Assembly: GCA_016860985.1 (NCBI GenBank) | Contig: BOKM01000001.1 | Span: forward strand, 399,462-463,461 | Origin: Patescibacteria group bacterium | Lineage (GTDB): Bacteria > Patescibacteriota > Dojkabacteria > GCA-002793355 | Length of the DNA: 64,000 nt | Direction of reading: 5' to 3' | Shown here: positions 1-64,000 of the stretch, piece after piece | How the letters are laid out: every line of letters begins with the position of its first letter | How positions within the stretch are numbered: the first letter of the stretch is position 1 | Translations under genes and position numbers: made by a program | The notes under the pieces: generated by a model | Databases searched by the model: none | Seen by the model: the letters and a program-made list of their open reading frames with translations, nothing else | What the model was told of the DNA's origin: nothing

Positions 1-519
1 AAATATCACAGTTATTACATACTGCTGGCGCTTATTTTTACCTTTTGGTATCACCCAATGGAAATCACTCCGGGGCATCTTATTGGATTCTTCTATATGT
101 TTCTATTAATGCTTCAATCAACGCTCCTCTACACCAAACAGCACTTGTCACGTTATTGGATTTTTATTCTCGAAATAATGGTACTCTTTCACGGTACTAC
201 GGTGGCAATCGGTCAAGGAACAGCCACAAGAGACGTTTGGCCTTTATTTGCATTTGGTTTCGGCCTCATTGCGGTTTGTACTCAAATCTATCTTTTGGCT
301 CTTCCAAAATGGGCAAATATTTCACTGCAAATTATGTACGTGCTCTCTGTATTAGCAGTATATTCTGGTAATATTGGGGTTAAAAGGACTTATTCACAAC
401 TCTACGAGTTATCATTTATTCCAGTAACAGAATACGGGATTGTTCTAATTTTGGCAGGCATCGGAGCAATTGCTACCTACATAATTCGTAAGAGTGCTCG
501 AAAGCCTCTCGACGCATAG
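1..519 (+). CDS. Hypothetical polytopic membrane protein. Frame is open to the window start, so probably 5'-partial
   Basis: ORF 58..519 translates to several hydrophobic helix-length segments. The same frame is open back to position 1. No recognisable motif. Confidence 0.35.
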   Translation, partial: KYHSYYILLALIFTFWYHPMEITPGHLIGFFYMFLLMLQSTLLYTKQHLSRYWIFILEIMVLFHGTTVAIGQGTATRDVWPLFAFGFGLIAVCTQIYLLALPKWANISLQIMYVLSVLAVYSGNIGVKRTYSQLYELSFIPVTEYGIVLILAGIGAIATYIIRKSARKPLDA

Positions 520-1031
520 TACGACTCAGCACCGTTGTGATACACATAGACTTTGCCGTATCTTTTATCTGCAAACTCTGCACCACCGCGTGCCCTTACC
601 GCTTCAGGGGTTTGAATCCAACTAGACGTTTTTATATCAAAATCGCCATATTGCTGTAACTTACGATACCATGTCTCATCAAGCAATTGCACACCCATTT
701 CTTCGGCCATCTGAACTGCACTTCCCTTGGGTTTAGCTGTTTTGCGTGATTGCAGCGCGGCATCATCGTAACACAAATTTCTTCTGGCAACTGGCGATTC
801 AGGTGCAAAATCACAAAAGATGAGTTCCCCAGATTTGGAACTGAACTCAATTACATCAGGTTCTCCGCCTGAATCTTCCATTTTCTGTAAAGTCTCTAAT
901 CCTTTCGGAGATGCAAGCAGTAACTTTGCCATCACCTCACTCCATTGAATTCCCTTATGGCGATTAGGATGAGCGATGAAACGTGCTTCCAGAATATTGA
1001 GCAATTGTTCGTATTGTTTATTTTTCTGCAT
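477..1031 (-). CDS. DUF4256-family protein
   Basis: 184 aa. The pattern HKGIQW..GGEPDV..CYD..LQSRK..W..TPE..R..GGA.F.D.RY..VY.YHNGAESYYA.RGFR matches my recollection of DUF4256. Local GC is higher than its surroundings. Confidence 0.55.
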   Translation of the reverse strand: MQKNKQYEQLLNILEARFIAHPNRHKGIQWSEVMAKLLLASPKGLETLQKMEDSGGEPDVIEFSSKSGELIFCDFAPESPVARRNLCYDDAALQSRKTAKPKGSAVQMAEEMGVQLLDETWYRKLQQYGDFDIKTSSWIQTPEAVRARGGAEFADKRYGKVYVYHNGAESYYASRGFRALLRIM

Positions 1032-1118
1032 AACTATAGTAACACATAGAAGTATTCGCCCCCATTGTTGCTAAAAAATATGTAACTGCTGCCCACCAAG
1101 CTACTAGCGACATCATTC

Positions 1119-2507
1119 CTAGCTCTTCTCCTGAGAATTTTGTGCGTCTACCCACACGTAGAGATTCTTTACTGTTTTTAATATTCTGGCAACTCCGTAC
1201 AACCTTTCCCTTTCACTATTAATTTCGCTTCCCTCCACCCGCACAAGCTCTGGTTCCATCGCATTACCCGTCAGCACAGACATGTAATCGGCAGGGAGAA
1301 AGTCTACGGCTAAGGGGTTCCCCTCACGCTTTTGACCTCTAGGGACATACGCAGTAAGAGGTTTGTCAATACGACTAGCCCCGTTCCACCATTTGACACC
1401 AGGTCTATTCCATTCTTTAGCACTTCCGTCATCGTTAACGTGCCAGTGACCACCCCAAATGACAATATTTTCTTCAACAAACTGAGTCGCCCACTCTAGA
1501 CCTTCTCCTGTTACCTGTCGGTAATACTCAATGAGCTGCTTTTGCATTTTAATTGGATCGTGTGCATAAATAACCGTTTGCATCGACTCGCAGGTTGTAA
1601 TAACCCTACTCATAAGTTCTTGCTGGACGGCAGCTTCTCGCCTACGTAAAGCAACTATATCCTCAAGCAGCGCAGGTGCTGCTTTATCGAGTGCAACATC
1701 CTTTACAAGTGATTTTCTGAGCGTATCAGGAGACCCCGAATCATCAAGAAGTTCTGAATCCAAAAAGACGACTTGCTGATTTTTTTTAGTATCCACAATT
1801 GCGCCTATAGCTGAGCCATAATATTTTCGGAGCATATACCAGCGCAAACCAGGGGCAATAACATGACGCTTATAATCTTCTGGCGTTTCATCTAAACGCG
1901 CAAACAATTCTGACATACTGCCACCCTGTTCAATGTGAGATAGCATGTTTTGATACGTATCTAGCGACATATGAGGTAACCGAGCAGCAAATGTATTGTA
2001 ACGCAAAATTCTGTCCCACGATTTAAAATCAGTATCGTGGTTGCCATTCATAACGATGGTTCCTAAAAATCCTTCTTTCTGTGAATGAGCACTACTCCTA
2101 GATAAACGATTGTTAAAGTAGTTCTCATGAAAGGCCATATCACCTAGAATACCAAAAAGCGTCATTGAATCTGTTACGTCGCCACCATGAATCAAAAGAT
2201 CTGCCTTTTGCAACGCACCCGCTACAGTCTTACGCGCAGCATGTAGCGCAATTTGGTTCATTTGTGAGAGCTTACGATATTGATTTCTAAACCACTTAAA
2301 CCGAGCAAGTCCCAAAGGATCACCTTTCCCGTTTGAAATTGCTTCTTGCTTCATTACAGACCATTGATTCGTTTGATAGTGGGTATCTGTTATACCTGCA
2401 ATATCTGGTATATCGCGCTCGACAACCGGAGTTTCAGCAGTAAAGGGTGATTGAAGCCGTACGTTTTTTTGTGTATATTGTCGGGTTTCTGCCTGAGGCT
2501 CAGTCAT
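1119..2507 (-). CDS. Metallophosphoesterase (calcineurin-like) family protein
   Basis: Ordered MPE motifs are present: D-x-H (ITDTHY), GDxxD (HGGDVTD), GNHD (NGNHDTD) and GHxH (GGHWH). There is a roughly 80-aa C-terminal extension. No SbcC partner lies nearby. Confidence 0.65.
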   Translation of the reverse strand: MTEPQAETRQYTQKNVRLQSPFTAETPVVERDIPDIAGITDTHYQTNQWSVMKQEAISNGKGDPLGLARFKWFRNQYRKLSQMNQIALHAARKTVAGALQKADLLIHGGDVTDSMTLFGILGDMAFHENYFNNRLSRSSAHSQKEGFLGTIVMNGNHDTDFKSWDRILRYNTFAARLPHMSLDTYQNMLSHIEQGGSMSELFARLDETPEDYKRHVIAPGLRWYMLRKYYGSAIGAIVDTKKNQQVVFLDSELLDDSGSPDTLRKSLVKDVALDKAAPALLEDIVALRRREAAVQQELMSRVITTCESMQTVIYAHDPIKMQKQLIEYYRQVTGEGLEWATQFVEENIVIWGGHWHVNDDGSAKEWNRPGVKWWNGASRIDKPLTAYVPRGQKREGNPLAVDFLPADYMSVLTGNAMEPELVRVEGSEINSERERLYGVARILKTVKNLYVWVDAQNSQEKS

Positions 2508-2583
2508 ATCGAATTATACCATTTTGCCTAACATTTTACTCATGATTGCTTCTCATTTTCCTTTGTTTGCTGTACTATGAATA

Positions 2584-3234
2584 ATGCCTCAAGAAAATAT
2601 GAATGAGCAACTCTCGTTGCAAGATTTTATCTCTCGTTGCCGCGAAGCAGACGTTAACGATCTGATTATCCGAGACAACCTCCTACAAGTTGGCTGGAGA
2701 AAAGATATTATCGACAAAGCACTCGCAGGAAACATTCCTGTCCCAATCCCCCAAGAAAAAGAAAAAGGAAGTCGCTCAATGTGGGATGCCTTTGAACATA
2801 TTCTTCTCTTTATTTCACTCTATACTTTGGTAATCTCTATCGGGAATATTTTCTATCGATTAATAGACATCTATGTTCCAGAATTACTCAATTCATATTC
2901 GTATTATTCTGGCGCAGATTCCTTTTCTAGCCCACTAGCTGCAGCAATTGTTTCGTTCCCGTTATTCCTCTTTTTCTTTGTACGCATTGCAAAAAGGACT
3001 GCACAATTACCAGCAATACGGAACTTGCCCGTACGTAAGCAGCTAATTTACGGCACACTTATTCTCGCCTTCATAATTGCGCTTATCGATATAATTGCAC
3101 TTATTTACAACGTGTTATCAGGTGATTTAACCAGTAACTCTTTCATGAAAATGCTTGTGGTGCTTACCCTCGCGGGGGCAGTCGCAGGCTACTACTTAAT
3201 TCAAATTAGAGAAGATGCAGCTATTAGGGATTAA
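2584..3234 (+). CDS. Hypothetical membrane protein: soluble N-terminal region followed by about 4 TM helices
   Basis: Hydrophobicity pattern only. Confidence 0.4.
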   Translation: MPQENMNEQLSLQDFISRCREADVNDLIIRDNLLQVGWRKDIIDKALAGNIPVPIPQEKEKGSRSMWDAFEHILLFISLYTLVISIGNIFYRLIDIYVPELLNSYSYYSGADSFSSPLAAAIVSFPLFLFFFVRIAKRTAQLPAIRNLPVRKQLIYGTLILAFIIALIDIIALIYNVLSGDLTSNSFMKMLVVLTLAGAVAGYYLIQIREDAAIRD

Positions 3235-3721
3235 CAAGGCAGAAAAATTCTTTCTTACTTTTTTAGGAGTACTTGCACTTATTGCAATTATTGTTCCCTT
3301 CACTTCTTTCACAAACCCTAAAAAGCAACTGGGAATAAAACTTGATCAGCAACGAATTAGCCAGTTCAGCTCTTTGTACGGCTTTATACAGAGTTACTAC
3401 AAATCAAACGCGTCACTCCCTTCAGACCTCAGCTTTGTGACAACAGAAGCTATTGTACGAGACCCTGAAACACAAGCCCCTATCGATTACGAAATTGTCA
3501 GCCAAACGTCATTCAAATTATGTACGACGTTCAGCACCGATTCGACCGATGCTACCTACAAAAATTATCGTGACGTAATGCCAATCTACAACGAAGGCAC
3601 GACAAATTACAATCACAAAAAAGGTTACGATTGCATCGTATTTAGAGTCACGTTTGTTCCGACACCGACCGATTATCCAATCTACAACGAGGGTACGGAA
3701 GAAGAAGTGATGCCTCAATAA
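3215..3721 (+). CDS. Hypothetical protein with an N-terminal TM or signal anchor
   Basis: The N-terminus has a hydrophobic segment. A YNEGT motif is duplicated at the C-terminus. No pilin-type GFTLIE motif is present. Confidence 0.35.
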   Translation: MQLLGINKAEKFFLTFLGVLALIAIIVPFTSFTNPKKQLGIKLDQQRISQFSSLYGFIQSYYKSNASLPSDLSFVTTEAIVRDPETQAPIDYEIVSQTSFKLCTTFSTDSTDATYKNYRDVMPIYNEGTTNYNHKKGYDCIVFRVTFVPTPTDYPIYNEGTEEEVMPQ

Positions 3722-3748
3722 CGATTCTTAAATAAAAGTCTTTAGCGG

Positions 3749-4207
3749 TTATTTCATCCCCTTTTCAACCAATTCACCGATTTTTGACTCATCTTCGAGA
3801 AAATAATACTTGTAGGAATAATCTTCTTTTACAATATCGCTGTTAATACGTTGAAGTGTATCTGAAATCAGTCGATTATTTTGCTTTTTACCAAGTACAA
3901 CAAAAGATATTTTTGCTTGATTCTTAACTGAAAGAAATATTTTGTAAGATTTTTCCATTCCAAACAGAATAAACGATTCAAATATTTTGTTAACCTCTAT
4001 ATTAGAGAGATCCGTAATTGCGATATATTCACCTCTTATTGTGCTCGTCATCAAGCGTACCTGCTTCATGAGCGCTACCAAGCCGCCGATTGTAGGTACT
4101 CCAGAAATAGTAACGCGCAGCAATGGAATGGTCGAACGCCCTTTTTTATGTGAGTCAAACTCGTAATCCTGTAAACTAACAGATATTCCTTTTGGTAATT
4201 CCTCCAT
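3749..4207 (-). CDS. Hypothetical protein
   Basis: 152-aa ORF divergent from the NYN gene. No motif recognised. Confidence 0.3.
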   Translation of the reverse strand: MEELPKGISVSLQDYEFDSHKKGRSTIPLLRVTISGVPTIGGLVALMKQVRLMTSTIRGEYIAITDLSNIEVNKIFESFILFGMEKSYKIFLSVKNQAKISFVVLGKKQNNRLISDTLQRINSDIVKEDYSYKYYFLEDESKIGELVEKGMK

Positions 4208-4273
4208 TTCTTAGTGTATACAAAATTCCCAAACATGGCAAAACGATAGGGTGTGAAAGATGTATAATCGAAT

Positions 4274-4810
4274 ATGATATATAGAAATCAGCAACAAAGA
4301 GTCGCCGTTCTCGTCGACGTTCAAAATCTGTACTATTCGGCAAAGGGTGTGTATAAGGCACATGTTTCTTACAAGAACCTTCTTTCACTTTGTATTCAGA
4401 ATCGTGTGCTTACTCGGGCAATTGCCTACGTGATACGAACACCGCAACGGACAGAAGATACTTTCTTGGAAGCAATCAACTCTGCAGGGTTCGAGGTAAA
4501 AGAAAAGGATCTCCAAGTATTTGCCGACGGCGCAATGAAAGGAGATTGGGACTTAGGCATCGCCATGGATGCAATTCGGCTTGGTCATAAAGTTGACTCA
4601 ATTATCCTCTGCTCGGGTGATGGGGATTACGTTCCCGTTGTAAACTATCTTCAGCAGTCTCTTGGGTGCTTGGTAGAAGTTGTTGCCTTTGGAAAAACCG
4701 CAAACAAACAATTAAAAGAGATTGCAGACGATTTTATAAACCTAGACGAGCAAGCAAATTCAATTTTGTTTAGACCAAGAAGGAACAAGGTAAAAAGGAC
4801 CGCGCAATAA
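4274..4810 (+). CDS. NYN-domain (LabA-like, PIN-like) protein
   Basis: N-terminal VAVLVDVQNLYYS and the acidic cluster CSGDGDY..V are typical of the NYN/LabA fold. Confidence 0.65.
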   Translation: MIYRNQQQRVAVLVDVQNLYYSAKGVYKAHVSYKNLLSLCIQNRVLTRAIAYVIRTPQRTEDTFLEAINSAGFEVKEKDLQVFADGAMKGDWDLGIAMDAIRLGHKVDSIILCSGDGDYVPVVNYLQQSLGCLVEVVAFGKTANKQLKEIADDFINLDEQANSILFRPRRNKVKRTAQ

Positions 4811-4877
4811 CCCATAGTATTTTACTTTTCTTGTGTATTACTGTACAATTACGTGTAAAACCAACTTGACATGATCA

Positions 4878-5645
4878 GTGGTGCAACAAGAAAGCATCAG
4901 TATCCTCCCCGTTGCGAAGGACGACACTGACAAAATAAACGAGTGCGCAACACTCTTGGCAAACGAATTTGCGGATACTCTACGCGCAAAAGAGGAATAT
5001 CAAAAGAATGTAAAACTCTTTTCTTCTCCTACTTCCTACTGTTTTCAGGTTACAGCAAACAATCGATTTATCGGTATTATTGCGCTCAATTGTCACCCTT
5101 GGGAACAAATTAAAGAGCAGCTTTACCTCTCTCCTTCCACAAATAATGTAAAAGAAGAATTTAAGGAAGTTTCACTTGTTCCTTTTCGTACACTTATTGA
5201 ACACAAAAAATTAAAACCGCAAATGGTTGTTGATTACGCTTACACTTATATCTGCCCCTCTGAACGTGGCAAAGGATATGCAAGCAAGGCGTGGGAACTC
5301 CAAGAAGAATATGTATTAAGAAACTTTCCGAACTCTATTGGAATTATTATCGTCAGAAAAGCCAACTGCGCGCGAACAGATTGTCAAACTGTACTCCTTC
5401 ATATGCTCGCAAAAGAGCGACAGGCACAAGGCTTAGACCCTTCTGCATACGTGCAGGTAAAAGGAATCCCAATCTCCACAAAAGAAATAAAAAAAGCTGC
5501 ACAGATTTCGTACCCTATTTCTTTTTACAATGGTGTACAAGAAATGTCACATCTAGCAACTAAATATGGATTTACACCCTTTGCATTTACCAAAGCGTTT
5601 TGTCCTGTGTTTATCAAGAAAAATACTCCTACTCATGCAGAGTAA
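4878..5645 (+). CDS. Hypothetical protein, possibly GNAT-like
   Basis: The segment YICPSERGKGYASKAWE resembles the GNAT motif A (R/QxxGxG/A). Otherwise unassigned. Confidence 0.3.
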   Translation: MVQQESISILPVAKDDTDKINECATLLANEFADTLRAKEEYQKNVKLFSSPTSYCFQVTANNRFIGIIALNCHPWEQIKEQLYLSPSTNNVKEEFKEVSLVPFRTLIEHKKLKPQMVVDYAYTYICPSERGKGYASKAWELQEEYVLRNFPNSIGIIIVRKANCARTDCQTVLLHMLAKERQAQGLDPSAYVQVKGIPISTKEIKKAAQISYPISFYNGVQEMSHLATKYGFTPFAFTKAFCPVFIKKNTPTHAE

Positions 5646-8600
5646 GGTCGAGTGTTAACACGCGAACACGTTCTTTACCTTCAGGAAGGATCTCAATAAA
5701 CGGAACCCCTGAAGCAAACATTTTCGTAGTGTCCATAAGCTTTAGGTGATAGCGAGCATTTGGAACAACAAAGCTATATTCGCCTGACGTACTCGTAAAC
5801 GTACGGTAAAGCAAAGTATTGAACTCTGGATCAAACAACCCCAGCTCTAGCCCAGCAACTGCTACACCTTTGGTAGTTTTAACACTTCCGGTCGACTTTT
5901 TAGGAAGGAGCTGCACAATCTTAGCCAACAACAGCAACACATACACGCCAAGCACAATGAAGTTGTATTTGTGAGGATAGATATACGCAATATACCCTCC
6001 ATACGCAAAGCCGCCTAACAACAGTGCGTTGCTAAAGAACTCAATCACCTTTGTGAACATACTTTGAGCCTGTAAACGCTTTCGTTCTTGGTCGGAAAGC
6101 GTAACCGAATCGAGCGGAATCGAAAAGAGCATTCCTTCCGAAGCGTTTGTCAACTCAATCTCTTGACCTTTATAGATATTATTAAAACCACCATCATTAT
6201 CAGCAGTTATTACAGAAGAAGGGAAGGTGTATCCGGCAAGTGTCACTGAAATGGTAAAGACACCTTGTTTTGGACTGAGACGAAAACTTCCTGTTGCATC
6301 TGAAACTACGGTATCTGCAATCTCTTTGTTGATATGTATCAACCGTACAACGGCTCGAGGAAGTGGCTTCTTTGTACGAGAGTCGTACACTACCCCACAT
6401 TTCTGTCGTTTTTTTCTACTGATAAACCCAGCCAAAGAGAGCCAGATATTCCCAAAGATAGTTGGTTGCTGTAACGCAATGACTGCTTCAATCGCAAGCA
6501 TGCTTGACCCAACCACAATTGTGTTACGCCAAGGGAGTTCAGTTGCTACCATTACAGTTACTGTTTTTACGGCTGTGCAATAGCCATTGTCAGCCGTAAT
6601 ACTATACTCTTTTGTTATTTCTGGCTTAAAAGTTACTGAATCCACCGGAGTAAAATCCTCTTTAAAGCCCGCAATGCGAACGATTTCTGTATTTTTTGTT
6701 GTCCACGAAAGAGTAATTTCTCCTCCTTTTTTTATTAGTGTTTCAGAGGTAGTAAATGTATCAAAAGTTGGGCACGCCGGAGTCGTTCCTTTTACCACTG
6801 GAGGCAAGGTTACAGCTGCGATTACACGAGGAGTGGATACCGGGGTTGCGACAATAGTATTCGTTGGAGTCGTGGTTGGTGTAAGCGTGACGGTTGTTGT
6901 CGGAGTCGCAGTAACGGTTGTTGTTGGTGTGGCAGTTGGAGTTGTTGTGCCATAACTCATGGCACCAGTTCCATCTAACCCACTTACCTTCCAGTACTCT
7001 TTGCCATCAACAGTTACTACTTCAAGTTCTGCAGAGCTTTCCGTAAGTACATAGCCACCGGTACAAGTTGAGCTAATGTCCGCAACTGTTACTGCATTTG
7101 GGCAAACGCGAACCGAGGTTTGCCCCGGTAATTTGTAAATATAAATTGAGTGCGTACTTGAAATACCTGGTGCAGTTGTTGGATTAAGATTAACTACGAG
7201 CGACTTTGACGCATTGGGCAATGTGATTGCATTTACTTGACTCCAGTCTCGATCTTCTGACAAATCAATATTAAAATCTGATACAAGATATTCCCCGAAA
7301 GTAAGGAGCGCATTAAGGTTATCAATTCCTGGGCTAGCCGGATTGTAGTACCTGCTCACCAAACTTGTATTCTCAGACGTAGAAAACTGCTCTTCTCCCG
7401 TAATTTCTTCTGCCGTAGATATTACATCTGCACTTGAAATTAGATTGTATATTCGCGTACCTGAAGGCACGAGTTGCACACGGTGGTTCGCCAAGTCTGC
7501 AACGGTAATAACACCTGATACCGGATTACGCGCTAAGCCTCGTGGTTCGTAGTATTCTTCCGTTCCACTCCCTGTTACTGCTCCGTATTTACGAAGAAAT
7601 ACGCCAGAATCGTTGAATACTTGAATTTTAGTATGATAACTCTCTGATACATGAAGATTCCCCTCTTCGTCAAAGGCCATACCTCCAATATCAAAGAAAG
7701 CTCCGTCTGCGTCGCCAGCTTCACCACCAATTGTTCTCACATACGTTCCGTTTGTGTCAAAGACCTGAATCACCGATTTACTTACAATTTCATCATTGTA
7801 TTCTTCGGTTTTTGAAGAGACATAAATCTGATCGCTTGAGTCAATAATAATTGCTAGAATTTGCCCAAACTCTCCATTTGCTTCTCCAAAGGTTCCCCAC
7901 TGGGTAAGGTAATTGCCAGCGCTATCAAATTTCTGCACTCTGTGATTACGCGAATCTCCCACATAGATATTTCCGGTCGAATCGACTGCTATTCCGTAGC
8001 CACCTTGAAATTGCCCATCACCAGTTCCTGCTGCTTCGATGTGCAGTAGCTGTGAGCCATCAAGTGCGAATTTATGAAATCCACTATTATCAGAAACGTA
8101 AATTTGGTCATTTTTTATCGTCATAAAATAGGCTTCAGTGTCAAAAGTAGGTGGTTCAACTATCGTTTCCATATACGTTCCCGCATTTGTGAATTTCTGA
8201 ATTCTGCCTTCATATGCACCGTTATCGAGGACATATAAGTTACCCTCAGAATCGTATGCAACAGCACGAGGGAAACTGAATTTACCCGAAGTAAACCCAC
8301 TATTTCTCACACTCGACACAAATACTCTTGAGCTAGAAAATTTTTGAATCGCTTGATGGTCGTAATCTGCAATGTAATAGTTACCTGCTGAATCTGTAAC
8401 CACATCAACAGGAGTTAATATCTGCCACGCACTATGACCGTGTTCCCCCCACGACCTAATCCAATCACCATCACTTTCGAATTCAATAATTTTGTGACCA
8501 TCTGTTCCGTGTGCAGATGTTACCAATACATCTCCATTTGCTTTTACATGAATACCTCGAGGCACTGCAAGTTGTCCATCTCCATTTCCACAACTGCCGA

Positions 8601-9291
8601 AAGTTCTTATAAATGTCCCCGAAGGAGAAAAAACTTCAACTCTACAGTTGGGTTCAGAATCAACTACATATACATTTCCTGAAGCGTCGGTCGCAACGCC
8701 CTGTGGGTCCATAAACTGCCCATCACCCGAACCTTCTGAACCGAAAGAAGAAATAAATGTACCATTTACGGAGCGTTTAACAACTCTGTGATTATCACCA
8801 TCACTAACATAAAGGCTGTTACTCGCCGAATCGTAATGAATATATGTTGCATTGGAATAAGTTTCTCCTTCAGGTTGATCGAGCCCCCAGGAATCTATAT
8901 ATCCTCCATTACTATCTAGTTTGTAAGTCCAGTGCGCTGTTTGCACATAAAGGTTGTCTTGATTGTCTACAGTAAGTCCGGTAATTCCGATAGAAAACTC
9001 GCCCTCTCCATCGCCATACCTCCCAACAGTTCTTACTATTTCTCCATCTGCGTTCACTTTTACCAAGCGATAATTCAAATGATCGGTATACCAAACGCTT
9101 CCATCTGACATAACAACTAAGCTAACAGGTTTTCCAATATTTCGGTACGACTCAGGTAGATAGACCGCTTGCGACGATTCGGCCTTAACCTCTGGATTAT
9201 CGTTCTTAATGGCAAACGAATTAACACTCGTATACACAGCAACAAAGGAAAAAGCTATAAGGACCCCAAAAAGGTAAAGTTTTTTATTCAT
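5629..9291 (-). CDS. Giant surface protein: signal peptide, NHL-repeat beta-propeller region, Thr/Pro linker and the conserved C-terminal membrane module
   Basis: Signal peptide MNKKLYLFGVLIAFSFVAVYTSVNSFA. Many NHL-like blades (for example YVVDSEPNCRVEVFSPSGTFIRTFG). A TPT repeat linker. The C-terminus contains GVVYDSRTKKPLPRAVVRLI..DTVVSDATGSFRL (CarboxypepD_reg-like) flanked by TM helices. It is paralogous over the last ~430 aa to 41859..45038 and 45007..48837. Confidence 0.8.
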   Translation of the reverse strand: MNKKLYLFGVLIAFSFVAVYTSVNSFAIKNDNPEVKAESSQAVYLPESYRNIGKPVSLVVMSDGSVWYTDHLNYRLVKVNADGEIVRTVGRYGDGEGEFSIGITGLTVDNQDNLYVQTAHWTYKLDSNGGYIDSWGLDQPEGETYSNATYIHYDSASNSLYVSDGDNHRVVKRSVNGTFISSFGSEGSGDGQFMDPQGVATDASGNVYVVDSEPNCRVEVFSPSGTFIRTFGSCGNGDGQLAVPRGIHVKANGDVLVTSAHGTDGHKIIEFESDGDWIRSWGEHGHSAWQILTPVDVVTDSAGNYYIADYDHQAIQKFSSSRVFVSSVRNSGFTSGKFSFPRAVAYDSEGNLYVLDNGAYEGRIQKFTNAGTYMETIVEPPTFDTEAYFMTIKNDQIYVSDNSGFHKFALDGSQLLHIEAAGTGDGQFQGGYGIAVDSTGNIYVGDSRNHRVQKFDSAGNYLTQWGTFGEANGEFGQILAIIIDSSDQIYVSSKTEEYNDEIVSKSVIQVFDTNGTYVRTIGGEAGDADGAFFDIGGMAFDEEGNLHVSESYHTKIQVFNDSGVFLRKYGAVTGSGTEEYYEPRGLARNPVSGVITVADLANHRVQLVPSGTRIYNLISSADVISTAEEITGEEQFSTSENTSLVSRYYNPASPGIDNLNALLTFGEYLVSDFNIDLSEDRDWSQVNAITLPNASKSLVVNLNPTTAPGISSTHSIYIYKLPGQTSVRVCPNAVTVADISSTCTGGYVLTESSAELEVVTVDGKEYWKVSGLDGTGAMSYGTTTPTATPTTTVTATPTTTVTLTPTTTPTNTIVATPVSTPRVIAAVTLPPVVKGTTPACPTFDTFTTSETLIKKGGEITLSWTTKNTEIVRIAGFKEDFTPVDSVTFKPEITKEYSITADNGYCTAVKTVTVMVATELPWRNTIVVGSSMLAIEAVIALQQPTIFGNIWLSLAGFISRKKRQKCGVVYDSRTKKPLPRAVVRLIHINKEIADTVVSDATGSFRLSPKQGVFTISVTLAGYTFPSSVITADNDGGFNNIYKGQEIELTNASEGMLFSIPLDSVTLSDQERKRLQAQSMFTKVIEFFSNALLLGGFAYGGYIAYIYPHKYNFIVLGVYVLLLLAKIVQLLPKKSTGSVKTTKGVAVAGLELGLFDPEFNTLLYRTFTSTSGEYSFVVPNARYHLKLMDTTKMFASGVPFIEILPEGKERVRVLTLDLTLHE
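6835..6960. repeat. Tandem short repeats encoding the TPT(A/V)TPTTTVT linker in the NHL protein
   Basis: Repeated acggttgttgt(y)gg(w)gt units are visible in the DNA. The encoded Thr/Pro tract sits between the ectodomain and the C-terminal module. Confidence 0.5.
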
Positions 9292-9353
9292 ATAATACGT
9301 GATTGAATTTGATAATTAACTGTAACGATTATTTAAATAGCCGTCAAATATCG

Positions 9354-10325
9354 TTACTGCACAAAGAAGCCTTCCCGCTTCTTTATTGCATCGGTAAAAG
9401 CGTTGAGTTTGTTCGCAACAACGTAGCTAAGTAATTGTGTTGTTGGTTCGCCAATCTCTGCGGCAACTGTAGAAGCGTAGATGCTGTCTCCTGGAGCATA
9501 CTTACTAAAGAATTGAGTCAAAGTACAATTTCCACATTTCCAACCTGTACCGGCATAAGATGAGTGTTCTCCATTATTTATTGCTTTTATATATGCCTGA
9601 AGTGCACCATACCCAGCATTGTAGGTGGCAAAAACGAAGTAGCTTCCCCCTCGTTTGTCATACCTCACCCCACACGCTGCCGTTCCCCCGTATTTTATTA
9701 TCAGTTTATTTTTAAAATCAGTAGACATATTGGTTGAGGCATTGCGAATATTTCCTGGGTTATTGTTCTGGCATGCCCAGCCTAAAAAGCCATGTGTTTT
9801 GTTTGGTTCAAACCGGCAATAGGTACCACTCGTACAAGGGACACATTTCTGAGTGGTTTGAGGGCAGTTGGGAGCGACTGTCCAGGGTTTACTATAATCA
9901 ATTGTCGGAGTTGGAGTCGGTGTAGAGGTAGGAGAGGAGGTTGGCTTTGCAGTTGGAGTAGGAGCTGTCGTTTTGGTTGGGGTTGGAGTCGTTGTTTTTT
10001 TCGGCGTTGGTGTTGGCGATGTTGTTTTTGTCGGGACACTTGTTGGCGTTACAGTCAAGATTAGACTAGAAGGAGTTGGAACAATAGTTGTAACTTGCAA
10101 CACGGAAGCGGTGACCGTTGGCGTAATCTGTGCTACCTTTTCAACCGTATCCTCTGACGAAGCCCCGAAGAGTTGTTTTTTGTAGGGCAAAGCGTACCCA
10201 AACGATTCTGCCATTGAAACTCCCATAATTACTAGTGCTGCAAAAGCATAAAAAACCACGCGTGATACAGATGCATTTCTACTATTTTTTACAGTCATTT
10301 TCTTGTTGATACGATAACTATACAA
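9354..10325 (-). CDS. Secreted protein: signal peptide, Thr/Pro-rich linker and a Cys-containing C-terminal domain
   Basis: N-terminal hydrophobic anchor. A TPTPKKTTTPTPTKTTAPTPTAKPT tract. The C-terminal region carries multiple Cys and Gly/Trp/Tyr-rich segments. No named domain recognised. Confidence 0.5.
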   Translation of the reverse strand: MYSYRINKKMTVKNSRNASVSRVVFYAFAALVIMGVSMAESFGYALPYKKQLFGASSEDTVEKVAQITPTVTASVLQVTTIVPTPSSLILTVTPTSVPTKTTSPTPTPKKTTTPTPTKTTAPTPTAKPTSSPTSTPTPTPTIDYSKPWTVAPNCPQTTQKCVPCTSGTYCRFEPNKTHGFLGWACQNNNPGNIRNASTNMSTDFKNKLIIKYGGTAACGVRYDKRGGSYFVFATYNAGYGALQAYIKAINNGEHSSYAGTGWKCGNCTLTQFFSKYAPGDSIYASTVAAEIGEPTTQLLSYVVANKLNAFTDAIKKREGFFVQ

Positions 10326-10392
10326 GAAATAGCCCTGAACGTGTAGTTTTACCTAGAACGAAACCTGCCACGTTCCTGGGAATGTCAAAACA

Positions 10393-10791
10393 CTATATCG
10401 AATTTCTTTTTTGAGCAATCAATTTCTGAACATACGCAGCTACCTTGGGGGGTAATGTACTAATATCAAGTTCTGCTCTTATCACTTCGTTGGCCATTTG
10501 GCTCAATAACAACGAATCTTGTCCGCCAAGGAATCCAATTTCTACTGCTTCTTCAAGTGATTTGAGCGTAGCTGCTTGATACGTGCTGGGTCCAACTGCA
10601 TTTCGTTCTGCCACGTCCCTATTTGCAGCTTTAAGTCTTCTCCTCCCACGACTCGTCGGAGCTCCTGTTTCTTTTTCTTCTGCGCTTTGGTCTGCTGCTC
10701 GTAATCTAGCCAATAATTCAGGAGTTATTTCCAACTCGTCTATTGGATCGGTTGCTTGCTTTGCTTTTTTGGTCTCTGCCTTTTCCGTCAT
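10393..10791 (-). CDS. Hypothetical small charged protein
   Basis: 132 aa, Lys/Glu/Ala-rich. Starts 4 nt after the DUF2202 gene, suggesting co-transcription. Confidence 0.35.
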   Translation of the reverse strand: MTEKAETKKAKQATDPIDELEITPELLARLRAADQSAEEKETGAPTSRGRRRLKAANRDVAERNAVGPSTYQAATLKSLEEAVEIGFLGGQDSLLLSQMANEVIRAELDISTLPPKVAAYVQKLIAQKRNSI

Positions 10792-10794
10792 ACT

Positions 10795-11556
10795 TCATTG
10801 CATTCTACCACCTCGACGGGCACCTTTCCCCCGAGCTACATACTCTCCTGACATACTATTCGAAATAATCAATTGGAATTCATTATCCGAAATGTATTTG
10901 GGAACGTACTTTCCTCCATTATTTGTAATGAGTTTATTGAAAGAGCGAAGGTGATTTTCCGAACCTCTCTTCAGATTTTCATATACCCGAATAATATCTG
11001 GGTTACTAGTAGATTTCAGTAGATTGTTTAGATCAAAAATATCGAGGTCCTCAACTGTTGCACCAACGATCAACCCATTAACGAGCGATGTTTTACCTAA
11101 TGTAACTAGCTCAGTATAAAGCGCCTGCAGCTCCGAATCAGAAAATTTTCCAATTGAGTTTTGAGCGGGATCATCAATGCCGTATTGAGCAAGAAGGAAT
11201 TTTACCGCGTCAGTATGAGTCTGTTCACTGTTTGATATATTCATAAACACTCTTTGCGACCAATAATCACCGAGAGTCGTATATACATCATGTGCTAATT
11301 TCTCCTCCTCTCGCATTTTTAACAAACCTTCTTTTTCAGCATCAGAAATAGCTAGTTGTTCTCCTGATACCAGAGCGCTAGGAACAAGGTAGTTGTCACT
11401 CGTGATTGGATCACCCTCAAGTGTGGGAATTACTCCAACGGCGTTTAGAACTGAGTTCCGAATAGATGGGCTAACATAAAGGCTGTAACCTATGCCAAAA
11501 ACTAAGACTGCTATAAGCGAAGCAATCAGGAATATTTTTTTATTTTTATCTTTCAT
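10795..11556 (-). CDS. DUF2202 (ferritin-like) domain protein, membrane-anchored or secreted
   Basis: N-terminal TM segment. EEKLAHDVY..W..F.NISNSEQTHTDAVKFLLAQYGIDDP matches the DUF2202 ferritin-like signature. Confidence 0.6.
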   Translation of the reverse strand: MKDKNKKIFLIASLIAVLVFGIGYSLYVSPSIRNSVLNAVGVIPTLEGDPITSDNYLVPSALVSGEQLAISDAEKEGLLKMREEEKLAHDVYTTLGDYWSQRVFMNISNSEQTHTDAVKFLLAQYGIDDPAQNSIGKFSDSELQALYTELVTLGKTSLVNGLIVGATVEDLDIFDLNNLLKSTSNPDIIRVYENLKRGSENHLRSFNKLITNNGGKYVPKYISDNEFQLIISNSMSGEYVARGKGARRGGRMQ

Positions 11557-11593
11557 ACTCTTTATACGTATTAACTAAGTAAAATATTGCATA

Positions 11594-14500
11594 TTATTGC
11601 CCTGCTTGACACAGTGCATGGGTAGAAGTTCCACAAATAAGGTCGACTGTTTTCTCGGTTCCTAATAATGGCCGTAACGTATCAAGCAGCGATGCATCGT
11701 AAACAATCCATTCAGAGGGATACCTGCGATTATCAACTGGCGCGAGATTTCTCTTAAACAAAGGAACTGTATCGGAAGCATATACCCATCCGTGAATTTC
11801 TAGTCGGTCTGTACTTTTAGTCGTTGCGCCTCTTTCTCCTTTTGTGACACGGAGTTGTGCGCTTGAAGTAGCAATAATTGCTGCATCAAAACGGTCAACA
11901 ATAGGTGATCCTTTTCCATCTCCGGCAGGGGGGCGGGGTAAATCGCTTGGAACATCTTCAATTGTTAAAGAAGCGCCGTTAGCAAGTACAAAGACACAAC
12001 CATTACCTGCTCCAGCGGTTTTCTTTACTTGTCCTCGCATGATCAGATTACCCGTCACAAATATCACATTCGCTTTTGAACATGAAATATCGGATACCAC
12101 CGTTCCACCTGATGAGTACAGAATGTTCAGGTCTGCTTGCCCAATACTCGATAAACTCCCTGTTGTTTGGCACGTGCCAGAGCTTTCAGTGTTCATGCGT
12201 TCACAGTTTAGAATAGCAGTTGAGCGGAGCCGGTCATATTCATTGCCAGGTAAGAATGGTACATGTCCAAACAAGTCATATTCAGTTACACCATAGCGAT
12301 AATAATTATCGAATCCTAGCTGCATATTTTGCCCACCAACAAGATGTCCACCCGTCAATCCTGTTCCTTGAGCAGGTGACCCTGCAGTCATAAAATAACC
12401 GGTCAGTAGTGTAAAAGATTGTCTGGTAAAAGGTGCGTACACATTTCGAGTGTTGTCGTTTGTGGTGCCATCGTCCGTCGGGAGTGATTGAGCAAAAGGA
12501 ACAGCTCCACCCTTTGCACTGTAGACATCCCCATACGAGGTTTTTAACCACGGACCAAGAAATACATAAACCTCTTTATTTCTCCCACATCCCATGTTTC
12601 CAGCTCCATCGTAGACACACAATCCCGTTACGATTGAGTTGCCTGCACCGATTTCTTCACCAATTATTGTTATGGAATTCCCCGTTATGCTTTTCCTATC
12701 ATTTTTTCCATCATAAGGGATACCACCAATCTCTTTGAGTGCCCAAGCTCTATCACCAAGTGCTTCATCATCTAACTCCTCTTGCCGAATCATAAATCGA
12801 TTTGTCACTCCTTTGATGCCAGAACCACCTACGTTATCATTCATCGAAAAAGTAGCAGCAGCACCAGTTAATCCTTGCACCGCCCAAGAAACGTAGTTTA
12901 CTGTCGGAGGTATCGGATCATACAGCAACGTAACTTCACCTCCTGCTGGGCACATTGCGCCAAGACATAAATTGCGGGATTTATCAAACTTTAGCCATCC
13001 TTCATCACCTTTGCCAATTGCGTTCCCAAGTGGAGCGCTTACTTTATCAAGGGCACTCACAAATATTGAATATTCGCCCTCTGGCATCCCTTGCCCACCG
13101 TCTTTATCATTAAAATATACTCCAAAACGGAATGTTAAAGCTGTTGGATCTGATACAGAAGGAACTATCCCTTCTCTTTTAACACATGCCGCACACTGAG
13201 CAGGGCAAGTAGAAACAGGTACAGATACTGGGAGTACCGTGGGAACAGCGCTTTGTGATGAGTAGCAGATTAAGTGATTTGCATCCGCTGCAATTGCCCA
13301 ATCGTAGTTTTCAAGAAGTTGTGCGTTTGTTCCCGCGGTTATGGAAGCAACAGATGGCAAGTTGGAATTTGTGCAGCCAGAAGGGGTCTGTTGGCAGTCG
13401 GGAAAACCTTTCTCTTGCCAATCACGCTGACTTGCCCATTGCATCTTACCTTCTTTAATGTTGCCATTACTTCCAACTGTTTGTCCTAATTCATTAATAA
13501 GCGCAAGTGCAGAGAATTGCTGTTTAGCACTCCCCAATAAAGACGGATTAACACAAGTGCTACCTAAACAAGCAGTCGAAATTAAATTCCACGCGGCGCG
13601 CAGATTCACAATATGAGAGTTTTCTTTTTCAGAATACATTGCTTGAATACTATTTCTCATACCTGATTGCACCAAAGGCAATGCCACTACATCCCGGTTT
13701 AACGCTGTTCGCTGAAGCCAGATCCCTGCTTGCATGATATCATCGCTGCCATTTGCATCTCTAACTGTATACTCAACCAAGAGGGGGTTTCTCCGCTGAC
13801 TCATGCTCGTTTCGAATTTTTCTGCACCAATGGGGCATATTATTGGATCATCAATTGTTAATGACTCGCTACAGTAAGAAGCCCTTGCTTTAGTTTGACT
13901 CGAATAGGTTGTTCCCATAATTATTTGTGAACGACCATCAAGAAGATTTCCATTTCCTGTGGCACCCTTATCTTGCACCGCAGTCATTGAGTCAGCATCT
14001 GAAATAACAATAGAGGAAAGTTGAGGAGCTTGATTCTCTACTTGAATTGCAACCCTACAAGTCACTGGAGTAGAAGCGACATCAGGACCTGGCCCATCAG
14101 AATCTTGGTCAGCTATATCTATCTCAAGAAAACCACTACAAAGAGAACGTCCACTAATATTTTCAAAAAGCCCATGAGATTCTCGGGCGTCTACAAGAAA
14201 TTGTGTTGCTTGAGTAATCGCGGCAGGGTTGTCACTTCCATTCCGAACTGTTGCACCTATGAGCGATCCACCTCCAGCACTCTTAATAGTTGCACAAGAG
14301 TTCAAATTGCCAGAAGAGTTCTCAACTCTGACTGCCAACACATTGACCGTATCACCATAATCGTTATCTGAAACGGAGAGCGTAAATGACTTTGGCTGAT
14401 CTTCCCTAGTGAGTGAAATCGACGCAGTATTTATCGAACAAGAAGGTGTAGCATTTCTGTAAAGTGGATCACAATTGTAAGAAGAAGGTACGCAGTTATT

Positions 14501-15226
14501 ACACGACACACCCGTACCCTGGGGAACGGCTCGTGTTCTGAATTTTGTAGAAGACTCACCAGCAGGACAAGCAACAGGCGTACAATTACACGACTCCTCA
14601 AAGGTATACCACATCATATAGTCATTAAAATCGTAGTCACCGCCCCATTCGTCCCAATCGCCCCAACACTGCAAGGGACCAAGAGGATTACCATTGTCAC
14701 CGTTTTGAACCATGCTTCTAAAACTCGTACTGTCTGCAAAACCATAGTTCCCGTCTGGTTTTCCTCGACTTGGAGGGCATGGGCACCCTGTTCCGCAAGT
14801 ATTTGCATACGATCCTGTATTCTCAGTTTTCCATCCAACATTTGGATAGGTACAACTTCCATAACAATCGTATGTTCTTACAGTAATTCGATCAGAAGCA
14901 ACAACGTCCAAGGTCGCTGCTACTCCGGTAGTTGGATATGCATTTTGTATAACACTTCCATTCTTAGAAATTTCTAGCCGTTGCCCTCCACCCATCGTTG
15001 TCCAAATTCGGAGCTTTCCTTGGGTTGGAAACGAATTTATTGTGTGGCTGTTGCCCATGCTCCACAGGGCAGAATTGCATGACACGTTGGGGCCATTTGG
15101 GCAGGCGAATACAGGGTTTGTTGAAGCTATATAAACCGGCACAATAAGCAATACTATATAGGCAAGAATACTCCTTAATTTATTAAAGAGTTTATTTTCC
15201 ATAGAGATATACCCATAAAATACCAT
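11594..15226 (-). CDS. Very large (1210 aa) Cys-rich secreted protein of unknown function
   Basis: N-terminal signal or anchor. A long, uninterrupted ORF with many Cys plus Gly/Asn/Ser-rich segments. No recognisable catalytic motif. Confidence 0.6.
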   Translation of the reverse strand: MVFYGYISMENKLFNKLRSILAYIVLLIVPVYIASTNPVFACPNGPNVSCNSALWSMGNSHTINSFPTQGKLRIWTTMGGGQRLEISKNGSVIQNAYPTTGVAATLDVVASDRITVRTYDCYGSCTYPNVGWKTENTGSYANTCGTGCPCPPSRGKPDGNYGFADSTSFRSMVQNGDNGNPLGPLQCWGDWDEWGGDYDFNDYMMWYTFEESCNCTPVACPAGESSTKFRTRAVPQGTGVSCNNCVPSSYNCDPLYRNATPSCSINTASISLTREDQPKSFTLSVSDNDYGDTVNVLAVRVENSSGNLNSCATIKSAGGGSLIGATVRNGSDNPAAITQATQFLVDARESHGLFENISGRSLCSGFLEIDIADQDSDGPGPDVASTPVTCRVAIQVENQAPQLSSIVISDADSMTAVQDKGATGNGNLLDGRSQIIMGTTYSSQTKARASYCSESLTIDDPIICPIGAEKFETSMSQRRNPLLVEYTVRDANGSDDIMQAGIWLQRTALNRDVVALPLVQSGMRNSIQAMYSEKENSHIVNLRAAWNLISTACLGSTCVNPSLLGSAKQQFSALALINELGQTVGSNGNIKEGKMQWASQRDWQEKGFPDCQQTPSGCTNSNLPSVASITAGTNAQLLENYDWAIAADANHLICYSSQSAVPTVLPVSVPVSTCPAQCAACVKREGIVPSVSDPTALTFRFGVYFNDKDGGQGMPEGEYSIFVSALDKVSAPLGNAIGKGDEGWLKFDKSRNLCLGAMCPAGGEVTLLYDPIPPTVNYVSWAVQGLTGAAATFSMNDNVGGSGIKGVTNRFMIRQEELDDEALGDRAWALKEIGGIPYDGKNDRKSITGNSITIIGEEIGAGNSIVTGLCVYDGAGNMGCGRNKEVYVFLGPWLKTSYGDVYSAKGGAVPFAQSLPTDDGTTNDNTRNVYAPFTRQSFTLLTGYFMTAGSPAQGTGLTGGHLVGGQNMQLGFDNYYRYGVTEYDLFGHVPFLPGNEYDRLRSTAILNCERMNTESSGTCQTTGSLSSIGQADLNILYSSGGTVVSDISCSKANVIFVTGNLIMRGQVKKTAGAGNGCVFVLANGASLTIEDVPSDLPRPPAGDGKGSPIVDRFDAAIIATSSAQLRVTKGERGATTKSTDRLEIHGWVYASDTVPLFKRNLAPVDNRRYPSEWIVYDASLLDTLRPLLGTEKTVDLICGTSTHALCQAGQ

Positions 15227-16559
15227 CGAAGAGTGAACGTTTTATCTGCGTTACCTTTATTTGCTTTAGCATAACATTTGGATCTGAAGCAATTCCTCTG
15301 ACGACAACACCTCGCTTGATATCGTCTCCTTCAATAACGGGAGTACCTTTGTCTGCATTTGCAGAATATACAAAAAATTCATCGACAAACTGCATATACG
15401 ATTTTGAAATCGCATCAATTTGTTTTTGATCACGTTTTTGAATAGCGTGGTAACATGAGACATCAAGGTCTGTCATTTTTTCGTATTGCAAGAGTACGCC
15501 GTTTTTATCATATAAAGGGCTACTTGTTGGTGCAGTGAGTTCTGTTACCGAATCTTTTTGAGTAGGTAAATACTTCATGTACGCTAAAAATACCTTTACT
15601 GCAGGTGAGCTCCAATCTTTTGCTACTAACTCTTGTATTGGGCAGAGTGGGAATTTAGTTTGAGGAGCATTAAGGAGTCCTTGATCTTCAACCGATAAAT
15701 ACACACCATTTTCATTTTCTGCCATAACAGGTTTCTTAAAGGGTATCATTTGCTTTTCTAATTCTGGCAGTACTTGTTCAATAAAACCACTCTCTTCCCG
15801 TCCAATTAAGTATAAACCATACACAAGCCCTTCAGTAAAATGCGGAGATGAATCTTGGTCGCTAGCGTCCTTTATAAAAGGAAGTGCAAGTGCCTTTGCA
15901 AGCGCTAAATCTTTTTGCTTTACCATCTCCTTTCGTTCTTCTGCTGGCAAAATCGTGTTTATGTAATCTTTTGCCTTAACTATTTCAGGTTTTGCAATTT
16001 TTAATGCTTTAATTTGCATTGCAGTATCTTCTTTACCATTAGTTCGAACGGCGATTGCGTGCTTAATTTTTGCAATAATATTGTTCGATTGAATATCTTC
16101 GGCTTCGAGTAAGATTGTGATATTCCGAGGTTCGGTAGATTGGGTATATAACGTTTCTATCGATTTTTCGACACCGTTTTCTTCGTACTTTACACCGACT
16201 TTAGGGATGGACATGAAAAAATCGGGTTTAACCATCTCACTCCCCGTTAACCATGGAAATATCTGAAAATATCGTGAGGGAAAAAGTGAACAATATAACG
16301 AAACAGCACTCTCCGTAGTTTCAACCGAATATAACGTGCATGACGAAATAGTATAGCTACGCGAATTGTCCTTATTCGAAATAGCAACAGCACCCTTTGC
16401 TTCGGTTGAAAGCTTCAGAAATGATGTTGACCAAGAATCTTGATTATTCCACGCTTCTTCTACCCATTTGATAATTTGAAACACTCCAAGTAGGGCAAAT
16501 AGAACAAAAAGACTCCCGACAACAAACATTAACGCTTTCCTGTTGATAACGATCTGCAC
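15192..16559 (-). CDS. Hypothetical membrane-anchored protein
   Basis: N-terminal TM segment LMFVVGSLFVLFALLGVFQII. Overlaps the downstream giant gene by 35 nt. Confidence 0.45.
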   Translation of the reverse strand: MQIVINRKALMFVVGSLFVLFALLGVFQIIKWVEEAWNNQDSWSTSFLKLSTEAKGAVAISNKDNSRSYTISSCTLYSVETTESAVSLYCSLFPSRYFQIFPWLTGSEMVKPDFFMSIPKVGVKYEENGVEKSIETLYTQSTEPRNITILLEAEDIQSNNIIAKIKHAIAVRTNGKEDTAMQIKALKIAKPEIVKAKDYINTILPAEERKEMVKQKDLALAKALALPFIKDASDQDSSPHFTEGLVYGLYLIGREESGFIEQVLPELEKQMIPFKKPVMAENENGVYLSVEDQGLLNAPQTKFPLCPIQELVAKDWSSPAVKVFLAYMKYLPTQKDSVTELTAPTSSPLYDKNGVLLQYEKMTDLDVSCYHAIQKRDQKQIDAISKSYMQFVDEFFVYSANADKGTPVIEGDDIKRGVVVRGIASDPNVMLKQIKVTQIKRSLFDGILWVYLYGK

Positions 16560-16595
16560 AGTACAGTATACAACTTTTTACGGTAACCGCTAAAC

Positions 16596-18029
16596 TTAAT
16601 TCGCCGCTGCTCTGGTCAACCTCTCCATTATTGTTCTTCCTAAACCTTTTCGCGGAAAGGACTGTGCAAAAACAAGAGAATATCGTTTTGCATCGCACTC
16701 CAGCAGTGCCCCAAAAATTGACGCAGCAATTGACGACAAATCCCGTTCACTTCCAAGAATGATCCGATTTACTTTTTTAGGAATTAGTGTCGCGAATTCT
16801 TTTGAACAAAGGATGCAAACACTTTCATGTGGGTTTTCATTGATTACTTTCAATAAATGTGCCCTCCACTTCTTTTTTGAATTAAGCGGCAAAACCGTCA
16901 ACTTCCCATTCGGAGCATAATGTTTGTACTTTGTTCCAGGAGACGAGCGTAAGTTTGTATCGTCTTCACCGGCGATAAGCACCTCATGAGTCGGGAACGT
17001 TGTCTTCAACTCCTCCTTTGTAATTGCTCCTTGCCTCATAATCACTATTTGCTCTTCATTTTTTGGGAGTACAACCGTAGATTCAATACCAAAGGTCGTG
17101 GGGCCACCAAGTACCACATGAGGAACTTCACTACCAAAGGCGTTTATAACATGAGCATGGTGCGTTGCGCTGGGCTTTCCAGATTTATTTGCAGAAGGTG
17201 CTGCAATCGGAACTCTTGCCGCGGCAAGGAGCTCTAGTGCAAATAAATTTGCAGGAATCCTAACTCCAACCAAAGAAGAATGCGCGGTAACTACAGACGG
17301 TAAGTTGTCATTTTTTGGAAGGAGTACCGTTAAAGGGCCAGGACTAAAATGCATAAACAGTGAAGTTGCGAGCTTCGGTACAGTTTGAGCGACTTCGTGG
17401 AGCTGTTCTACAGACGAAACGTGAACAATGAGGGGATTATCTGCAGGGCGATTCTTTGCACGAAAGATTTTTTCGACCGCAAAGGAGTCAAATGCATGTG
17501 CTCCAAGTCCGTATACTGTCTCGGTGGGAAAAGCAACGAGTTCTCCTTCTCTAATTTTTGCTCCAAAACGCTCAAAATCCTGGGAGAGCCACATTAGTTC
17601 GGGGACATTTACGTTCGGTGGGAGAACATTACCATACAGTTGCTGAACCAAGAAGGCAAACACTCGGGAAAAGAGTGTGAGCATATGAACAGCAGCCGTC
17701 GGAAGATCTTCCCACTCAGCGGACTTCACCTTTTTCTTGTTTCCAATTGTAAGATTTACCGTATTCACTGAGCAGAAAAAATAACTAATCCGACTTTCCG
17801 GTATAAGTGGATGGGCACGTTCTGCGATACAGGAAACTATCTCAATATCCATTCCGATATCAGATTTCACTTCTCTTTTAAGCGCAACCTCTGGGAGCTC
17901 TCCGTCAAGAACTTTACCCCCAGGTAATACGGCAGGAACCCCTCTAAACGACGGACGAATTTCTTCGCGCAGATGCTCTACTATTAGTTTTCCTTTGTGA
18001 ATTATTACGGCAAGCGCGACACGTTGCAT
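16596..18029 (-). CDS. Fusion of an N-terminal Nudix-hydrolase domain with L-threonylcarbamoyladenylate synthase (Sua5/YrdC/TsaC) including the Sua5 C-terminal domain
   Basis: Nudix box GGKVLDGELPEVALKREVKSDIG, in which the catalytic EE is replaced by SD. YrdC motifs FPTETVYGLG and KNRPADNPLIVHV are present. The C-terminal ~120 aa resemble the Sua5 domain. Confidence 0.8.
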   Translation of the reverse strand: MQRVALAVIIHKGKLIVEHLREEIRPSFRGVPAVLPGGKVLDGELPEVALKREVKSDIGMDIEIVSCIAERAHPLIPESRISYFFCSVNTVNLTIGNKKKVKSAEWEDLPTAAVHMLTLFSRVFAFLVQQLYGNVLPPNVNVPELMWLSQDFERFGAKIREGELVAFPTETVYGLGAHAFDSFAVEKIFRAKNRPADNPLIVHVSSVEQLHEVAQTVPKLATSLFMHFSPGPLTVLLPKNDNLPSVVTAHSSLVGVRIPANLFALELLAAARVPIAAPSANKSGKPSATHHAHVINAFGSEVPHVVLGGPTTFGIESTVVLPKNEEQIVIMRQGAITKEELKTTFPTHEVLIAGEDDTNLRSSPGTKYKHYAPNGKLTVLPLNSKKKWRAHLLKVINENPHESVCILCSKEFATLIPKKVNRIILGSERDLSSIAASIFGALLECDAKRYSLVFAQSFPRKGLGRTIMERLTRAAAN

Positions 18030-18063
18030 ACCGAATTATACCAATTATCCAGACCTTCTGCGC

Positions 18064-20061
18064 CTATTTGGTATAAAAGACAAAATATTTTTTTACTTTG
18101 ATACCTGTTGCAATATCTTGGAATTCCATAATATACGCATACTTGCGTTTTGTAGGTAACAGATAATTAGTGCGAACACTAAGAGAGGTTGAAGATTTCC
18201 AAATTTTAGTGAATCCTTGATTACCCTTTTTCACATAATCATACAAGAAGAACTGGGTTACTTTAATCTTTTTGGGATCATAATTCTTCAAATAGACCAT
18301 ATCCCAAGATCGAAGCTGCGAGGTAGTAAAAGTTTTACCATACCGTAACCGCCCAAAAGTAAAATATACATTAGTCAATGTTGTTGGAAGATCTGCAGTA
18401 AACAATGTTTTTGTTGGACTCGTGCGATAAGACTCCGTTTCTGGCGAACCTGTTTGATCGTATGCACATTCAACACCAAACAAAATAATGTCGTTAGGTT
18501 GTACACTAGTGTGGACGGTGAAAGTAGCACTCAAAGGTACCGTTGCCCCTGCAGCAAACGCAACTGGTGAATCAAAGGTTACTGTTGAGTACAGTGTGTT
18601 TTCGCTTATTGATGTAATTTGAGTCGCCCCTTGCGAGATAAGTGAGATAGAAAATGCAGGTGCAGTTTGTGTTCTTGTTGTATTTTTGCTCGTAACCGTA
18701 CACGAGTTAATCTGTGCTGCGAATGTAGAATTATTTGTAATTTCAATATTCTGAGTGTAGGTAACCCCTTTTTTCACGGGATTAATTGGTGAAGGATAAG
18801 TAACCGCCGTTGCAGAATAAATTTGTGATAAATCTAAAACGCCATTTCCAAAAGTTGTGTCGTAACCTGCAGCTCCCAAATCTCTAATAGTCGTCGTATT
18901 AAGGAGTGATAAAATATACGCTCGTTTATCAGGACACACAGAAAGCCCTGGGTTTGCGGTACACTGCTCGTCAACCATACCTTTGACTATACCCGCTACT
19001 CCAGAATAATAAGCAGTCGATATACTTGTACCACTCACTGCCCCATATCCACCTCCTCTTAGTGTTGTAGAGATATCTACTCCTGGAGTCATCACATCAA
19101 GATTTGCGCCGTAATTGCTAAAACCTGCCTTTGCATCTGTATTGTCCGTCGAGCCAACACACACAACGTTTTCGTATCCTGCTGGATAAAGACACCCTTC
19201 TGTTCCGCCATTACCTGCAGCGGCGACCACAATAATACCTGCATCAGTTGCTGCCTGGACTGCTGATTGAATGAGTGCATTTGCACTACCCCCTAGACTC
19301 AAATTAATCACATCTACCCCTGCCAAAACGGCTGCGTCAATCCCCTCTGCAATCGAGACCGAATCACAATCACCACTAGAATTACAAACTTTAAATGGAA
19401 GAATTTTGGCGCTATATGCGATACCTTTGAATCCAATACTATTATCGACGCTCGCAATTGCCCCTGCCATAGCTGTGCCATGCCCTTGATCGTCTGTTGG
19501 ATCCGCGTCGTCATTTACAAAATCGTAACCTCCAGGCAAAAAAACATCTGCTAAATCAGGGTGAGTAAAATCGACTCCTGTATCTATTAATCCAATTACA
19601 ACATTTTCACCTGAATAATTTGCAGCATTTTCCCATGCTGCTTCTCCATTCATTTTTGTGATCCCCCAATCGACTGATTGTTGCGAAATTTTATAGGTAT
19701 CGTTGTTGTAGCCCGCTTCAACCAAAGGATGTTCCATTAGTTTTTGATACCTACTTTCGTCTTTTGGTGTAATAACATATTTATTCTTTCCTCGTTTACG
19801 TTTTTGAAATATAACACTGAATTCTGATTCTAGAGTGCTCATTTCTTCCGATGTTAGTTCCCGAACGAACTGAACCACACGAGTCTTTGTTTTATGTGAC
19901 ACTTGAACCACGGCACGAGACTCTTTTTTATTATTCTCAACAATTGGAAGCACAACCCCATTGGAACCCGAATCTGTTGCGAAAACTGCTTTAACTGCAA
20001 TAAATGGGTGTAAAAACAGTATTGTGACAAGTAAGAGTGCCTGAATCCTTAGCAATTTCAT
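18064..20061 (-). CDS. Subtilisin-like serine protease (peptidase S8) with an N-terminal I9 pro-domain and a C-terminal extension
   Basis: Asp/His/Ser catalytic triad motifs: GLIDTGVDFTHPDL, DDQGHGTAMAG and GTSISTAYYSGVAGIV. Likely start at MKLLRIQ with a signal peptide. Confidence 0.85.
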   Translation of the reverse strand: MKLLRIQALLLVTILFLHPFIAVKAVFATDSGSNGVVLPIVENNKKESRAVVQVSHKTKTRVVQFVRELTSEEMSTLESEFSVIFQKRKRGKNKYVITPKDESRYQKLMEHPLVEAGYNNDTYKISQQSVDWGITKMNGEAAWENAANYSGENVVIGLIDTGVDFTHPDLADVFLPGGYDFVNDDADPTDDQGHGTAMAGAIASVDNSIGFKGIAYSAKILPFKVCNSSGDCDSVSIAEGIDAAVLAGVDVINLSLGGSANALIQSAVQAATDAGIIVVAAAGNGGTEGCLYPAGYENVVCVGSTDNTDAKAGFSNYGANLDVMTPGVDISTTLRGGGYGAVSGTSISTAYYSGVAGIVKGMVDEQCTANPGLSVCPDKRAYILSLLNTTTIRDLGAAGYDTTFGNGVLDLSQIYSATAVTYPSPINPVKKGVTYTQNIEITNNSTFAAQINSCTVTSKNTTRTQTAPAFSISLISQGATQITSISENTLYSTVTFDSPVAFAAGATVPLSATFTVHTSVQPNDIILFGVECAYDQTGSPETESYRTSPTKTLFTADLPTTLTNVYFTFGRLRYGKTFTTSQLRSWDMVYLKNYDPKKIKVTQFFLYDYVKKGNQGFTKIWKSSTSLSVRTNYLLPTKRKYAYIMEFQDIATGIKVKKYFVFYTK

Positions 20062-20128
20062 TAAATCAGTATAACATAATGCGCACATTTCCCGCTTGCA
20101 ACAATACTAATCTGCTACAATAGATGAC

Positions 20129-21889
20129 ATGAGAAAGTCAGTGCTTAGCACAATTACAATTATCGCAACAACCGCAGTGTCTTTGGTTTTATTCCGCCCA
20201 ACCGAAGATTCAACGAATAGTACAAAAAAGGATATTCCTTCAGAAGTCAAAGGTATCGTAACCGCACTCGAGCCAAAAATTACTTCCTCCTCCACTATCG
20301 ACGTGACACCTTCTCCCTCTCCTTCCACACAACCATCAATCACGCCAACACCAACTATTATTTCAACTCAATCTACTCAGAAAGAACAATCCGGTTTGCA
20401 AGTACAACGAGTTTCCCCTGAGCCTGAGAAGAAAACGACTACCGAAGCAGGAGCAGTTACTACATTAAGCCTCAATAATCTGCAAAAAGGTACGCTTTAC
20501 GAGGTTAAGCTCCCATTAGATATCTCAGCAAGCAACCTCAGTATTTCTTGGCCAGCAAGTAGCAGCATACCTTTATGGACAACTACACTCCCGACAAGTA
20601 TTTCACAACTTGCACCTCTTCCGCACGACGACGACATGATAACGGTGGAACTGACGAATCACTCTGGTCTTCTCCCTTTTCCCGTAGGCAAAACCTTATA
20701 CCTTTATCCGACACAAACAATTGCGAAAGCGACAATATCTCTCATTGCACCAAATGCAGAAGTTAACTCTCACAAAATCTCTACCACCGGTGTATATAAT
20801 TCTAACTCTGGGGCAAGTTATACCTCCCTAAATATTAAGACTCGTGATGAATGGGGAGCAAACCCTGCAACCTGGGATTCGAATACAAGCGCAAACATAG
20901 ACGATCCCTCACGGCTTATTTGGTATCCGGTTTATTACAAGGCATCCAGAATTGTTGTTCACCACACAGCAACAGGTATAAATACAACAAACCCTGCAGC
21001 ATCAGTTCGTGCCATATATCTTTATCATGCATACACACGAAAATGGGGTGACATAGGTTACAACTTCCTTATTGATCACAACGGTACAATCTACGAAGGC
21101 AAAGCAGGTGGGGATGAAACGCAAGGATACCATGCCTTTGGCGCAGCAAATCGAATGAGTGTAGGGATTAGCGTAATTGGCGATTACTCCTACTCGGCAC
21201 CATCGTCTAAAGCTAGAAGTTCTCTTGTAAAACTCATGGCAGAAAAAGCAGCATTCTACGGTTTTCGACTCAAATATTCAGACGGAGGAACTGCAAAGTG
21301 GAGAGATATTTCATATACAGTATTTGGGCACAGAACCTCTTATCAGTGGGATTACGATACTAATTCTTGGAAAGTTAATCAAACCGCTTGTCCAGGAAAT
21401 GCATTCGCAGCTATTCTTCCATCTTTAACTCAAGAGGCAGAAAATTACAGGAGCGCTAACTACTCAAGCCTAAAAAAACTTGCTCAAGATGTTGATGCAG
21501 CTTTTGAAGAACCACATGATCAGGGTACAATTATTGTTCGGTATAACGTTCCCGAAGATACAACAGAAGAAGTAATGCGTACATTTGTTCCAGCATATAG
21601 CGGAATAAAAAGTTACACGATTAGCGGAAATACAATAACGTACAAAATTGAAAGTGGGATAGTGATTCACCCCTACTACGGAGATTCAGAGTACCTAGTT
21701 GTACCAGATAACTGGACAGGATATGACGGTGAATACGCCACATTCAGTATCCCTTACGAAATGAACGGAGTAAAAGACAGATCAAAAACACTGCTTAAAG
21801 TTTTCAAACTGGATAGCAGAGTTCAAGCAGCAGATTTAAAGCATTATCTTCAAGTTCAAGAAATTGAGCCGCTTCAAAATGAAGATTAG
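20129..21889 (+). CDS. N-acetylmuramoyl-L-alanine amidase (Amidase_2/PGRP family) with a signal peptide, Ser/Thr/Pro linker and C-terminal extension
   Basis: The segment VVHHTA..IGYNFLIDHNGTIYEGK..GYHAFGAANRMSVGISVIGDY carries the Amidase_2 zinc-site motifs. Confidence 0.8.
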   Translation: MRKSVLSTITIIATTAVSLVLFRPTEDSTNSTKKDIPSEVKGIVTALEPKITSSSTIDVTPSPSPSTQPSITPTPTIISTQSTQKEQSGLQVQRVSPEPEKKTTTEAGAVTTLSLNNLQKGTLYEVKLPLDISASNLSISWPASSSIPLWTTTLPTSISQLAPLPHDDDMITVELTNHSGLLPFPVGKTLYLYPTQTIAKATISLIAPNAEVNSHKISTTGVYNSNSGASYTSLNIKTRDEWGANPATWDSNTSANIDDPSRLIWYPVYYKASRIVVHHTATGINTTNPAASVRAIYLYHAYTRKWGDIGYNFLIDHNGTIYEGKAGGDETQGYHAFGAANRMSVGISVIGDYSYSAPSSKARSSLVKLMAEKAAFYGFRLKYSDGGTAKWRDISYTVFGHRTSYQWDYDTNSWKVNQTACPGNAFAAILPSLTQEAENYRSANYSSLKKLAQDVDAAFEEPHDQGTIIVRYNVPEDTTEEVMRTFVPAYSGIKSYTISGNTITYKIESGIVIHPYYGDSEYLVVPDNWTGYDGEYATFSIPYEMNGVKDRSKTLLKVFKLDSRVQAADLKHYLQVQEIEPLQNED

Positions 21890-21973
21890 ATGAAGATTTT
21901 TGTCGTGCTATAGAAAACATCGATTTGCCCGTGTTATTAAAACGAACTATTGCATTACAGTTTGACACTAACT

Positions 21974-21982
21974 TGTTATAAT
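21974..21982 (+). promoter_or_regulatory. Extended -10 element TGtTATAAT immediately upstream of the 21985/22012 start
   Basis: The sequence tgttataat ends 2 nt before the annotated ATG. This implies either a leaderless transcript or use of the downstream MKRN start at 22012. Confidence 0.3.
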
Positions 21983-21984
21983 GA

Positions 21985-23211
21985 ATGTATAAATTTGCCC
22001 TCAGTTCACTCATGAAAAGAAATATAATTGCGGTTGGAATAATTTCTGCCTTGTCCATAGGTACCCTTACGCTTGTGCTTTCAAATTCATCAATTCCAGG
22101 GGATTTACTCTACAGGGTTGATCGAGGTGCCGAAAATACATGGCTTGCAATTACTGCCAATACGAACAAACTCGTATTCGGTAAATATAACTTGCAACTT
22201 GCGAAAGAGAGAACCGGCGAAATCAAGACGCTCTCAAATTCGAACATGGTAAAGAGCGCTACTATTAGAGTATACGCAGCTTCAACAAACGCAGATCAGC
22301 AAGTTATTAACGGACTTCTTGAAGATATCAAATACAACCTTACCTCTGCCAAAGAAATTATTCCAGAACTCTCCGCAAGTAATCAGACTGAATTCTCAGT
22401 TGATGTTGCTCAAGGATTAACAGAAATTGCTCAAGAATTAACGACCATCACTGAATCACTCCCCGAAACTTCGCTCTCACAGCTTGACGATTTAGTTAAT
22501 ACAATTGAAGACCTTGATGACACCGCAGTCGACATGCTCGCAAAAGCAGAAGACGAAAGTGAGGACGAGTCAGATGATGACAATGAAGTTTCTTCAACTC
22601 TTACCGCAAAATTAGAGCGTAAACTTTTAAAGCTTAGAGAAGAACATAGAATTTATTCCGCGCTACTACAACAAAACACAGCAAAAATTACACCTGAAAA
22701 AGCTGCTACCGCAGAAACCCTCTTACAACAAGTGACTGCAAGTTTGCAAGACGCAGAGAGTAAATTAGCCACGGGCGAATTAAAACTTGTTGCGGATATT
22801 ATCGACCGAACTGACGATGATTTGGATAAAGTAAAGGATTTGGTAAAAGTCGAAGACAACGACGAATCAGAGGGCGAAAACAGTAACGACCAAGATGAAT
22901 CGAACGATGATGATTCAAATGACCAACAAGACGAAGACAGTAATGACGATTCAAAAGACGAAAACGAAGATGAATCAGAACAAGAAGATGAGGAGGATGA
23001 CGAAAAAACGACCGTTACTCCTACTCCATCCAAAGTAGCCACTACTTCGACTCCAAAACCTTCAAAGACCCCAGAACCAACCGAAGTTGAGGACGAGGAA
23101 GAAGATGAATCAGAAAATGAAGAAGAGGACAGTGAGGATGAAGATGTAGAAGGAGCAACGACAAGACTTATAGAGTTAAAGGACATACTTCGCAATCGGC
23201 TAAGAATCTAG
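21985..23211 (+). CDS. Membrane-anchored coiled-coil protein with a long Asp/Glu-rich acidic tail, possibly DUF5667-like
   Basis: N-terminal anchor. PGDLLYRVDRGAEN resembles the DUF5667 N-region. A DE-rich low-complexity tract spans 22850..23160. Confidence 0.45.
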   Translation: MYKFALSSLMKRNIIAVGIISALSIGTLTLVLSNSSIPGDLLYRVDRGAENTWLAITANTNKLVFGKYNLQLAKERTGEIKTLSNSNMVKSATIRVYAASTNADQQVINGLLEDIKYNLTSAKEIIPELSASNQTEFSVDVAQGLTEIAQELTTITESLPETSLSQLDDLVNTIEDLDDTAVDMLAKAEDESEDESDDDNEVSSTLTAKLERKLLKLREEHRIYSALLQQNTAKITPEKAATAETLLQQVTASLQDAESKLATGELKLVADIIDRTDDDLDKVKDLVKVEDNDESEGENSNDQDESNDDDSNDQQDEDSNDDSKDENEDESEQEDEEDDEKTTVTPTPSKVATTSTPKPSKTPEPTEVEDEEEDESENEEEDSEDEDVEGATTRLIELKDILRNRLRI

Positions 23212-23222
23212 TATAGTGGTTC

Positions 23223-24257
23223 ATGCAGCTTGACCAAGGAACAACCTCTAGCAAAAACCTTGGGATAGAATTACTTAGAGTACTTTCGGTGCTTTATATC
23301 GTAGGATTCTGGCACTTACTCAACTACACAGAAGCGATTCCTAACTACAATAATATTGCGACCTCAACCCTAACAGATATTATTCTAGCGACTTTCGTTT
23401 TTATTAGTGGATTCTTTGCAGCAACAAAATTCAAGGAAATTAACGTAGCAAGTGTACTCTCATTTTTTTCGAGAAAGATCCTACGCATCTATCCACTCTA
23501 CTTTTTAGCAATTGTGTCCTTTTTCCTTCTCGGACTGAACTCGGCGATGATATCCGCCAAGGCACTGGTTTTTCTTTCGATGCTTTTTAAACCTGCGCCG
23601 CAAACACTTTGGTTTATAACTATGATTATGCTTTTTATGTTTTTTACTCCCGTTTTTTCGCTTCTTGCGCAAAAGCTTAGTCTTAGGAATTATTGGAGGA
23701 TTGTTATCCTCGGCGTTCTTGGTGGAACATTATGGTACTACTTCTTTCGAACTATAGATCTTCGTTTACTACTCTACTTCCCGGCTTATATGACTAGCAT
23801 TCTTCTCGCACAAAACAGAATCCCCTTAGCGCCTAAACATCCAGGACTTCTGGTTATCGCGTTCGGAACTCTACTGCTTTCATTACCGGAACTAAACTCC
23901 GGTGGGATTACAATACTATTAAATCTTCCGCTCGTTACGCTTACCTCTTATTTGCTTTTTTCTTATTTTTACCGCCTAAAATTTTCTCGTATTAAGTATC
24001 TTTCGCTCCTCACTTTTGTTGGATATGCAAGTTATGCCCTTTACCTTTTCCACCGGCCACTTCTTGTAATGATGAAAACTGTATATTTTCCTGAAGACCT
24101 ACTCCAACAATTACTCATACTTGTATTCATTTATCTTCCCTTTACCATTATATTCGCGTTTGATATTCAGAAACTATATGATTTATTCCAAAACTATCTC
24201 TATGGATATTTCACAAGACAAAAAAACAAGGTGTCCTTGGTGTCTCGCGACACCTGA
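23223..24257 (+). CDS. Acyltransferase family 3 (OafA/YrhL-like) integral membrane protein
   Basis: About 10 TM helices. FISGFF, ILRIYPLYF and SYALYLFHRPLL are signatures of acyltransferase family 3. Confidence 0.55.
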   Translation: MQLDQGTTSSKNLGIELLRVLSVLYIVGFWHLLNYTEAIPNYNNIATSTLTDIILATFVFISGFFAATKFKEINVASVLSFFSRKILRIYPLYFLAIVSFFLLGLNSAMISAKALVFLSMLFKPAPQTLWFITMIMLFMFFTPVFSLLAQKLSLRNYWRIVILGVLGGTLWYYFFRTIDLRLLLYFPAYMTSILLAQNRIPLAPKHPGLLVIAFGTLLLSLPELNSGGITILLNLPLVTLTSYLLFSYFYRLKFSRIKYLSLLTFVGYASYALYLFHRPLLVMMKTVYFPEDLLQQLLILVFIYLPFTIIFAFDIQKLYDLFQNYLYGYFTRQKNKVSLVSRDT

Positions 24258-24819
24258 ATATATCGAATATCACGATACTGAATGGGGAGTGCCGACACAC
24301 GATGATGCACGCCATTTTGAATTTCTTATTCTAGAAGCTGCCCAAGCTGGATTAAGTTGGTTAACAATTTTACGTAAGCGCCAGGCGTATAAAATTGCCT
24401 TTGCAGACTTTGATGCAAATATTGTTGCCACGTATGGAGAAAAAGAGATTAACAAACTTCTATTAAATGAGGGGATTATTCGAAATCGTATGAAAATTAC
24501 GGCAGCAATAAACAATGCTCAACACTTCCTTCAGATTCAGAAAGATTGGGGTTCATTTGATTCATATTTATGGTCTTTTACTGAGAATAAAGTGATACAT
24601 AATAATTGGGAAAACATGCAACAGGTGCCTGCGCGTTCAGAACTTTCTGACAAGGTAAGTGCAGACTTAAAAAAGCGAGGATTTTCGTTTATCGGGACAA
24701 CAATAATGTACGCACATCTTCAAGCTGTTGGAGTCATAAACGATCATATAGTGTCTTGCTTTAGGCACGAGAATTTGCAGAGATTTACGCAAAATGCTAA
24801 TGTAATGGATGCCCCTTAG
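24199..24819 (+). CDS. tag: DNA-3-methyladenine glycosylase I
   Basis: RCPWC..P.Y..YHDTEWGVP..DD..LFE.L.LEAAQAGLSWLTIL.KR..Y..AF..FD...VA......I..LL.NEGIIRNRMKI.A.I.NAQ...IQK..GSF..YLWSF aligns along the whole length with E. coli Tag, including the zinc ligands. The start at MDISQ (24199) overlaps the upstream gene by 59 nt. Confidence 0.9.
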   Translation, partial: SMDISQDKKTRCPWCLATPEYIEYHDTEWGVPTHDDARHFEFLILEAAQAGLSWLTILRKRQAYKIAFADFDANIVATYGEKEINKLLLNEGIIRNRMKITAAINNAQHFLQIQKDWGSFDSYLWSFTENKVIHNNWENMQQVPARSELSDKVSADLKKRGFSFIGTTIMYAHLQAVGVINDHIVSCFRHENLQRFTQNANVMDAP

Positions 24820-25768
24820 TAAAGGATTGCTCATTGTTCTCACGATAATAATTTCGCTTGTTGGATTGTTTTTGGGCGGATATTTGTACCAAACACTAAG
24901 CAACCTGGACCTCGTTTCACCGAACAGAATAGAAAATAAACATTACTTCTCAGACGAAATTTTTATTAATGGACTCGGTCCGAACAACGAACCACTTTTC
25001 ATTCATCTTCTGTTAAACCGAAAACAGCGTGCCTCTGGCGACTACCTACATTATTACACCATGGAGATTGTTTCCCCCTCTCTGTCCAGAAAAATTATGC
25101 AGGAACAAGTATCAGCAGATGCAACTCTAATACCGCTACATGGCATTAAAAATATTACTCGCCAAACAGAGGAGGATCTATCTACGAGAGAGAGTTATGC
25201 CATAACCTTAGACTTTGGCAAAGAGATAGCGCTAAAGCTTTCACGATTCCAAGGAGATTTCCTACTCCATAACAAACTCGATCATACGAAGTACGCGAGT
25301 GCTGGTAAGGCCCTTATTACATTAGATGGCAAGGAATATGAACTAAACGCCCTCCTGACCAAGACCTTTGCACAAAACTATTCTACCTACGTATTTTTCG
25401 ACAATTTCGATCAACTCGATTCAACTACACACGTTGTTGTAGCTTGGGACCAAAACGACCAACTCTATTACCTCGACACTTCAGATACTCGCAGCAAGCA
25501 TACCGGTTATGGTTCCCATAAATGGGGATACTTTGGCAGCAAGCTTGGAGGGAAAAAACTCAGTAATATTACCATCACACACGCAACAACTGGAAAGAAC
25601 CCAACAGAATGGCAGGTCTCACTCCCCGAAATCGAAGATGGTGCACGATTAGAATTTAAGGTCAACTACCATGATTTATCACGTGCGGCTGGCTTACTGA
25701 AAGGAAAAGTAAAACTTGGAGAAACAGAAACTGAAATCTCAGGGTATGCAATTTATGCGGAGTATTAA
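24809..25768 (+). CDS. Membrane-anchored protein of unknown function, paralog A
   Basis: N-terminal TM. Shares NKHYF, FD.F.QL.ST.H..V.WD and ISGY motifs with the next gene. Confidence 0.45.
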   Translation: MPLSKGLLIVLTIIISLVGLFLGGYLYQTLSNLDLVSPNRIENKHYFSDEIFINGLGPNNEPLFIHLLLNRKQRASGDYLHYYTMEIVSPSLSRKIMQEQVSADATLIPLHGIKNITRQTEEDLSTRESYAITLDFGKEIALKLSRFQGDFLLHNKLDHTKYASAGKALITLDGKEYELNALLTKTFAQNYSTYVFFDNFDQLDSTTHVVVAWDQNDQLYYLDTSDTRSKHTGYGSHKWGYFGSKLGGKKLSNITITHATTGKNPTEWQVSLPEIEDGARLEFKVNYHDLSRAAGLLKGKVKLGETETEISGYAIYAEY

Positions 25769-25770
25769 TT

Positions 25771-26727
25771 ATGAATAAAAACGCACTCTTTATAACATTC
25801 CTTGTACTGTTTTTTGTTTCAATCGGAGGTGGCTTATTTCTATCAATAAAAATGCATGAGCTTGGTCTTGGTAACCGAATATCACGTCAGACCAACAAGC
25901 ATTACTTCAATGATAATTTCATTGTTTATGGCGTAGATAACAGAGGTACCCCTTTTCTGGCAGAAATATACTTGCAACGCAGTCAAAAAGATACAGGTGA
26001 GTTTGCTCATTTTTATAGAGTTGGCGTGTATTCTAACGGAAAGTTTTCTGAAAGCGAACAGCAAAAAACAATGCCCAAGCCAGAGATACAACCTTTCACC
26101 TTTCTCGACAGTTTTAAAACTTCATTTGGGGCAGATTTTTCTGCAAAACAAACATTTGTTATCGATTTTACCGTAGATTCAATTTCTTATTCATTGGCAA
26201 CTGATATTTTTAATGGTGATTTTATCGTAAGGAATGATCCTGATTATATGAAACATGTCAGTTTTGCTAATGGTACACTTGCAAGAGAAAAAGAGATTAT
26301 TCCTGTCAGTATTGCATATCTCGGAACTTATGCCGAAGATAGCAATAAGTACATATATTTTGATGGGTTTTATCAACTGCAGTCAACAGCACACCTTCTC
26401 GTACTTTGGGATGAAGCAAAAAATGTATACCTCATTGATAAATCACGGGTAAAAAGTACGCATCAGTTCTACAAATCACACACATGGGTGCTTAATAAAA
26501 GCGCCGACGGATATCTACAAAAAGCTTTTACGGCAGGTTTAAGCTACAATGAGTCCGAAGAATACCCCACTAAATGGATTATTACCCTTCCGACACTACA
26601 GAACGCAACACTTAGTCTTGAGACTGATTTCCTAAACGATACTGCATGGGGATATACGACAGGAACAATAAATGATAATGCCGGAATCCGTAAAATAAGC
26701 GGATATTCCCTCCTTACCTATTACTAA
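25771..26727 (+). CDS. Membrane-anchored protein of unknown function, paralog B
   Basis: Same length and the same conserved motifs as 24809..25768. Begins 2 nt after it. Confidence 0.45.
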   Translation: MNKNALFITFLVLFFVSIGGGLFLSIKMHELGLGNRISRQTNKHYFNDNFIVYGVDNRGTPFLAEIYLQRSQKDTGEFAHFYRVGVYSNGKFSESEQQKTMPKPEIQPFTFLDSFKTSFGADFSAKQTFVIDFTVDSISYSLATDIFNGDFIVRNDPDYMKHVSFANGTLAREKEIIPVSIAYLGTYAEDSNKYIYFDGFYQLQSTAHLLVLWDEAKNVYLIDKSRVKSTHQFYKSHTWVLNKSADGYLQKAFTAGLSYNESEEYPTKWIITLPTLQNATLSLETDFLNDTAWGYTTGTINDNAGIRKISGYSLLTYY

Positions 26728-27026
26728 CGTTTAAGGTAGTAAATAATACCAGTAATTGCTGCAATAATCGCAATAATTACCAACCACGTAACAAGGACTA
26801 ATAAAAAGAACTTTTTCTTAGAAGATTTATATTTATCAATATTGATAAATACAGAAATAAGGGTAACAGGTAAACTCGCTATCGCTAGAACAATGCCGAT
26901 TATCTGTGTTAAGCCCAAAATTACAGGAACAACAACGACAATAGCTTTTGCTGGATATACCATTGCAATCGTAAATAATAGGGTAAGAGTGTACAATATG
27001 CCAGCTACGAATTTCCAATATTTCAT
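26724..27026 (-). CDS. Small hydrophobic membrane protein
   Basis: 100 aa, about 3 TM helices, with a KR-rich C-terminal end. Confidence 0.35.
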   Translation of the reverse strand: MKYWKFVAGILYTLTLLFTIAMVYPAKAIVVVVPVILGLTQIIGIVLAIASLPVTLISVFINIDKYKSSKKKFFLLVLVTWLVIIAIIAAITGIIYYLKR

Positions 27027-27028
27027 AT

Positions 27029-28462
27029 ATGAATAATAGCACTACAACTCAAGATGCACTAAGTGAGCTTCAATCTCACATGCAGCCATTTTCACTATAC
27101 TATCAATCAGAAGCGGCAGCGCTTGTTGAGTTCCCTACTCCCTTTACCGCATCAGTAATTTCCAGACTTTTTTCGTTTGAAGGTTCTCAAGGTATTGCCT
27201 ATAAATCGCTTGGGTTGCCAATTACCAAATACAAAACAGACGACTATGTAAAATATCTATTTAGTCGAGTGTATCTTGATATTGGTTATGAAAACATCTT
27301 TTTTTATCAAAATCTTGGCTTAAGATACATGCCAGAAGAATCAGGATCAAATCCCGAACTGAAACCACTACAAAACATTGTTAGTCGATTAATTGGCGCA
27401 CTACGCAACGCGTTTGTACATGCCAGCATCCTTCAGCAAAAACAACAAATCATAAACAAGGCACAATCTTTGTTTGAGCGATTGTATCCACAGCGACCAT
27501 CGCAACAAACAAAAAGTGACTCAGTTGCCCAACTAGAGGTACTCGTCAAAGAGTTCACCGAAGATTATGCTGTTATATTTGAACTCTCGTATCTTGAAGG
27601 GTTAATCGCGCAAACTTTACCACAAGAAGAAATCGCCAGACTTTCCCCCGCCAGTAGTGATCTGTATGTAGAATCGAACGATATATTGGGCAGTAAAGAC
27701 ATATCAGTCACAGAGATTATTGAGAGATTTGGAACAAGGGGATTTAATGATTTTGAATTTGCTGCACCACGATGGCACGAAATTCCGGACGTTTTGCAAA
27801 AATTACGTTCTCCACAAACGCAACAAGCACCGATTGCAGCTACTACTACAAATCAAAGAACGATTGAACTTCAAGAAATCATTACGTTAAAAGACAATCT
27901 TCGGCTTGCAATTACCGTATACGTCGATTCCATTAGAAAAGCACTCTTTTCGATTGCAAATGCACATGAACTTACAAATGATTTAGTCTTTTATCTCACA
28001 CTTGATGATTTTGAAAGACTTAAACCAAACGAGTGGCTCAATGCCGCTCGTCGGCGCAAAAATGAATATGAAACTGGAAAGGCAGTATATCTTCCACGAT
28101 TTATCACAAGAGATACTGTCACGCAAGAAAATACGATTCAAATAAAAAATCAATACAAAGCAATTCCCGTCTCAAGTGGAAGCGTGACTGCCCCAATATT
28201 TAAGGTAAGTAATTCAGAAAAAGAAATACCACAAGGGATTATTCTTTTGTTACCTCACGCCGGACCTGAGTTTACCGTCTTTTATAAAAATGCAGTTGGA
28301 ATTATTTTTCAGAAAGGAGGAATACTGTCGCATGGTGCCATAATCGCCCGAGAAATGCGTATTCCCGCAGTTGTTTGCGCTGACTTTGATTCAAATGCAC
28401 AACTTGCAATTCTTGATGCCTCAAAAGGAGAAATAAGCTTAACTGAGGAATCTGCGGCATGA
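27029..28462 (+). CDS. PEP-utilizing enzyme mobile (phosphohistidine) domain protein with a large N-terminal domain of unknown function
   Basis: The C-terminal ~90 aa are GSVTAPIF..LLLPHAGPEFTVFYKNAVGIIFQKGGILSHGAIIAREMRIPAVV, a typical PEP-utilizers His-swivel domain with the GGxxSHxAIxARE motif. Confidence 0.65.
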   Translation: MNNSTTTQDALSELQSHMQPFSLYYQSEAAALVEFPTPFTASVISRLFSFEGSQGIAYKSLGLPITKYKTDDYVKYLFSRVYLDIGYENIFFYQNLGLRYMPEESGSNPELKPLQNIVSRLIGALRNAFVHASILQQKQQIINKAQSLFERLYPQRPSQQTKSDSVAQLEVLVKEFTEDYAVIFELSYLEGLIAQTLPQEEIARLSPASSDLYVESNDILGSKDISVTEIIERFGTRGFNDFEFAAPRWHEIPDVLQKLRSPQTQQAPIAATTTNQRTIELQEIITLKDNLRLAITVYVDSIRKALFSIANAHELTNDLVFYLTLDDFERLKPNEWLNAARRRKNEYETGKAVYLPRFITRDTVTQENTIQIKNQYKAIPVSSGSVTAPIFKVSNSEKEIPQGIILLLPHAGPEFTVFYKNAVGIIFQKGGILSHGAIIAREMRIPAVVCADFDSNAQLAILDASKGEISLTEESAA

Positions 28463-29253
28463 GTGTTATTCGACTCGACAAACATACCCCACCAGATATC
28501 TCGAGATTAGGAGGTAAGGGTGCAAACCTTGCAAAGTTACTTTCACTTGGCTGTCGCATCCCAGACTGTATTGCAATATCGCATGACCACCCAACCGCAC
28601 AAATTCTCACTGACGTGCTTCCTATTTGGGATGAATTGCATTTTCAATTAGCGGCAGTAAGAAGTAGCGCCACAGCCGAAGATTCGATAGACCAAAGCTT
28701 TGCAGGTATGTTTTCAACCTACCTTTACGTGAGCAAAGATAAACTTCTTGAAAAAATAACGCTTTGTCGACAATCTCTCTCCCTTCCAAGAGTAGCTGAT
28801 TACATTACGCGGATGTCCATTTCAAAAGAAAATGTTCACGTTAACGTTCTTGTGCAAAAGATGATAGAAGCAGACGCCTCCGGTGTTTGTTTTACAAAAA
28901 ATCCTTTAACTAATGATTCAAACGAGATTGTTATAGAAGCAATTCATGGGCAAGGCGAGTTGCTCGTTTCTGGACAAGTGACACCCGATTATTACCGTAT
29001 TGCCAAGCACAAGAATGTTCTGCTTGAGAAAAATATCTCAACCCAAGAAATTATTTTAGACAAAAAATCTCGTACCATTCGACCAAGGGAAATGGAGTTG
29101 CAACATGTACCCAAAATCTCTGAACCGATGCTTTACTTACTCAGAGAACAAGCAGAAAGTATTGAAAATATGTACCAGAAGCCGGTAGATATTGAATGGG
29201 CAGTCGAAAACGGAGTGCTTTATATATTGCAAGCACGTCCGATTACAACGTAG
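28459..29253 (+). CDS. Pyruvate phosphate dikinase-type PEP/pyruvate-binding (PPDK_N, ATP-grasp) domain protein
   Basis: LGGKGANLAKL, AVRSSATAEDS..SFAGMFSTYL and the C-terminal IEWAVENGVLYILQARPIT are PPDK_N hallmarks. Its start overlaps the previous stop (ATGA). Confidence 0.7.
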   Translation: MSVIRLDKHTPPDISRLGGKGANLAKLLSLGCRIPDCIAISHDHPTAQILTDVLPIWDELHFQLAAVRSSATAEDSIDQSFAGMFSTYLYVSKDKLLEKITLCRQSLSLPRVADYITRMSISKENVHVNVLVQKMIEADASGVCFTKNPLTNDSNEIVIEAIHGQGELLVSGQVTPDYYRIAKHKNVLLEKNISTQEIILDKKSRTIRPREMELQHVPKISEPMLYLLREQAESIENMYQKPVDIEWAVENGVLYILQARPITT

Positions 29254-30265
29254 CATCGAGCGCCAGCTCAATTGCATCTTGATAACTTTGTCGATTTTTA
29301 CTTCCCCTTATCTCTCCATGAGTACCAGTTACAGTACCAAGATGAAAGGATTCGCCTAGCTTTTGTGCAATTAATTGAGCTTCTCCTCTTACAGGTTCTG
29401 TTAGCTCACTTAAATCTTTTGCGGCCCAGTACATATGCACATGCTTTGCGTTTCCATAGTTATCTTTTTTTTCGAACAAGTCGCCTAACTGCTGTATCGT
29501 TCCATAGAGTGAGTTCAGAATGGAAGCAATATTTGGCGGCATATCAAATTTAATGAAGAAATCGTTTGTTGCAGGTACTTTATCGTACAATTTGAGCATT
29601 GCAGCTGCAGACCTTGGTCCAGAAACAGCAGCGTTTAACAATGCTGCAAGGATTCTATTTGTAGATCGTTGTAGCGTAGGAAAGCGTTCTTTCGCCCTTT
29701 CCCACCGCTTTACTGCCCCTTCTCTACTTTCTTGTGTAAATGTAACAGGTTCAAAAAGGAGCAAAGACTTAATCCTTTGATCTTCTGATGGTCTTTGCGC
29801 AACTGTATACGCTGCAATATCTGCTCCCATACTTATGCCTCCGATGACAACCTCGTAGGGCATAGTAGCACAAGACATATTAATATATTCATTTGCATCT
29901 TGAGCTAAAGTTTCTGGATTGATAATGGGCAATTGGTTTGTTTCTAACATTGGGGCAAATAGGACAACAATCTTGTCGACCTTTCCCCCTTCAAGTAAGG
30001 GTCTAATTAACTGATAATATTCGCCTGTAGGTGGATTTCGTGCACCCTGAAAGAGTATCACCATACGTGGAGGTCTATCTTCATGTGTCGTTTGTTTTTC
30101 AACAGGTAATTGATATGTGGATATTACATTCCCGTGGACAGTTTCTGTAACATCAATATCCAGTCCACCATAAAATTGAGGAAACTTTTCAAATACCGCA
30201 GAAAGATATTGCGACTCTTTGCCTACGTTTTGTCCTTCTATATCAACTACCTTGCCCAGCATCAT
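29243..30265 (-). CDS. Putative alpha/beta-hydrolase fold protein
   Basis: A GISMG nucleophile-elbow (GxSxG) sits in the middle of the protein. Otherwise unassigned. Confidence 0.4.
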   Translation of the reverse strand: MMLGKVVDIEGQNVGKESQYLSAVFEKFPQFYGGLDIDVTETVHGNVISTYQLPVEKQTTHEDRPPRMVILFQGARNPPTGEYYQLIRPLLEGGKVDKIVVLFAPMLETNQLPIINPETLAQDANEYINMSCATMPYEVVIGGISMGADIAAYTVAQRPSEDQRIKSLLLFEPVTFTQESREGAVKRWERAKERFPTLQRSTNRILAALLNAAVSGPRSAAAMLKLYDKVPATNDFFIKFDMPPNIASILNSLYGTIQQLGDLFEKKDNYGNAKHVHMYWAAKDLSELTEPVRGEAQLIAQKLGESFHLGTVTGTHGEIRGSKNRQSYQDAIELALDATL

Positions 30266-30271
30266 ACGGAA

Positions 30272-32116
30272 TTATACCGCATAACCGAGTTTTCTCGCCA
30301 ACTCCTCCGCAACTTTAAGCTCAGACTCAATTTCTGCAAGGCCCTTGTGCCAAAAAGTTTTGTCAGCAATATCGATACCAATATCTAGGAAGATATCTCG
30401 TGTAGATTTTGATTGACCAGCGGACAAAAACACTTTGACTTTTTCGACAAAAGATTTATCGCAAAGTACTTCATGTCGAAGCGCTTTTGAAATAAGCTGC
30501 CCACTTGCGTAAGAATACACGTAAAAGAACATGCGAATGTGTGACCAGTATACCCACCAATTTTCGGAACCTTTATCAAGTGAAACTCCATCGCCCATAT
30601 AACTTCCCATATGCTTAAGGAAAAGGTTTCCAATCTCTTTTTGAGAGATATTCATGTTTTTTCTGAATTGCTGGTGAAGCTCAGTTTCAAAATTGTAGAG
30701 TGCAATCTGACGATGAATAGCACTAATATGTGCATCTAGCTCAGAGATAAGAAAGGCCAACCTGCTCTCATCATCAAGTTGAGTGATAACTTCGTCGGTA
30801 ACAAATGATTCAAAGAAGGTACTTGCTACTTCTGCAAGACCCTTTCCTACATCGTGTTGCAGAGCATTTTGAGCTTTTCTTGAGTATTCATAATGCGTTG
30901 CATGACCGGCTTCGTGTGCGAGTGTCATTAAATCACGCAGTTTGCCGTGATAATTTTGATAAAAAAATGGTGGCACATGTGGCATTGCCGAATAGCAGGC
31001 AGCACCATCAAGCTTCCCTTTTTTGGGGTTCGCATCCAGCAAACCGCGCTCAAGGAATGACTGAAATATTTCACCGAATTCCGGATCCAGGCGAGTATAT
31101 ACCTGACTAACAATTTTTATTCCCTCTTCGATTTTGTATGTTTTATCAAAGGAACCAAAGGTAAGCATACGCTCGTGATATCGCAATTTTTTCTTATTAA
31201 ACAAGGCAGCCTTCAGTTTATATAAGCGCTGCGGTACATAAAAATTTTCTGTAACCGCAGAAACGAGCGCTCCTACAATATGCTCGTCAATATCATCCGC
31301 AATAAACCTCTCTGCATCTGGCCGTTCAAAATTTCGCAATTCGTCATCAATTTTTTTATTATAAAGAACTGTATTCAACTCACTGGTTGCCCACGGAGCG
31401 ATTTTTCGTTGTATAGCATGAATATGCGACGCAGCTTTATTTCGGACCAACTCAGATTCATTGTGTAAAGAAATCGACATAAGCTCATCAAATGACTTTT
31501 TGACCTTTTTGCCATCTTCAAGAACGATACTTCGCGATTCTTTTGCGAGTGCTTCTTCTATCATTTCTACCCAACGATCGTGCGAAACTGCTTGTTTTTT
31601 CAACAAGATTATTTCCTCTTTCTCGGAGAGTAGGTGCTTTGCCGCAGCAAAGAGTTGCTCCAAATGGTGCTTGTAGGGGATTAATTTTGGATAACGGAGA
31701 AATTCTTCATGTAATTCCTTTGGTATTTTACTCACTGCAATCGGAAAGAATGCCAACCCACTAGTCACCTTTGTTGCGAACTCAATTGCTTCTGTCTTTT
31801 TTGCCTTAACATTTTCGTTCGTTTGCTCCTGAACACTGCGAAGAATCCAGTACATGGCTACTTTTCCAATATTATCGTACTCATGAACAAGCGTATTGTA
31901 TTGATCAAGTGCATTTGCAAGCACCTCAGGATTGGTCGTATATTCGTTATTTTCTCTCCATGTATGTGAGAATTTTTCACAATCATTTTTAAACGTTTCT
32001 TGATAAACAGACATAGCTGGGTCATCATCACCGGAGAAAAGGTGCGCAAGATTCCATGTGTACAATTCAGTATTTGTTTTTTTCGACATGTGTGATTGTA
32101 ACATCATTACTTTCAT
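30272..32116 (-). CDS. pepF: M3-family oligoendopeptidase (PepF-like)
   Basis: HEAGHATH zinc-binding HExxH motif with a downstream Glu. Length and helical composition are typical of M3B. Confidence 0.8.
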   Translation of the reverse strand: MKVMMLQSHMSKKTNTELYTWNLAHLFSGDDDPAMSVYQETFKNDCEKFSHTWRENNEYTTNPEVLANALDQYNTLVHEYDNIGKVAMYWILRSVQEQTNENVKAKKTEAIEFATKVTSGLAFFPIAVSKIPKELHEEFLRYPKLIPYKHHLEQLFAAAKHLLSEKEEIILLKKQAVSHDRWVEMIEEALAKESRSIVLEDGKKVKKSFDELMSISLHNESELVRNKAASHIHAIQRKIAPWATSELNTVLYNKKIDDELRNFERPDAERFIADDIDEHIVGALVSAVTENFYVPQRLYKLKAALFNKKKLRYHERMLTFGSFDKTYKIEEGIKIVSQVYTRLDPEFGEIFQSFLERGLLDANPKKGKLDGAACYSAMPHVPPFFYQNYHGKLRDLMTLAHEAGHATHYEYSRKAQNALQHDVGKGLAEVASTFFESFVTDEVITQLDDESRLAFLISELDAHISAIHRQIALYNFETELHQQFRKNMNISQKEIGNLFLKHMGSYMGDGVSLDKGSENWWVYWSHIRMFFYVYSYASGQLISKALRHEVLCDKSFVEKVKVFLSAGQSKSTRDIFLDIGIDIADKTFWHKGLAEIESELKVAEELARKLGYAV

Positions 32117-32174
32117 CTGTTCTTCATGTACTTTGTTTTATACTTATTCTACAATCTAAGATAAATACATAAAT

Positions 32175-32774
32175 ATGAAAGAATTTTTTGAATCATTCCC
32201 CGTTCTTGTCATCTCAATTATTGCAACAATTACCGGAGGAACTGCTGTTAACAAGGTAGTACAGGAAATTAAATCCACGACTCCAAATAACGAGCAAAAA
32301 GTGGTTGAAGTAAAAAGGGTTGAAACTACCCCAAGTGCACTGCCAACTCTAGTAGTAACAGAACCTGCTGTAAACCCAACTGCTACCCCAGAGGTGGTAC
32401 AACCCACTACGCCAAAAAACGGCCAAAACGCGACTTTTACTGCTGCGACCCTTGCACTTCATAACAAGCCTGGAGATTGCTACGTTGCCTACAAAGGAAT
32501 TGTCTACAATGTTTCTTCACACCCTTCGTGGGCTTCCTGCCGACACCACGGCACAAGTGGAGGAAGGGATATTACATCAATTTTTCCTCATTCTACAAGC
32601 TACTTTCTTACTTTGAGCAAAGTTGGCACGATTTCAACTAGTAACGCCACTAGTCCAACAAAACCTTCAGATGATTCTCATGACGACGATTCCGAAGATA
32701 ATGAAGACGAAGAACACGAGGATGAGAGAGAGGATGAGGACGAAAACGAGGTTGAAATAGAAGATGAAGACTAA
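32175..32774 (+). CDS. Membrane-anchored cytochrome b5-like heme-binding domain protein with an acidic C-terminal tail
   Basis: TM anchor and Pro/Thr linker. YKGIVYNVSSHP...HHGTSGGRDITSIFPH resembles the b5 heme-binding fold (H..GG..D.T..F..H). An Asp/Glu-rich tail follows. Confidence 0.5.
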   Translation: MKEFFESFPVLVISIIATITGGTAVNKVVQEIKSTTPNNEQKVVEVKRVETTPSALPTLVVTEPAVNPTATPEVVQPTTPKNGQNATFTAATLALHNKPGDCYVAYKGIVYNVSSHPSWASCRHHGTSGGRDITSIFPHSTSYFLTLSKVGTISTSNATSPTKPSDDSHDDDSEDNEDEEHEDEREDEDENEVEIEDED

Positions 32775-33135
32775 CATCACAAAGCAAAAAGCAAAGATCT
32801 CGATGAGGATGCTCGCAATCATCCTCATCGGTTGTCTTATAGGAATATTGTATCTTTACAAATGGCAACCGCAAAAAGAAACTGTACTCCCAAATCAATT
32901 AGAGTCCTTCACTCTCACTGAACTAGCAAAATACAATGGTAGTAATCCGACGTTGCCAATATATATCGGATTAAATGGTTTAGTCTACGATGTCAGCAGT
33001 GGAAAGAAATTTTATGAACAAGGTGGCACATATAATTGGCTTGCAGGAAAGGATTCCAGCAACGATTTAAACCTAATTGGAGGGGATATTATTAAGCGTA
33101 AATATCCAGTTGTTGGTATACTAACTACGGAGTAA
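32764..33135 (+). CDS. Membrane-anchored MAPR/PGRMC-type cytochrome b5-like heme/steroid-binding domain protein
   Basis: FTLTELAKYNGSNPTLPIYIGLNGLVYDVSSGKKFYEQGGTYNWLAGKDSS matches the MAPR signature (F....L..YNG....PIY.A..G.VYDV..G..FY..GG.Y...AG.D.S). Confidence 0.6.
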   Translation: MKTNITKQKAKISMRMLAIILIGCLIGILYLYKWQPQKETVLPNQLESFTLTELAKYNGSNPTLPIYIGLNGLVYDVSSGKKFYEQGGTYNWLAGKDSSNDLNLIGGDIIKRKYPVVGILTTE

Positions 33136-33140
33136 CAAGT

Positions 33141-34439
33141 ATGAATCGGACCTCACTTCTCTTTTTGTCGAGTATCGCAATCACATTTGTTCTTTGGATA
33201 CTTTCCAAAGAACATTTTGTGCTTTTTGTTTCGACTGATACGCTGAAAGCAATAACGCAGATTTGTGCACTAATCGGCGCTGTTGGATATTTTTTCACCT
33301 ATATTCTTTCAAGTAAACTTCCATTTCTTGAAAAAATAACCTCTTTAGACCAACTCTATAAAACGCACCGGCTAGTAGGAACACTCGCAGGTGCGGGTAT
33401 ATTACTCCATGTAAGTTCATTGATAGCGCGACTTTTACCACTCCCTTCGGCGTTTACGCTCTACCTTATTCCTAGCACAAATCTCTCTTATAACGTTGGA
33501 ATACTCGCTTTTTACTTACTACTTGTACTCCTTATTACTACGTTATATGCAAATCTGCCGTATCATATCTGGAAGCTTATACACAAGCTCGCTTCTTTTG
33601 GTATTCTCTTTGCTTTTCTGCACCTTCTCATTATTCCTAGCGATATAAGCACGAATTTACCCTTGAGAATATGGATGATTGGCATTGCTACTCTAGGAAT
33701 GATTGCGTGGGTATACAAAGAGTTTTTGGAGCAGTTTATTCGCAAATCTTTTGAGTATCGAGTAACCAATATCGCAAAAGCTGATGACATTACGGTCATT
33801 ACGATGCAAGCTCAAAAAGATTCGATTCCAGCTACACCGGGGTCTTTTGCTTTCTTTACTTTCTATGCAGATAACAAAGTCGTTACTAAGGAATCGCACC
33901 CGTTTACCATTCTAGACACAAACGCGAACGAACTCGCGATTGCTGTTAAAAACCTTGGAGACTACACGACTCTAATATCGTATATCCCCGTTGGATCAAA
34001 AGTCGTAGTAACCGGCCCTCATGGCAAGTTTGGAAAAAGGATACTTGCAACAAAAGAACAGCAAGTCTGGATAGGTGCAGGCATAGGGATCACCCCCTTT
34101 TATAGTGTCGCTTCGTATCTTCAAAAAAGGGGCTTATCTCATCATTCAATAGATTTATTTTATTTCACCTCAACGCCTGACAAAATTTTCCACCCTACGC
34201 TGCTCGCATCTGCAAAAGAAACTGGAATCAAGTATACATATGCGTGCACATCAATTTCTGGTCGCCAATTACCGTCGAACCTGCTCAGTGAGGACACAGT
34301 TTCTAACAAAAAAGTGACTTATTTTTTGTGTGGTCCAGCAGGAATGATTAGCGCTTATTCTGAATATCTTTTATCTAAAGGCGTACCCCAAAAGAGAATT
34401 ATTACTGAAGCATTTGAGTTTAAATCGCTTGAAATATGA
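33141..34439 (+). CDS. NOX/ferric-reductase-like transmembrane flavocytochrome: bis-heme FRD domain plus FAD- and NAD-binding dehydrogenase domain
   Basis: Six TM helices carry two His pairs, spaced 13 (HRLVGTLAGAGILLH) and 12 (HKLASFGILFAFLH) residues apart. This is the bis-heme motif of the ferric reductase domain. The C-terminal FNR-like region has HPFTI (FAD) and GAGIGITPF plus CGP (NAD) motifs. Confidence 0.75.
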   Translation: MNRTSLLFLSSIAITFVLWILSKEHFVLFVSTDTLKAITQICALIGAVGYFFTYILSSKLPFLEKITSLDQLYKTHRLVGTLAGAGILLHVSSLIARLLPLPSAFTLYLIPSTNLSYNVGILAFYLLLVLLITTLYANLPYHIWKLIHKLASFGILFAFLHLLIIPSDISTNLPLRIWMIGIATLGMIAWVYKEFLEQFIRKSFEYRVTNIAKADDITVITMQAQKDSIPATPGSFAFFTFYADNKVVTKESHPFTILDTNANELAIAVKNLGDYTTLISYIPVGSKVVVTGPHGKFGKRILATKEQQVWIGAGIGITPFYSVASYLQKRGLSHHSIDLFYFTSTPDKIFHPTLLASAKETGIKYTYACTSISGRQLPSNLLSEDTVSNKKVTYFLCGPAGMISAYSEYLLSKGVPQKRIITEAFEFKSLEI

Positions 34440-34852
34440 ATCTTCGATCGATTCTCACTCCTGCTTTCTCTGCTTTTCTTATTACTGTTATGGCTAGTGT
34501 TACATTAAATATATTTAGTCCCCAACAAGCAGGGCGTGACGACACTTCGGTTGAAACTTCTGACATTCCGATGCCAACCCAAGCGACTGACCTAACGGTA
34601 ACACCTAGTGTTTCTACCAAACCGAGCACTACGCCCTCTGTAGCAAAACCAACTGCAACACCAAAGGCAACCGCACGCCCAACAGCAAAACCTTGCATTG
34701 TTACAGTCAACGGAAGCAGATATGATGTTACGTCACTACGAAAATCACATTCTGGGGGGAATATCTTTGTATGTGGCACAAACATGACCTCCACCTTTCA
34801 ATCTATGCACGGAAACGACTATAATATCATTAGAAAATATAAAATCTCGTAA
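34436..34852 (+). CDS. Secreted cytochrome b5-family heme-binding protein
   Basis: Signal peptide and Thr/Pro linker. YDVTSLRKSHSGGNIFVCGTNMTSTFQSMH parallels canonical b5 (YDVTKFLEEHPGGEEVL..GGDATENFEDVGH), including both axial His. Confidence 0.6.
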   Translation: MNLRSILTPAFSAFLITVMASVTLNIFSPQQAGRDDTSVETSDIPMPTQATDLTVTPSVSTKPSTTPSVAKPTATPKATARPTAKPCIVTVNGSRYDVTSLRKSHSGGNIFVCGTNMTSTFQSMHGNDYNIIRKYKIS

Positions 34853-34854
34853 CA

Positions 34855-35526
34855 ATGAAACTTTTACTAATCGAAGATGACACCGTTTTGGCAGAAAACA
34901 CGAAACTATACCTAGAACGACTTAAGTATAAGGTTGAGGTTGCGCACAATGGGAGTATTGGCCTTCTTAAAGCACAAAAGCACACCTATAGCGTCATTCT
35001 TTTGGACTGGATGATCCCGTATAAGGACGGTATAACCGTATTGAAAGAACTGAGAGAAGGCGGAAATACAACCCCCGTAATTATGACTACAGCAAAAGGC
35101 CAATTAGAACAAAAACTTGATGGGTTCTCTGCAGGTGCAGATGATTACCTCTCAAAACCATACACTCTCGCAGAACTCGCGGCAAGAATCGAAGCGGTAA
35201 TCCGAAGAGCACATACTTCTCAAAATACCTCTGTACTTAAAATTCGTGATTTGAATGTAAATATTCACACGACAAATGTAACACTAGGCAAAAATGAACT
35301 CCTTCTTACACCAACAGAATACTCAATCTTGGAGTATTTGTGCGTCAATAAAGGAAAGACCGTATCTCGAGCAGAATTACTGCATCATGTGTGGAATGAC
35401 GATGTGAATCAATTTACCAATCATGTAGATGTTCATGTTAAGAACTTGCGCAAAAAGCTAGCACAATACTCCGAGGAGCCTTACATACTTACAGTAAAGA
35501 ACAGAGGTTATCTCATAAATGAGTAA
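34855..35526 (+). CDS. OmpR-family response regulator
   Basis: Receiver domain with DD...D...K residues (LLIEDD, ILLDWMIP, SKPY). The C-terminal winged helix has LTPTEYSILEYL. Confidence 0.85.
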   Translation: MKLLLIEDDTVLAENTKLYLERLKYKVEVAHNGSIGLLKAQKHTYSVILLDWMIPYKDGITVLKELREGGNTTPVIMTTAKGQLEQKLDGFSAGADDYLSKPYTLAELAARIEAVIRRAHTSQNTSVLKIRDLNVNIHTTNVTLGKNELLLTPTEYSILEYLCVNKGKTVSRAELLHHVWNDDVNQFTNHVDVHVKNLRKKLAQYSEEPYILTVKNRGYLINE

Positions 35527-36919
35527 ATACAAGTTAACTGCACTCCAGCAAATTACAATAAACTTTGTTACCGGAGTGTTCTTAGTACTCGCCATCGTTT
35601 TTGCGACAATAACCGCTCTTTCCTCAACTCTTCTTGAAAACAAAATCAAAACCGACTTATTCCGAGAAGCCGAAGAAATTGTGACACAATACATGAGACT
35701 TGAGGATGATAGAATTACATACTTTACGGAAGACAATGGGCAAACTTTAGAGCAAGATCTTACAACTGATCAACTCTCTGCTATGGTCACAACTCAAGAA
35801 GGCGAGTCCATTGGAAAATTCGGATTCTTTGCTGCTCCAGAGTTTTCTGAAAATGAAAAACAAGCACTCTCACCAAACATCGAATCTGCCTGCAGTGGCA
35901 ACACATACTTTTACGCACGGCAATCACTACAAAAAGAAAATGCACTTCTACTTTATTATCCCATTCTAGCTGAAGGAAGATGCAGAGGAGTTGTTATCAT
36001 CGCCAGTAACACACAGCTCATAGATGATATGTCCCGCATCAACCTTATTGCTATATCCTTTGCGCTGGGAATTGCCCTAATACTCGCACTTTTCATTGCA
36101 AGGCTCACAGCTAAAAAAATTCTACACCCACTTACTTCACTTACCACAACTATAAAACAAATTGATCTTTCTCGAAGTCAGGCCGAAGTTGTTTCGCCAT
36201 ATGCGAAAGAGGATGAAATCACTTCACTGATTTCATCCTACAATGCGCTCGCAAAAAAAGTAGCCACAATCGTTGCTCAAGAAAAAGAATTTGCGTCAAA
36301 AGCATCACACGAACTTAAAACACCACTGGCAAGAGTTACAACAACGTTAGATATTCTATCTCTTGACCTAGAATCGATTACTGATTCATCCGTCAGAATA
36401 ATGCTTCAAGAGAAAATTTCTGCCGCCCAACAAGAGCTTAAAGGTATTGGTGATACGATATCACTCCTTTTACAAGCGACACGCGCAAAAAATCTCCCAC
36501 AAAATCATGAGCGCATAAAAATTTCACAATTAATAGCTCACGAAATTTAAAGTATTGCGAAAGAATACAAAAGCAAAGAAATAACCGTACATCATGACGT
36601 AGTACCCTACATCGTATTCGCAGACAAGCTCATTTTGACGCATATTTTTAGAAACTGTTTTAGCAACGCCTTCAAACATAACAAACTAAAAGGAAGTATA
36701 CAGATTTCATACGCAATCGAAGCCAACACAATCGAGATTTCCATACAAAACTCAATTCTTTCTACTGAGGGCACAGTAAAAGACAGCCATAAAATTGGGT
36801 CTTCTGTTATTGAAACCTTGTGTACTGCAGCAGGTTACACCACAAAAACAAGACGAGATTCTACTACCTACGAAATATCAATCGGAAATATCCCGCTCAA
36901 CGCTACTCAACCACAATAG
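35519..36919 (+). pseudogene. Sensor histidine kinase interrupted by a single in-frame TAA at 36548..36550 (listed as ORFs 35519..36550 and 36635..36919)
   Basis: H-box FASKASHELKTPLA lies in the first ORF. Translation continues in the same frame straight after the TAA (SIAKEYKSKEITVHHD...) into the N-box NAFKHN. The catalytic domain is therefore cut off from the HisKA domain. Confidence 0.6.
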
Positions 36920-37610
36920 CCGGTAGTTGGTCGTAGTGGTTAAATTCATAATCTGCAACAACTTCAGGATCGTGACCTTCTACATGGCCATCAACTTCTG
37001 GGTTAAAGATTGCTGCCTTAATTCCAACGAGCTGTGCTCCTTGGATATCATTTTTGTAATTGTTTCCAATCATTAAGGCTTCAGTATTCTTTACGTTTAG
37101 TTTTGAAAGTGCCAACGTAAAAATTGCAGAGAATGGTTTCTCGAAAATCGTTTCTTCTGAAGCAAATACTTGATCAATGTATGGAAGAAGCCCAACAGCT
37201 TCAATCTTCCTGATTCTTCCACGTAAATCACCGTCAGAAACGACTGCTGTTTTGACTCCTGCCTCATGAATTTTCTTTAAGGCATCAACGACACCAGGAT
37301 ACAAACTAACATTCTCATCAAAAAACTCCCAATAGATATCCTCTGCTGCGGGCAGATCTGATAATGAATATTGCGCACCAATTTCATCAAGCGCGTGCCT
37401 ATATACTAAAATTCGGCTGTGGCGGGTGTGCACTGTCGGAAAATTCTTTCTGATAAGTGTATCTTTTTTCTTTACAATCGGAAAGAATTCGTTAAGCGAA
37501 AGATTGTTTTTTGCTGCAAGATAATACGACGCAAATTCTAATGCGCGATCATAAACCTGGCTGCTTTTGATGAGCGTATCATCTAAATCCATCAATAGAG
37601 CTCGAAACAT
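36903..37610 (-). CDS. HAD-superfamily hydrolase (subfamily IA-like)
   Basis: N-terminal DxDxT motif (LLMDLDDTL). A C-terminal GDxxxD-type motif region (VVSDGD...IGNNYKND). Confidence 0.75.
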   Translation of the reverse strand: MFRALLMDLDDTLIKSSQVYDRALEFASYYLAAKNNLSLNEFFPIVKKKDTLIRKNFPTVHTRHSRILVYRHALDEIGAQYSLSDLPAAEDIYWEFFDENVSLYPGVVDALKKIHEAGVKTAVVSDGDLRGRIRKIEAVGLLPYIDQVFASEETIFEKPFSAIFTLALSKLNVKNTEALMIGNNYKNDIQGAQLVGIKAAIFNPEVDGHVEGHDPEVVADYEFNHYDQLPAIVVE

Positions 37611-37775
37611 ATAAAACTAACTATATTTTATGTTCTGCCCCTGTTTTACGAAGTTGAGCTATAAGTTTGCTCACTATGGTAAAACACCCACTTTTGTGAG
37701 ACGGTATTACCCGCGGGGAGAGAAAGTTCTTCACTTTCTAAACGAATTATACCATAAATTGACTGTTCGCAGATA

Positions 37776-39251
37776 CTACTGATTACTTGTAACTTGAGCT
37801 CCAGAGCGAAAAACATTGTCTAAATCGAGCAGATAATACCACCAATCATTTGCTTTTCCGTCGCTTCCTACACCTTTATATTTCGGAAAGTGTTTCATCC
37901 ACCAGCCAAAATACCCATATTCGGTGCAACCCCATTCTGTACATGTAACATTTTTCTTCACTTTGCCATATTTCGACAAATCTGGATAATCGTAAAAAGT
38001 GTCGCAGGTTGTTGCAACAACATTTGTTGTGTTGCCGTAATCATAATCACTGACAGCATTGGGAGGGTAATGCCCCGATCCACATCCACTATAAGAAAAA
38101 TCAGGTGACTGTGCCTTCACTAGCCCAAACTTATCCCAGCTATGGCTAATCCTATTTTCCGCCCAACTGCCATAAACCGTTCCCATAGTTGCTTCGAATC
38201 TGTGACTAAAATTGTGAATACTTGTCCCTATGTCTCGCTCGTATGACATTGGCATCATTACCGTCGTTCGCGAGTATGTATTGTCAATAATTGGTGGAGA
38301 ATTAATTCCAAACGCATGAGGTCCGATTGCCTGACTTTCCCACATTGACATCCATGGTGCACCGTAAATCCACACTTCATCAATTGTTCCGTTGTTTACT
38401 TTGCCTGGGAGCCCATACGTAGACATTAGTTTTTTCATATTTGTTTCGCCATTAAGACATTTTTCGTGGGTTGGGTCGTTAAGACAAGCAAAAAATTCAC
38501 TTTGCGTGTAGGTAAAGTTTGCAGTACATTGTGTTGGACGAGAACAATTGCCAGCTGCAGAACATTTACTCCAATACTCGTTCGAGAAGCATCCATTAGT
38601 CCATTCTGTAAAGCTATTATGCGTATACTCTTCTACAATATTAAAAGTAACATGACCACTCGTTGTAGTCTTAAAAAAACTCGCAACCTGTGGGGCAAGC
38701 TGTGCTGGGTCGTTCCAACCCGTGCACTGATGAAGCTTCATTTGAGCGCCGCCTTGTGATGGACACGAGATAGTCGGATTAACATGAATTAGTAAAACCT
38801 TGCGAATAAAATGCTTAGAGTTTAATACATTAGTACTTGTTGCTGTTGGTGTTTGAGTAGTCGTAGCAGTTGGCGTTGTACTATTTGTCACAATCGGCGT
38901 TGCGCTATTTGTTGGTGTTGGTGTACTAACAGAAGGCAAAGGCACTGCGGATACTGTTACTTGCGGAGGTAATAATGTAACGACTGGTAAAGAATTGCCT
39001 ACCCACGAATCTACATGGATACTAGGAACAAATAGGTGACCAATGGGAGTTGCAGCTGGAGTAGGGTCTCCCTTTATCCCTTGCACCCAATCACGGATAA
39101 TCCGTGTCTTTTCGGGAGTAACCACAAACAAAGATAAAGTGATACCTACCAATAAGCCAGCACTAATACCAATTAACCACATTGCTGTAGATATCTTTTT
39201 TTCTGGAAGCAATGGCGGTGCAAATTCAACCATATTAATTGTGAACCACAA
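37776..39251 (-). CDS. Secreted Cys-rich protein of unknown function with N-terminal anchor and Thr/Pro linker
   Basis: TM/signal segment. A TPTPTNSATPIVTNSTTPTATTTQTPTATST linker. The C-terminal region has about 20 Cys and many Trp/Tyr. Confidence 0.5.
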   Translation of the reverse strand: MWFTINMVEFAPPLLPEKKISTAMWLIGISAGLLVGITLSLFVVTPEKTRIIRDWVQGIKGDPTPAATPIGHLFVPSIHVDSWVGNSLPVVTLLPPQVTVSAVPLPSVSTPTPTNSATPIVTNSTTPTATTTQTPTATSTNVLNSKHFIRKVLLIHVNPTISCPSQGGAQMKLHQCTGWNDPAQLAPQVASFFKTTTSGHVTFNIVEEYTHNSFTEWTNGCFSNEYWSKCSAAGNCSRPTQCTANFTYTQSEFFACLNDPTHEKCLNGETNMKKLMSTYGLPGKVNNGTIDEVWIYGAPWMSMWESQAIGPHAFGINSPPIIDNTYSRTTVMMPMSYERDIGTSIHNFSHRFEATMGTVYGSWAENRISHSWDKFGLVKAQSPDFSYSGCGSGHYPPNAVSDYDYGNTTNVVATTCDTFYDYPDLSKYGKVKKNVTCTEWGCTEYGYFGWWMKHFPKYKGVGSDGKANDWWYYLLDLDNVFRSGAQVTSNQ

Positions 39252-40302
39252 TTAAGTCACCTACCTTGCTCCATTCAAACACTTTTTTAGCATCACTGAC
39301 CGTTAACCTTAGACATCCGGTACTTCTTGGCTTACCTATGTTTGTTTCTGGTTCAAAGATCTTCTTATCTCCAGTTTTTTGAAAACCTGGATACCAATAT
39401 ACTAAAGCATGTATACCGAGCATCGCTTTTTGTCGCGAATCATATGTAAAAGCCTGCCAGTAAGGCATCCATTTGTCGGCGGTTGAAGACCACGCGAGTG
39501 GCGATTTGTTAAGAATCTCATAAACACCAACAGGATTGTATTCCGGGAATGCACCTGAAATTCTGAATTTTTTGTAGCTTCCCTTTTCCCACATAAACAT
39601 CAATTGTCGAGAGCCATCAAACTCTAAATATTTTTGAGCAAACTGCCCATCTGTATTTGGCAAATCCTTACGCACAGGAACTTGTAACACCATTGGTTTA
39701 ATGGTCGTATACATTCCAGTTACTAATGAAAACTCACTATTACTGATATAGAGCTCTGCAACTTGTTGAGCCAAGCTCTCGTAGTCAACAACATTATCAT
39801 TGATTCTTGCCTGAACTGTTTTGTTCCCCTGCTTGTTTTTTAGTGTTTCTAGCGGTTGTGCAAAACGAATATTCTTTTCAAGTAGCTGCTGCAAACAGGG
39901 AATATCGATAGCAAGTTGGTAGCTTTTGCAAGAACCAATTTGAGGAACCTGCTGGGTGTATTGGCCGCACGAGAGTATTTCAGCCGCGCTCACAACGAGC
40001 TCTTCCGTGCCAAAATACAGGGCTACTTCTGGTCGAACATGCTTTAGGGACTTAGTGTAGTCGCTCGTACTTATACAACTTTCACTGCTCGTAGATTCGC
40101 CAAGTACAGCAGTTATGTTTTCTTGCTCCTTTAAAGCTAATTCGCTCACCCGCTGCGACATTGTATCTTCTACAACGACAGGAGATGGTTCTTGGTTCGA
40201 TGCGAAAATAAGTGGGTACTTAAGAACTCCAATGCCCCCAAATATTCCAAAGATACCAAAACAAAGAAGCCCCAAGAAGAATTTGTCGGAATTACTACTC
40301 AT
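39235..40302 (-). CDS. L,D-transpeptidase (YkuD-domain) protein
   Basis: C-terminal catalytic motif HALVY..G...KPRSTGCLRL...D...V..W...GDLIVV with the conserved His and Cys. Confidence 0.7.
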   Translation of the reverse strand: MSSNSDKFFLGLLCFGIFGIFGGIGVLKYPLIFASNQEPSPVVVEDTMSQRVSELALKEQENITAVLGESTSSESCISTSDYTKSLKHVRPEVALYFGTEELVVSAAEILSCGQYTQQVPQIGSCKSYQLAIDIPCLQQLLEKNIRFAQPLETLKNKQGNKTVQARINDNVVDYESLAQQVAELYISNSEFSLVTGMYTTIKPMVLQVPVRKDLPNTDGQFAQKYLEFDGSRQLMFMWEKGSYKKFRISGAFPEYNPVGVYEILNKSPLAWSSTADKWMPYWQAFTYDSRQKAMLGIHALVYWYPGFQKTGDKKIFEPETNIGKPRSTGCLRLTVSDAKKVFEWSKVGDLIVVHN

Positions 40303-41824
40303 CTTGTGAAGATTGATTCTTAAGTCGACTGATCAATTCGCTTAAGCGCTTTTCGCGCCTTAACATAATATCGTTGAGCTTATCCAAGGTTTCAATCCTT
40401 TCGTGAAGTTCTCGCTCAGCATTTTTTTGTGCCGTTACGTCTCGCACAATTTCGATAGCACCAACCTTGCGCCCGTAGTTATCGTAAAGGGGTTTTGCGA
40501 CACATAACACAACTTGGTTTTTTCCTTCTAAGTATACAGACAGCGTTTCTCCTTCTCTGTGAACATCTTGCCCTTTATAATACTTACTGGTTGTTAGGCC
40601 TTTAAGAACTAAATCTACGAGCATTGGTCGTTTCTTTCCATAAAATGGTACTGAATAGGCATAATCGCCCTTTCCGACCATTACTTCGGATTTAATTCCT
40701 GTCATTGTTTCCATCGCCTTATTCCAATTGATGACAATACCTTTTTCGTCTATTACAAAAACAGGGTCTGGAAGAAAGTTAATTATAGAAGAAAACAGAA
40801 ACTCTGATTTTTTTATTTTTTTTCTCTCGTTCTTTTGTTTGGTAATGTTGTGAAGGTAATAAATATATCCGACGGTACGTTTCTTTTCATCAAGCAATGA
40901 TGTTCTCATTACTTCTACCCACACATTTAGCTTCTTTATAAATACCTCAAAACCTTCGGCAGTATCGATAAACATTCCTCGACCCATAATTGTTGTACCT
41001 TTTTTCGAATCATCACCCATCATCTTTTTTGCAGCCTCGTTTGTCTCTATAACTTCCCCACGTGCATTTGTAATTACGATACCACTAGTAATACTATCCA
41101 ATACTTTTTCTCTTGCTGCGGGTAATAGCTCAAAATATTTATTACGGAAGAAACTATAACTAAGCACTAATCCTGTAGCTGCAAATGCAATAGGAGTTAA
41201 ATCGTACCCGTTCTCGAATGAAGGAATATAAATATATGCGATATTCGCAATCCAAGGGAAAATGATCGAGATTAACGTATTACGAACCAATCTCTTTGTT
41301 TCTGCTACTTGTTTGCTTGCATAGTACGCGAGCAAACCGACTCCAGATGCCAAACACAAATATTGGCCAATCATATGAACGAAAAAGAGCGGGCCATGTT
41401 CATAAACAACTGTTGCAAACCCTCCCTCTGAAACGGCTCTCGTACTCGTCCAGAGTAAATGATGATACTCATTCGTAAAAACGACCGTACACGCCAAAAC
41501 AACGAAGACTGTCAGCAAATATTTCACCCATCTAAAAGCATTTTTGTCGTACTGGGCAAATTCAATGGAAAACAATAGCCACATTGGACCAGCAAGTGTT
41601 ATTCCAAGGTAAGAGAGTTGGCTTAATAATACTTTATTTGCAGCTCCGTAGACGCTACCTTCAAGTGCCCCCATTAACGACCACCACGCTGCCGCAGCCA
41701 TAACGTAACCTAACAAGAGGGCCCCTTTGTAGTTTTTTCTGCGGATAAGAAAGAGTGATAACACAAGCAGGAAAATAAAATTCACAAAGAGAACTGTTGA
41801 GTAAGCAGTAATTTGGAGCAGCAT
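40295..41824 (-). CDS. Membrane sensor: N-terminal 7TM region followed by two PAS domains, with no kinase, GGDEF or other output domain
   Basis: About 7 hydrophobic helices over the first ~230 aa. PAS-like segments include ITSGIVITNARGEVIETNEAAKKMMG and PDPVFVIDEKGIVINWNKAMETMTG. The protein ends after a coiled-coil segment. Confidence 0.6.
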   Translation of the reverse strand: MLLQITAYSTVLFVNFIFLLVLSLFLIRRKNYKGALLLGYVMAAAAWWSLMGALEGSVYGAANKVLLSQLSYLGITLAGPMWLLFSIEFAQYDKNAFRWVKYLLTVFVVLACTVVFTNEYHHLLWTSTRAVSEGGFATVVYEHGPLFFVHMIGQYLCLASGVGLLAYYASKQVAETKRLVRNTLISIIFPWIANIAYIYIPSFENGYDLTPIAFAATGLVLSYSFFRNKYFELLPAAREKVLDSITSGIVITNARGEVIETNEAAKKMMGDDSKKGTTIMGRGMFIDTAEGFEVFIKKLNVWVEVMRTSLLDEKKRTVGYIYYLHNITKQKNERKKIKKSEFLFSSIINFLPDPVFVIDEKGIVINWNKAMETMTGIKSEVMVGKGDYAYSVPFYGKKRPMLVDLVLKGLTTSKYYKGQDVHREGETLSVYLEGKNQVVLCVAKPLYDNYGRKVGAIEIVRDVTAQKNAERELHERIETLDKLNDIMLRREKRLSELISRLKNQSSQDE

Positions 41825-41858
41825 AATGCACTATAATGAAAATTTCATTTTTTGTATA

Positions 41859-44800
41859 TTATTTATTCTCATCTAGAACAAGAGTCGTTGTAACTAATGT
41901 AAGGTTGTCGCGATTGTTCTTAGAGTCCACATATATCGCTTTTACTTTTTGTCCTGCCTCAATGATTGAATACCGGTTATCCATGACCTTAAGGTAGTAA
42001 GCACCACTCGCGACCGCGAAATTATAATTTCCTTCTTTATCAGTAAATGTTCTGTATAAAAGATTTTTAAACTCAGTATCAAATAACCCCAATTCTACCC
42101 CGCCAACTGCCTCACCCTTTTTTGTTCGTACAGTTCCAACTTTCTTGCTGTGTAAGAGAAGTAATAGTGCTTTTGCCCCAAGAATAACGAGATAAAGTGA
42201 TACAGCAAAATAATTGTATATGTGCGGGTAAACAAAACTTGCATACAGACTGTACACGAGCCCTACTAACAATAATCCTGTGCTCCCATATGCTGCAATG
42301 CGATCAATAACGGATACTATTTTCACCCTTTGTGCCTGTGCCTCACTAATGACAATTGGATCCATAGGAACTGAAAGCATAACAGTATCAGCAGCATTTT
42401 TCACTGCAAAAGACTTTCCAAGATACACATTTGCATAACCTCCATCAACAAGTTGATTAACCAAGGAAGAAGGAAACGAATACAATGGGTGGTCAACCGT
42501 TAGAATATATTCTCCTGCATGTGCAGACAATCTCATGACTCCGTTCGCATCTGTAACCACCGTATCTACGATTTTTCCGCCATTTTGAGTTTTCAAACGT
42601 ACAACTGCTCGAGCAATAGGCTTTTTCGTCACCGAATCATAAACAACCCCGTAGCTTCTTCTTCTTTTTCTATCTAGAAAACCGGCGAGCGCCAAGAATA
42701 TATTCCCTTGCACTGTATTTTGCATCGCGATGGCACCACCTTTTGCAGCCAGCGCATAGACTGAGGCAAACTGTATAACAGCCGCTTCTACCACCAGTGC
42801 ACCGGCGCCAATTGCTGTGGCATTGCTCCACGGAACAGTTTTTACTACAGCAATCTCTCGTTGTATTTTTGAATTACAATTTCCATTATCTGCCATAAGA
42901 TTTATTGTCATCGATGTTGGAGGAGTTATTACCTTTTCTCCCTGTGGAGGAAGGTGCGCATCATACCCACTCCACACTACTCTAGTCGCATTTGTCGCTT
43001 TCCAAGAGAAGGTTAGCGTTTCACCTTCTTCAATGACGGTACTTGATACTTTTAGGTAGTCAAACGTTGGACAACTCTGAGTTTCGATTTCATTTTGCTT
43101 TGGAGGTAAATCATTATCCCCTGTCACTGGTGGCAAGGTAGGAATCATTATGGAAGAGGAAGGCAAAACTGTAGTTATACCAGTAGTGCTACCTGTAACT
43201 GTTGTAGTCACAGAAGTTGTCACCGAGGATGTAACTGTTATCGTGGTTGTTACTGTTCCGGTTGGGGTTGTTGTTCCAGATGTTGTAGCAGTTGTGGTCG
43301 GTGTGGCAGTAGAAGACGAGGTTGGAGTACTTGTTGGCGTATCAGATGGTGAATCGGTGGGAGTATCAGTAGGAGTATCGGTTGGTGTTGGTGTTGCAGT
43401 TGGAGTACTCGTAGGAGCGACGTACTGAAAACTTGGATAGCCATCGTTGTAGCTTCCAGTAATTACCCAAAGACTCGAGAAATTCCACCCAGAAAAGGTT
43501 CCTTCTGTCTTCATTGCGGATGTGCTTTCCCCACTACCTCCCGCGCTATTTGATTCTCCGCTTGTATCTGTATCCCAATAACTTGATGTGATACTTCCAG
43601 TCCCTTGACTATATCCGGCAAAACCTCCGATGTCCCATTCATAATCTGGTTCTGTGTTTACCGTAAGTCCGCCTGCTGCATAACTGTTAGTGATAGTCGA
43701 TGTGCGAAATTCTCCCACAAACCCACCAATTGCCCACGCATAGTTACCATCTTGAGGGTTTGGTGAATTAACAGTAACCGATGCCCGTGTGTAGGAGTTC
43801 GAAATTGTGCCACTTCGATGTTCTCCAACAAAACCTCCAACACCAGAAACGTCTTCAAGAGCGGTAACCGTAACATTTCCAGTTGCAAACGATTCCTGAA
43901 TAGAGGGATTGGCTTGTCCATACCTATTTCTTGTTAATCCTGTGAACCCACCAATGTCATTTCCCCACGGACCTGTATTCGAAACACTTCCTGTTGAATA
44001 ACTTCTTAATACGGTTGCTCCGTCATATACTGTTCCAGCAAAACCACCAACATCATAGTTGTCTTCTCCATCGGCCGTAACATTTCCAGTTGAATAGCAA
44101 TCTTCTACTCTAGTTGTTCCGAGATACGTACCATATCCTCCCAGACCACCAACAAACCCCGCATTGTCGTAGTTATCACCATAGCCACTCGCTGCTCCAA
44201 CTCCCACATGCACATCACCAGTAGCATAGCTTCTGTAGACTTCAGAACTGCCGACTTGCCAACCAACAAATCCTCCGGTGAAATACGTATCGACCCCACT
44301 ACTAATATCCCCGGTTGCATAAGAATCTTCAATTACCGCAGTACCGCGAGTCATCCCCACAAAACCGCCTGTTCCTCCATAAACTCCATCGAGGAGACTA
44401 ATTTCTACATTTGCATGACTGGTCGTGATGTAGGCATCACCTTCTGCTATACCTACCAAACCACCGACAGTTTCAGTGTCGTAGTCCATTATGACTTGCG
44501 TAATAGTACCTGTTGCACTGCTATGGTGAAGTTCTCCTCCGTTCATCGTGCCAACGAGGGTACTTATCGTCCCCATAGAGCTTACCGATTTAACCACTTG
44601 GACGTTTGTAAGATTTACACCGGTAATTGTCGCCCCATTTGTATTTGCAAAAAGCCCAGTCGATGTCGCATTAACCACCAACGAGAGATTTTGTATTTCG
44701 TAACTGTCACCATCGTATCTACCTTCAAATCCCCCTCCCGACAATCCAATTGGCGTAAACGATACGGCAGTACAATCAATATCATTCATTTGAAGATAAT

Positions 44801-45038
44801 AGGCAGTAAGATCCGAATCAACTTCTTGCAATTGTGCGCAGGTTGTTACTTGATACGGATCACCAATCGTTCCTGTACCTGAACCAGAAAAAGCTGATGC
44901 CTGCTTACCTTTTACTAATGCGAGAATAGTTACAAAAACGAGCACTGATGCAACAGACAATATCAATGACCAGGATTGAAGTATCCATACAAAAAATGAA
45001 TGAGTGCTACGGCGCTGCATTGTTTGCGAGATTAACAA
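41859..45038 (-). CDS. Giant surface protein: N-terminal anchor, about nine GLUG-motif repeats, Thr/Pro/Ser linker and the conserved C-terminal membrane module
   Basis: Recurring GGLVG/GGFVG...Y.TG.V units (VGGLVGIAEGD, TGGFVGMTRG, IGGFVGEFRTS and others) match the GLUG motif. The C-terminal RRRSYGVVYDSVTKKPIARAVVRLK..DTVVTDANGVMRL and GVELGLFDTEFKNLLYRTFTDKEGNYNF are homologous to the tails of 5629..9291 and 45007..48837. Confidence 0.75.
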   Translation of the reverse strand: MLISQTMQRRSTHSFFVWILQSWSLILSVASVLVFVTILALVKGKQASAFSGSGTGTIGDPYQVTTCAQLQEVDSDLTAYYLQMNDIDCTAVSFTPIGLSGGGFEGRYDGDSYEIQNLSLVVNATSTGLFANTNGATITGVNLTNVQVVKSVSSMGTISTLVGTMNGGELHHSSATGTITQVIMDYDTETVGGLVGIAEGDAYITTSHANVEISLLDGVYGGTGGFVGMTRGTAVIEDSYATGDISSGVDTYFTGGFVGWQVGSSEVYRSYATGDVHVGVGAASGYGDNYDNAGFVGGLGGYGTYLGTTRVEDCYSTGNVTADGEDNYDVGGFAGTVYDGATVLRSYSTGSVSNTGPWGNDIGGFTGLTRNRYGQANPSIQESFATGNVTVTALEDVSGVGGFVGEHRSGTISNSYTRASVTVNSPNPQDGNYAWAIGGFVGEFRTSTITNSYAAGGLTVNTEPDYEWDIGGFAGYSQGTGSITSSYWDTDTSGESNSAGGSGESTSAMKTEGTFSGWNFSSLWVITGSYNDGYPSFQYVAPTSTPTATPTPTDTPTDTPTDSPSDTPTSTPTSSSTATPTTTATTSGTTTPTGTVTTTITVTSSVTTSVTTTVTGSTTGITTVLPSSSIMIPTLPPVTGDNDLPPKQNEIETQSCPTFDYLKVSSTVIEEGETLTFSWKATNATRVVWSGYDAHLPPQGEKVITPPTSMTINLMADNGNCNSKIQREIAVVKTVPWSNATAIGAGALVVEAAVIQFASVYALAAKGGAIAMQNTVQGNIFLALAGFLDRKRRRSYGVVYDSVTKKPIARAVVRLKTQNGGKIVDTVVTDANGVMRLSAHAGEYILTVDHPLYSFPSSLVNQLVDGGYANVYLGKSFAVKNAADTVMLSVPMDPIVISEAQAQRVKIVSVIDRIAAYGSTGLLLVGLVYSLYASFVYPHIYNYFAVSLYLVILGAKALLLLLHSKKVGTVRTKKGEAVGGVELGLFDTEFKNLLYRTFTDKEGNYNFAVASGAYYLKVMDNRYSIIEAGQKVKAIYVDSKNNRDNLTLVTTTLVLDENK
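43195..43430. repeat. Thr/Pro/Ser-rich repeat tract (coding) in the GLUG protein linker
   Basis: Encodes TPTATPTPTDTPTDTPTDSPSDTPTSTPTSSSTATPTTTATTSGTTTPTGT. The DNA shows short, imperfect tandem units. Confidence 0.5.
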
Positions 45039-48000
45039 CTAAATCATGTGCAATCAAACGAACTTCTGACGATGACTTCCTTTTCACTGCAGGAATTTCA
45101 ATGCCTTGCGTATTATTGCCAGAATATACTTTATACGTGTTATCCATAAGACGAAGAACGTATGCTTTATTGGGCACCGCAAAGTTATATTCACCTTTTT
45201 CGTTGGTAAACGTTCTATAAAGAAGTGTATTAAACTCTTTATCAAATATTCCAACTTCGACTCCTGCAAGAGGCTTTCCCGTCACTGTACTTACCCTACC
45301 AAAGGTTCGCGGCGACCATAAAGTAAGAAGGAGTTTTCCAATACATACTGAGCCATATAATACAGATGCAAAAATATTTATTGGTAAAGGAAAAAGTGTT
45401 GCGACATACAAACTGTAACCAAATCCCGCAAAGAGCGTAATGGTACTTGCAGTGCTTAAAGCTTCAAAACCAGCATCAAAAATCAATCGTGTTCTTCTTT
45501 TTGCTTGTGTTTCTTTTTCAGGGTCTAAAGGTATAGAGACCGTTACTTGTTGATCGGCAGCTCCTTGTGTAAGAACTCCCCCAAAATAAAGATGCGTATA
45601 TCCACCGTCAGTATCACCCTTTACATAAGTAGAAGGAAATTGATAACCAGCGCGAACAACCCGTATAAGATACCTTCCGGGTTGAGTTTTTAATTGGAAA
45701 ACACCCTGAGCATCTGACACGACTGTATCAACAACAGCTTCAGTGTCAACATTTAATAATCGAATAACAACTCGACCGAGCGGATTCTTCGTTTTCGAGT
45801 CATACACTATGCCCCAAGCTTGGCGTTTCTTTCTTCTATTGAAAATCGATAAAGCGACTCCCCACAAATTTGTTGACATTACCGCTCCCGAAGAGCCAAT
45901 AGTCGCCGTACCAAGTGAGACTGCTTGTTGCAAAAGAATTTCTGCTACCAAGGCACTTGCACCGACAGCAGTTGCAGTTTGCAATTGTTGTTGAGCAGGA
46001 TTCTCAAAGTTCACTACTTCAGAAGCAATACAAGCACCGTTATCTGCTATAAGCTTTGCTTTTCGATCTGCAGGGACAATAAATGGTGTAGAGCCAGACA
46101 CAGCTACAAGAGAACCATTTATTGTAACTTTTGTGGTATTTTTTGTTATCCAAGAGAGTTCAACCCGCTCGCCTTCTGCTGCAATAGTAGGCGAACTAGC
46201 AAAAGTTAAAATAACAGGACAAATGGGACTTTGTTGGGCTTCTCTTCTTGAGGATATTGTATTTTCTGGTGTGGCAGTGACACTTGAGGTAACAGGAGGA
46301 GTTGATGTGACAGTTCCGGTTCCTGTTAAAGTTGGTGTTACTGTTGCAGTTACACTCGTTGGTGTAGGTGTAACTGTAGCTGTGCTCGATGGTGTTGGTG
46401 TAGGAGTTGGTTGGACCGCAGTTGTAAATTGAACGACCTCCCCATACGCGGTGCCGAGTGAATTCGTTGCGTATGCTCTTACATAATATAGTGTATTCGA
46501 TTGCAACTCGGAAAGCAGCGTATACATTTCTCCAGTAGTGCCGGTTGTTGATTGCACAGTGTCACTAAGTGTTGGGGAAGATTCAGTTGTAGAATAGACG
46601 ACACCACGTTCGATAATAGCAAGGTATCCATCTGACTCGACATTTCCTCCAACCATAGCAGAGTTGTGAGTGAGCAGTGAAATTGAGCCTGTGGTTACTG
46701 TGGGTAATTCCCCACAGGGCACAAAGGAGGAGTCTCGTTTTACAATTATCGACGATTGACCTGCTCCTGTTTGCATTGCGAGTGCAAGATAATTCGCACC
46801 GTTACAAGCCGGGTCATGGTATAAATCAATATCATCTGCATGAAGACCTGTTTCAGTAAACTCACTCAGCACATTATTCCATGAACTCCCGTTAAATTCT
46901 TTGACGGAAAAAGTTGTATCTCCAGTAGGTACTGCGTACCACATGGCGTCTTCAGTTTGATTATATTCAAGACTAGCAGGAAAAGTGCTTGAATCATAAA
47001 CAGAAGGGAAATCGAAATCCGCACCCATTTGTGTTTTTGCAGAGCCACCTGGCGAGCTGTATACCTTAAACGTGTTTGTTACAACATTTTCGGTTGCGAA
47101 GATCCAAGAGGAGTTGCCTTGATCATAATCAAAATCTTGAACAGAAGTCGGAGAAGTAAACAAAGCAGACACAGGATTATTCCAAAGAGTTCCTGTAAAC
47201 TCACTCACGCTTCCATTTGAACATGCGTACCACGTAAAATTATTAACTGGATCTCCTATCAGTAAATTGGGATTAAGTATGGTTAATCCGTTTGTTGTAG
47301 TACAGGGAATTTCTTGAATCGTTACCCATCCACCGAGATCTGGGTTAAAGTTGTATCCATATACAAGATCATCTCCTACACCACTCGGGTCGGGAAAGAC
47401 GTATAAATATGGCAATTGAGCAATTGGTTGACAAAACATCCCAAGTCCGTACGCTGCATTATTTGAGCTTGCACCAGCGACACCTAACACGCCCCAAACT
47501 CCATTCTCATAACGGTATAATGTTGCTTTATCACTTTCAGAGGCGTCTGCAATAAGTGCAACCATACGCCCATCTTCGCAAGTGTCAAAACTGAACCTTC
47601 CTTGACCACTTGACGTTAAAGGGTTGGAAAACCTACTGTTTCCAACTAACTCCCAGTTCCCTGTGTTTTTATTGTATCTGCGCACAGTTACCTTATAATT
47701 ACTTTCACTTTGACTATACTCTGGGTAAGCAACTATTGGATCCTGATTTTGCTTGTCGGTACGTACGAAAACACTGCCCGTATACCCTCCAGGATTAATC
47801 GGAGATCCGACATTTTCCCACTCTGCAACGGGAAGAGTGGGGGTCGGCACGGGGGGTATATCAAATTGCATTTTGTATATTGAGCCCGGATCACACGTGG
47901 AACCGTTGTAAAGACATCCATTCGATGCATACATCAAATCGTTGTTAACATCTAGTGCAATATTGTAAGGGCCATTATATGTCCCTGAATCAGGAGAGGG

Positions 48001-48837
48001 CATCCAAGCATATTCCCACAAGAAAGAACCTGCGTTTGAGATTTTCACTACATTTCGAGAACCGTCCATCAGGTAAATATTGCCCTCTAAATCTACCTGA
48101 CTATCTAAAATCATACTTGCTTCTGCTATATCATTTTCATATTGCAATACGCCGGATGAGTTATACTTCCTCACCCTATTCAAATGATCACCACCAGACA
48201 CAAAAATATTATTGTCTTGATCTACAATAACAGTGGCAGAATTGGCAAGCATTGGGTCTGATTCAAACATAAACTCTGAAATAAAGCTTCCCTCCACGCT
48301 CCATTTTTGGAGATAGTCTTGCGTTGTAGCAACAACAATATTTCCAGCAGAATCACGAGACACGTCAGAAATTGGTCGAGCATTGGGGGTTACTCCATAC
48401 TCAATAATTTTTTCTACAAAAGTTCCGTCTAAGTTGAACTTGAGAACATAGTAATGATTTACGAGAAGCACATAATCACTTCCGATATCGATACTTATAA
48501 AATAAGGAGCTGTTGCTAAATCTTCGTATGGAGGAGCATTGAATGTGTTAATATGGGTGCCGCTTGGAGAATAAATCTCAATAACACTGGAATCCGACTG
48601 CCCGGTATAAACCGTTCCATCTGGAGCAACATCGAGGAATGCTATCTGATCTCCCCACTGAGAATCATCTACACCAGTTGTTGGCCACGGGTTGCCAGGT
48701 CGCCACTCCAGTACAAGCGATAGAGAGTCGTAGACTGCTTGACTTGTAGGACTCTTTACAAAAGCAAACAGCATGAACACAACCAACGTTGAGAGAATAG
48801 CAATAACTGCTTGAATCTTCCTGAGCATTACGAACAT
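45007..48837 (-). CDS. Giant surface protein: signal peptide, beta-propeller-like repeats, Fn3-like domain, Thr/Pro linker and the conserved C-terminal membrane module
   Basis: Repeated hhKh..xGxFhxxF blade-like units (SVIEIYSPSGTHINTF, YVLKFNLDGTFVEKI, RVRKYNSSGVLQYE). An Fn3-like ending YYVRAYATNSLGTAYGEVVQFTT. The C-terminal QAWGIVYDSKTKNPLGRVVIRLL..DTVVSDAQGVFQL and GVEVGIFDKEFNTLLYRTFTNEKGEYNF are homologous to the other two giants. Overlaps the downstream paralog by 32 nt. Confidence 0.75.
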   Translation of the reverse strand: MFVMLRKIQAVIAILSTLVVFMLFAFVKSPTSQAVYDSLSLVLEWRPGNPWPTTGVDDSQWGDQIAFLDVAPDGTVYTGQSDSSVIEIYSPSGTHINTFNAPPYEDLATAPYFISIDIGSDYVLLVNHYYVLKFNLDGTFVEKIIEYGVTPNARPISDVSRDSAGNIVVATTQDYLQKWSVEGSFISEFMFESDPMLANSATVIVDQDNNIFVSGGDHLNRVRKYNSSGVLQYENDIAEASMILDSQVDLEGNIYLMDGSRNVVKISNAGSFLWEYAWMPSPDSGTYNGPYNIALDVNNDLMYASNGCLYNGSTCDPGSIYKMQFDIPPVPTPTLPVAEWENVGSPINPGGYTGSVFVRTDKQNQDPIVAYPEYSQSESNYKVTVRRYNKNTGNWELVGNSRFSNPLTSSGQGRFSFDTCEDGRMVALIADASESDKATLYRYENGVWGVLGVAGASSNNAAYGLGMFCQPIAQLPYLYVFPDPSGVGDDLVYGYNFNPDLGGWVTIQEIPCTTTNGLTILNPNLLIGDPVNNFTWYACSNGSVSEFTGTLWNNPVSALFTSPTSVQDFDYDQGNSSWIFATENVVTNTFKVYSSPGGSAKTQMGADFDFPSVYDSSTFPASLEYNQTEDAMWYAVPTGDTTFSVKEFNGSSWNNVLSEFTETGLHADDIDLYHDPACNGANYLALAMQTGAGQSSIIVKRDSSFVPCGELPTVTTGSISLLTHNSAMVGGNVESDGYLAIIERGVVYSTTESSPTLSDTVQSTTGTTGEMYTLLSELQSNTLYYVRAYATNSLGTAYGEVVQFTTAVQPTPTPTPSSTATVTPTPTSVTATVTPTLTGTGTVTSTPPVTSSVTATPENTISSRREAQQSPICPVILTFASSPTIAAEGERVELSWITKNTTKVTINGSLVAVSGSTPFIVPADRKAKLIADNGACIASEVVNFENPAQQQLQTATAVGASALVAEILLQQAVSLGTATIGSSGAVMSTNLWGVALSIFNRRKKRQAWGIVYDSKTKNPLGRVVIRLLNVDTEAVVDTVVSDAQGVFQLKTQPGRYLIRVVRAGYQFPSTYVKGDTDGGYTHLYFGGVLTQGAADQQVTVSIPLDPEKETQAKRRTRLIFDAGFEALSTASTITLFAGFGYSLYVATLFPLPINIFASVLYGSVCIGKLLLTLWSPRTFGRVSTVTGKPLAGVEVGIFDKEFNTLLYRTFTNEKGEYNFAVPNKAYVLRLMDNTYKVYSGNNTQGIEIPAVKRKSSSEVRLIAHDLVVNLANNAAP

Positions 48838-48883
48838 AATAGCACAAAAGTGGCTCTTTGGCTCTATTTATTACTTCAGTTTT

Positions 48884-49684
48884 ATGGCAAAAAAAGCATC
48901 TATCGCGTATACTCATATTATGAAACTTAATGCAACATACATTTTTGTGATATTAGCAACAATTGCAACCATCACTATTAACGCACTCGCAAACATTCTT
49001 CCCTTTAACGGCGTAACCACGGCACAGGTCTCGGATCAATTGCGAAGTTATTTTGTTCCAGCCGGGTATGTTTTCAGTATTTGGGGAATCATATATCTAC
49101 TCCTTCTTGTTTTTTCTATTGGTTACGTAACGCTTTCAGAAAAACAAAAAGAAACCGCACAAAAAATTCTTCCCCTTTACTTCTTTTCGGCGTTCCTTAA
49201 TTCTATTTGGATAGTACTTTGGCACTACGGATTCTTTATGACTACAGTTGTGGTTATAGTCACTCTACTTTTGACACTCATTATGATTTATCAAGAATTA
49301 GGAAAGAACTCACCCACGACACTTAAAGAGAAAATAATCCTTCACATACCCTTTTCTGTATATCTCGCATGGGCATCAGTAGCAACAATTGCAAACATTT
49401 CAGGCGTACTCTGGCTTATAAATTGGAACGCCTTTGGAATTGCTGGGCAGATTTGGGCTGCAGCGCTTATGCTTGTTGCAGGAGCTTTGGCCGTTGCTAC
49501 CGCGATTATGCGAAAAGACATCGCTTTTTCTGCAGTTATCGTGTGGGCAGTTACTGGAATAATGGTTAAATTCCCGGACGAATTACCAATGCGCTATGCA
49601 GGACTGGTCACCGTTTCATCAATCATCATCGTGTGGGTGGTCTTCCTTCTTAAGTGGCTAAAAACAAGAAAAAAATCAAAGTAA
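48884..49684 (+). CDS. Polytopic membrane protein, possibly TspO/MBR-like
   Basis: About 5 to 6 TM helices. The Trp-rich segment SYFVPAGYVFSIWGIIYLL loosely resembles the TspO N-terminal motif. Weak call. Confidence 0.35.
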   Translation: MAKKASIAYTHIMKLNATYIFVILATIATITINALANILPFNGVTTAQVSDQLRSYFVPAGYVFSIWGIIYLLLLVFSIGYVTLSEKQKETAQKILPLYFFSAFLNSIWIVLWHYGFFMTTVVVIVTLLLTLIMIYQELGKNSPTTLKEKIILHIPFSVYLAWASVATIANISGVLWLINWNAFGIAGQIWAAALMLVAGALAVATAIMRKDIAFSAVIVWAVTGIMVKFPDELPMRYAGLVTVSSIIIVWVVFLLKWLKTRKKSK

Positions 49685-50241
49685 TACCTACTCTTATGCC
49701 AGAATTCAAAAACCAAGGAAACCTTTTTGGGGCAGCACCCGATCGACCATATCATCTGTCGGTTGGAGTTGTAGTGCTCAATGCCGACAATGATATTTTA
49801 GCGCTTTACTACCCAACTATCGACGAGATTACTGACATCTACGTACTTCCGAATAAAACAGTAAAGCCAAACGAAACCCCTGCTGACGCGGCAATCCGAG
49901 GGGCAAAACAAGAACTAGGATGTGATATACAAATTATAACTTTTCTTGGGAGCACTCAAACTCAAGATATTTGGTGGAAAGAGATTGAAACGCCAAAGCC
50001 AGTAGAAAAGACCGTTTTATACTTTTTGGCTCGCGCCACGAATCAAGATTCGGCTGCCGTAAAAGACGTAAACGAAACAGAGGGAAGAACAGTAGTCGCA
50101 AAAACCTTTGGATTCCTTATCGAGAACATGAGCAAAACACAGTTAAAGGATGGGATGAGGGATTTCAACCATGCAGCAATATTAGCAAGAGCACAAACGT
50201 GGATTTCAACTCACCCAGATTTACAATCGGAAACGCTTTAA
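49654..50241 (+). CDS. NUDIX hydrolase
   Basis: A Nudix-box-like segment NETPADAAIRGAKQELG follows a beta-rich N-region (VGVVVLNADNDILAL). Confidence 0.55.
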   Translation: MAKNKKKIKVIPTLMPEFKNQGNLFGAAPDRPYHLSVGVVVLNADNDILALYYPTIDEITDIYVLPNKTVKPNETPADAAIRGAKQELGCDIQIITFLGSTQTQDIWWKEIETPKPVEKTVLYFLARATNQDSAAVKDVNETEGRTVVAKTFGFLIENMSKTQLKDGMRDFNHAAILARAQTWISTHPDLQSETL

Positions 50242-50246
50242 TCTCA

Positions 50247-51308
50247 CTATTCTTTTGACTTGTAGTACCGCTGATAAACTTCAAAGGTAGTAGTCATCAT
50301 AACCATCACAAGTGGCCCGTAGATAAAGCCCCACACTCCAAACACTTGGATTCCCCCAATAAGACCTAGCAACATAAGTACCGGATGCAGTTCTGCTTCT
50401 TTTGGTACCAAATATGGCCTAAGAATATTATCTATCGTTGATGTAAACAGGAACTGTACAAGGAGAAGAAAAACCCCTTGCCAATAATTTCCTAACAGAA
50501 AAAGAATAAGTGCAGCAGGAACAGTAATAAAAGATGCTCCGAGTGGCAATATTGAGACCACAATCAGGGTTAGAAACCAAAAGAAGACATACGGAACGCC
50601 AGCAATCCAAAGCGAAATTGCAGCGATTGAGCCCTGAATAAGCGCAATAACAAAGGTTCCTTTCGCAATCCCTTTTACCATTGCGGTTACCCTATCGATA
50701 TAGAGTGTATCGAGACTTTCGGTTAGTGGACTGACTCGCTTTATAAAGCGCAGCATTCGATCGTATTCAGGAAAGCCGTACCAAATAAGGTACATAAATA
50801 CAATAATAAGGGGGAAACTGGTAGCAAACCAAATTCCCGCATCTACGGAAAAACCAAGGAGGTAATTAGCAACTGGGGTGATATTCTCTTGAATCAACAA
50901 CCTTACATTATCGATAGAAAGTCTAAAATCGAAATATGGAATTCGTGACAAAATGGCATTTACTTTATCAAACGATGCTACAACTACATCATAAACTGAG
51001 GTTCCTCCCTGCAAAAAGGCGTTGATATCTTTATAGAAGACTTGGAATTGCGACACAGACAGATTGATAAAGATCGAAATCGGAACTAAGACAGTAAACA
51101 ACACCGCCAAGACAGCAACAAAGGTTGCTAAAAACTTAGGGAATTTAAACTTCTCAATTACAAAGAGATAAATTGGTCGAAAGAGTGTGGTAATTACCCA
51201 AGCCAACAATATCAAATCGCGCATTGGCCACAACACAACAACGCCCAACCCTAGCACAACAAACAAAAAACCGTAAAAGAATATTCTGCTATGTATTTTT
51301 TCTGCCAT
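50247..51308 (-). CDS. AI-2E family transporter (UPF0118/PerM-like) membrane protein
   Basis: About 8 TM helices and the conserved C-terminal LGASFITVPAALILFL..STIDNILRPYLV segment characteristic of PF01594. Start chosen at MAEKIH to avoid overlapping the HIT gene. Confidence 0.7.
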   Translation of the reverse strand: MAEKIHSRIFFYGFLFVVLGLGVVVLWPMRDLILLAWVITTLFRPIYLFVIEKFKFPKFLATFVAVLAVLFTVLVPISIFINLSVSQFQVFYKDINAFLQGGTSVYDVVVASFDKVNAILSRIPYFDFRLSIDNVRLLIQENITPVANYLLGFSVDAGIWFATSFPLIIVFMYLIWYGFPEYDRMLRFIKRVSPLTESLDTLYIDRVTAMVKGIAKGTFVIALIQGSIAAISLWIAGVPYVFFWFLTLIVVSILPLGASFITVPAALILFLLGNYWQGVFLLLVQFLFTSTIDNILRPYLVPKEAELHPVLMLLGLIGGIQVFGVWGFIYGPLVMVMMTTTFEVYQRYYKSKE

Positions 51309-51354
51309 ACAGTATTGTATCAATTTTTTGATTCGACAGTAACGGCAGTTCGAA

Positions 51355-51717
51355 CTATGCGCTTGTTGGTTTTGGCATACCACTTAGAATATGCATGTGT
51401 TCGTGTTCTAAATGGTTGTAACCTGCACCATTATTTTGCAACACATATCCGGTGCGATCGTATCCTCCAGCAGATACTACTTCCCAAATGGCTTTCATAA
51501 AGGAATCCCAATACCCGTCAGGTGATGTTCGTGCCTCACTTTTTTCTAAATGAGCTTTTGGCAGAACAAGGATATCTATTGGGGCTTCGGGAAACTTATT
51601 TTCTATTGCAAGAAAATCTTCATTCTCCCAAATCTTTTTAGAGGGGGCTTTTCCTGCTGCAATAAGACAAAAGATACAATCGTCTGAATATTTTTTCTCC
51701 ATGTAAGATTGTAACAA
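51355..51717 (-). CDS. HIT-family (histidine triad) nucleotide hydrolase
   Basis: CIFC near the N-terminus and the C-terminal histidine triad NHLEHEHMHIL. Confidence 0.8.
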   Translation of the reverse strand: MLQSYMEKKYSDDCIFCLIAAGKAPSKKIWENEDFLAIENKFPEAPIDILVLPKAHLEKSEARTSPDGYWDSFMKAIWEVVSAGGYDRTGYVLQNNGAGYNHLEHEHMHILSGMPKPTSA

Positions 51718-51719
51718 AA

Positions 51720-52001
51720 TTAAAATGTTGGCGTTGGTGTTACGGAAGGAGTTACCTGAACAGAATCTGGATCTACCCCATCCTCAAACTGTTTTGGTGT
51801 TAACGCAAGATATTTCTCAGCTCTATCAGTAAATGCAGTTAAAGATTCTACATCAAGTGCTTCAGGCAATAGATTAATTGAATCGGCTGTTATTCCTGGA
51901 CCTTCCTTTTCTCCGCCAAAAAAGACAAAGAATACCTCGCCAACAGCAGCAACTGCAGCTAATACGAGCGCAATAACTATAAAACCTTTTGCGTTATTCA
52001 T
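51720..52001 (-). CDS. Small membrane protein of unknown function
   Basis: 93 aa with a single N-terminal TM. Overlaps the PilO-like gene by 8 nt. Confidence 0.3.
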   Translation of the reverse strand: MNNAKGFIVIALVLAAVAAVGEVFFVFFGGEKEGPGITADSINLLPEALDVESLTAFTDRAEKYLALTPKQFEDGVDPDSVQVTPSVTPTPTF

Positions 52002-52614
52002 TTGGTGCTGCTGCGCTACTCATTTTATACAACAATAGTGTAAGAGACATACCTGTTTTGGCAGGTTCTGTTTTGTTCGGTGTATAGCTAATACTTAACA
52101 CTTTAGGAAGAAACGGCGTACTCTCAATATAAGTCAAAAAGTCTGCGAGTTGAGTCGTATCACCTGTTACAGCGACCATAAAGGTTTGTGGCGTCATCTC
52201 CGCAAATTGCAAATCTGCAATCTTTTCAACTTGCCTAAAATAACTGGCAGAAAAACTAACGGAATCTAATGACAACTTGTAGCGCTTCGCTATTTGATTC
52301 AAGTTTGTAATAAACAGCGAATAATCACCATCGTTAGGGAAGTAATAATCTAGTGCTTGAAGTTTTTCTTTTTGCTCAAGCCTGTCTTTAAGTAATGACG
52401 TAAGATTTGTGTTTTGTTGAACAAGCTTTTCGACGGTTGCCTGTTTTTCTGTGTATTTTCTATTTGTTTGGATGATTGTAATCATAGTTGGTCTAAAAGA
52501 ACCCCACAACAAAGCTACCACAAGTGCAAACGTCAACAAACCCGTCGAAATTGCCTTTTGCTGACTTGTTTGTAATACTCCGGTGATATTCCTTGAACCT
52601 GCGAGCTGTGCCAT
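51994..52614 (-). CDS. PilO-like type IV pilus assembly protein (tentative)
   Basis: Single TM after a short N-terminus, then a coiled-coil and an alpha/beta domain. Position and size match PilO downstream of PilN. Confidence 0.35.
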   Translation of the reverse strand: MAQLAGSRNITGVLQTSQQKAISTGLLTFALVVALLWGSFRPTMITIIQTNRKYTEKQATVEKLVQQNTNLTSLLKDRLEQKEKLQALDYYFPNDGDYSLFITNLNQIAKRYKLSLDSVSFSASYFRQVEKIADLQFAEMTPQTFMVAVTGDTTQLADFLTYIESTPFLPKVLSISYTPNKTEPAKTGMSLTLLLYKMSSAAAPNE

Positions 52615-52616
52615 AA

Positions 52617-53165
52617 CTAGTTTTCTGTCAGCTTAAGTTTAAAAGTCACCGAAAAATTGATAACCCCACCGGCAGCTTGATTTGCAGACATCGACACATT
52701 GGTGAGGGAACCTGTTGCTTCTTTAAAGTTATTTTCTAACTGTAAAAGAGTATCGTAGGCTGCAACCTGACCCGATATCGAACAACCGCTGATATCGATA
52801 CTTATTGACTGTACCACTACACTGGGGGGAATAAGTGCTTGCACCTGTTCGTAAAAAGATGCGAGCGAGTACTTGCTGCTATCCATTTTTTGAATACTTT
52901 CCATACTCTGAAGGAGCTGCCTAACTTGAGATTCTTCTGTTGAGCGAGCATCCAGTAATTGTTTTTGCAACTCGATTTGTCGATCCATCGCTGCGATTCG
53001 CCCATCAATTACAAATCGAAATGCAATTGCACCAAGAACAACAATTTCTGTAACAATAATGATATATTTTGCCGTATTTGCCGTCCAAGCATATATACGA
53101 TCCCACTGACCTTGCGGGCGGATTTCTGCTATTAACAAATTGATTGAAGACTTTTGGGCAGGCAT
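52617..53165 (-). CDS. PilN-like type IV pilus assembly protein (tentative)
   Basis: N-terminal INLL motif (SINLLIAEIRPQ) followed by a TM and coiled-coil, as in PilN. Confidence 0.4.
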   Translation of the reverse strand: MPAQKSSINLLIAEIRPQGQWDRIYAWTANTAKYIIIVTEIVVLGAIAFRFVIDGRIAAMDRQIELQKQLLDARSTEESQVRQLLQSMESIQKMDSSKYSLASFYEQVQALIPPSVVVQSISIDISGCSISGQVAAYDTLLQLENNFKEATGSLTNVSMSANQAAGGVINFSVTFKLKLTEN

Positions 53166-53221
53166 AACAGTACAGTATATCAGAATCTTGCTTCAGGTGT
53201 TACGTGGGAGTACGATGATAT

Positions 53222-54310
53222 ATGCAGAAACCATTATTAACAAAATTACTTGTTCTTGTACTTATTATTGGGACAGGAGTCGGAGGTTACTATTTCGGCT
53301 CTCGAAATACTGCTGTTCCTACTGCGCTGTCACCCACACCAACTCCGACCATTGTAATTGCCACTCCGCCAGAATTACCTATCGAACTCCTTCCTACTGG
53401 CACTCCTACTACAACCACTTCGCCAGTTACATGGAAGAAATTCACATCAAAAAATTGGTCCTTTTATTATCCGAGCGACGCGAAAGTAACCGCCACAAGT
53501 CGATACCTTTCGGGAGAATGTTATGACGATAAAAACATCTATGTTGGATGTGGAACATTAGATATTGATTACAAAGAGCTGCACCTTGAAGACAGCCCCT
53601 GTTCAGAGTGCAGCCCCGGATACAACGGATATTACATGACACAAGGAAAAGCAGTACTTGTTTACGGAAACCAAGAAGAAGGAGTACTTCGAACTGTAAT
53701 TAACGAATCACCTACACCAGAAAAGAAACAAGTGACAATTGCTTATACTGGATTTAAACGGGGTACTGCCAGCCCGATTGGGGTGGTAACTATGCTTGCG
53801 CCAAAAGCAGATTTTGGTCAGTACTACGTTGTCGCGGACAAACTTGCAATTTCCATACTAACAGACGGCAAAGAAATTACTACGCTACCCGCGCCTTCTT
53901 ATTACCCTATCGCCTATTCTACTGCAGGAGAAGTCCAAATCATTGATAACATGGGAAGACTGATTCAAGAAATTCCAACATCATTAGCGAAGTTAAATGG
54001 AAACGGCAGATTTGCAGCACTTTCGCCAACTCAGTATTACGACTTAGTCAATAAAACATATATCGAAATCGAAGATTCTGCCCGCTATTTCCAAGACGAA
54101 ACAGATTACTACGATATGGAGCTTTCAGTTTGGACCTCTGATACAGAGTTTATGGTGCATAGCTGTCCAGGCGATGTGGAAGGCTGCTTGGAAGTTCTCG
54201 TTGATGTAGAAAAGAAGACAATGAAAATTCTTGGTGAGACCGAAGGTAACAAGCTATGGGAAGAAGCATACAAATTTACCTACGAAGTAGGTTACTTCCT
54301 TTCAGAATAA
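53222..54310 (+). CDS. Secreted protein of unknown function with Thr/Pro linker
   Basis: N-terminal TM/signal, TPTPTIVIATPPELPIELLPTGTPTTTTSP linker and a Cys-containing globular region. Confidence 0.45.
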   Translation: MQKPLLTKLLVLVLIIGTGVGGYYFGSRNTAVPTALSPTPTPTIVIATPPELPIELLPTGTPTTTTSPVTWKKFTSKNWSFYYPSDAKVTATSRYLSGECYDDKNIYVGCGTLDIDYKELHLEDSPCSECSPGYNGYYMTQGKAVLVYGNQEEGVLRTVINESPTPEKKQVTIAYTGFKRGTASPIGVVTMLAPKADFGQYYVVADKLAISILTDGKEITTLPAPSYYPIAYSTAGEVQIIDNMGRLIQEIPTSLAKLNGNGRFAALSPTQYYDLVNKTYIEIEDSARYFQDETDYYDMELSVWTSDTEFMVHSCPGDVEGCLEVLVDVEKKTMKILGETEGNKLWEEAYKFTYEVGYFLSE

Positions 54311-54326
54311 CGAAAGTACTAGGAAT

Positions 54327-55838
54327 TTAATGAATATAGGTTGATAACCTTCTTTCTTCTGCAATTTCTCGTAAACGATATAGTGCTTTTGCTTCTATTT
54401 GTCGAATTCGTTCTCTGGTTACTTTGAATTCTTTGCCGACTTCTTCGAGTGTTCTAACTACACCATCTACAAGACCAAATCGAAGTTCAAGAACTCGTCT
54501 CTCTCTTTCTGGCAGATCTTTAAGCAAATCAATAAGTTCTTTATGAAGAATCTCTCGTGCAGCTTCTTCTTCTGGACCTTCGATCTTAGTATCTGCTACG
54601 ATTTCGGCCAATTGCACGTCATCTTCGTCGTTGCTTGAGGAAGAACGTTCACCTGTAAGAGATGTAGGGTGCTGTGAAATCTGGTCAATGTACTCTAGCT
54701 TTTCACGATCCATCTCCATTGCTCGTGCGAGTTCTGAGATTGTTGGAGTCCTTCCGAGTTTAGAGGCTAATTGAGTTTTTACTTTTCGTAGCTTGTTAAT
54801 GGTTTCGTGCATGTGCACTGGGATTCGAATGGTTCGCCCTTGGTCTGCGATTGCACGGGTAATTGACTGACGAATCCACCATGTTGCATATGTTGAGAAC
54901 TTGAAACCCTTTCGGCGATCAAATTTATTGACTGCTTTCATTAATCCAATATTTCCTTCTTGGATAAGGTCAAGAAAATCAAGACCTTTTCGAGCATATC
55001 GCTTTGCTACGCTAACGACAAGACGAAGGTTCGCAAGTGTCAAAAGTGCCTTTGCTTTATCACCTTCAACTAGATATTTTCCAATTTCTCTCTCGGCAAC
55101 TGGGGTAATTTTTGGTACTTTTGCAAAAATCTCACCATTAAATCTACCGACTGCAACATTCCACTCCTTTTCTAAACGAGCCAAAGCGCCGGGGAATTCT
55201 TCAATTGGCTTATTTTTTGCACCCTCTTTAACAAAGGAAATAAACGATCCGATTCCTTTTTCTGCTAATTCCTTAGTAAATACATCAAGATAGTTCATCA
55301 TCCCTTCGTTGTTATACAAAGGAGAAAAGGACAAACCACCGGATGGCTTAGTAAGTGGCTGTTTTGAATCAATCTGCTTTAAAAGTTTTGCTACAGCTTC
55401 ATCCAATTTCGCACCTTTAAGTTTTGCAACTTCCAAAAACCATTCTCTGAAGAAAAGAAGAATCTGAAAAAACTCTAATACCACGCCATAATCCTTTCTT
55501 TCTGCGAGTACTTGCTCTTCGTCCTGGGTTAACAACGGAATTTTACCAATCTCTTGAAGATAAGAACGTAACGGATTTCCCGTAACCGATGCCTGAATGC
55601 TTTCTAAAATTTTGATCTTTTCTTCCAACGACATTTTCATGGGTTTGTCGGGCATATCGTCTGCATACAAGACCTCGACATTTTCCTTCTCTAACAAGGC
55701 AAGAAATGTTTCAAGAGATTCTAAGTCAACTTCTGGATTTGGAAATACCAACAAGATATCACTCTCTGTCAAAAAACCTTGATTTTGCCCCTTTGCAAGG
55801 AGCACTTGAACCTTTTTTCTAGAAAGAATATCTTTCAT
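54327..55838 (-). CDS. rpoD: RNA polymerase primary sigma factor (sigma-70)
   Basis: Region 2 [54 protein letters not shown] and region 4 helix-turn-helix (VLELRFGL...[24 protein letters not shown]). Confidence 0.92.
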
Positions 55839-55859
55839 TACCGTGTTATAATTGAAATT

Positions 55860-57352
<1,493 letters not shown>

Positions 57353-57452
57353 ATAGACTTTACACAAACGCCACTCGCCAAGTTTAACTTCGCGACACAA
57401 CACTTTTCATTCTTATTTTCGTTACGCAGCAAATTGGCATATAATCCACTAT

Positions 57453-58412
57453 ATGGCGCAAACACAACCTTCAACCACAAGCAGGAACGTACATATTCGA
57501 TATTATGCTGACGCCTGCGAAAGACTGAATATTCCATACGCCCTTAGCGTCAGAACTAGGCGACTTTCGCTTACCACAAAGTCTGGCAAAAAGGTGTACT
57601 GCTACAAAGCTTCTACCCCCCTAAATTTTCAAGCATCGGTTACCTTATCAAAAGACAAATTTGAACTTCACCAAGCACTAGAACCATCAGGCCTCCCGCT
57701 TCCTGACCAAAAACGGGTTAAAAACAGTGACGAATTACGTGACTTTTTCAGCAAGCATCAAAAGATTGTTGTAAAACCTGCAGACTCGCATGGTGGACGC
57801 GGCGTAACAGTACTTCCCTCGAAAGATGAGCTTGATAGCGCATGGGAACGGGCGAGAAAAGAATCGCGTATCGTTATCGCCGAACAGTACGTTGCAGGCA
57901 AAAATTATCGATTTCTCGTATTAAAAGACAACGTACTCGCAATCGCGTTTCGTCAACCGCCAGCAATTCGCGGAGATGGAATCACCGACCTAGAAACACT
58001 GTTTACTGATTTGAATGCTGAAAATAAGGCACAGGGTTTGCCAAAAATTCCTGATACACCATATACATGGAAAATTGTTGAAGACCAAGGATTTAGCCGT
58101 GATTCAATTCCTCCTGCGGGCTCTGAAATTTTGCTTCGACTAACTGCCAACTTATCCTTAGGTGGAACAGTGCAGGACGTAACGGATTTATGCCACCCGT
58201 CATACAAGCAGCTCGCTATAGAAGCTACTAAACAACTTGGGCTCACGTTCGCAGGAATCGACATTATCGCAGAAGATATTTGCATGCCGAACAAGCCAGC
58301 TTTTATCATTGAGGCAAATGCGGCACCCGGATTAAGAATTCATTACAAAAGCACAAACGGGAAGACGGCAGACGTTGCAATGCAGGTAATATCTGCAATC
58401 ATGGAGCTATGA
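57453..58412 (+). CDS. ATP-grasp enzyme resembling the N-terminal ligase domain of cyanophycin synthetase (CphA) or RimK-like ligases
   Basis: KIVVKPADSHGGRGVTVL (ATP-grasp B-loop). IRGDGITDLETLF...LTANLSLGGTVQDVTDLCHP...GLTFAGIDIIAEDI...FIIEANAAPGLRIH closely parallels the CphA N-domain. Confidence 0.65.
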   Translation: MAQTQPSTTSRNVHIRYYADACERLNIPYALSVRTRRLSLTTKSGKKVYCYKASTPLNFQASVTLSKDKFELHQALEPSGLPLPDQKRVKNSDELRDFFSKHQKIVVKPADSHGGRGVTVLPSKDELDSAWERARKESRIVIAEQYVAGKNYRFLVLKDNVLAIAFRQPPAIRGDGITDLETLFTDLNAENKAQGLPKIPDTPYTWKIVEDQGFSRDSIPPAGSEILLRLTANLSLGGTVQDVTDLCHPSYKQLAIEATKQLGLTFAGIDIIAEDICMPNKPAFIIEANAAPGLRIHYKSTNGKTADVAMQVISAIMEL

Positions 58413-59326
58413 TTCAGTTACCCCAAGACCAGATTAAAGAAGCACACGTTTTACAAAGTACTGTACGGTATGCCGACCTTTTACCTACGAAATCGAGGAG
58501 AAAAGACACTGCAGTAGTTTTCCTTGCAGGACAAAAGTCACCACTCGAGAGGTTCTTTCCGTTTTCGCAGTATTTTGCACAGTTTTACCACACATATGGG
58601 TACGAGATACCTGGAATGGGTGTACAAAAAAGAGCACCCAACTCTCCGGCAACAATAAAAACAATGAGCCAAGAGTTAGCAGTTTTTATTCAAGAGATTG
58701 TGCAAGAGCCGAATGTGATTGTTGTAGCTGGGTCTGTAGGTTTTTGGTTCACCACCGAGGCGTTATTATCTGAGCAAACACTTAGAAACAAAGTTAAAAA
58801 AATTGTGTCACTTGTCGGAGTACTTGGACAATCGACGTTCGGGTTTTCGACGATAAAACGAAAGCTAATCCTACGCTTTTGCAAGCTCATTACCACACCT
58901 CGTGCTCAAAAAATTGTACAGTCGCTTTTGGAACATGATCGCTTCTTAAATTTTTACGTGAAGTGGCTTATTCGCAGGCGCCACCTTTCTCATCTCAAAG
59001 AAACAGACCAACAAGAATTCGAAGAGTTTGAACGCTTTTTACTTAAGACCTCTGATTGGAAAATTCACTTTTCTACCGTGGCACAATACCTAACCACCGA
59101 TGTATCTTCTGAAGAAAAGCTCAACATCCCGCTACTTTCACTATATACCTCTCATGACGAATATTTTCCCTTTGAAAACCAGAAACGTAATTTCGAAAAG
59201 ACATACTCAGACATTACATGGATTCCAATCCCACTTACTCGCCACGCACCACTTGTTGTAAAAGATTTTCATGATTATCAAGAAATCATCCCAGAATCGA
59301 AAATATTTGAATTTCTTGACAAGTAA
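58409..59326 (+). CDS. Hypothetical protein, possible alpha/beta-hydrolase fold with a variant AGSVG nucleophile elbow
   Basis: Start overlaps the ATP-grasp stop (ATGA). VVVAGSVGFWF is a weak elbow-like motif. Confidence 0.35.
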   Translation: MIQLPQDQIKEAHVLQSTVRYADLLPTKSRRKDTAVVFLAGQKSPLERFFPFSQYFAQFYHTYGYEIPGMGVQKRAPNSPATIKTMSQELAVFIQEIVQEPNVIVVAGSVGFWFTTEALLSEQTLRNKVKKIVSLVGVLGQSTFGFSTIKRKLILRFCKLITTPRAQKIVQSLLEHDRFLNFYVKWLIRRRHLSHLKETDQQEFEEFERFLLKTSDWKIHFSTVAQYLTTDVSSEEKLNIPLLSLYTSHDEYFPFENQKRNFEKTYSDITWIPIPLTRHAPLVVKDFHDYQEIIPESKIFEFLDK

Positions 59327-59344
59327 CTGTCGCCTTTTTATAAT
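59316..59344 (+). promoter_or_regulatory. Consensus sigma-70 promoter of groEL: TTGACA, 17-nt spacer, TATAAT
   Basis: TTGACA at 59316..59321, a 17-nt spacer, and TATAAT at 59339..59344. All of it was read directly from the sequence. Confidence 0.6.
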
Positions 59345-59346
59345 CA

Positions 59347-59373
59347 TTAGCATTCTCTTGTGGTGACTGCTAA
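59347..59373. promoter_or_regulatory. CIRCE operator (HrcA-binding inverted repeat)
   Basis: TTAGCATTC, 9-nt spacer, GACTGCTAA. Consensus is TTAGCACTC-N9-GAGTGCTAA, so one mismatch per arm. It sits between the -10 box and the groEL start. Confidence 0.7.
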
Positions 59374-59387
59374 AATACTGTCACTGA

Positions 59388-61043
<1,656 letters not shown>

Positions 61044-61048
61044 CGAAT

Positions 61049-61062
61049 GGGGCGAAAGCCCC
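61049..61062 (+). terminator. GC stem-loop (ggggc-gaaa-gcccc) directly after the groEL stop. A weak intrinsic-terminator candidate
   Basis: Perfect 5-bp GC stem with a GNRA loop, but no following U-tract. Confidence 0.3.
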
Positions 61063-61098
61063 ACGCTCCGTTAATTCATTTGAGCGAACTCCGAGAAT

Positions 61099-61854
61099 CT
61101 ATACGAGTGAACTGCCGGTAGGTCTTTTCTCTCGCCAAATTGTTCGGATTCTTGTTTGGTATGTAGTTTTTGGATCCATGAGAGTCGATTCAATCCGACT
61201 TCCCGAAATTAATACCGCTAACCTATCGGCATCAACATCCTTAAAGTGATCGATTCTTCGAGTAATTGGATCTGACGACTTTAAGTTTAGCTCCATTGCC
61301 AGCTGCTTAAGCGATATTTCCGAAACAAAATTAGCACTTAATACTCGAGCCAGTTTGTCCGGATTATCCTCTTTATAAACTTCTGCCGGATCGTTCATTT
61401 GATATTCAACGATTCGTGCCGTGAGAGCTTGCTTTTCTTCTTGGCTGAGACCCCCGTGACTCTTATCTGGAATAAAGTGTAGCAAAGGAGTTCTTGTTTT
61501 CTTTGTGGCTTCGTCTTGTACCCGTAACTGTGCTGCAACAGCAAGAACAACAACATCTGACAAGGTTAGATTTAATTCATTTCCAAGACCAAGATGTTTA
61601 CGATATACAACATCAGCAATATGGCAAAGCACTTCGGCACGTTTTTCCGCAATAGCGGGGAGATTAAGCAAGTTGGTATATGGCACATCCTCGATTAGCT
61701 TTTCGGTGGCAGCTGCATAGGCTTCACTACGTTTTTTTATTTCTGTCCGCAAGCCACTTTCTGCACCCTGCTTAAGCCTACCTTCATTGATTGTGCGCAC
61801 TTCTTCCAGAAATGTTGCAAATCTGCTTTTTTCATATTCTATTGTCATATACAC
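61099..61854 (-). CDS. Hypothetical protein
   Basis: 251 aa, soluble and helical. No motif recognised. GC is higher than its surroundings. Confidence 0.35.
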   Translation of the reverse strand: MYMTIEYEKSRFATFLEEVRTINEGRLKQGAESGLRTEIKKRSEAYAAATEKLIEDVPYTNLLNLPAIAEKRAEVLCHIADVVYRKHLGLGNELNLTLSDVVVLAVAAQLRVQDEATKKTRTPLLHFIPDKSHGGLSQEEKQALTARIVEYQMNDPAEVYKEDNPDKLARVLSANFVSEISLKQLAMELNLKSSDPITRRIDHFKDVDADRLAVLISGSRIESTLMDPKTTYQTRIRTIWREKRPTGSSLV

Positions 61855-61894
61855 ACGATTATAACATCTTATAGGATACGTTATAATAATATCG

Positions 61895-62698
61895 ATGGAT
61901 ATCAGTGCATTTAAAAAAGTAGTGTGGGATTTTTTTGCTCACAACAAAAGATCTTTTCCGTGGAGAGATACCCGCAACCCTTACGAAATTTTCGTCTCTG
62001 AGTTTATGCTACAACAGACACAAACTGCGCGAGTTATACCAAAGTATCTAAGTTGGCTACAGCTATTCCCTACAGTTGCAACACTCGCGCAAGCTCCTCT
62101 GTCTACGGTGCTTACGGAATGGAGTGGGCTTGGATACAACCGTAGGGCAAAGTTCCTACACTCTGCAGCAAAAGTGATTGCAATAGACCTGAAGAATGTT
62201 TTTCCTTCGACGTACGCTGAACTCATACAACTTCCTGGTGTTGGACATTACACCGCGAATGCAGTGTTAGCATTTGCGTATAACCTACCAGTTCCAGTTG
62301 TAGAGACTAACATTAGAACCGTTTTTTTACATCATTTTTTCTCTAATAGCCAAAAGATTACTGAAAAAGAGTTTGAGTCATTAGCAACGGAAACCGTAGA
62401 TAACGATAATCCGAGAGAGTGGTACTACGCGTTAATGGACTACGGAAATTGGTTAAAGACAGAAGGTATCCACCACTTTGACCGACAGAAAAAGTATCGT
62501 AAACAAGCACCATTTAAGGGATCTAACCGCTTTGTTCGAGGATATCTACTTCGCGAAGTACTCAAATATAACAGCCTGAAGCTTTCGGACGTGATTATTC
62601 CCGGATATAGTGCAGCTACTGTAAAGAAAATTGCAGAAATTCTTCACCAAGAGGGACTTCTTATTAAGCAAGGTCTTTATATCAAAAAAGTCGTGTAG
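61895..62698 (+). CDS. HhH-GPD DNA glycosylase resembling the MutY/EndoIII catalytic domain, without a C-terminal Fe-S cluster motif
   Basis: FPWR..R.PYEIFVSEFMLQQTQ, W.GLGYNRRAKFLH and LPGVGHYTANAVLAFAY follow the MutY N-domain pattern. No Cys-x6-Cys-x2-Cys-x5-Cys loop is present. Confidence 0.65.
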   Translation: MDISAFKKVVWDFFAHNKRSFPWRDTRNPYEIFVSEFMLQQTQTARVIPKYLSWLQLFPTVATLAQAPLSTVLTEWSGLGYNRRAKFLHSAAKVIAIDLKNVFPSTYAELIQLPGVGHYTANAVLAFAYNLPVPVVETNIRTVFLHHFFSNSQKITEKEFESLATETVDNDNPREWYYALMDYGNWLKTEGIHHFDRQKKYRKQAPFKGSNRFVRGYLLREVLKYNSLKLSDVIIPGYSAATVKKIAEILHQEGLLIKQGLYIKKVV

Positions 62699-62707
62699 AA
62701 TATTCCT

Positions 62708-63376
62708 ATGGCTCATATTGTAATTCTCCCCGGATGGATGCAGACCTCTGCAGATTGGAAGTCAGTCCAAGAGAAACTCGGGTCCCACACAGTGGATATT
62801 ATTGACCTCCCTGGATTTGGAATTCAACCAATAATTGATAGCGCGTGGGGAGTTCCCGAATATGCCGATTATGTGGCTTCACACATTGCCTTACACAACT
62901 GGAATGATCTTATACTTATTGGTCATTCATTTGGGGGCCGTGTGGCTTCATACCTCGCTGCACAAAATCCCTTATGGCTTAAGGCACTCGTACTTTATGG
63001 CGCACCTTGCTTATACAGACCGACGCTTAAAGTGAGAATCATTTCACGTCTAGCTAAAATTGCAAAAAAATTTGGCATTTCGAAGAAACTATCACCCAAC
63101 AAAGAACTTCTTGCTGCAGACGAAATAGGGCTTGGAACAACTTACAGAAAAACTATACCTTTTGACCAAACTGATCTGGTAAAAAACATACGAGTTCCTA
63201 CACTATTGCTTTGGGGCTCAGAAGATACCGAAGCTCCAACTTATATTGCAGATGAGTTACAACAGCTTATTCCACGAAACCATTTACAATTCCTTGCTCA
63301 CCAAGGACATAACATACATTTAACTAACCCCTCACTTTTTTATGGCATTATTACACAATACATTAAAAATTTATAA
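62708..63376 (+). CDS. Alpha/beta-hydrolase fold protein
   Basis: Nucleophile elbow LIGHSFGGRVASYLA, plus a C-terminal His (HQGHNIHL). Confidence 0.65.
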   Translation: MAHIVILPGWMQTSADWKSVQEKLGSHTVDIIDLPGFGIQPIIDSAWGVPEYADYVASHIALHNWNDLILIGHSFGGRVASYLAAQNPLWLKALVLYGAPCLYRPTLKVRIISRLAKIAKKFGISKKLSPNKELLAADEIGLGTTYRKTIPFDQTDLVKNIRVPTLLLWGSEDTEAPTYIADELQQLIPRNHLQFLAHQGHNIHLTNPSLFYGIITQYIKNL

Positions 63377-64000
63377 TACATTCTTGCCGTTTTTCGACAC
63401 ACTCTATATATTACAGCTGGAGGAATATTCGAACAAAAGACTTCTACACTGGCTGCCACGTTTTTTCTTTAAAAGAAACATACAAAAGCGTGAAAGACTC
63501 ATTATAACTAAGAAGGTACTTATCCTTACGGTACTAAGCCACATTTTATTCATTTTTTCGGCACTGTTACTCTTGGACATTACTAGAGGCAACCTATACA
63601 CCTCGGCTGCACTAATTGTTGCACATATTTTAGCCGTCCCATTTTTTGTGTTTTGTGCAAATGCCATTTTTACCGTTGTTGAATTATTTCCTAAGAAGAA
63701 GCAATTGGCACGTGCTGCACAAAAAGTAAAAAGAGTGAACCCAAAAACTATTGTAATTGCCGGAAGTTTTGGAAAAACGAGTACAAAAAACTTCGTTTAC
63801 CAACTATCCAAATCCTCCTTTCGAACACAGATGATTCCGGGGAATATTAATACGCCAATGGGTATTGCCAATTGGGTACTCTCCTCTTTATTACCAACTA
63901 CCGAACTGTTAATTGCAGAGGTAGATGCATATGAAGTAGGTGAGATCAAAAGAAGTTGCCTTGTAATTCCTGCCGACGTTGCGTTACTTACAAATATTGG
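63342..64000 (+). CDS. Mur ligase family protein, MurF-like (3'-partial at window end). It has an unusual hydrophobic N-terminal segment
   Basis: Not in the ORF track because it runs off the window. My own translation from the ATG at 63342 gives ...TIVIAGSFGKTSTKNFVYQLS...QMIPGNINTPMGIANWVL...LLIAEVDAYEVGEI...PADVALLTNIG. This parallels MurF (GSSGKTS / AGNLNNDIGVP / AVIELGANHQGEI / ALVNNLAAAHLE). About 60 residues before the P-loop are strongly hydrophobic. The gene overlaps the upstream gene by 35 nt. Confidence 0.55.
   Translation, partial: MALLHNTLKIYNTFLPFFDTLYILQLEEYSNKRLLHWLPRFFFKRNIQKRERLIITKKVLILTVLSHILFIFSALLLLDITRGNLYTSAALIVAHILAVPFFVFCANAIFTVVELFPKKKQLARAAQKVKRVNPKTIVIAGSFGKTSTKNFVYQLSKSSFRTQMIPGNINTPMGIANWVLSSLLPTTELLIAEVDAYEVGEIKRSCLVIPADVALLTNI

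Follow-up and report, generated by a model that had tools for sequence, protein, structure and literature searches.

Different heads on a shared C-terminal membrane module in a family of cell-surface proteins from CPR bacteria

Three genes (A, B and C) in the window, the whole 64,000-nucleotide stretch of DNA analysed here, encode large proteins that end in copies of the same C-terminal module, each joined to a different head. They belong to a large family of modular cell-surface proteins that is restricted almost entirely to the CPR and is so far unannotated. On balance it seems likely that A, B and C consist of a variable extracellular head, a Thr/Pro stalk and a conserved C-terminal module that serves as a membrane anchor, the anchoring function being suggested by features of the sequence.

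Tails and heads of the three proteins

Genes A and B lie side by side on the minus strand, at the positions first given for them; C, which the first-pass annotation overlooked, is a third paralog (Table 1). The product of B is database protein P0152 (100% identity). By BLASTP with composition-based statistics, residues 584-1056 of A and 831-1269 of B are 33% identical (E=2e-65). The similarity reaches about 410 residues beyond the Thr/Pro linker and is thus not one of low complexity; the common tail, originally put at about 430 residues, stands. The tail of C is 40% identical to that of A (E=9e-84) and 36% identical to that of B. There is next to no chance that the resemblance is trivial, arising from Thr/Pro-rich sequence or from a generic hydrophobic or beta-sandwich composition. 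The BLAST alignment does start within the T-rich linker, but more than 400 non-repetitive residues are aligned and the motifs described below are kept, in the same order, across thousands of proteins, which rules out a similarity of low complexity only.

Table 1. Positions of the genes and of the features recognised or predicted in them (T/P, Thr/Pro-rich; aa, residues of the protein)
Feature	Position	Strand	Remarks
Gene C	5629..9291	-	1220 aa; signal peptide, NHL-repeat propeller head, T/P linker, shared tail (5632..6774)
491-aa protein	37776..39251	-	TM segment, T/P linker, Cys-rich domain of unknown family; 77% identity in L084
L,D-transpeptidase (YkuD)	39235..40302	-	Co-oriented, 8-nt overlap with PAS gene; 59% identity in L084
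7TM (HisKA_7TM) + PAS protein	40295..41824	-	Co-oriented, between A and transpeptidase
Gene A	41859..45038	-	1059 aa from TTG at 45038; long N-terminal hydrophobic anchor, GLUG head, T/P linker, shared tail
A dom2, second transthyretin-like sandwich	41862..42152	-	Motif LLYRTFTDKEGNYNF; homologous to dom1
A TM2-TM3 hairpin	42153..42344	-	aa 899-962; 5-aa loop PHIYN; conserved mid-helix Lys in TM3
A dom1, transthyretin/CarboxypepD_reg-like sandwich + extension	42354..42656	-	Motifs YGVVYDSVTKKP, YSFPS, VPMDP
A H1 + H1b + basic cluster RKRRR	42657..42821	-	aa 740-794; predicted single out-to-in crossing; low model confidence
A Ig-like (PKD-like) domain	42840..43073	-	Cys pair C656/C721; predicted extracellular
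A T/P linker	43089..43403	-	aa 546-650; direct reading of sequence
A head, GLUG repeats	43404..44891	-	aa 50-545; Pfam Glug E=8.9e-22, 4 stretches
Gene B	45007..48837	-	1276 aa; N-terminal signal peptide, divergent propeller-like head, Fn3-like domain, T/P linker, shared tail
B dom2, second transthyretin-like sandwich	45010..45315	-	
B TM2-TM3 hairpin	45316..45501	-	aa 1113-1174; loop PLPIN
B dom1, CarboxypepD_reg	45502..45822	-	Pfam 45.3 bits vs cut-off 32.3
B H1 + H1b + RRKKR	45823..45975	-	aa 955-1005; peak hydropathy 1.52
B Ig-like domain	45988..46221	-	Cys pair C873/C936
B T/P linker	46237..46389	-	aa 817-867; direct reading of sequence
B Fn3-like domain	46390..46740	-	aa 700-816; tentative
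B head, propeller-like region	46741..48732	-	aa 36-699; resemblance to C's NHL propeller

The tail has all the parts first claimed for it: an Ig-like domain with a disulfide, a weakly hydrophobic helix (H1) with a basic cluster, a transthyretin-like sandwich (dom1), a tight TM hairpin (TM2-TM3) and a second, homologous sandwich (dom2; hhalign probability 99.2%, E=8e-20). The Ig-like domain is modelled with a pLDDT above 90, and its Cys pair is conserved, falling at residues 840 and 905 of C. H1 of A is a helix of about 22 residues with a conserved mid-helix Glu, followed by the 12-residue helix H1b and then by the basic cluster. A TM helix had been proposed ahead of this cluster; the cluster is confirmed, but the hydrophobicity of the helix is low in B and C, where its peak Kyte-Doolittle (KD) hydropathy is 1.52 and 1.46 against 2.5-2.75 for the N-terminal anchors, and the H1 segment has a pLDDT of about 50 in the AlphaFold model.

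The sandwiches have the seven-strand prealbumin-like beta-sandwich fold. The gathering score of the CarboxypepD_reg model (PF13620) is passed by C (38.7 bits) as well as by B. The tail of A has no Pfam match at E<=0.1, yet aligns with those of B and C along its full length. What sets dom1 apart from other PF13620 proteins is its own set of motifs (WGxVYDSxTKxP, YxFPS and IPxDP) and an extra extension of about 45 residues.

No significant similarity links the heads of A and B, so that the description of them as unrelated holds. The Pfam threshold is exceeded by the A head for GLUG (PF07581; 76.4 bits, cut-off 20.5) and by the C head for NHL (PF01436; 113.4 bits, cut-off 20). The ScyF NHL/PEP-CTERM model gives C 243 bits, which is under its cut-off of 350, and its best stretch (residues 125-285) lies within the head. 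The B head, in which a propeller and an Fn3-like domain had been seen, has no match in a Pfam scan. Its propeller is suggested by 23-24% identity to the NHL propeller of C over about 279 residues (E 8e-6 to 4e-9), and its Fn3-like domain by weak matches to Fn3 domains (E 0.08-0.6); the latter also has an NCBIfam match (5e-10) to the N-terminal region of BT0360. Judged by domain type, the heads may bind ligands.

Operon context, family and known anchors

The true start of A is likely to be the ATG at 45020 rather than the TTG at 45038. It gives a 14-nt overlap with the B stop, the exact value called for two A/B orthologs in a related contig, and the 32-nt overlap first described, which presupposes the TTG, is probably not correct. 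B, A, the L,D-transpeptidase gene and the gene for the 491-aa protein form a conserved operon, of which the last named is the final gene. The syntenic relative L084 retains B-A-YkuD-486aa and lacks the PAS gene, which is thus a lineage-specific insertion. The proposal of a single transcription unit of about 9.6 kb with the PAS sensor and the transpeptidase therefore fits that relative for the transpeptidase but not for the sensor; co-orientation agrees with it, but the spacing of the genes points to five of them, including the 491-aa gene, in a unit of about 11 kb (48837 to 37776). A search for a promoter or terminator of the unit gave no convincing signal. HisKA_7TM and PAS are the only models that match the product of the PAS gene, in which no kinase or output domain was found, the HisKA and HATPase_c catalytic domains being absent.

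The module family has 8,371 representatives at E<=1e-3, 4,077 at 1e-10 and 1,697 at 1e-30, all counted as cluster representatives, and its 343 confirmed genome loci are nearly all from CPR/Patescibacteria. Amongst the best 150 matches, the module lies 0-76 residues from the C-terminus in 96 and is split by an insertion in about 44 more. Proteins bearing it, invariably at their C-terminal end, range from 275 to 4,586 residues. A hydrophobic N-terminal segment, either signal or anchor, is present in 80 of the 104 long members, and the N-terminus of one member is of the prepilin type. Some members have Pro-rich C-terminal tails that resemble wall-spanning regions. The heads are of domain types common in extracellular binding. 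NHL is the most frequent head type (11 of 37 members), with GLUG and Fn3 in five each; Calx-beta, FG-GAP, PD40, P-domain and other propeller heads also occur, as do head-less, free-standing versions. Dojkabacteria cMAG.19 has at least five module genes with different heads, three of them in tandem, and L084 has two, again with different heads. The idea of a common module with exchanged heads thus extends from A and B to the family.

Database names for the members are ‘hypothetical protein’ or the generic ‘carboxypeptidase-like regulatory domain-containing’. Pfam and NCBIfam recognise a single beta-sandwich domain in the module and hold no model that covers more of it, nothing in the PDB matched the module as a whole, and the literature search found no paper that describes it or links the carboxypeptidase-regulatory/transthyretin-like domain type to CPR. 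As far as these motif, profile and literature checks reach, the tail is not a described anchor.

In plan the proteins resemble LPXTG/sortase-anchored adhesins of the MSCRAMM type and pilins (SdrD, BcpA, SpaA), which also combine a variable head, a stalk or linker and a C-terminal retention signal of hydrophobic helix and basic cluster; the module sandwiches are structurally near to CnaB, SdrD-B and prealbumin-like domains. However, no [LI]Px[TSA][GAN] motif occurs anywhere in A, B or C, and some 270 residues (sandwich, TM hairpin, sandwich) separate the helix and RKKR cluster from the extreme C-terminus. The predicted place of the module sandwiches is also the cytoplasm, not an extracellular stalk, and retention would be by permanent embedding in the membrane instead of transpeptidation to the wall. 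No PEP or PGF motif is present in A, B or C, with no PEP-CTERM or PGF-CTERM match in NCBIfam for A or B, and the T9SS CTD (Por_Secre_tail/TIGR04183) was not found in Pfam and NCBIfam scans at E<=0.1 (A, B) or E<=0.01 (C). In known examples of PF13620 (the carboxypeptidase D domain, NOMO and the N-terminal extensions of TonB-dependent receptors) the domain lies outside the cell, in the periplasm or in a lumen, whereas the module interleaves two copies of the domain with three TM helices and is predicted to face them to the cytoplasm. A functional analogy only can be drawn with the Mycoplasma cytadhesins and eukaryotic integrins of wall-poor or host-attached organisms, where a large extracellular binding domain is joined by a membrane crossing to a cytoplasmic part linked to internal partners. 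The module has no sequence or structural relationship with these, and its cytoplasmic part would be two sandwiches parted by a TM hairpin.

Another CPR-specific surface machinery anchored in the cytoplasmic membrane is the Pam system; the text of the preprint attributes this anchoring, through C-terminal TM segments, to the lack of an outer membrane (Troman et al., bioRxiv 10.64898/2026.03.03.709456). Its components as given there are the PamA/B/E/T pilins, the PamC/D chaperones and PamR, each with at most one TM helix, at the C-terminus. A module of three TM helices with two sandwiches is not described in that text, nor are carboxypeptidase or transthyretin-like domains mentioned or a module protein named as a component of the pam operon. 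NCBIfam models for the system are CPR_Pam_pilin_C and PamT.

Membrane topology and competing explanations

The first-pass annotation placed the transthyretin-like domains on the cytoplasmic side, and a cytoplasmic location of dom1 and dom2 is probable, as a prediction from the positive-inside rule and from a PAS fusion observed in a different architecture. In 129 members, 1,359 K+R lie on the three domain-side flanks and 36 at the TM2-TM3 loop. Across H1 the K+R content per 15 residues is 4.29 versus 1.13, with the same direction in 111 of 117 members (Wilcoxon p=2e-20). H1 begins a median of 33 residues before the basic cluster, a span insufficient for two membrane passes. Members with an acidic residue in H1 tend also to have Lys in TM3 (Fisher p=1.5e-6), although this may be a clade effect instead of true covariation. 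In the fusion proteins P0206 and P0207, a 6-TM N-in/C-in domain is followed by a K-rich linker and a cytoplasmic PAS_9 domain, to which a dom1-type domain is joined directly.

This location would be unusual. CarboxypepD_reg and transthyretin-like domains are extracytoplasmic in nearly all characterised proteins, and the structural neighbours found here all belong to extracellular or luminal proteins. The opposite topology would put the head, the Ig-like domain and both sandwiches outside and the TM2-TM3 loop in the cytoplasm, H1 not being a membrane helix; the ligands would be cell wall or polysaccharide for the sandwiches and anionic wall polymers for the basic clusters. The weakness of H1 in B and C and its poor modelling would agree with this, as would the conservation of the L,D-transpeptidase as an operon partner in this lineage and the Pro-rich tails of some members. 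It seems distinctly improbable, however, since some 12-15 K/R per protein would lie outside and 0-1 inside in all 129 analysed members, against the charge asymmetry of H1 as well. In most of the family, H1 also qualifies as a plausible TM helix (median KD 1.85; at least 1.6 in 102 of 129), and the joint occurrence of Glu in H1 and Lys in TM3 speaks for its being embedded in the membrane. In addition, the PAS-dom1 fusion comes after six TM segments, and the sandwiches, unlike the Ig-like domain, have no conserved Cys pair.

With the sandwiches inside, the module could instead belong to a transmembrane signalling or coupling receptor, in which the head detects a host or ligand on contact, the sandwiches relay to or receive from cytoplasmic signalling proteins, and anchoring is secondary. 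This is unlikely, although P0040 and P0096 have an N-terminal response-regulator receiver domain before the signal-anchor helix, the dom1-type domain in P0206 and P0207 occupies the usual place of a PAS sensor's output domain, and WGxVYDSxTKxP is conserved far beyond the needs of the fold alone. Such fusions are rare (receiver, two of the best 150 matches; PAS, two of 62 matches) and the family has no enzymatic output domain. The 7TM-PAS protein encoded right after A, itself without an output domain, could be taken as a partner, but it resembles P0207 only in the PAS domain itself (E=7e-4), its gene is missing from L084, and none of the neighbouring genes in the window is found again next to a module gene in 80 other loci. 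A further suggestion, that A, B, C and other module proteins are membrane-embedded end subunits of donor-strand-exchange (Pam-type) pili and not independent adhesins, comes from the loci of more distant family members. In 34 of these 80, a Pam-type pilin gene, a gene for a TM-anchored beta-rich protein and, last, a module gene form a tight operon, co-oriented and mostly abutting; in the model given in the preprint text, membrane-anchored PamR terminates and tethers the pilus, but no such component is listed there. For the window this is very improbable: CPR_Pam_pilin_C profile and NCBIfam searches of its ORFs find no Pam-type pilin and no c1 homolog, both are likewise missing from the closest loci (L002-L010), and the heads of A, B and C are large and globular (GLUG, propellers), with N-termini that are not pilin-like.

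A possible role in surface display

If the module is a membrane anchor for surface display, an N-terminal signal peptide or anchor would route the head, the stalk and the disulfide-bonded Ig-like domain through Sec. H1 would then act as a stop-transfer sequence and the RKKR-type cluster would keep the chain at the cytoplasmic face, where the first sandwich would fold. TM2 and TM3 would enter the membrane as a tight hairpin with an outer loop of 4-5 residues, and the second sandwich would likewise fold in the cytoplasm. The outcome would be a bundle of three helices, the Glu(H1)-Lys(TM3) pair probably lying within the membrane and two folded domains capping the inner side of the bundle, an arrangement that should resist pull-out far better than a single helix. 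The strong conservation of the dom1 motif, WG(V/I)VYDSxTKxP, suggests a binding function for the inner domains as well, for instance towards the lipid face or another protein. The placing of a module gene at the end of Pam-type pilin operons would be in keeping with the tethering of extracellular structures to the membrane. An anchor resistant to extraction would suit organisms that have no outer membrane, and proteins that have no sortase signal and need to hold on to host cells or particles.

Three proteins with a common C-terminal module

The proteins encoded by the adjacent genes A and B carry unrelated heads on a common tail, as the first-pass annotation had stated. Residues 584-1056 of A match residues 831-1269 of B at 33% identity (BLASTP with composition-based statistics, E=2e-65), and the match extends ~410 residues beyond the Thr/Pro linker. 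The similarity is thus more than low-complexity, and the idea that it is trivial deserves practically no weight. Searching the window with the tails by tblastn detected a third copy, gene C, absent from the first-pass annotation, whose tail is 40% identical to that of A (E=9e-84) and 36% identical to that of B. The head of A is made of GLUG repeats (Pfam, 76.4 bits) and that of C is an NHL propeller (113 bits). A Pfam domain scan gave no match for the head of B, and comparison found no significant similarity between the heads of A and B. Of the propeller and Fn3-like domain once assigned to B, the former shows a weak likeness to the propeller of C (23-24% identity over ~279 aa) and the latter has marginal support only. 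B is 100% identical over both compared segments (aa 36-810 and 869-1276) to the database protein P0152, which sits on a 1.05-Mb NCBI contig; looking up the exact B sequence gave no match.

Genes of the module proteins and their neighbours in the window
Feature	Positions	Strand	Length (aa)	Remarks
Gene A	41859..45038	-	1059	
Gene B	45007..48837	-	1276	
Gene C	5629..9291	-	1220	
PAS gene	40295..41824	-		7TM + PAS
Ldt	39235..40302	-		YkuD L,D-transpeptidase
491-aa protein	37776..39251	-	491	TM segment, T/P linker, Cys-rich domain; no family match
323-aa ORF	9354..10325	-	323	Upstream of C; no Pfam/NCBIfam match
DUF2202 gene	10795..11556			Between the 1210-aa and 323-aa ORFs
1210-aa ORF	11594..15226	-	1210	Cys-rich, secreted-looking; upstream of C; no Pfam/NCBIfam match
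Two small genes	51994..53165	-	206 and 182	One TM segment each; conserved in L084, a relative's syntenic contig

An AlphaFold model of the A tail, built from a 54-sequence alignment, has a mean pLDDT of 86 (a 3-sequence input was too weak, at pLDDT 59). It starts with an Ig-like sandwich (pLDDT >90), whose Cys pair is kept in all three paralogues, followed by helices of 22 residues (H1) and 12 residues (H1b), both modelled at only pLDDT ~50 and ending in a basic cluster (RKRRR, RRKKR or RKKRQK). Next come a transthyretin-like sandwich (dom1), a pair of long helices, TM2 and TM3, connected through five loop residues (P-x-x-x-N), and a further sandwich (dom2). Since the two sandwiches are homologues of each other (hhalign probability 99.2%, E=8e-20), the module can be described as an internal duplication of a unit of helix, basic cluster and sandwich, plus one extra helix.

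The layout of head, stalk and C-terminal retention signal is that of the wall-anchored adhesins of Gram-positive bacteria. However, the module has neither of the features that define an LPXTG signal, the putative surface proteins A, B and C are without sortase signals, and the signatures of PEP-CTERM, PGF-CTERM and T9SS are missing. Both sandwiches belong to the CarboxypepD_reg/transthyretin-like fold class, but no entry in Pfam, NCBIfam or the PDB covers the whole module, and no description of it was found in the accessible published text. Matches to PDB entries never extend beyond a single domain (Foldseek TMq, normalised to query length, <=0.19; profile search); profile matches of the TM hairpin to mitochondrial pyruvate carrier 2 (E ~0.003) were rejected as due to hydrophobic composition. 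The earlier view that this is not a described anchor is supported by these searches: the kind of protein, a membrane-anchored modular surface protein, is known, and the anchor architecture is new.

Size and distribution of the family

An exhaustive HMMER search over 1.84 billion cluster representatives gave 8,371 family representatives at E<=1e-3, 4,077 at E<=1e-10 and 1,697 at E<=1e-30. The family is visible only by such a profile search; a word-indexed protein search with the B tail alone gave one match. Source names of members are either 'hypothetical protein' or the generic 'carboxypeptidase-like regulatory domain-containing protein'. Among the best 150, the whole module lies within a single match in 96, 0-76 residues from the C-terminus, and is interrupted by an insertion before dom2 in ~44; a further ~10 are unrelated giants of repeated sandwiches. 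The proteins that carry the module are 275 to 4,586 aa long, and short ones consist of a bare module preceded by one N-terminal hydrophobic segment. About a third of full-length matches include the Ig-like domain. Conserved motifs run from the basic cluster through dom1 (WG(V/I)VYDSxTKxP, YxFPS, DGxYxNxYxG, IP(L/M)DP) to the P...N loop of the hairpin and TDxxGxYxF in dom2. The proposed swapping of heads on a common module extends well beyond A and B: among 37 members scanned, the heads include NHL (11), GLUG (5), Fn3 (5), DUF5122, Calx-beta, P-domain, PD40 and FG-GAP. In one member, P0176 (572 aa), the module is preceded by an N-terminal methylation motif of prepilin type (Pfam N_methyl, 28.5 bits).

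A scan of genomes (one per species) yielded 343 confirmed loci. The 80 that were kept are nearly all from CPR/Patescibacteria, including Dojkabacteria, Microgenomates, Saccharibacteria, Paceibacterota, and Uhr-, Nomura-, Magasanik-, Buchanan- and Falkowbacteria. At least five copies, including three in tandem, are present in the closest complete genome, that of Ca. Dojkabacteria cMAG.19 (1.09 Mb). A CPR-type module with Pam-type (CPR pilus system) neighbours also occurs in many TPA-assembled MAGs titled 'uncultured Gammaproteobacteria' (L012, L014, L016, L058 and others), and one carrier so labelled is a complete chromosome of ~1.0 Mb, OZ246408.1. Given a chromosome of that size and the CPR-type neighbours, the labels are probably wrong.

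Predicted membrane topology

Topology was assessed statistically from charge and hydropathy. In 129 members, the three flanks adjoining the sandwiches hold 1,359 Lys and Arg residues, against 36 at the TM2-TM3 loop region, whose loop is a median 4 residues long. Across H1, mean K+R is 1.13 in the 15 preceding residues and 4.29 in the basic-cluster flank, a bias with the same direction in 111 of 117 members (Wilcoxon p=2e-20). Between the start of H1 and the basic cluster the median distance is 33 residues, which leaves no room for two crossings and suits a single one together with a short interfacial helix. Peak hydropathy makes H1 a believable TM helix for the bulk of the family (median KD 1.85; >=1.6 in 102/129); those of B (1.52) and C (1.46) are weak. 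Members with an acidic residue midway along H1 tend to have a Lys midway along TM3 (Fisher p=1.5e-6, odds ratio 7.6), which hints at a buried ion pair but may instead be a clade effect.

Two relatives with a mutual identity of 42%, P0206 and P0207, bear on the side of the membrane on which the sandwiches lie. Both have six TM segments, with charges distributed as for an N-in/C-in protein, then a K-rich linker and PAS_9, which scores above threshold; a single dom1-type domain with the diagnostic motifs begins three residues after PAS_9, and the protein ends in IPxDP. A classical cytoplasmic PAS domain and a dom1-type domain are thereby predicted to share one compartment, independent support for cytoplasmic sandwiches. 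In both proteins the dom1-type domain takes the usual output-domain place of a 6-TM sensor (context L082:10001-11245).

Two other members of ~1,900 aa, P0040 and P0096, run from a response-regulator receiver through a strong signal-anchor helix and a ~1,400-aa ectodomain to the C-terminal module. These fusions are compatible with the proposed topology without deciding it, one upstream hydrophobic segment being ambiguous, and extensions following the module are disordered and carry no topology information. The prediction is therefore well supported that head, stalk and Ig-like domain lie outside, H1 crosses inward, and dom1 and dom2 lie inside on either side of the TM2-TM3 hairpin. The cytoplasmic placement of the sandwiches, which had been noted as unusual, is borne out as a prediction by the charge bias and the PAS-dom1 fusion.

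Neighbouring genes and possible roles

The stop codon of B (45007-45009) lies within A. Taken from the ATG at 45020, its probable start, A overlaps B by 14 nt, and not by the 32 nt first reported; the orthologues in L084 also overlap by 14 nt. A is separated from the PAS gene by 34 nt, the PAS gene overlaps Ldt by 8 nt and Ldt overlaps the gene for the 491-aa protein by 17 nt. In L084 the order is sigma-70 ... AI-2E, NUDIX, B-like P0003, A-like P0004, YkuD and a 486-aa protein; this contig lacks the 7TM-PAS gene and a TspO gene. The orthologues are 54-69% identical in the tails, 59% in the transpeptidase and 77% in the 491-aa protein, which is last in the conserved unit and better conserved than A or B. 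The L084 synteny thus indicates a conserved unit of B, A, Ldt and the 491-aa gene with the PAS gene as a local insertion, so that the transcription unit proposed earlier, with the PAS sensor and the transpeptidase, is only partly borne out. A promoter and terminator scan gave nothing above shuffled expectation that would delimit the unit. The gap between A and the PAS gene (41825..41858) contains an AT-only palindrome, AATGAAAtTTTCATT, which could be an operator or a trace left by the PAS gene insertion. One of the two small genes has a weak GspM-like match, and the pair may encode PilO/PilN-type pilus alignment proteins. The window neighbours (PAS, Ldt, 491-aa, TspO and others) had no matches in the 80 family loci, where a positive control worked, which argues for no conserved partnership outside the immediate lineage.

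In the wider family the module has a different neighbourhood. Of the 80 loci, 34 (all of Parcubacteria type; counted with clean profiles) have at least one Pam pilin gene before the module gene; the pilins score 149-161 bits with NCBIfam CPR_Pam_pilin_C, against a cut-off of 55. The intervening gene encodes a secreted protein of ~320 aa, rich in beta structure, that has a TM helix at its C-terminus and a K-rich end and weakly resembles the Enterococcus WxL-interacting protein (E=0.004). All of these genes are co-oriented, the ~320-aa gene usually abuts or overlaps the module gene, and the latter is last of a tight set (L011-L079; for example L043:3719-9224 and L019:3761-9158), with a giant gene following in 19 loci. 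The Pam pilus was described in a 2026 preprint (10.64898/2026.03.03.709456), in whose model the chaperones (PamC/D) and the terminator (PamR) are both anchored by TM segments; its text mentions no carboxypeptidase/transthyretin-like 3-TM protein. Profile and NCBIfam searches found no Pam genes in the window or in the closest loci, L002-L010; the Pam link concerns the wider family and not A, B and C directly.

In module proteins of Pam loci, dom2 is followed by 100-170 aa of disordered sequence rich in Pro, Glu and Lys, ending in (E/K)SIFG (L043, L019, L066, L047), QFG (L074) or KFG (L075), which may be a short docking motif. Some heads (L043:5448-9224, L019:5460-9158, L066:3809-7405; ~aa 100-246) have Cys-rich acidic repeats and weak intein/Hint-like matches to N- and C-terminal splicing regions, so that autoprocessing could occur. 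In Dojkabacteria, ~210-aa proteins with dockerin-like DxNxDGxVNSLD repeats lie beside module genes (L005:4657-5289 (-), L007:6227-6862 (+)); these joined the pilin cluster only via that repeat and are unrelated to pilins.

On balance, we favour the reading that A, B and C are modular surface-display proteins, probably adhesins, whose tail is a polytopic anchor capped inside by two folded domains. Such a tail would hold the protein in the membrane and resist its extraction, and the heads would do the binding; the Pam adjacency fits with a module that holds extracellular structures to the membrane. That the module is instead a signalling or coupling receptor seems unlikely: the rare receiver and PAS fusions and the PAS gene local to the window unit point that way, but conserved partners are absent. 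An inverted topology, with sandwiches that bind the wall, is contradicted by the charge statistics and is improbable, and a role for A, B and C themselves as a pilus base is less credible still, the window being without Pam genes. By reasoning only, several paralogues with unrelated heads per genome ill suit an S-layer lattice protein, and three helices without a conserved polar pore-lining pattern beyond the Glu/Lys pair ill suit a channel or transporter.

A bolder and rather doubtful reading is that the module is a CPR-specific two-way transmembrane coupler. In that case dom1 and dom2 could serve as docking sites for signalling or structural partners (PAS sensors without an output domain or receiver domains, for instance), and in Pam loci the module could be the membrane base tethering a donor-strand-exchange pilus. 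Surface contact would in this way be linked to the cytoplasm both mechanically and as information, much as in integrin-type adhesion receptors, but in bacteria and with a fold that is otherwise extracellular.

The CPR/Patescibacteria make up a large share of bacterial diversity and seemingly live attached to other cells. They must retain their surface proteins without an outer membrane and, in the proteins described here, without sortase signals. The module described here is very common, unannotated and defined by clear motifs, which make candidates for surface proteins and adhesins easy to recognise in CPR genomes. It apparently employs a normally extracellular fold inside the cell, and may be a missing membrane component adjoining the Pam pilus genes of many lineages. 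The module is very widespread within a part of bacterial diversity that is poorly understood.
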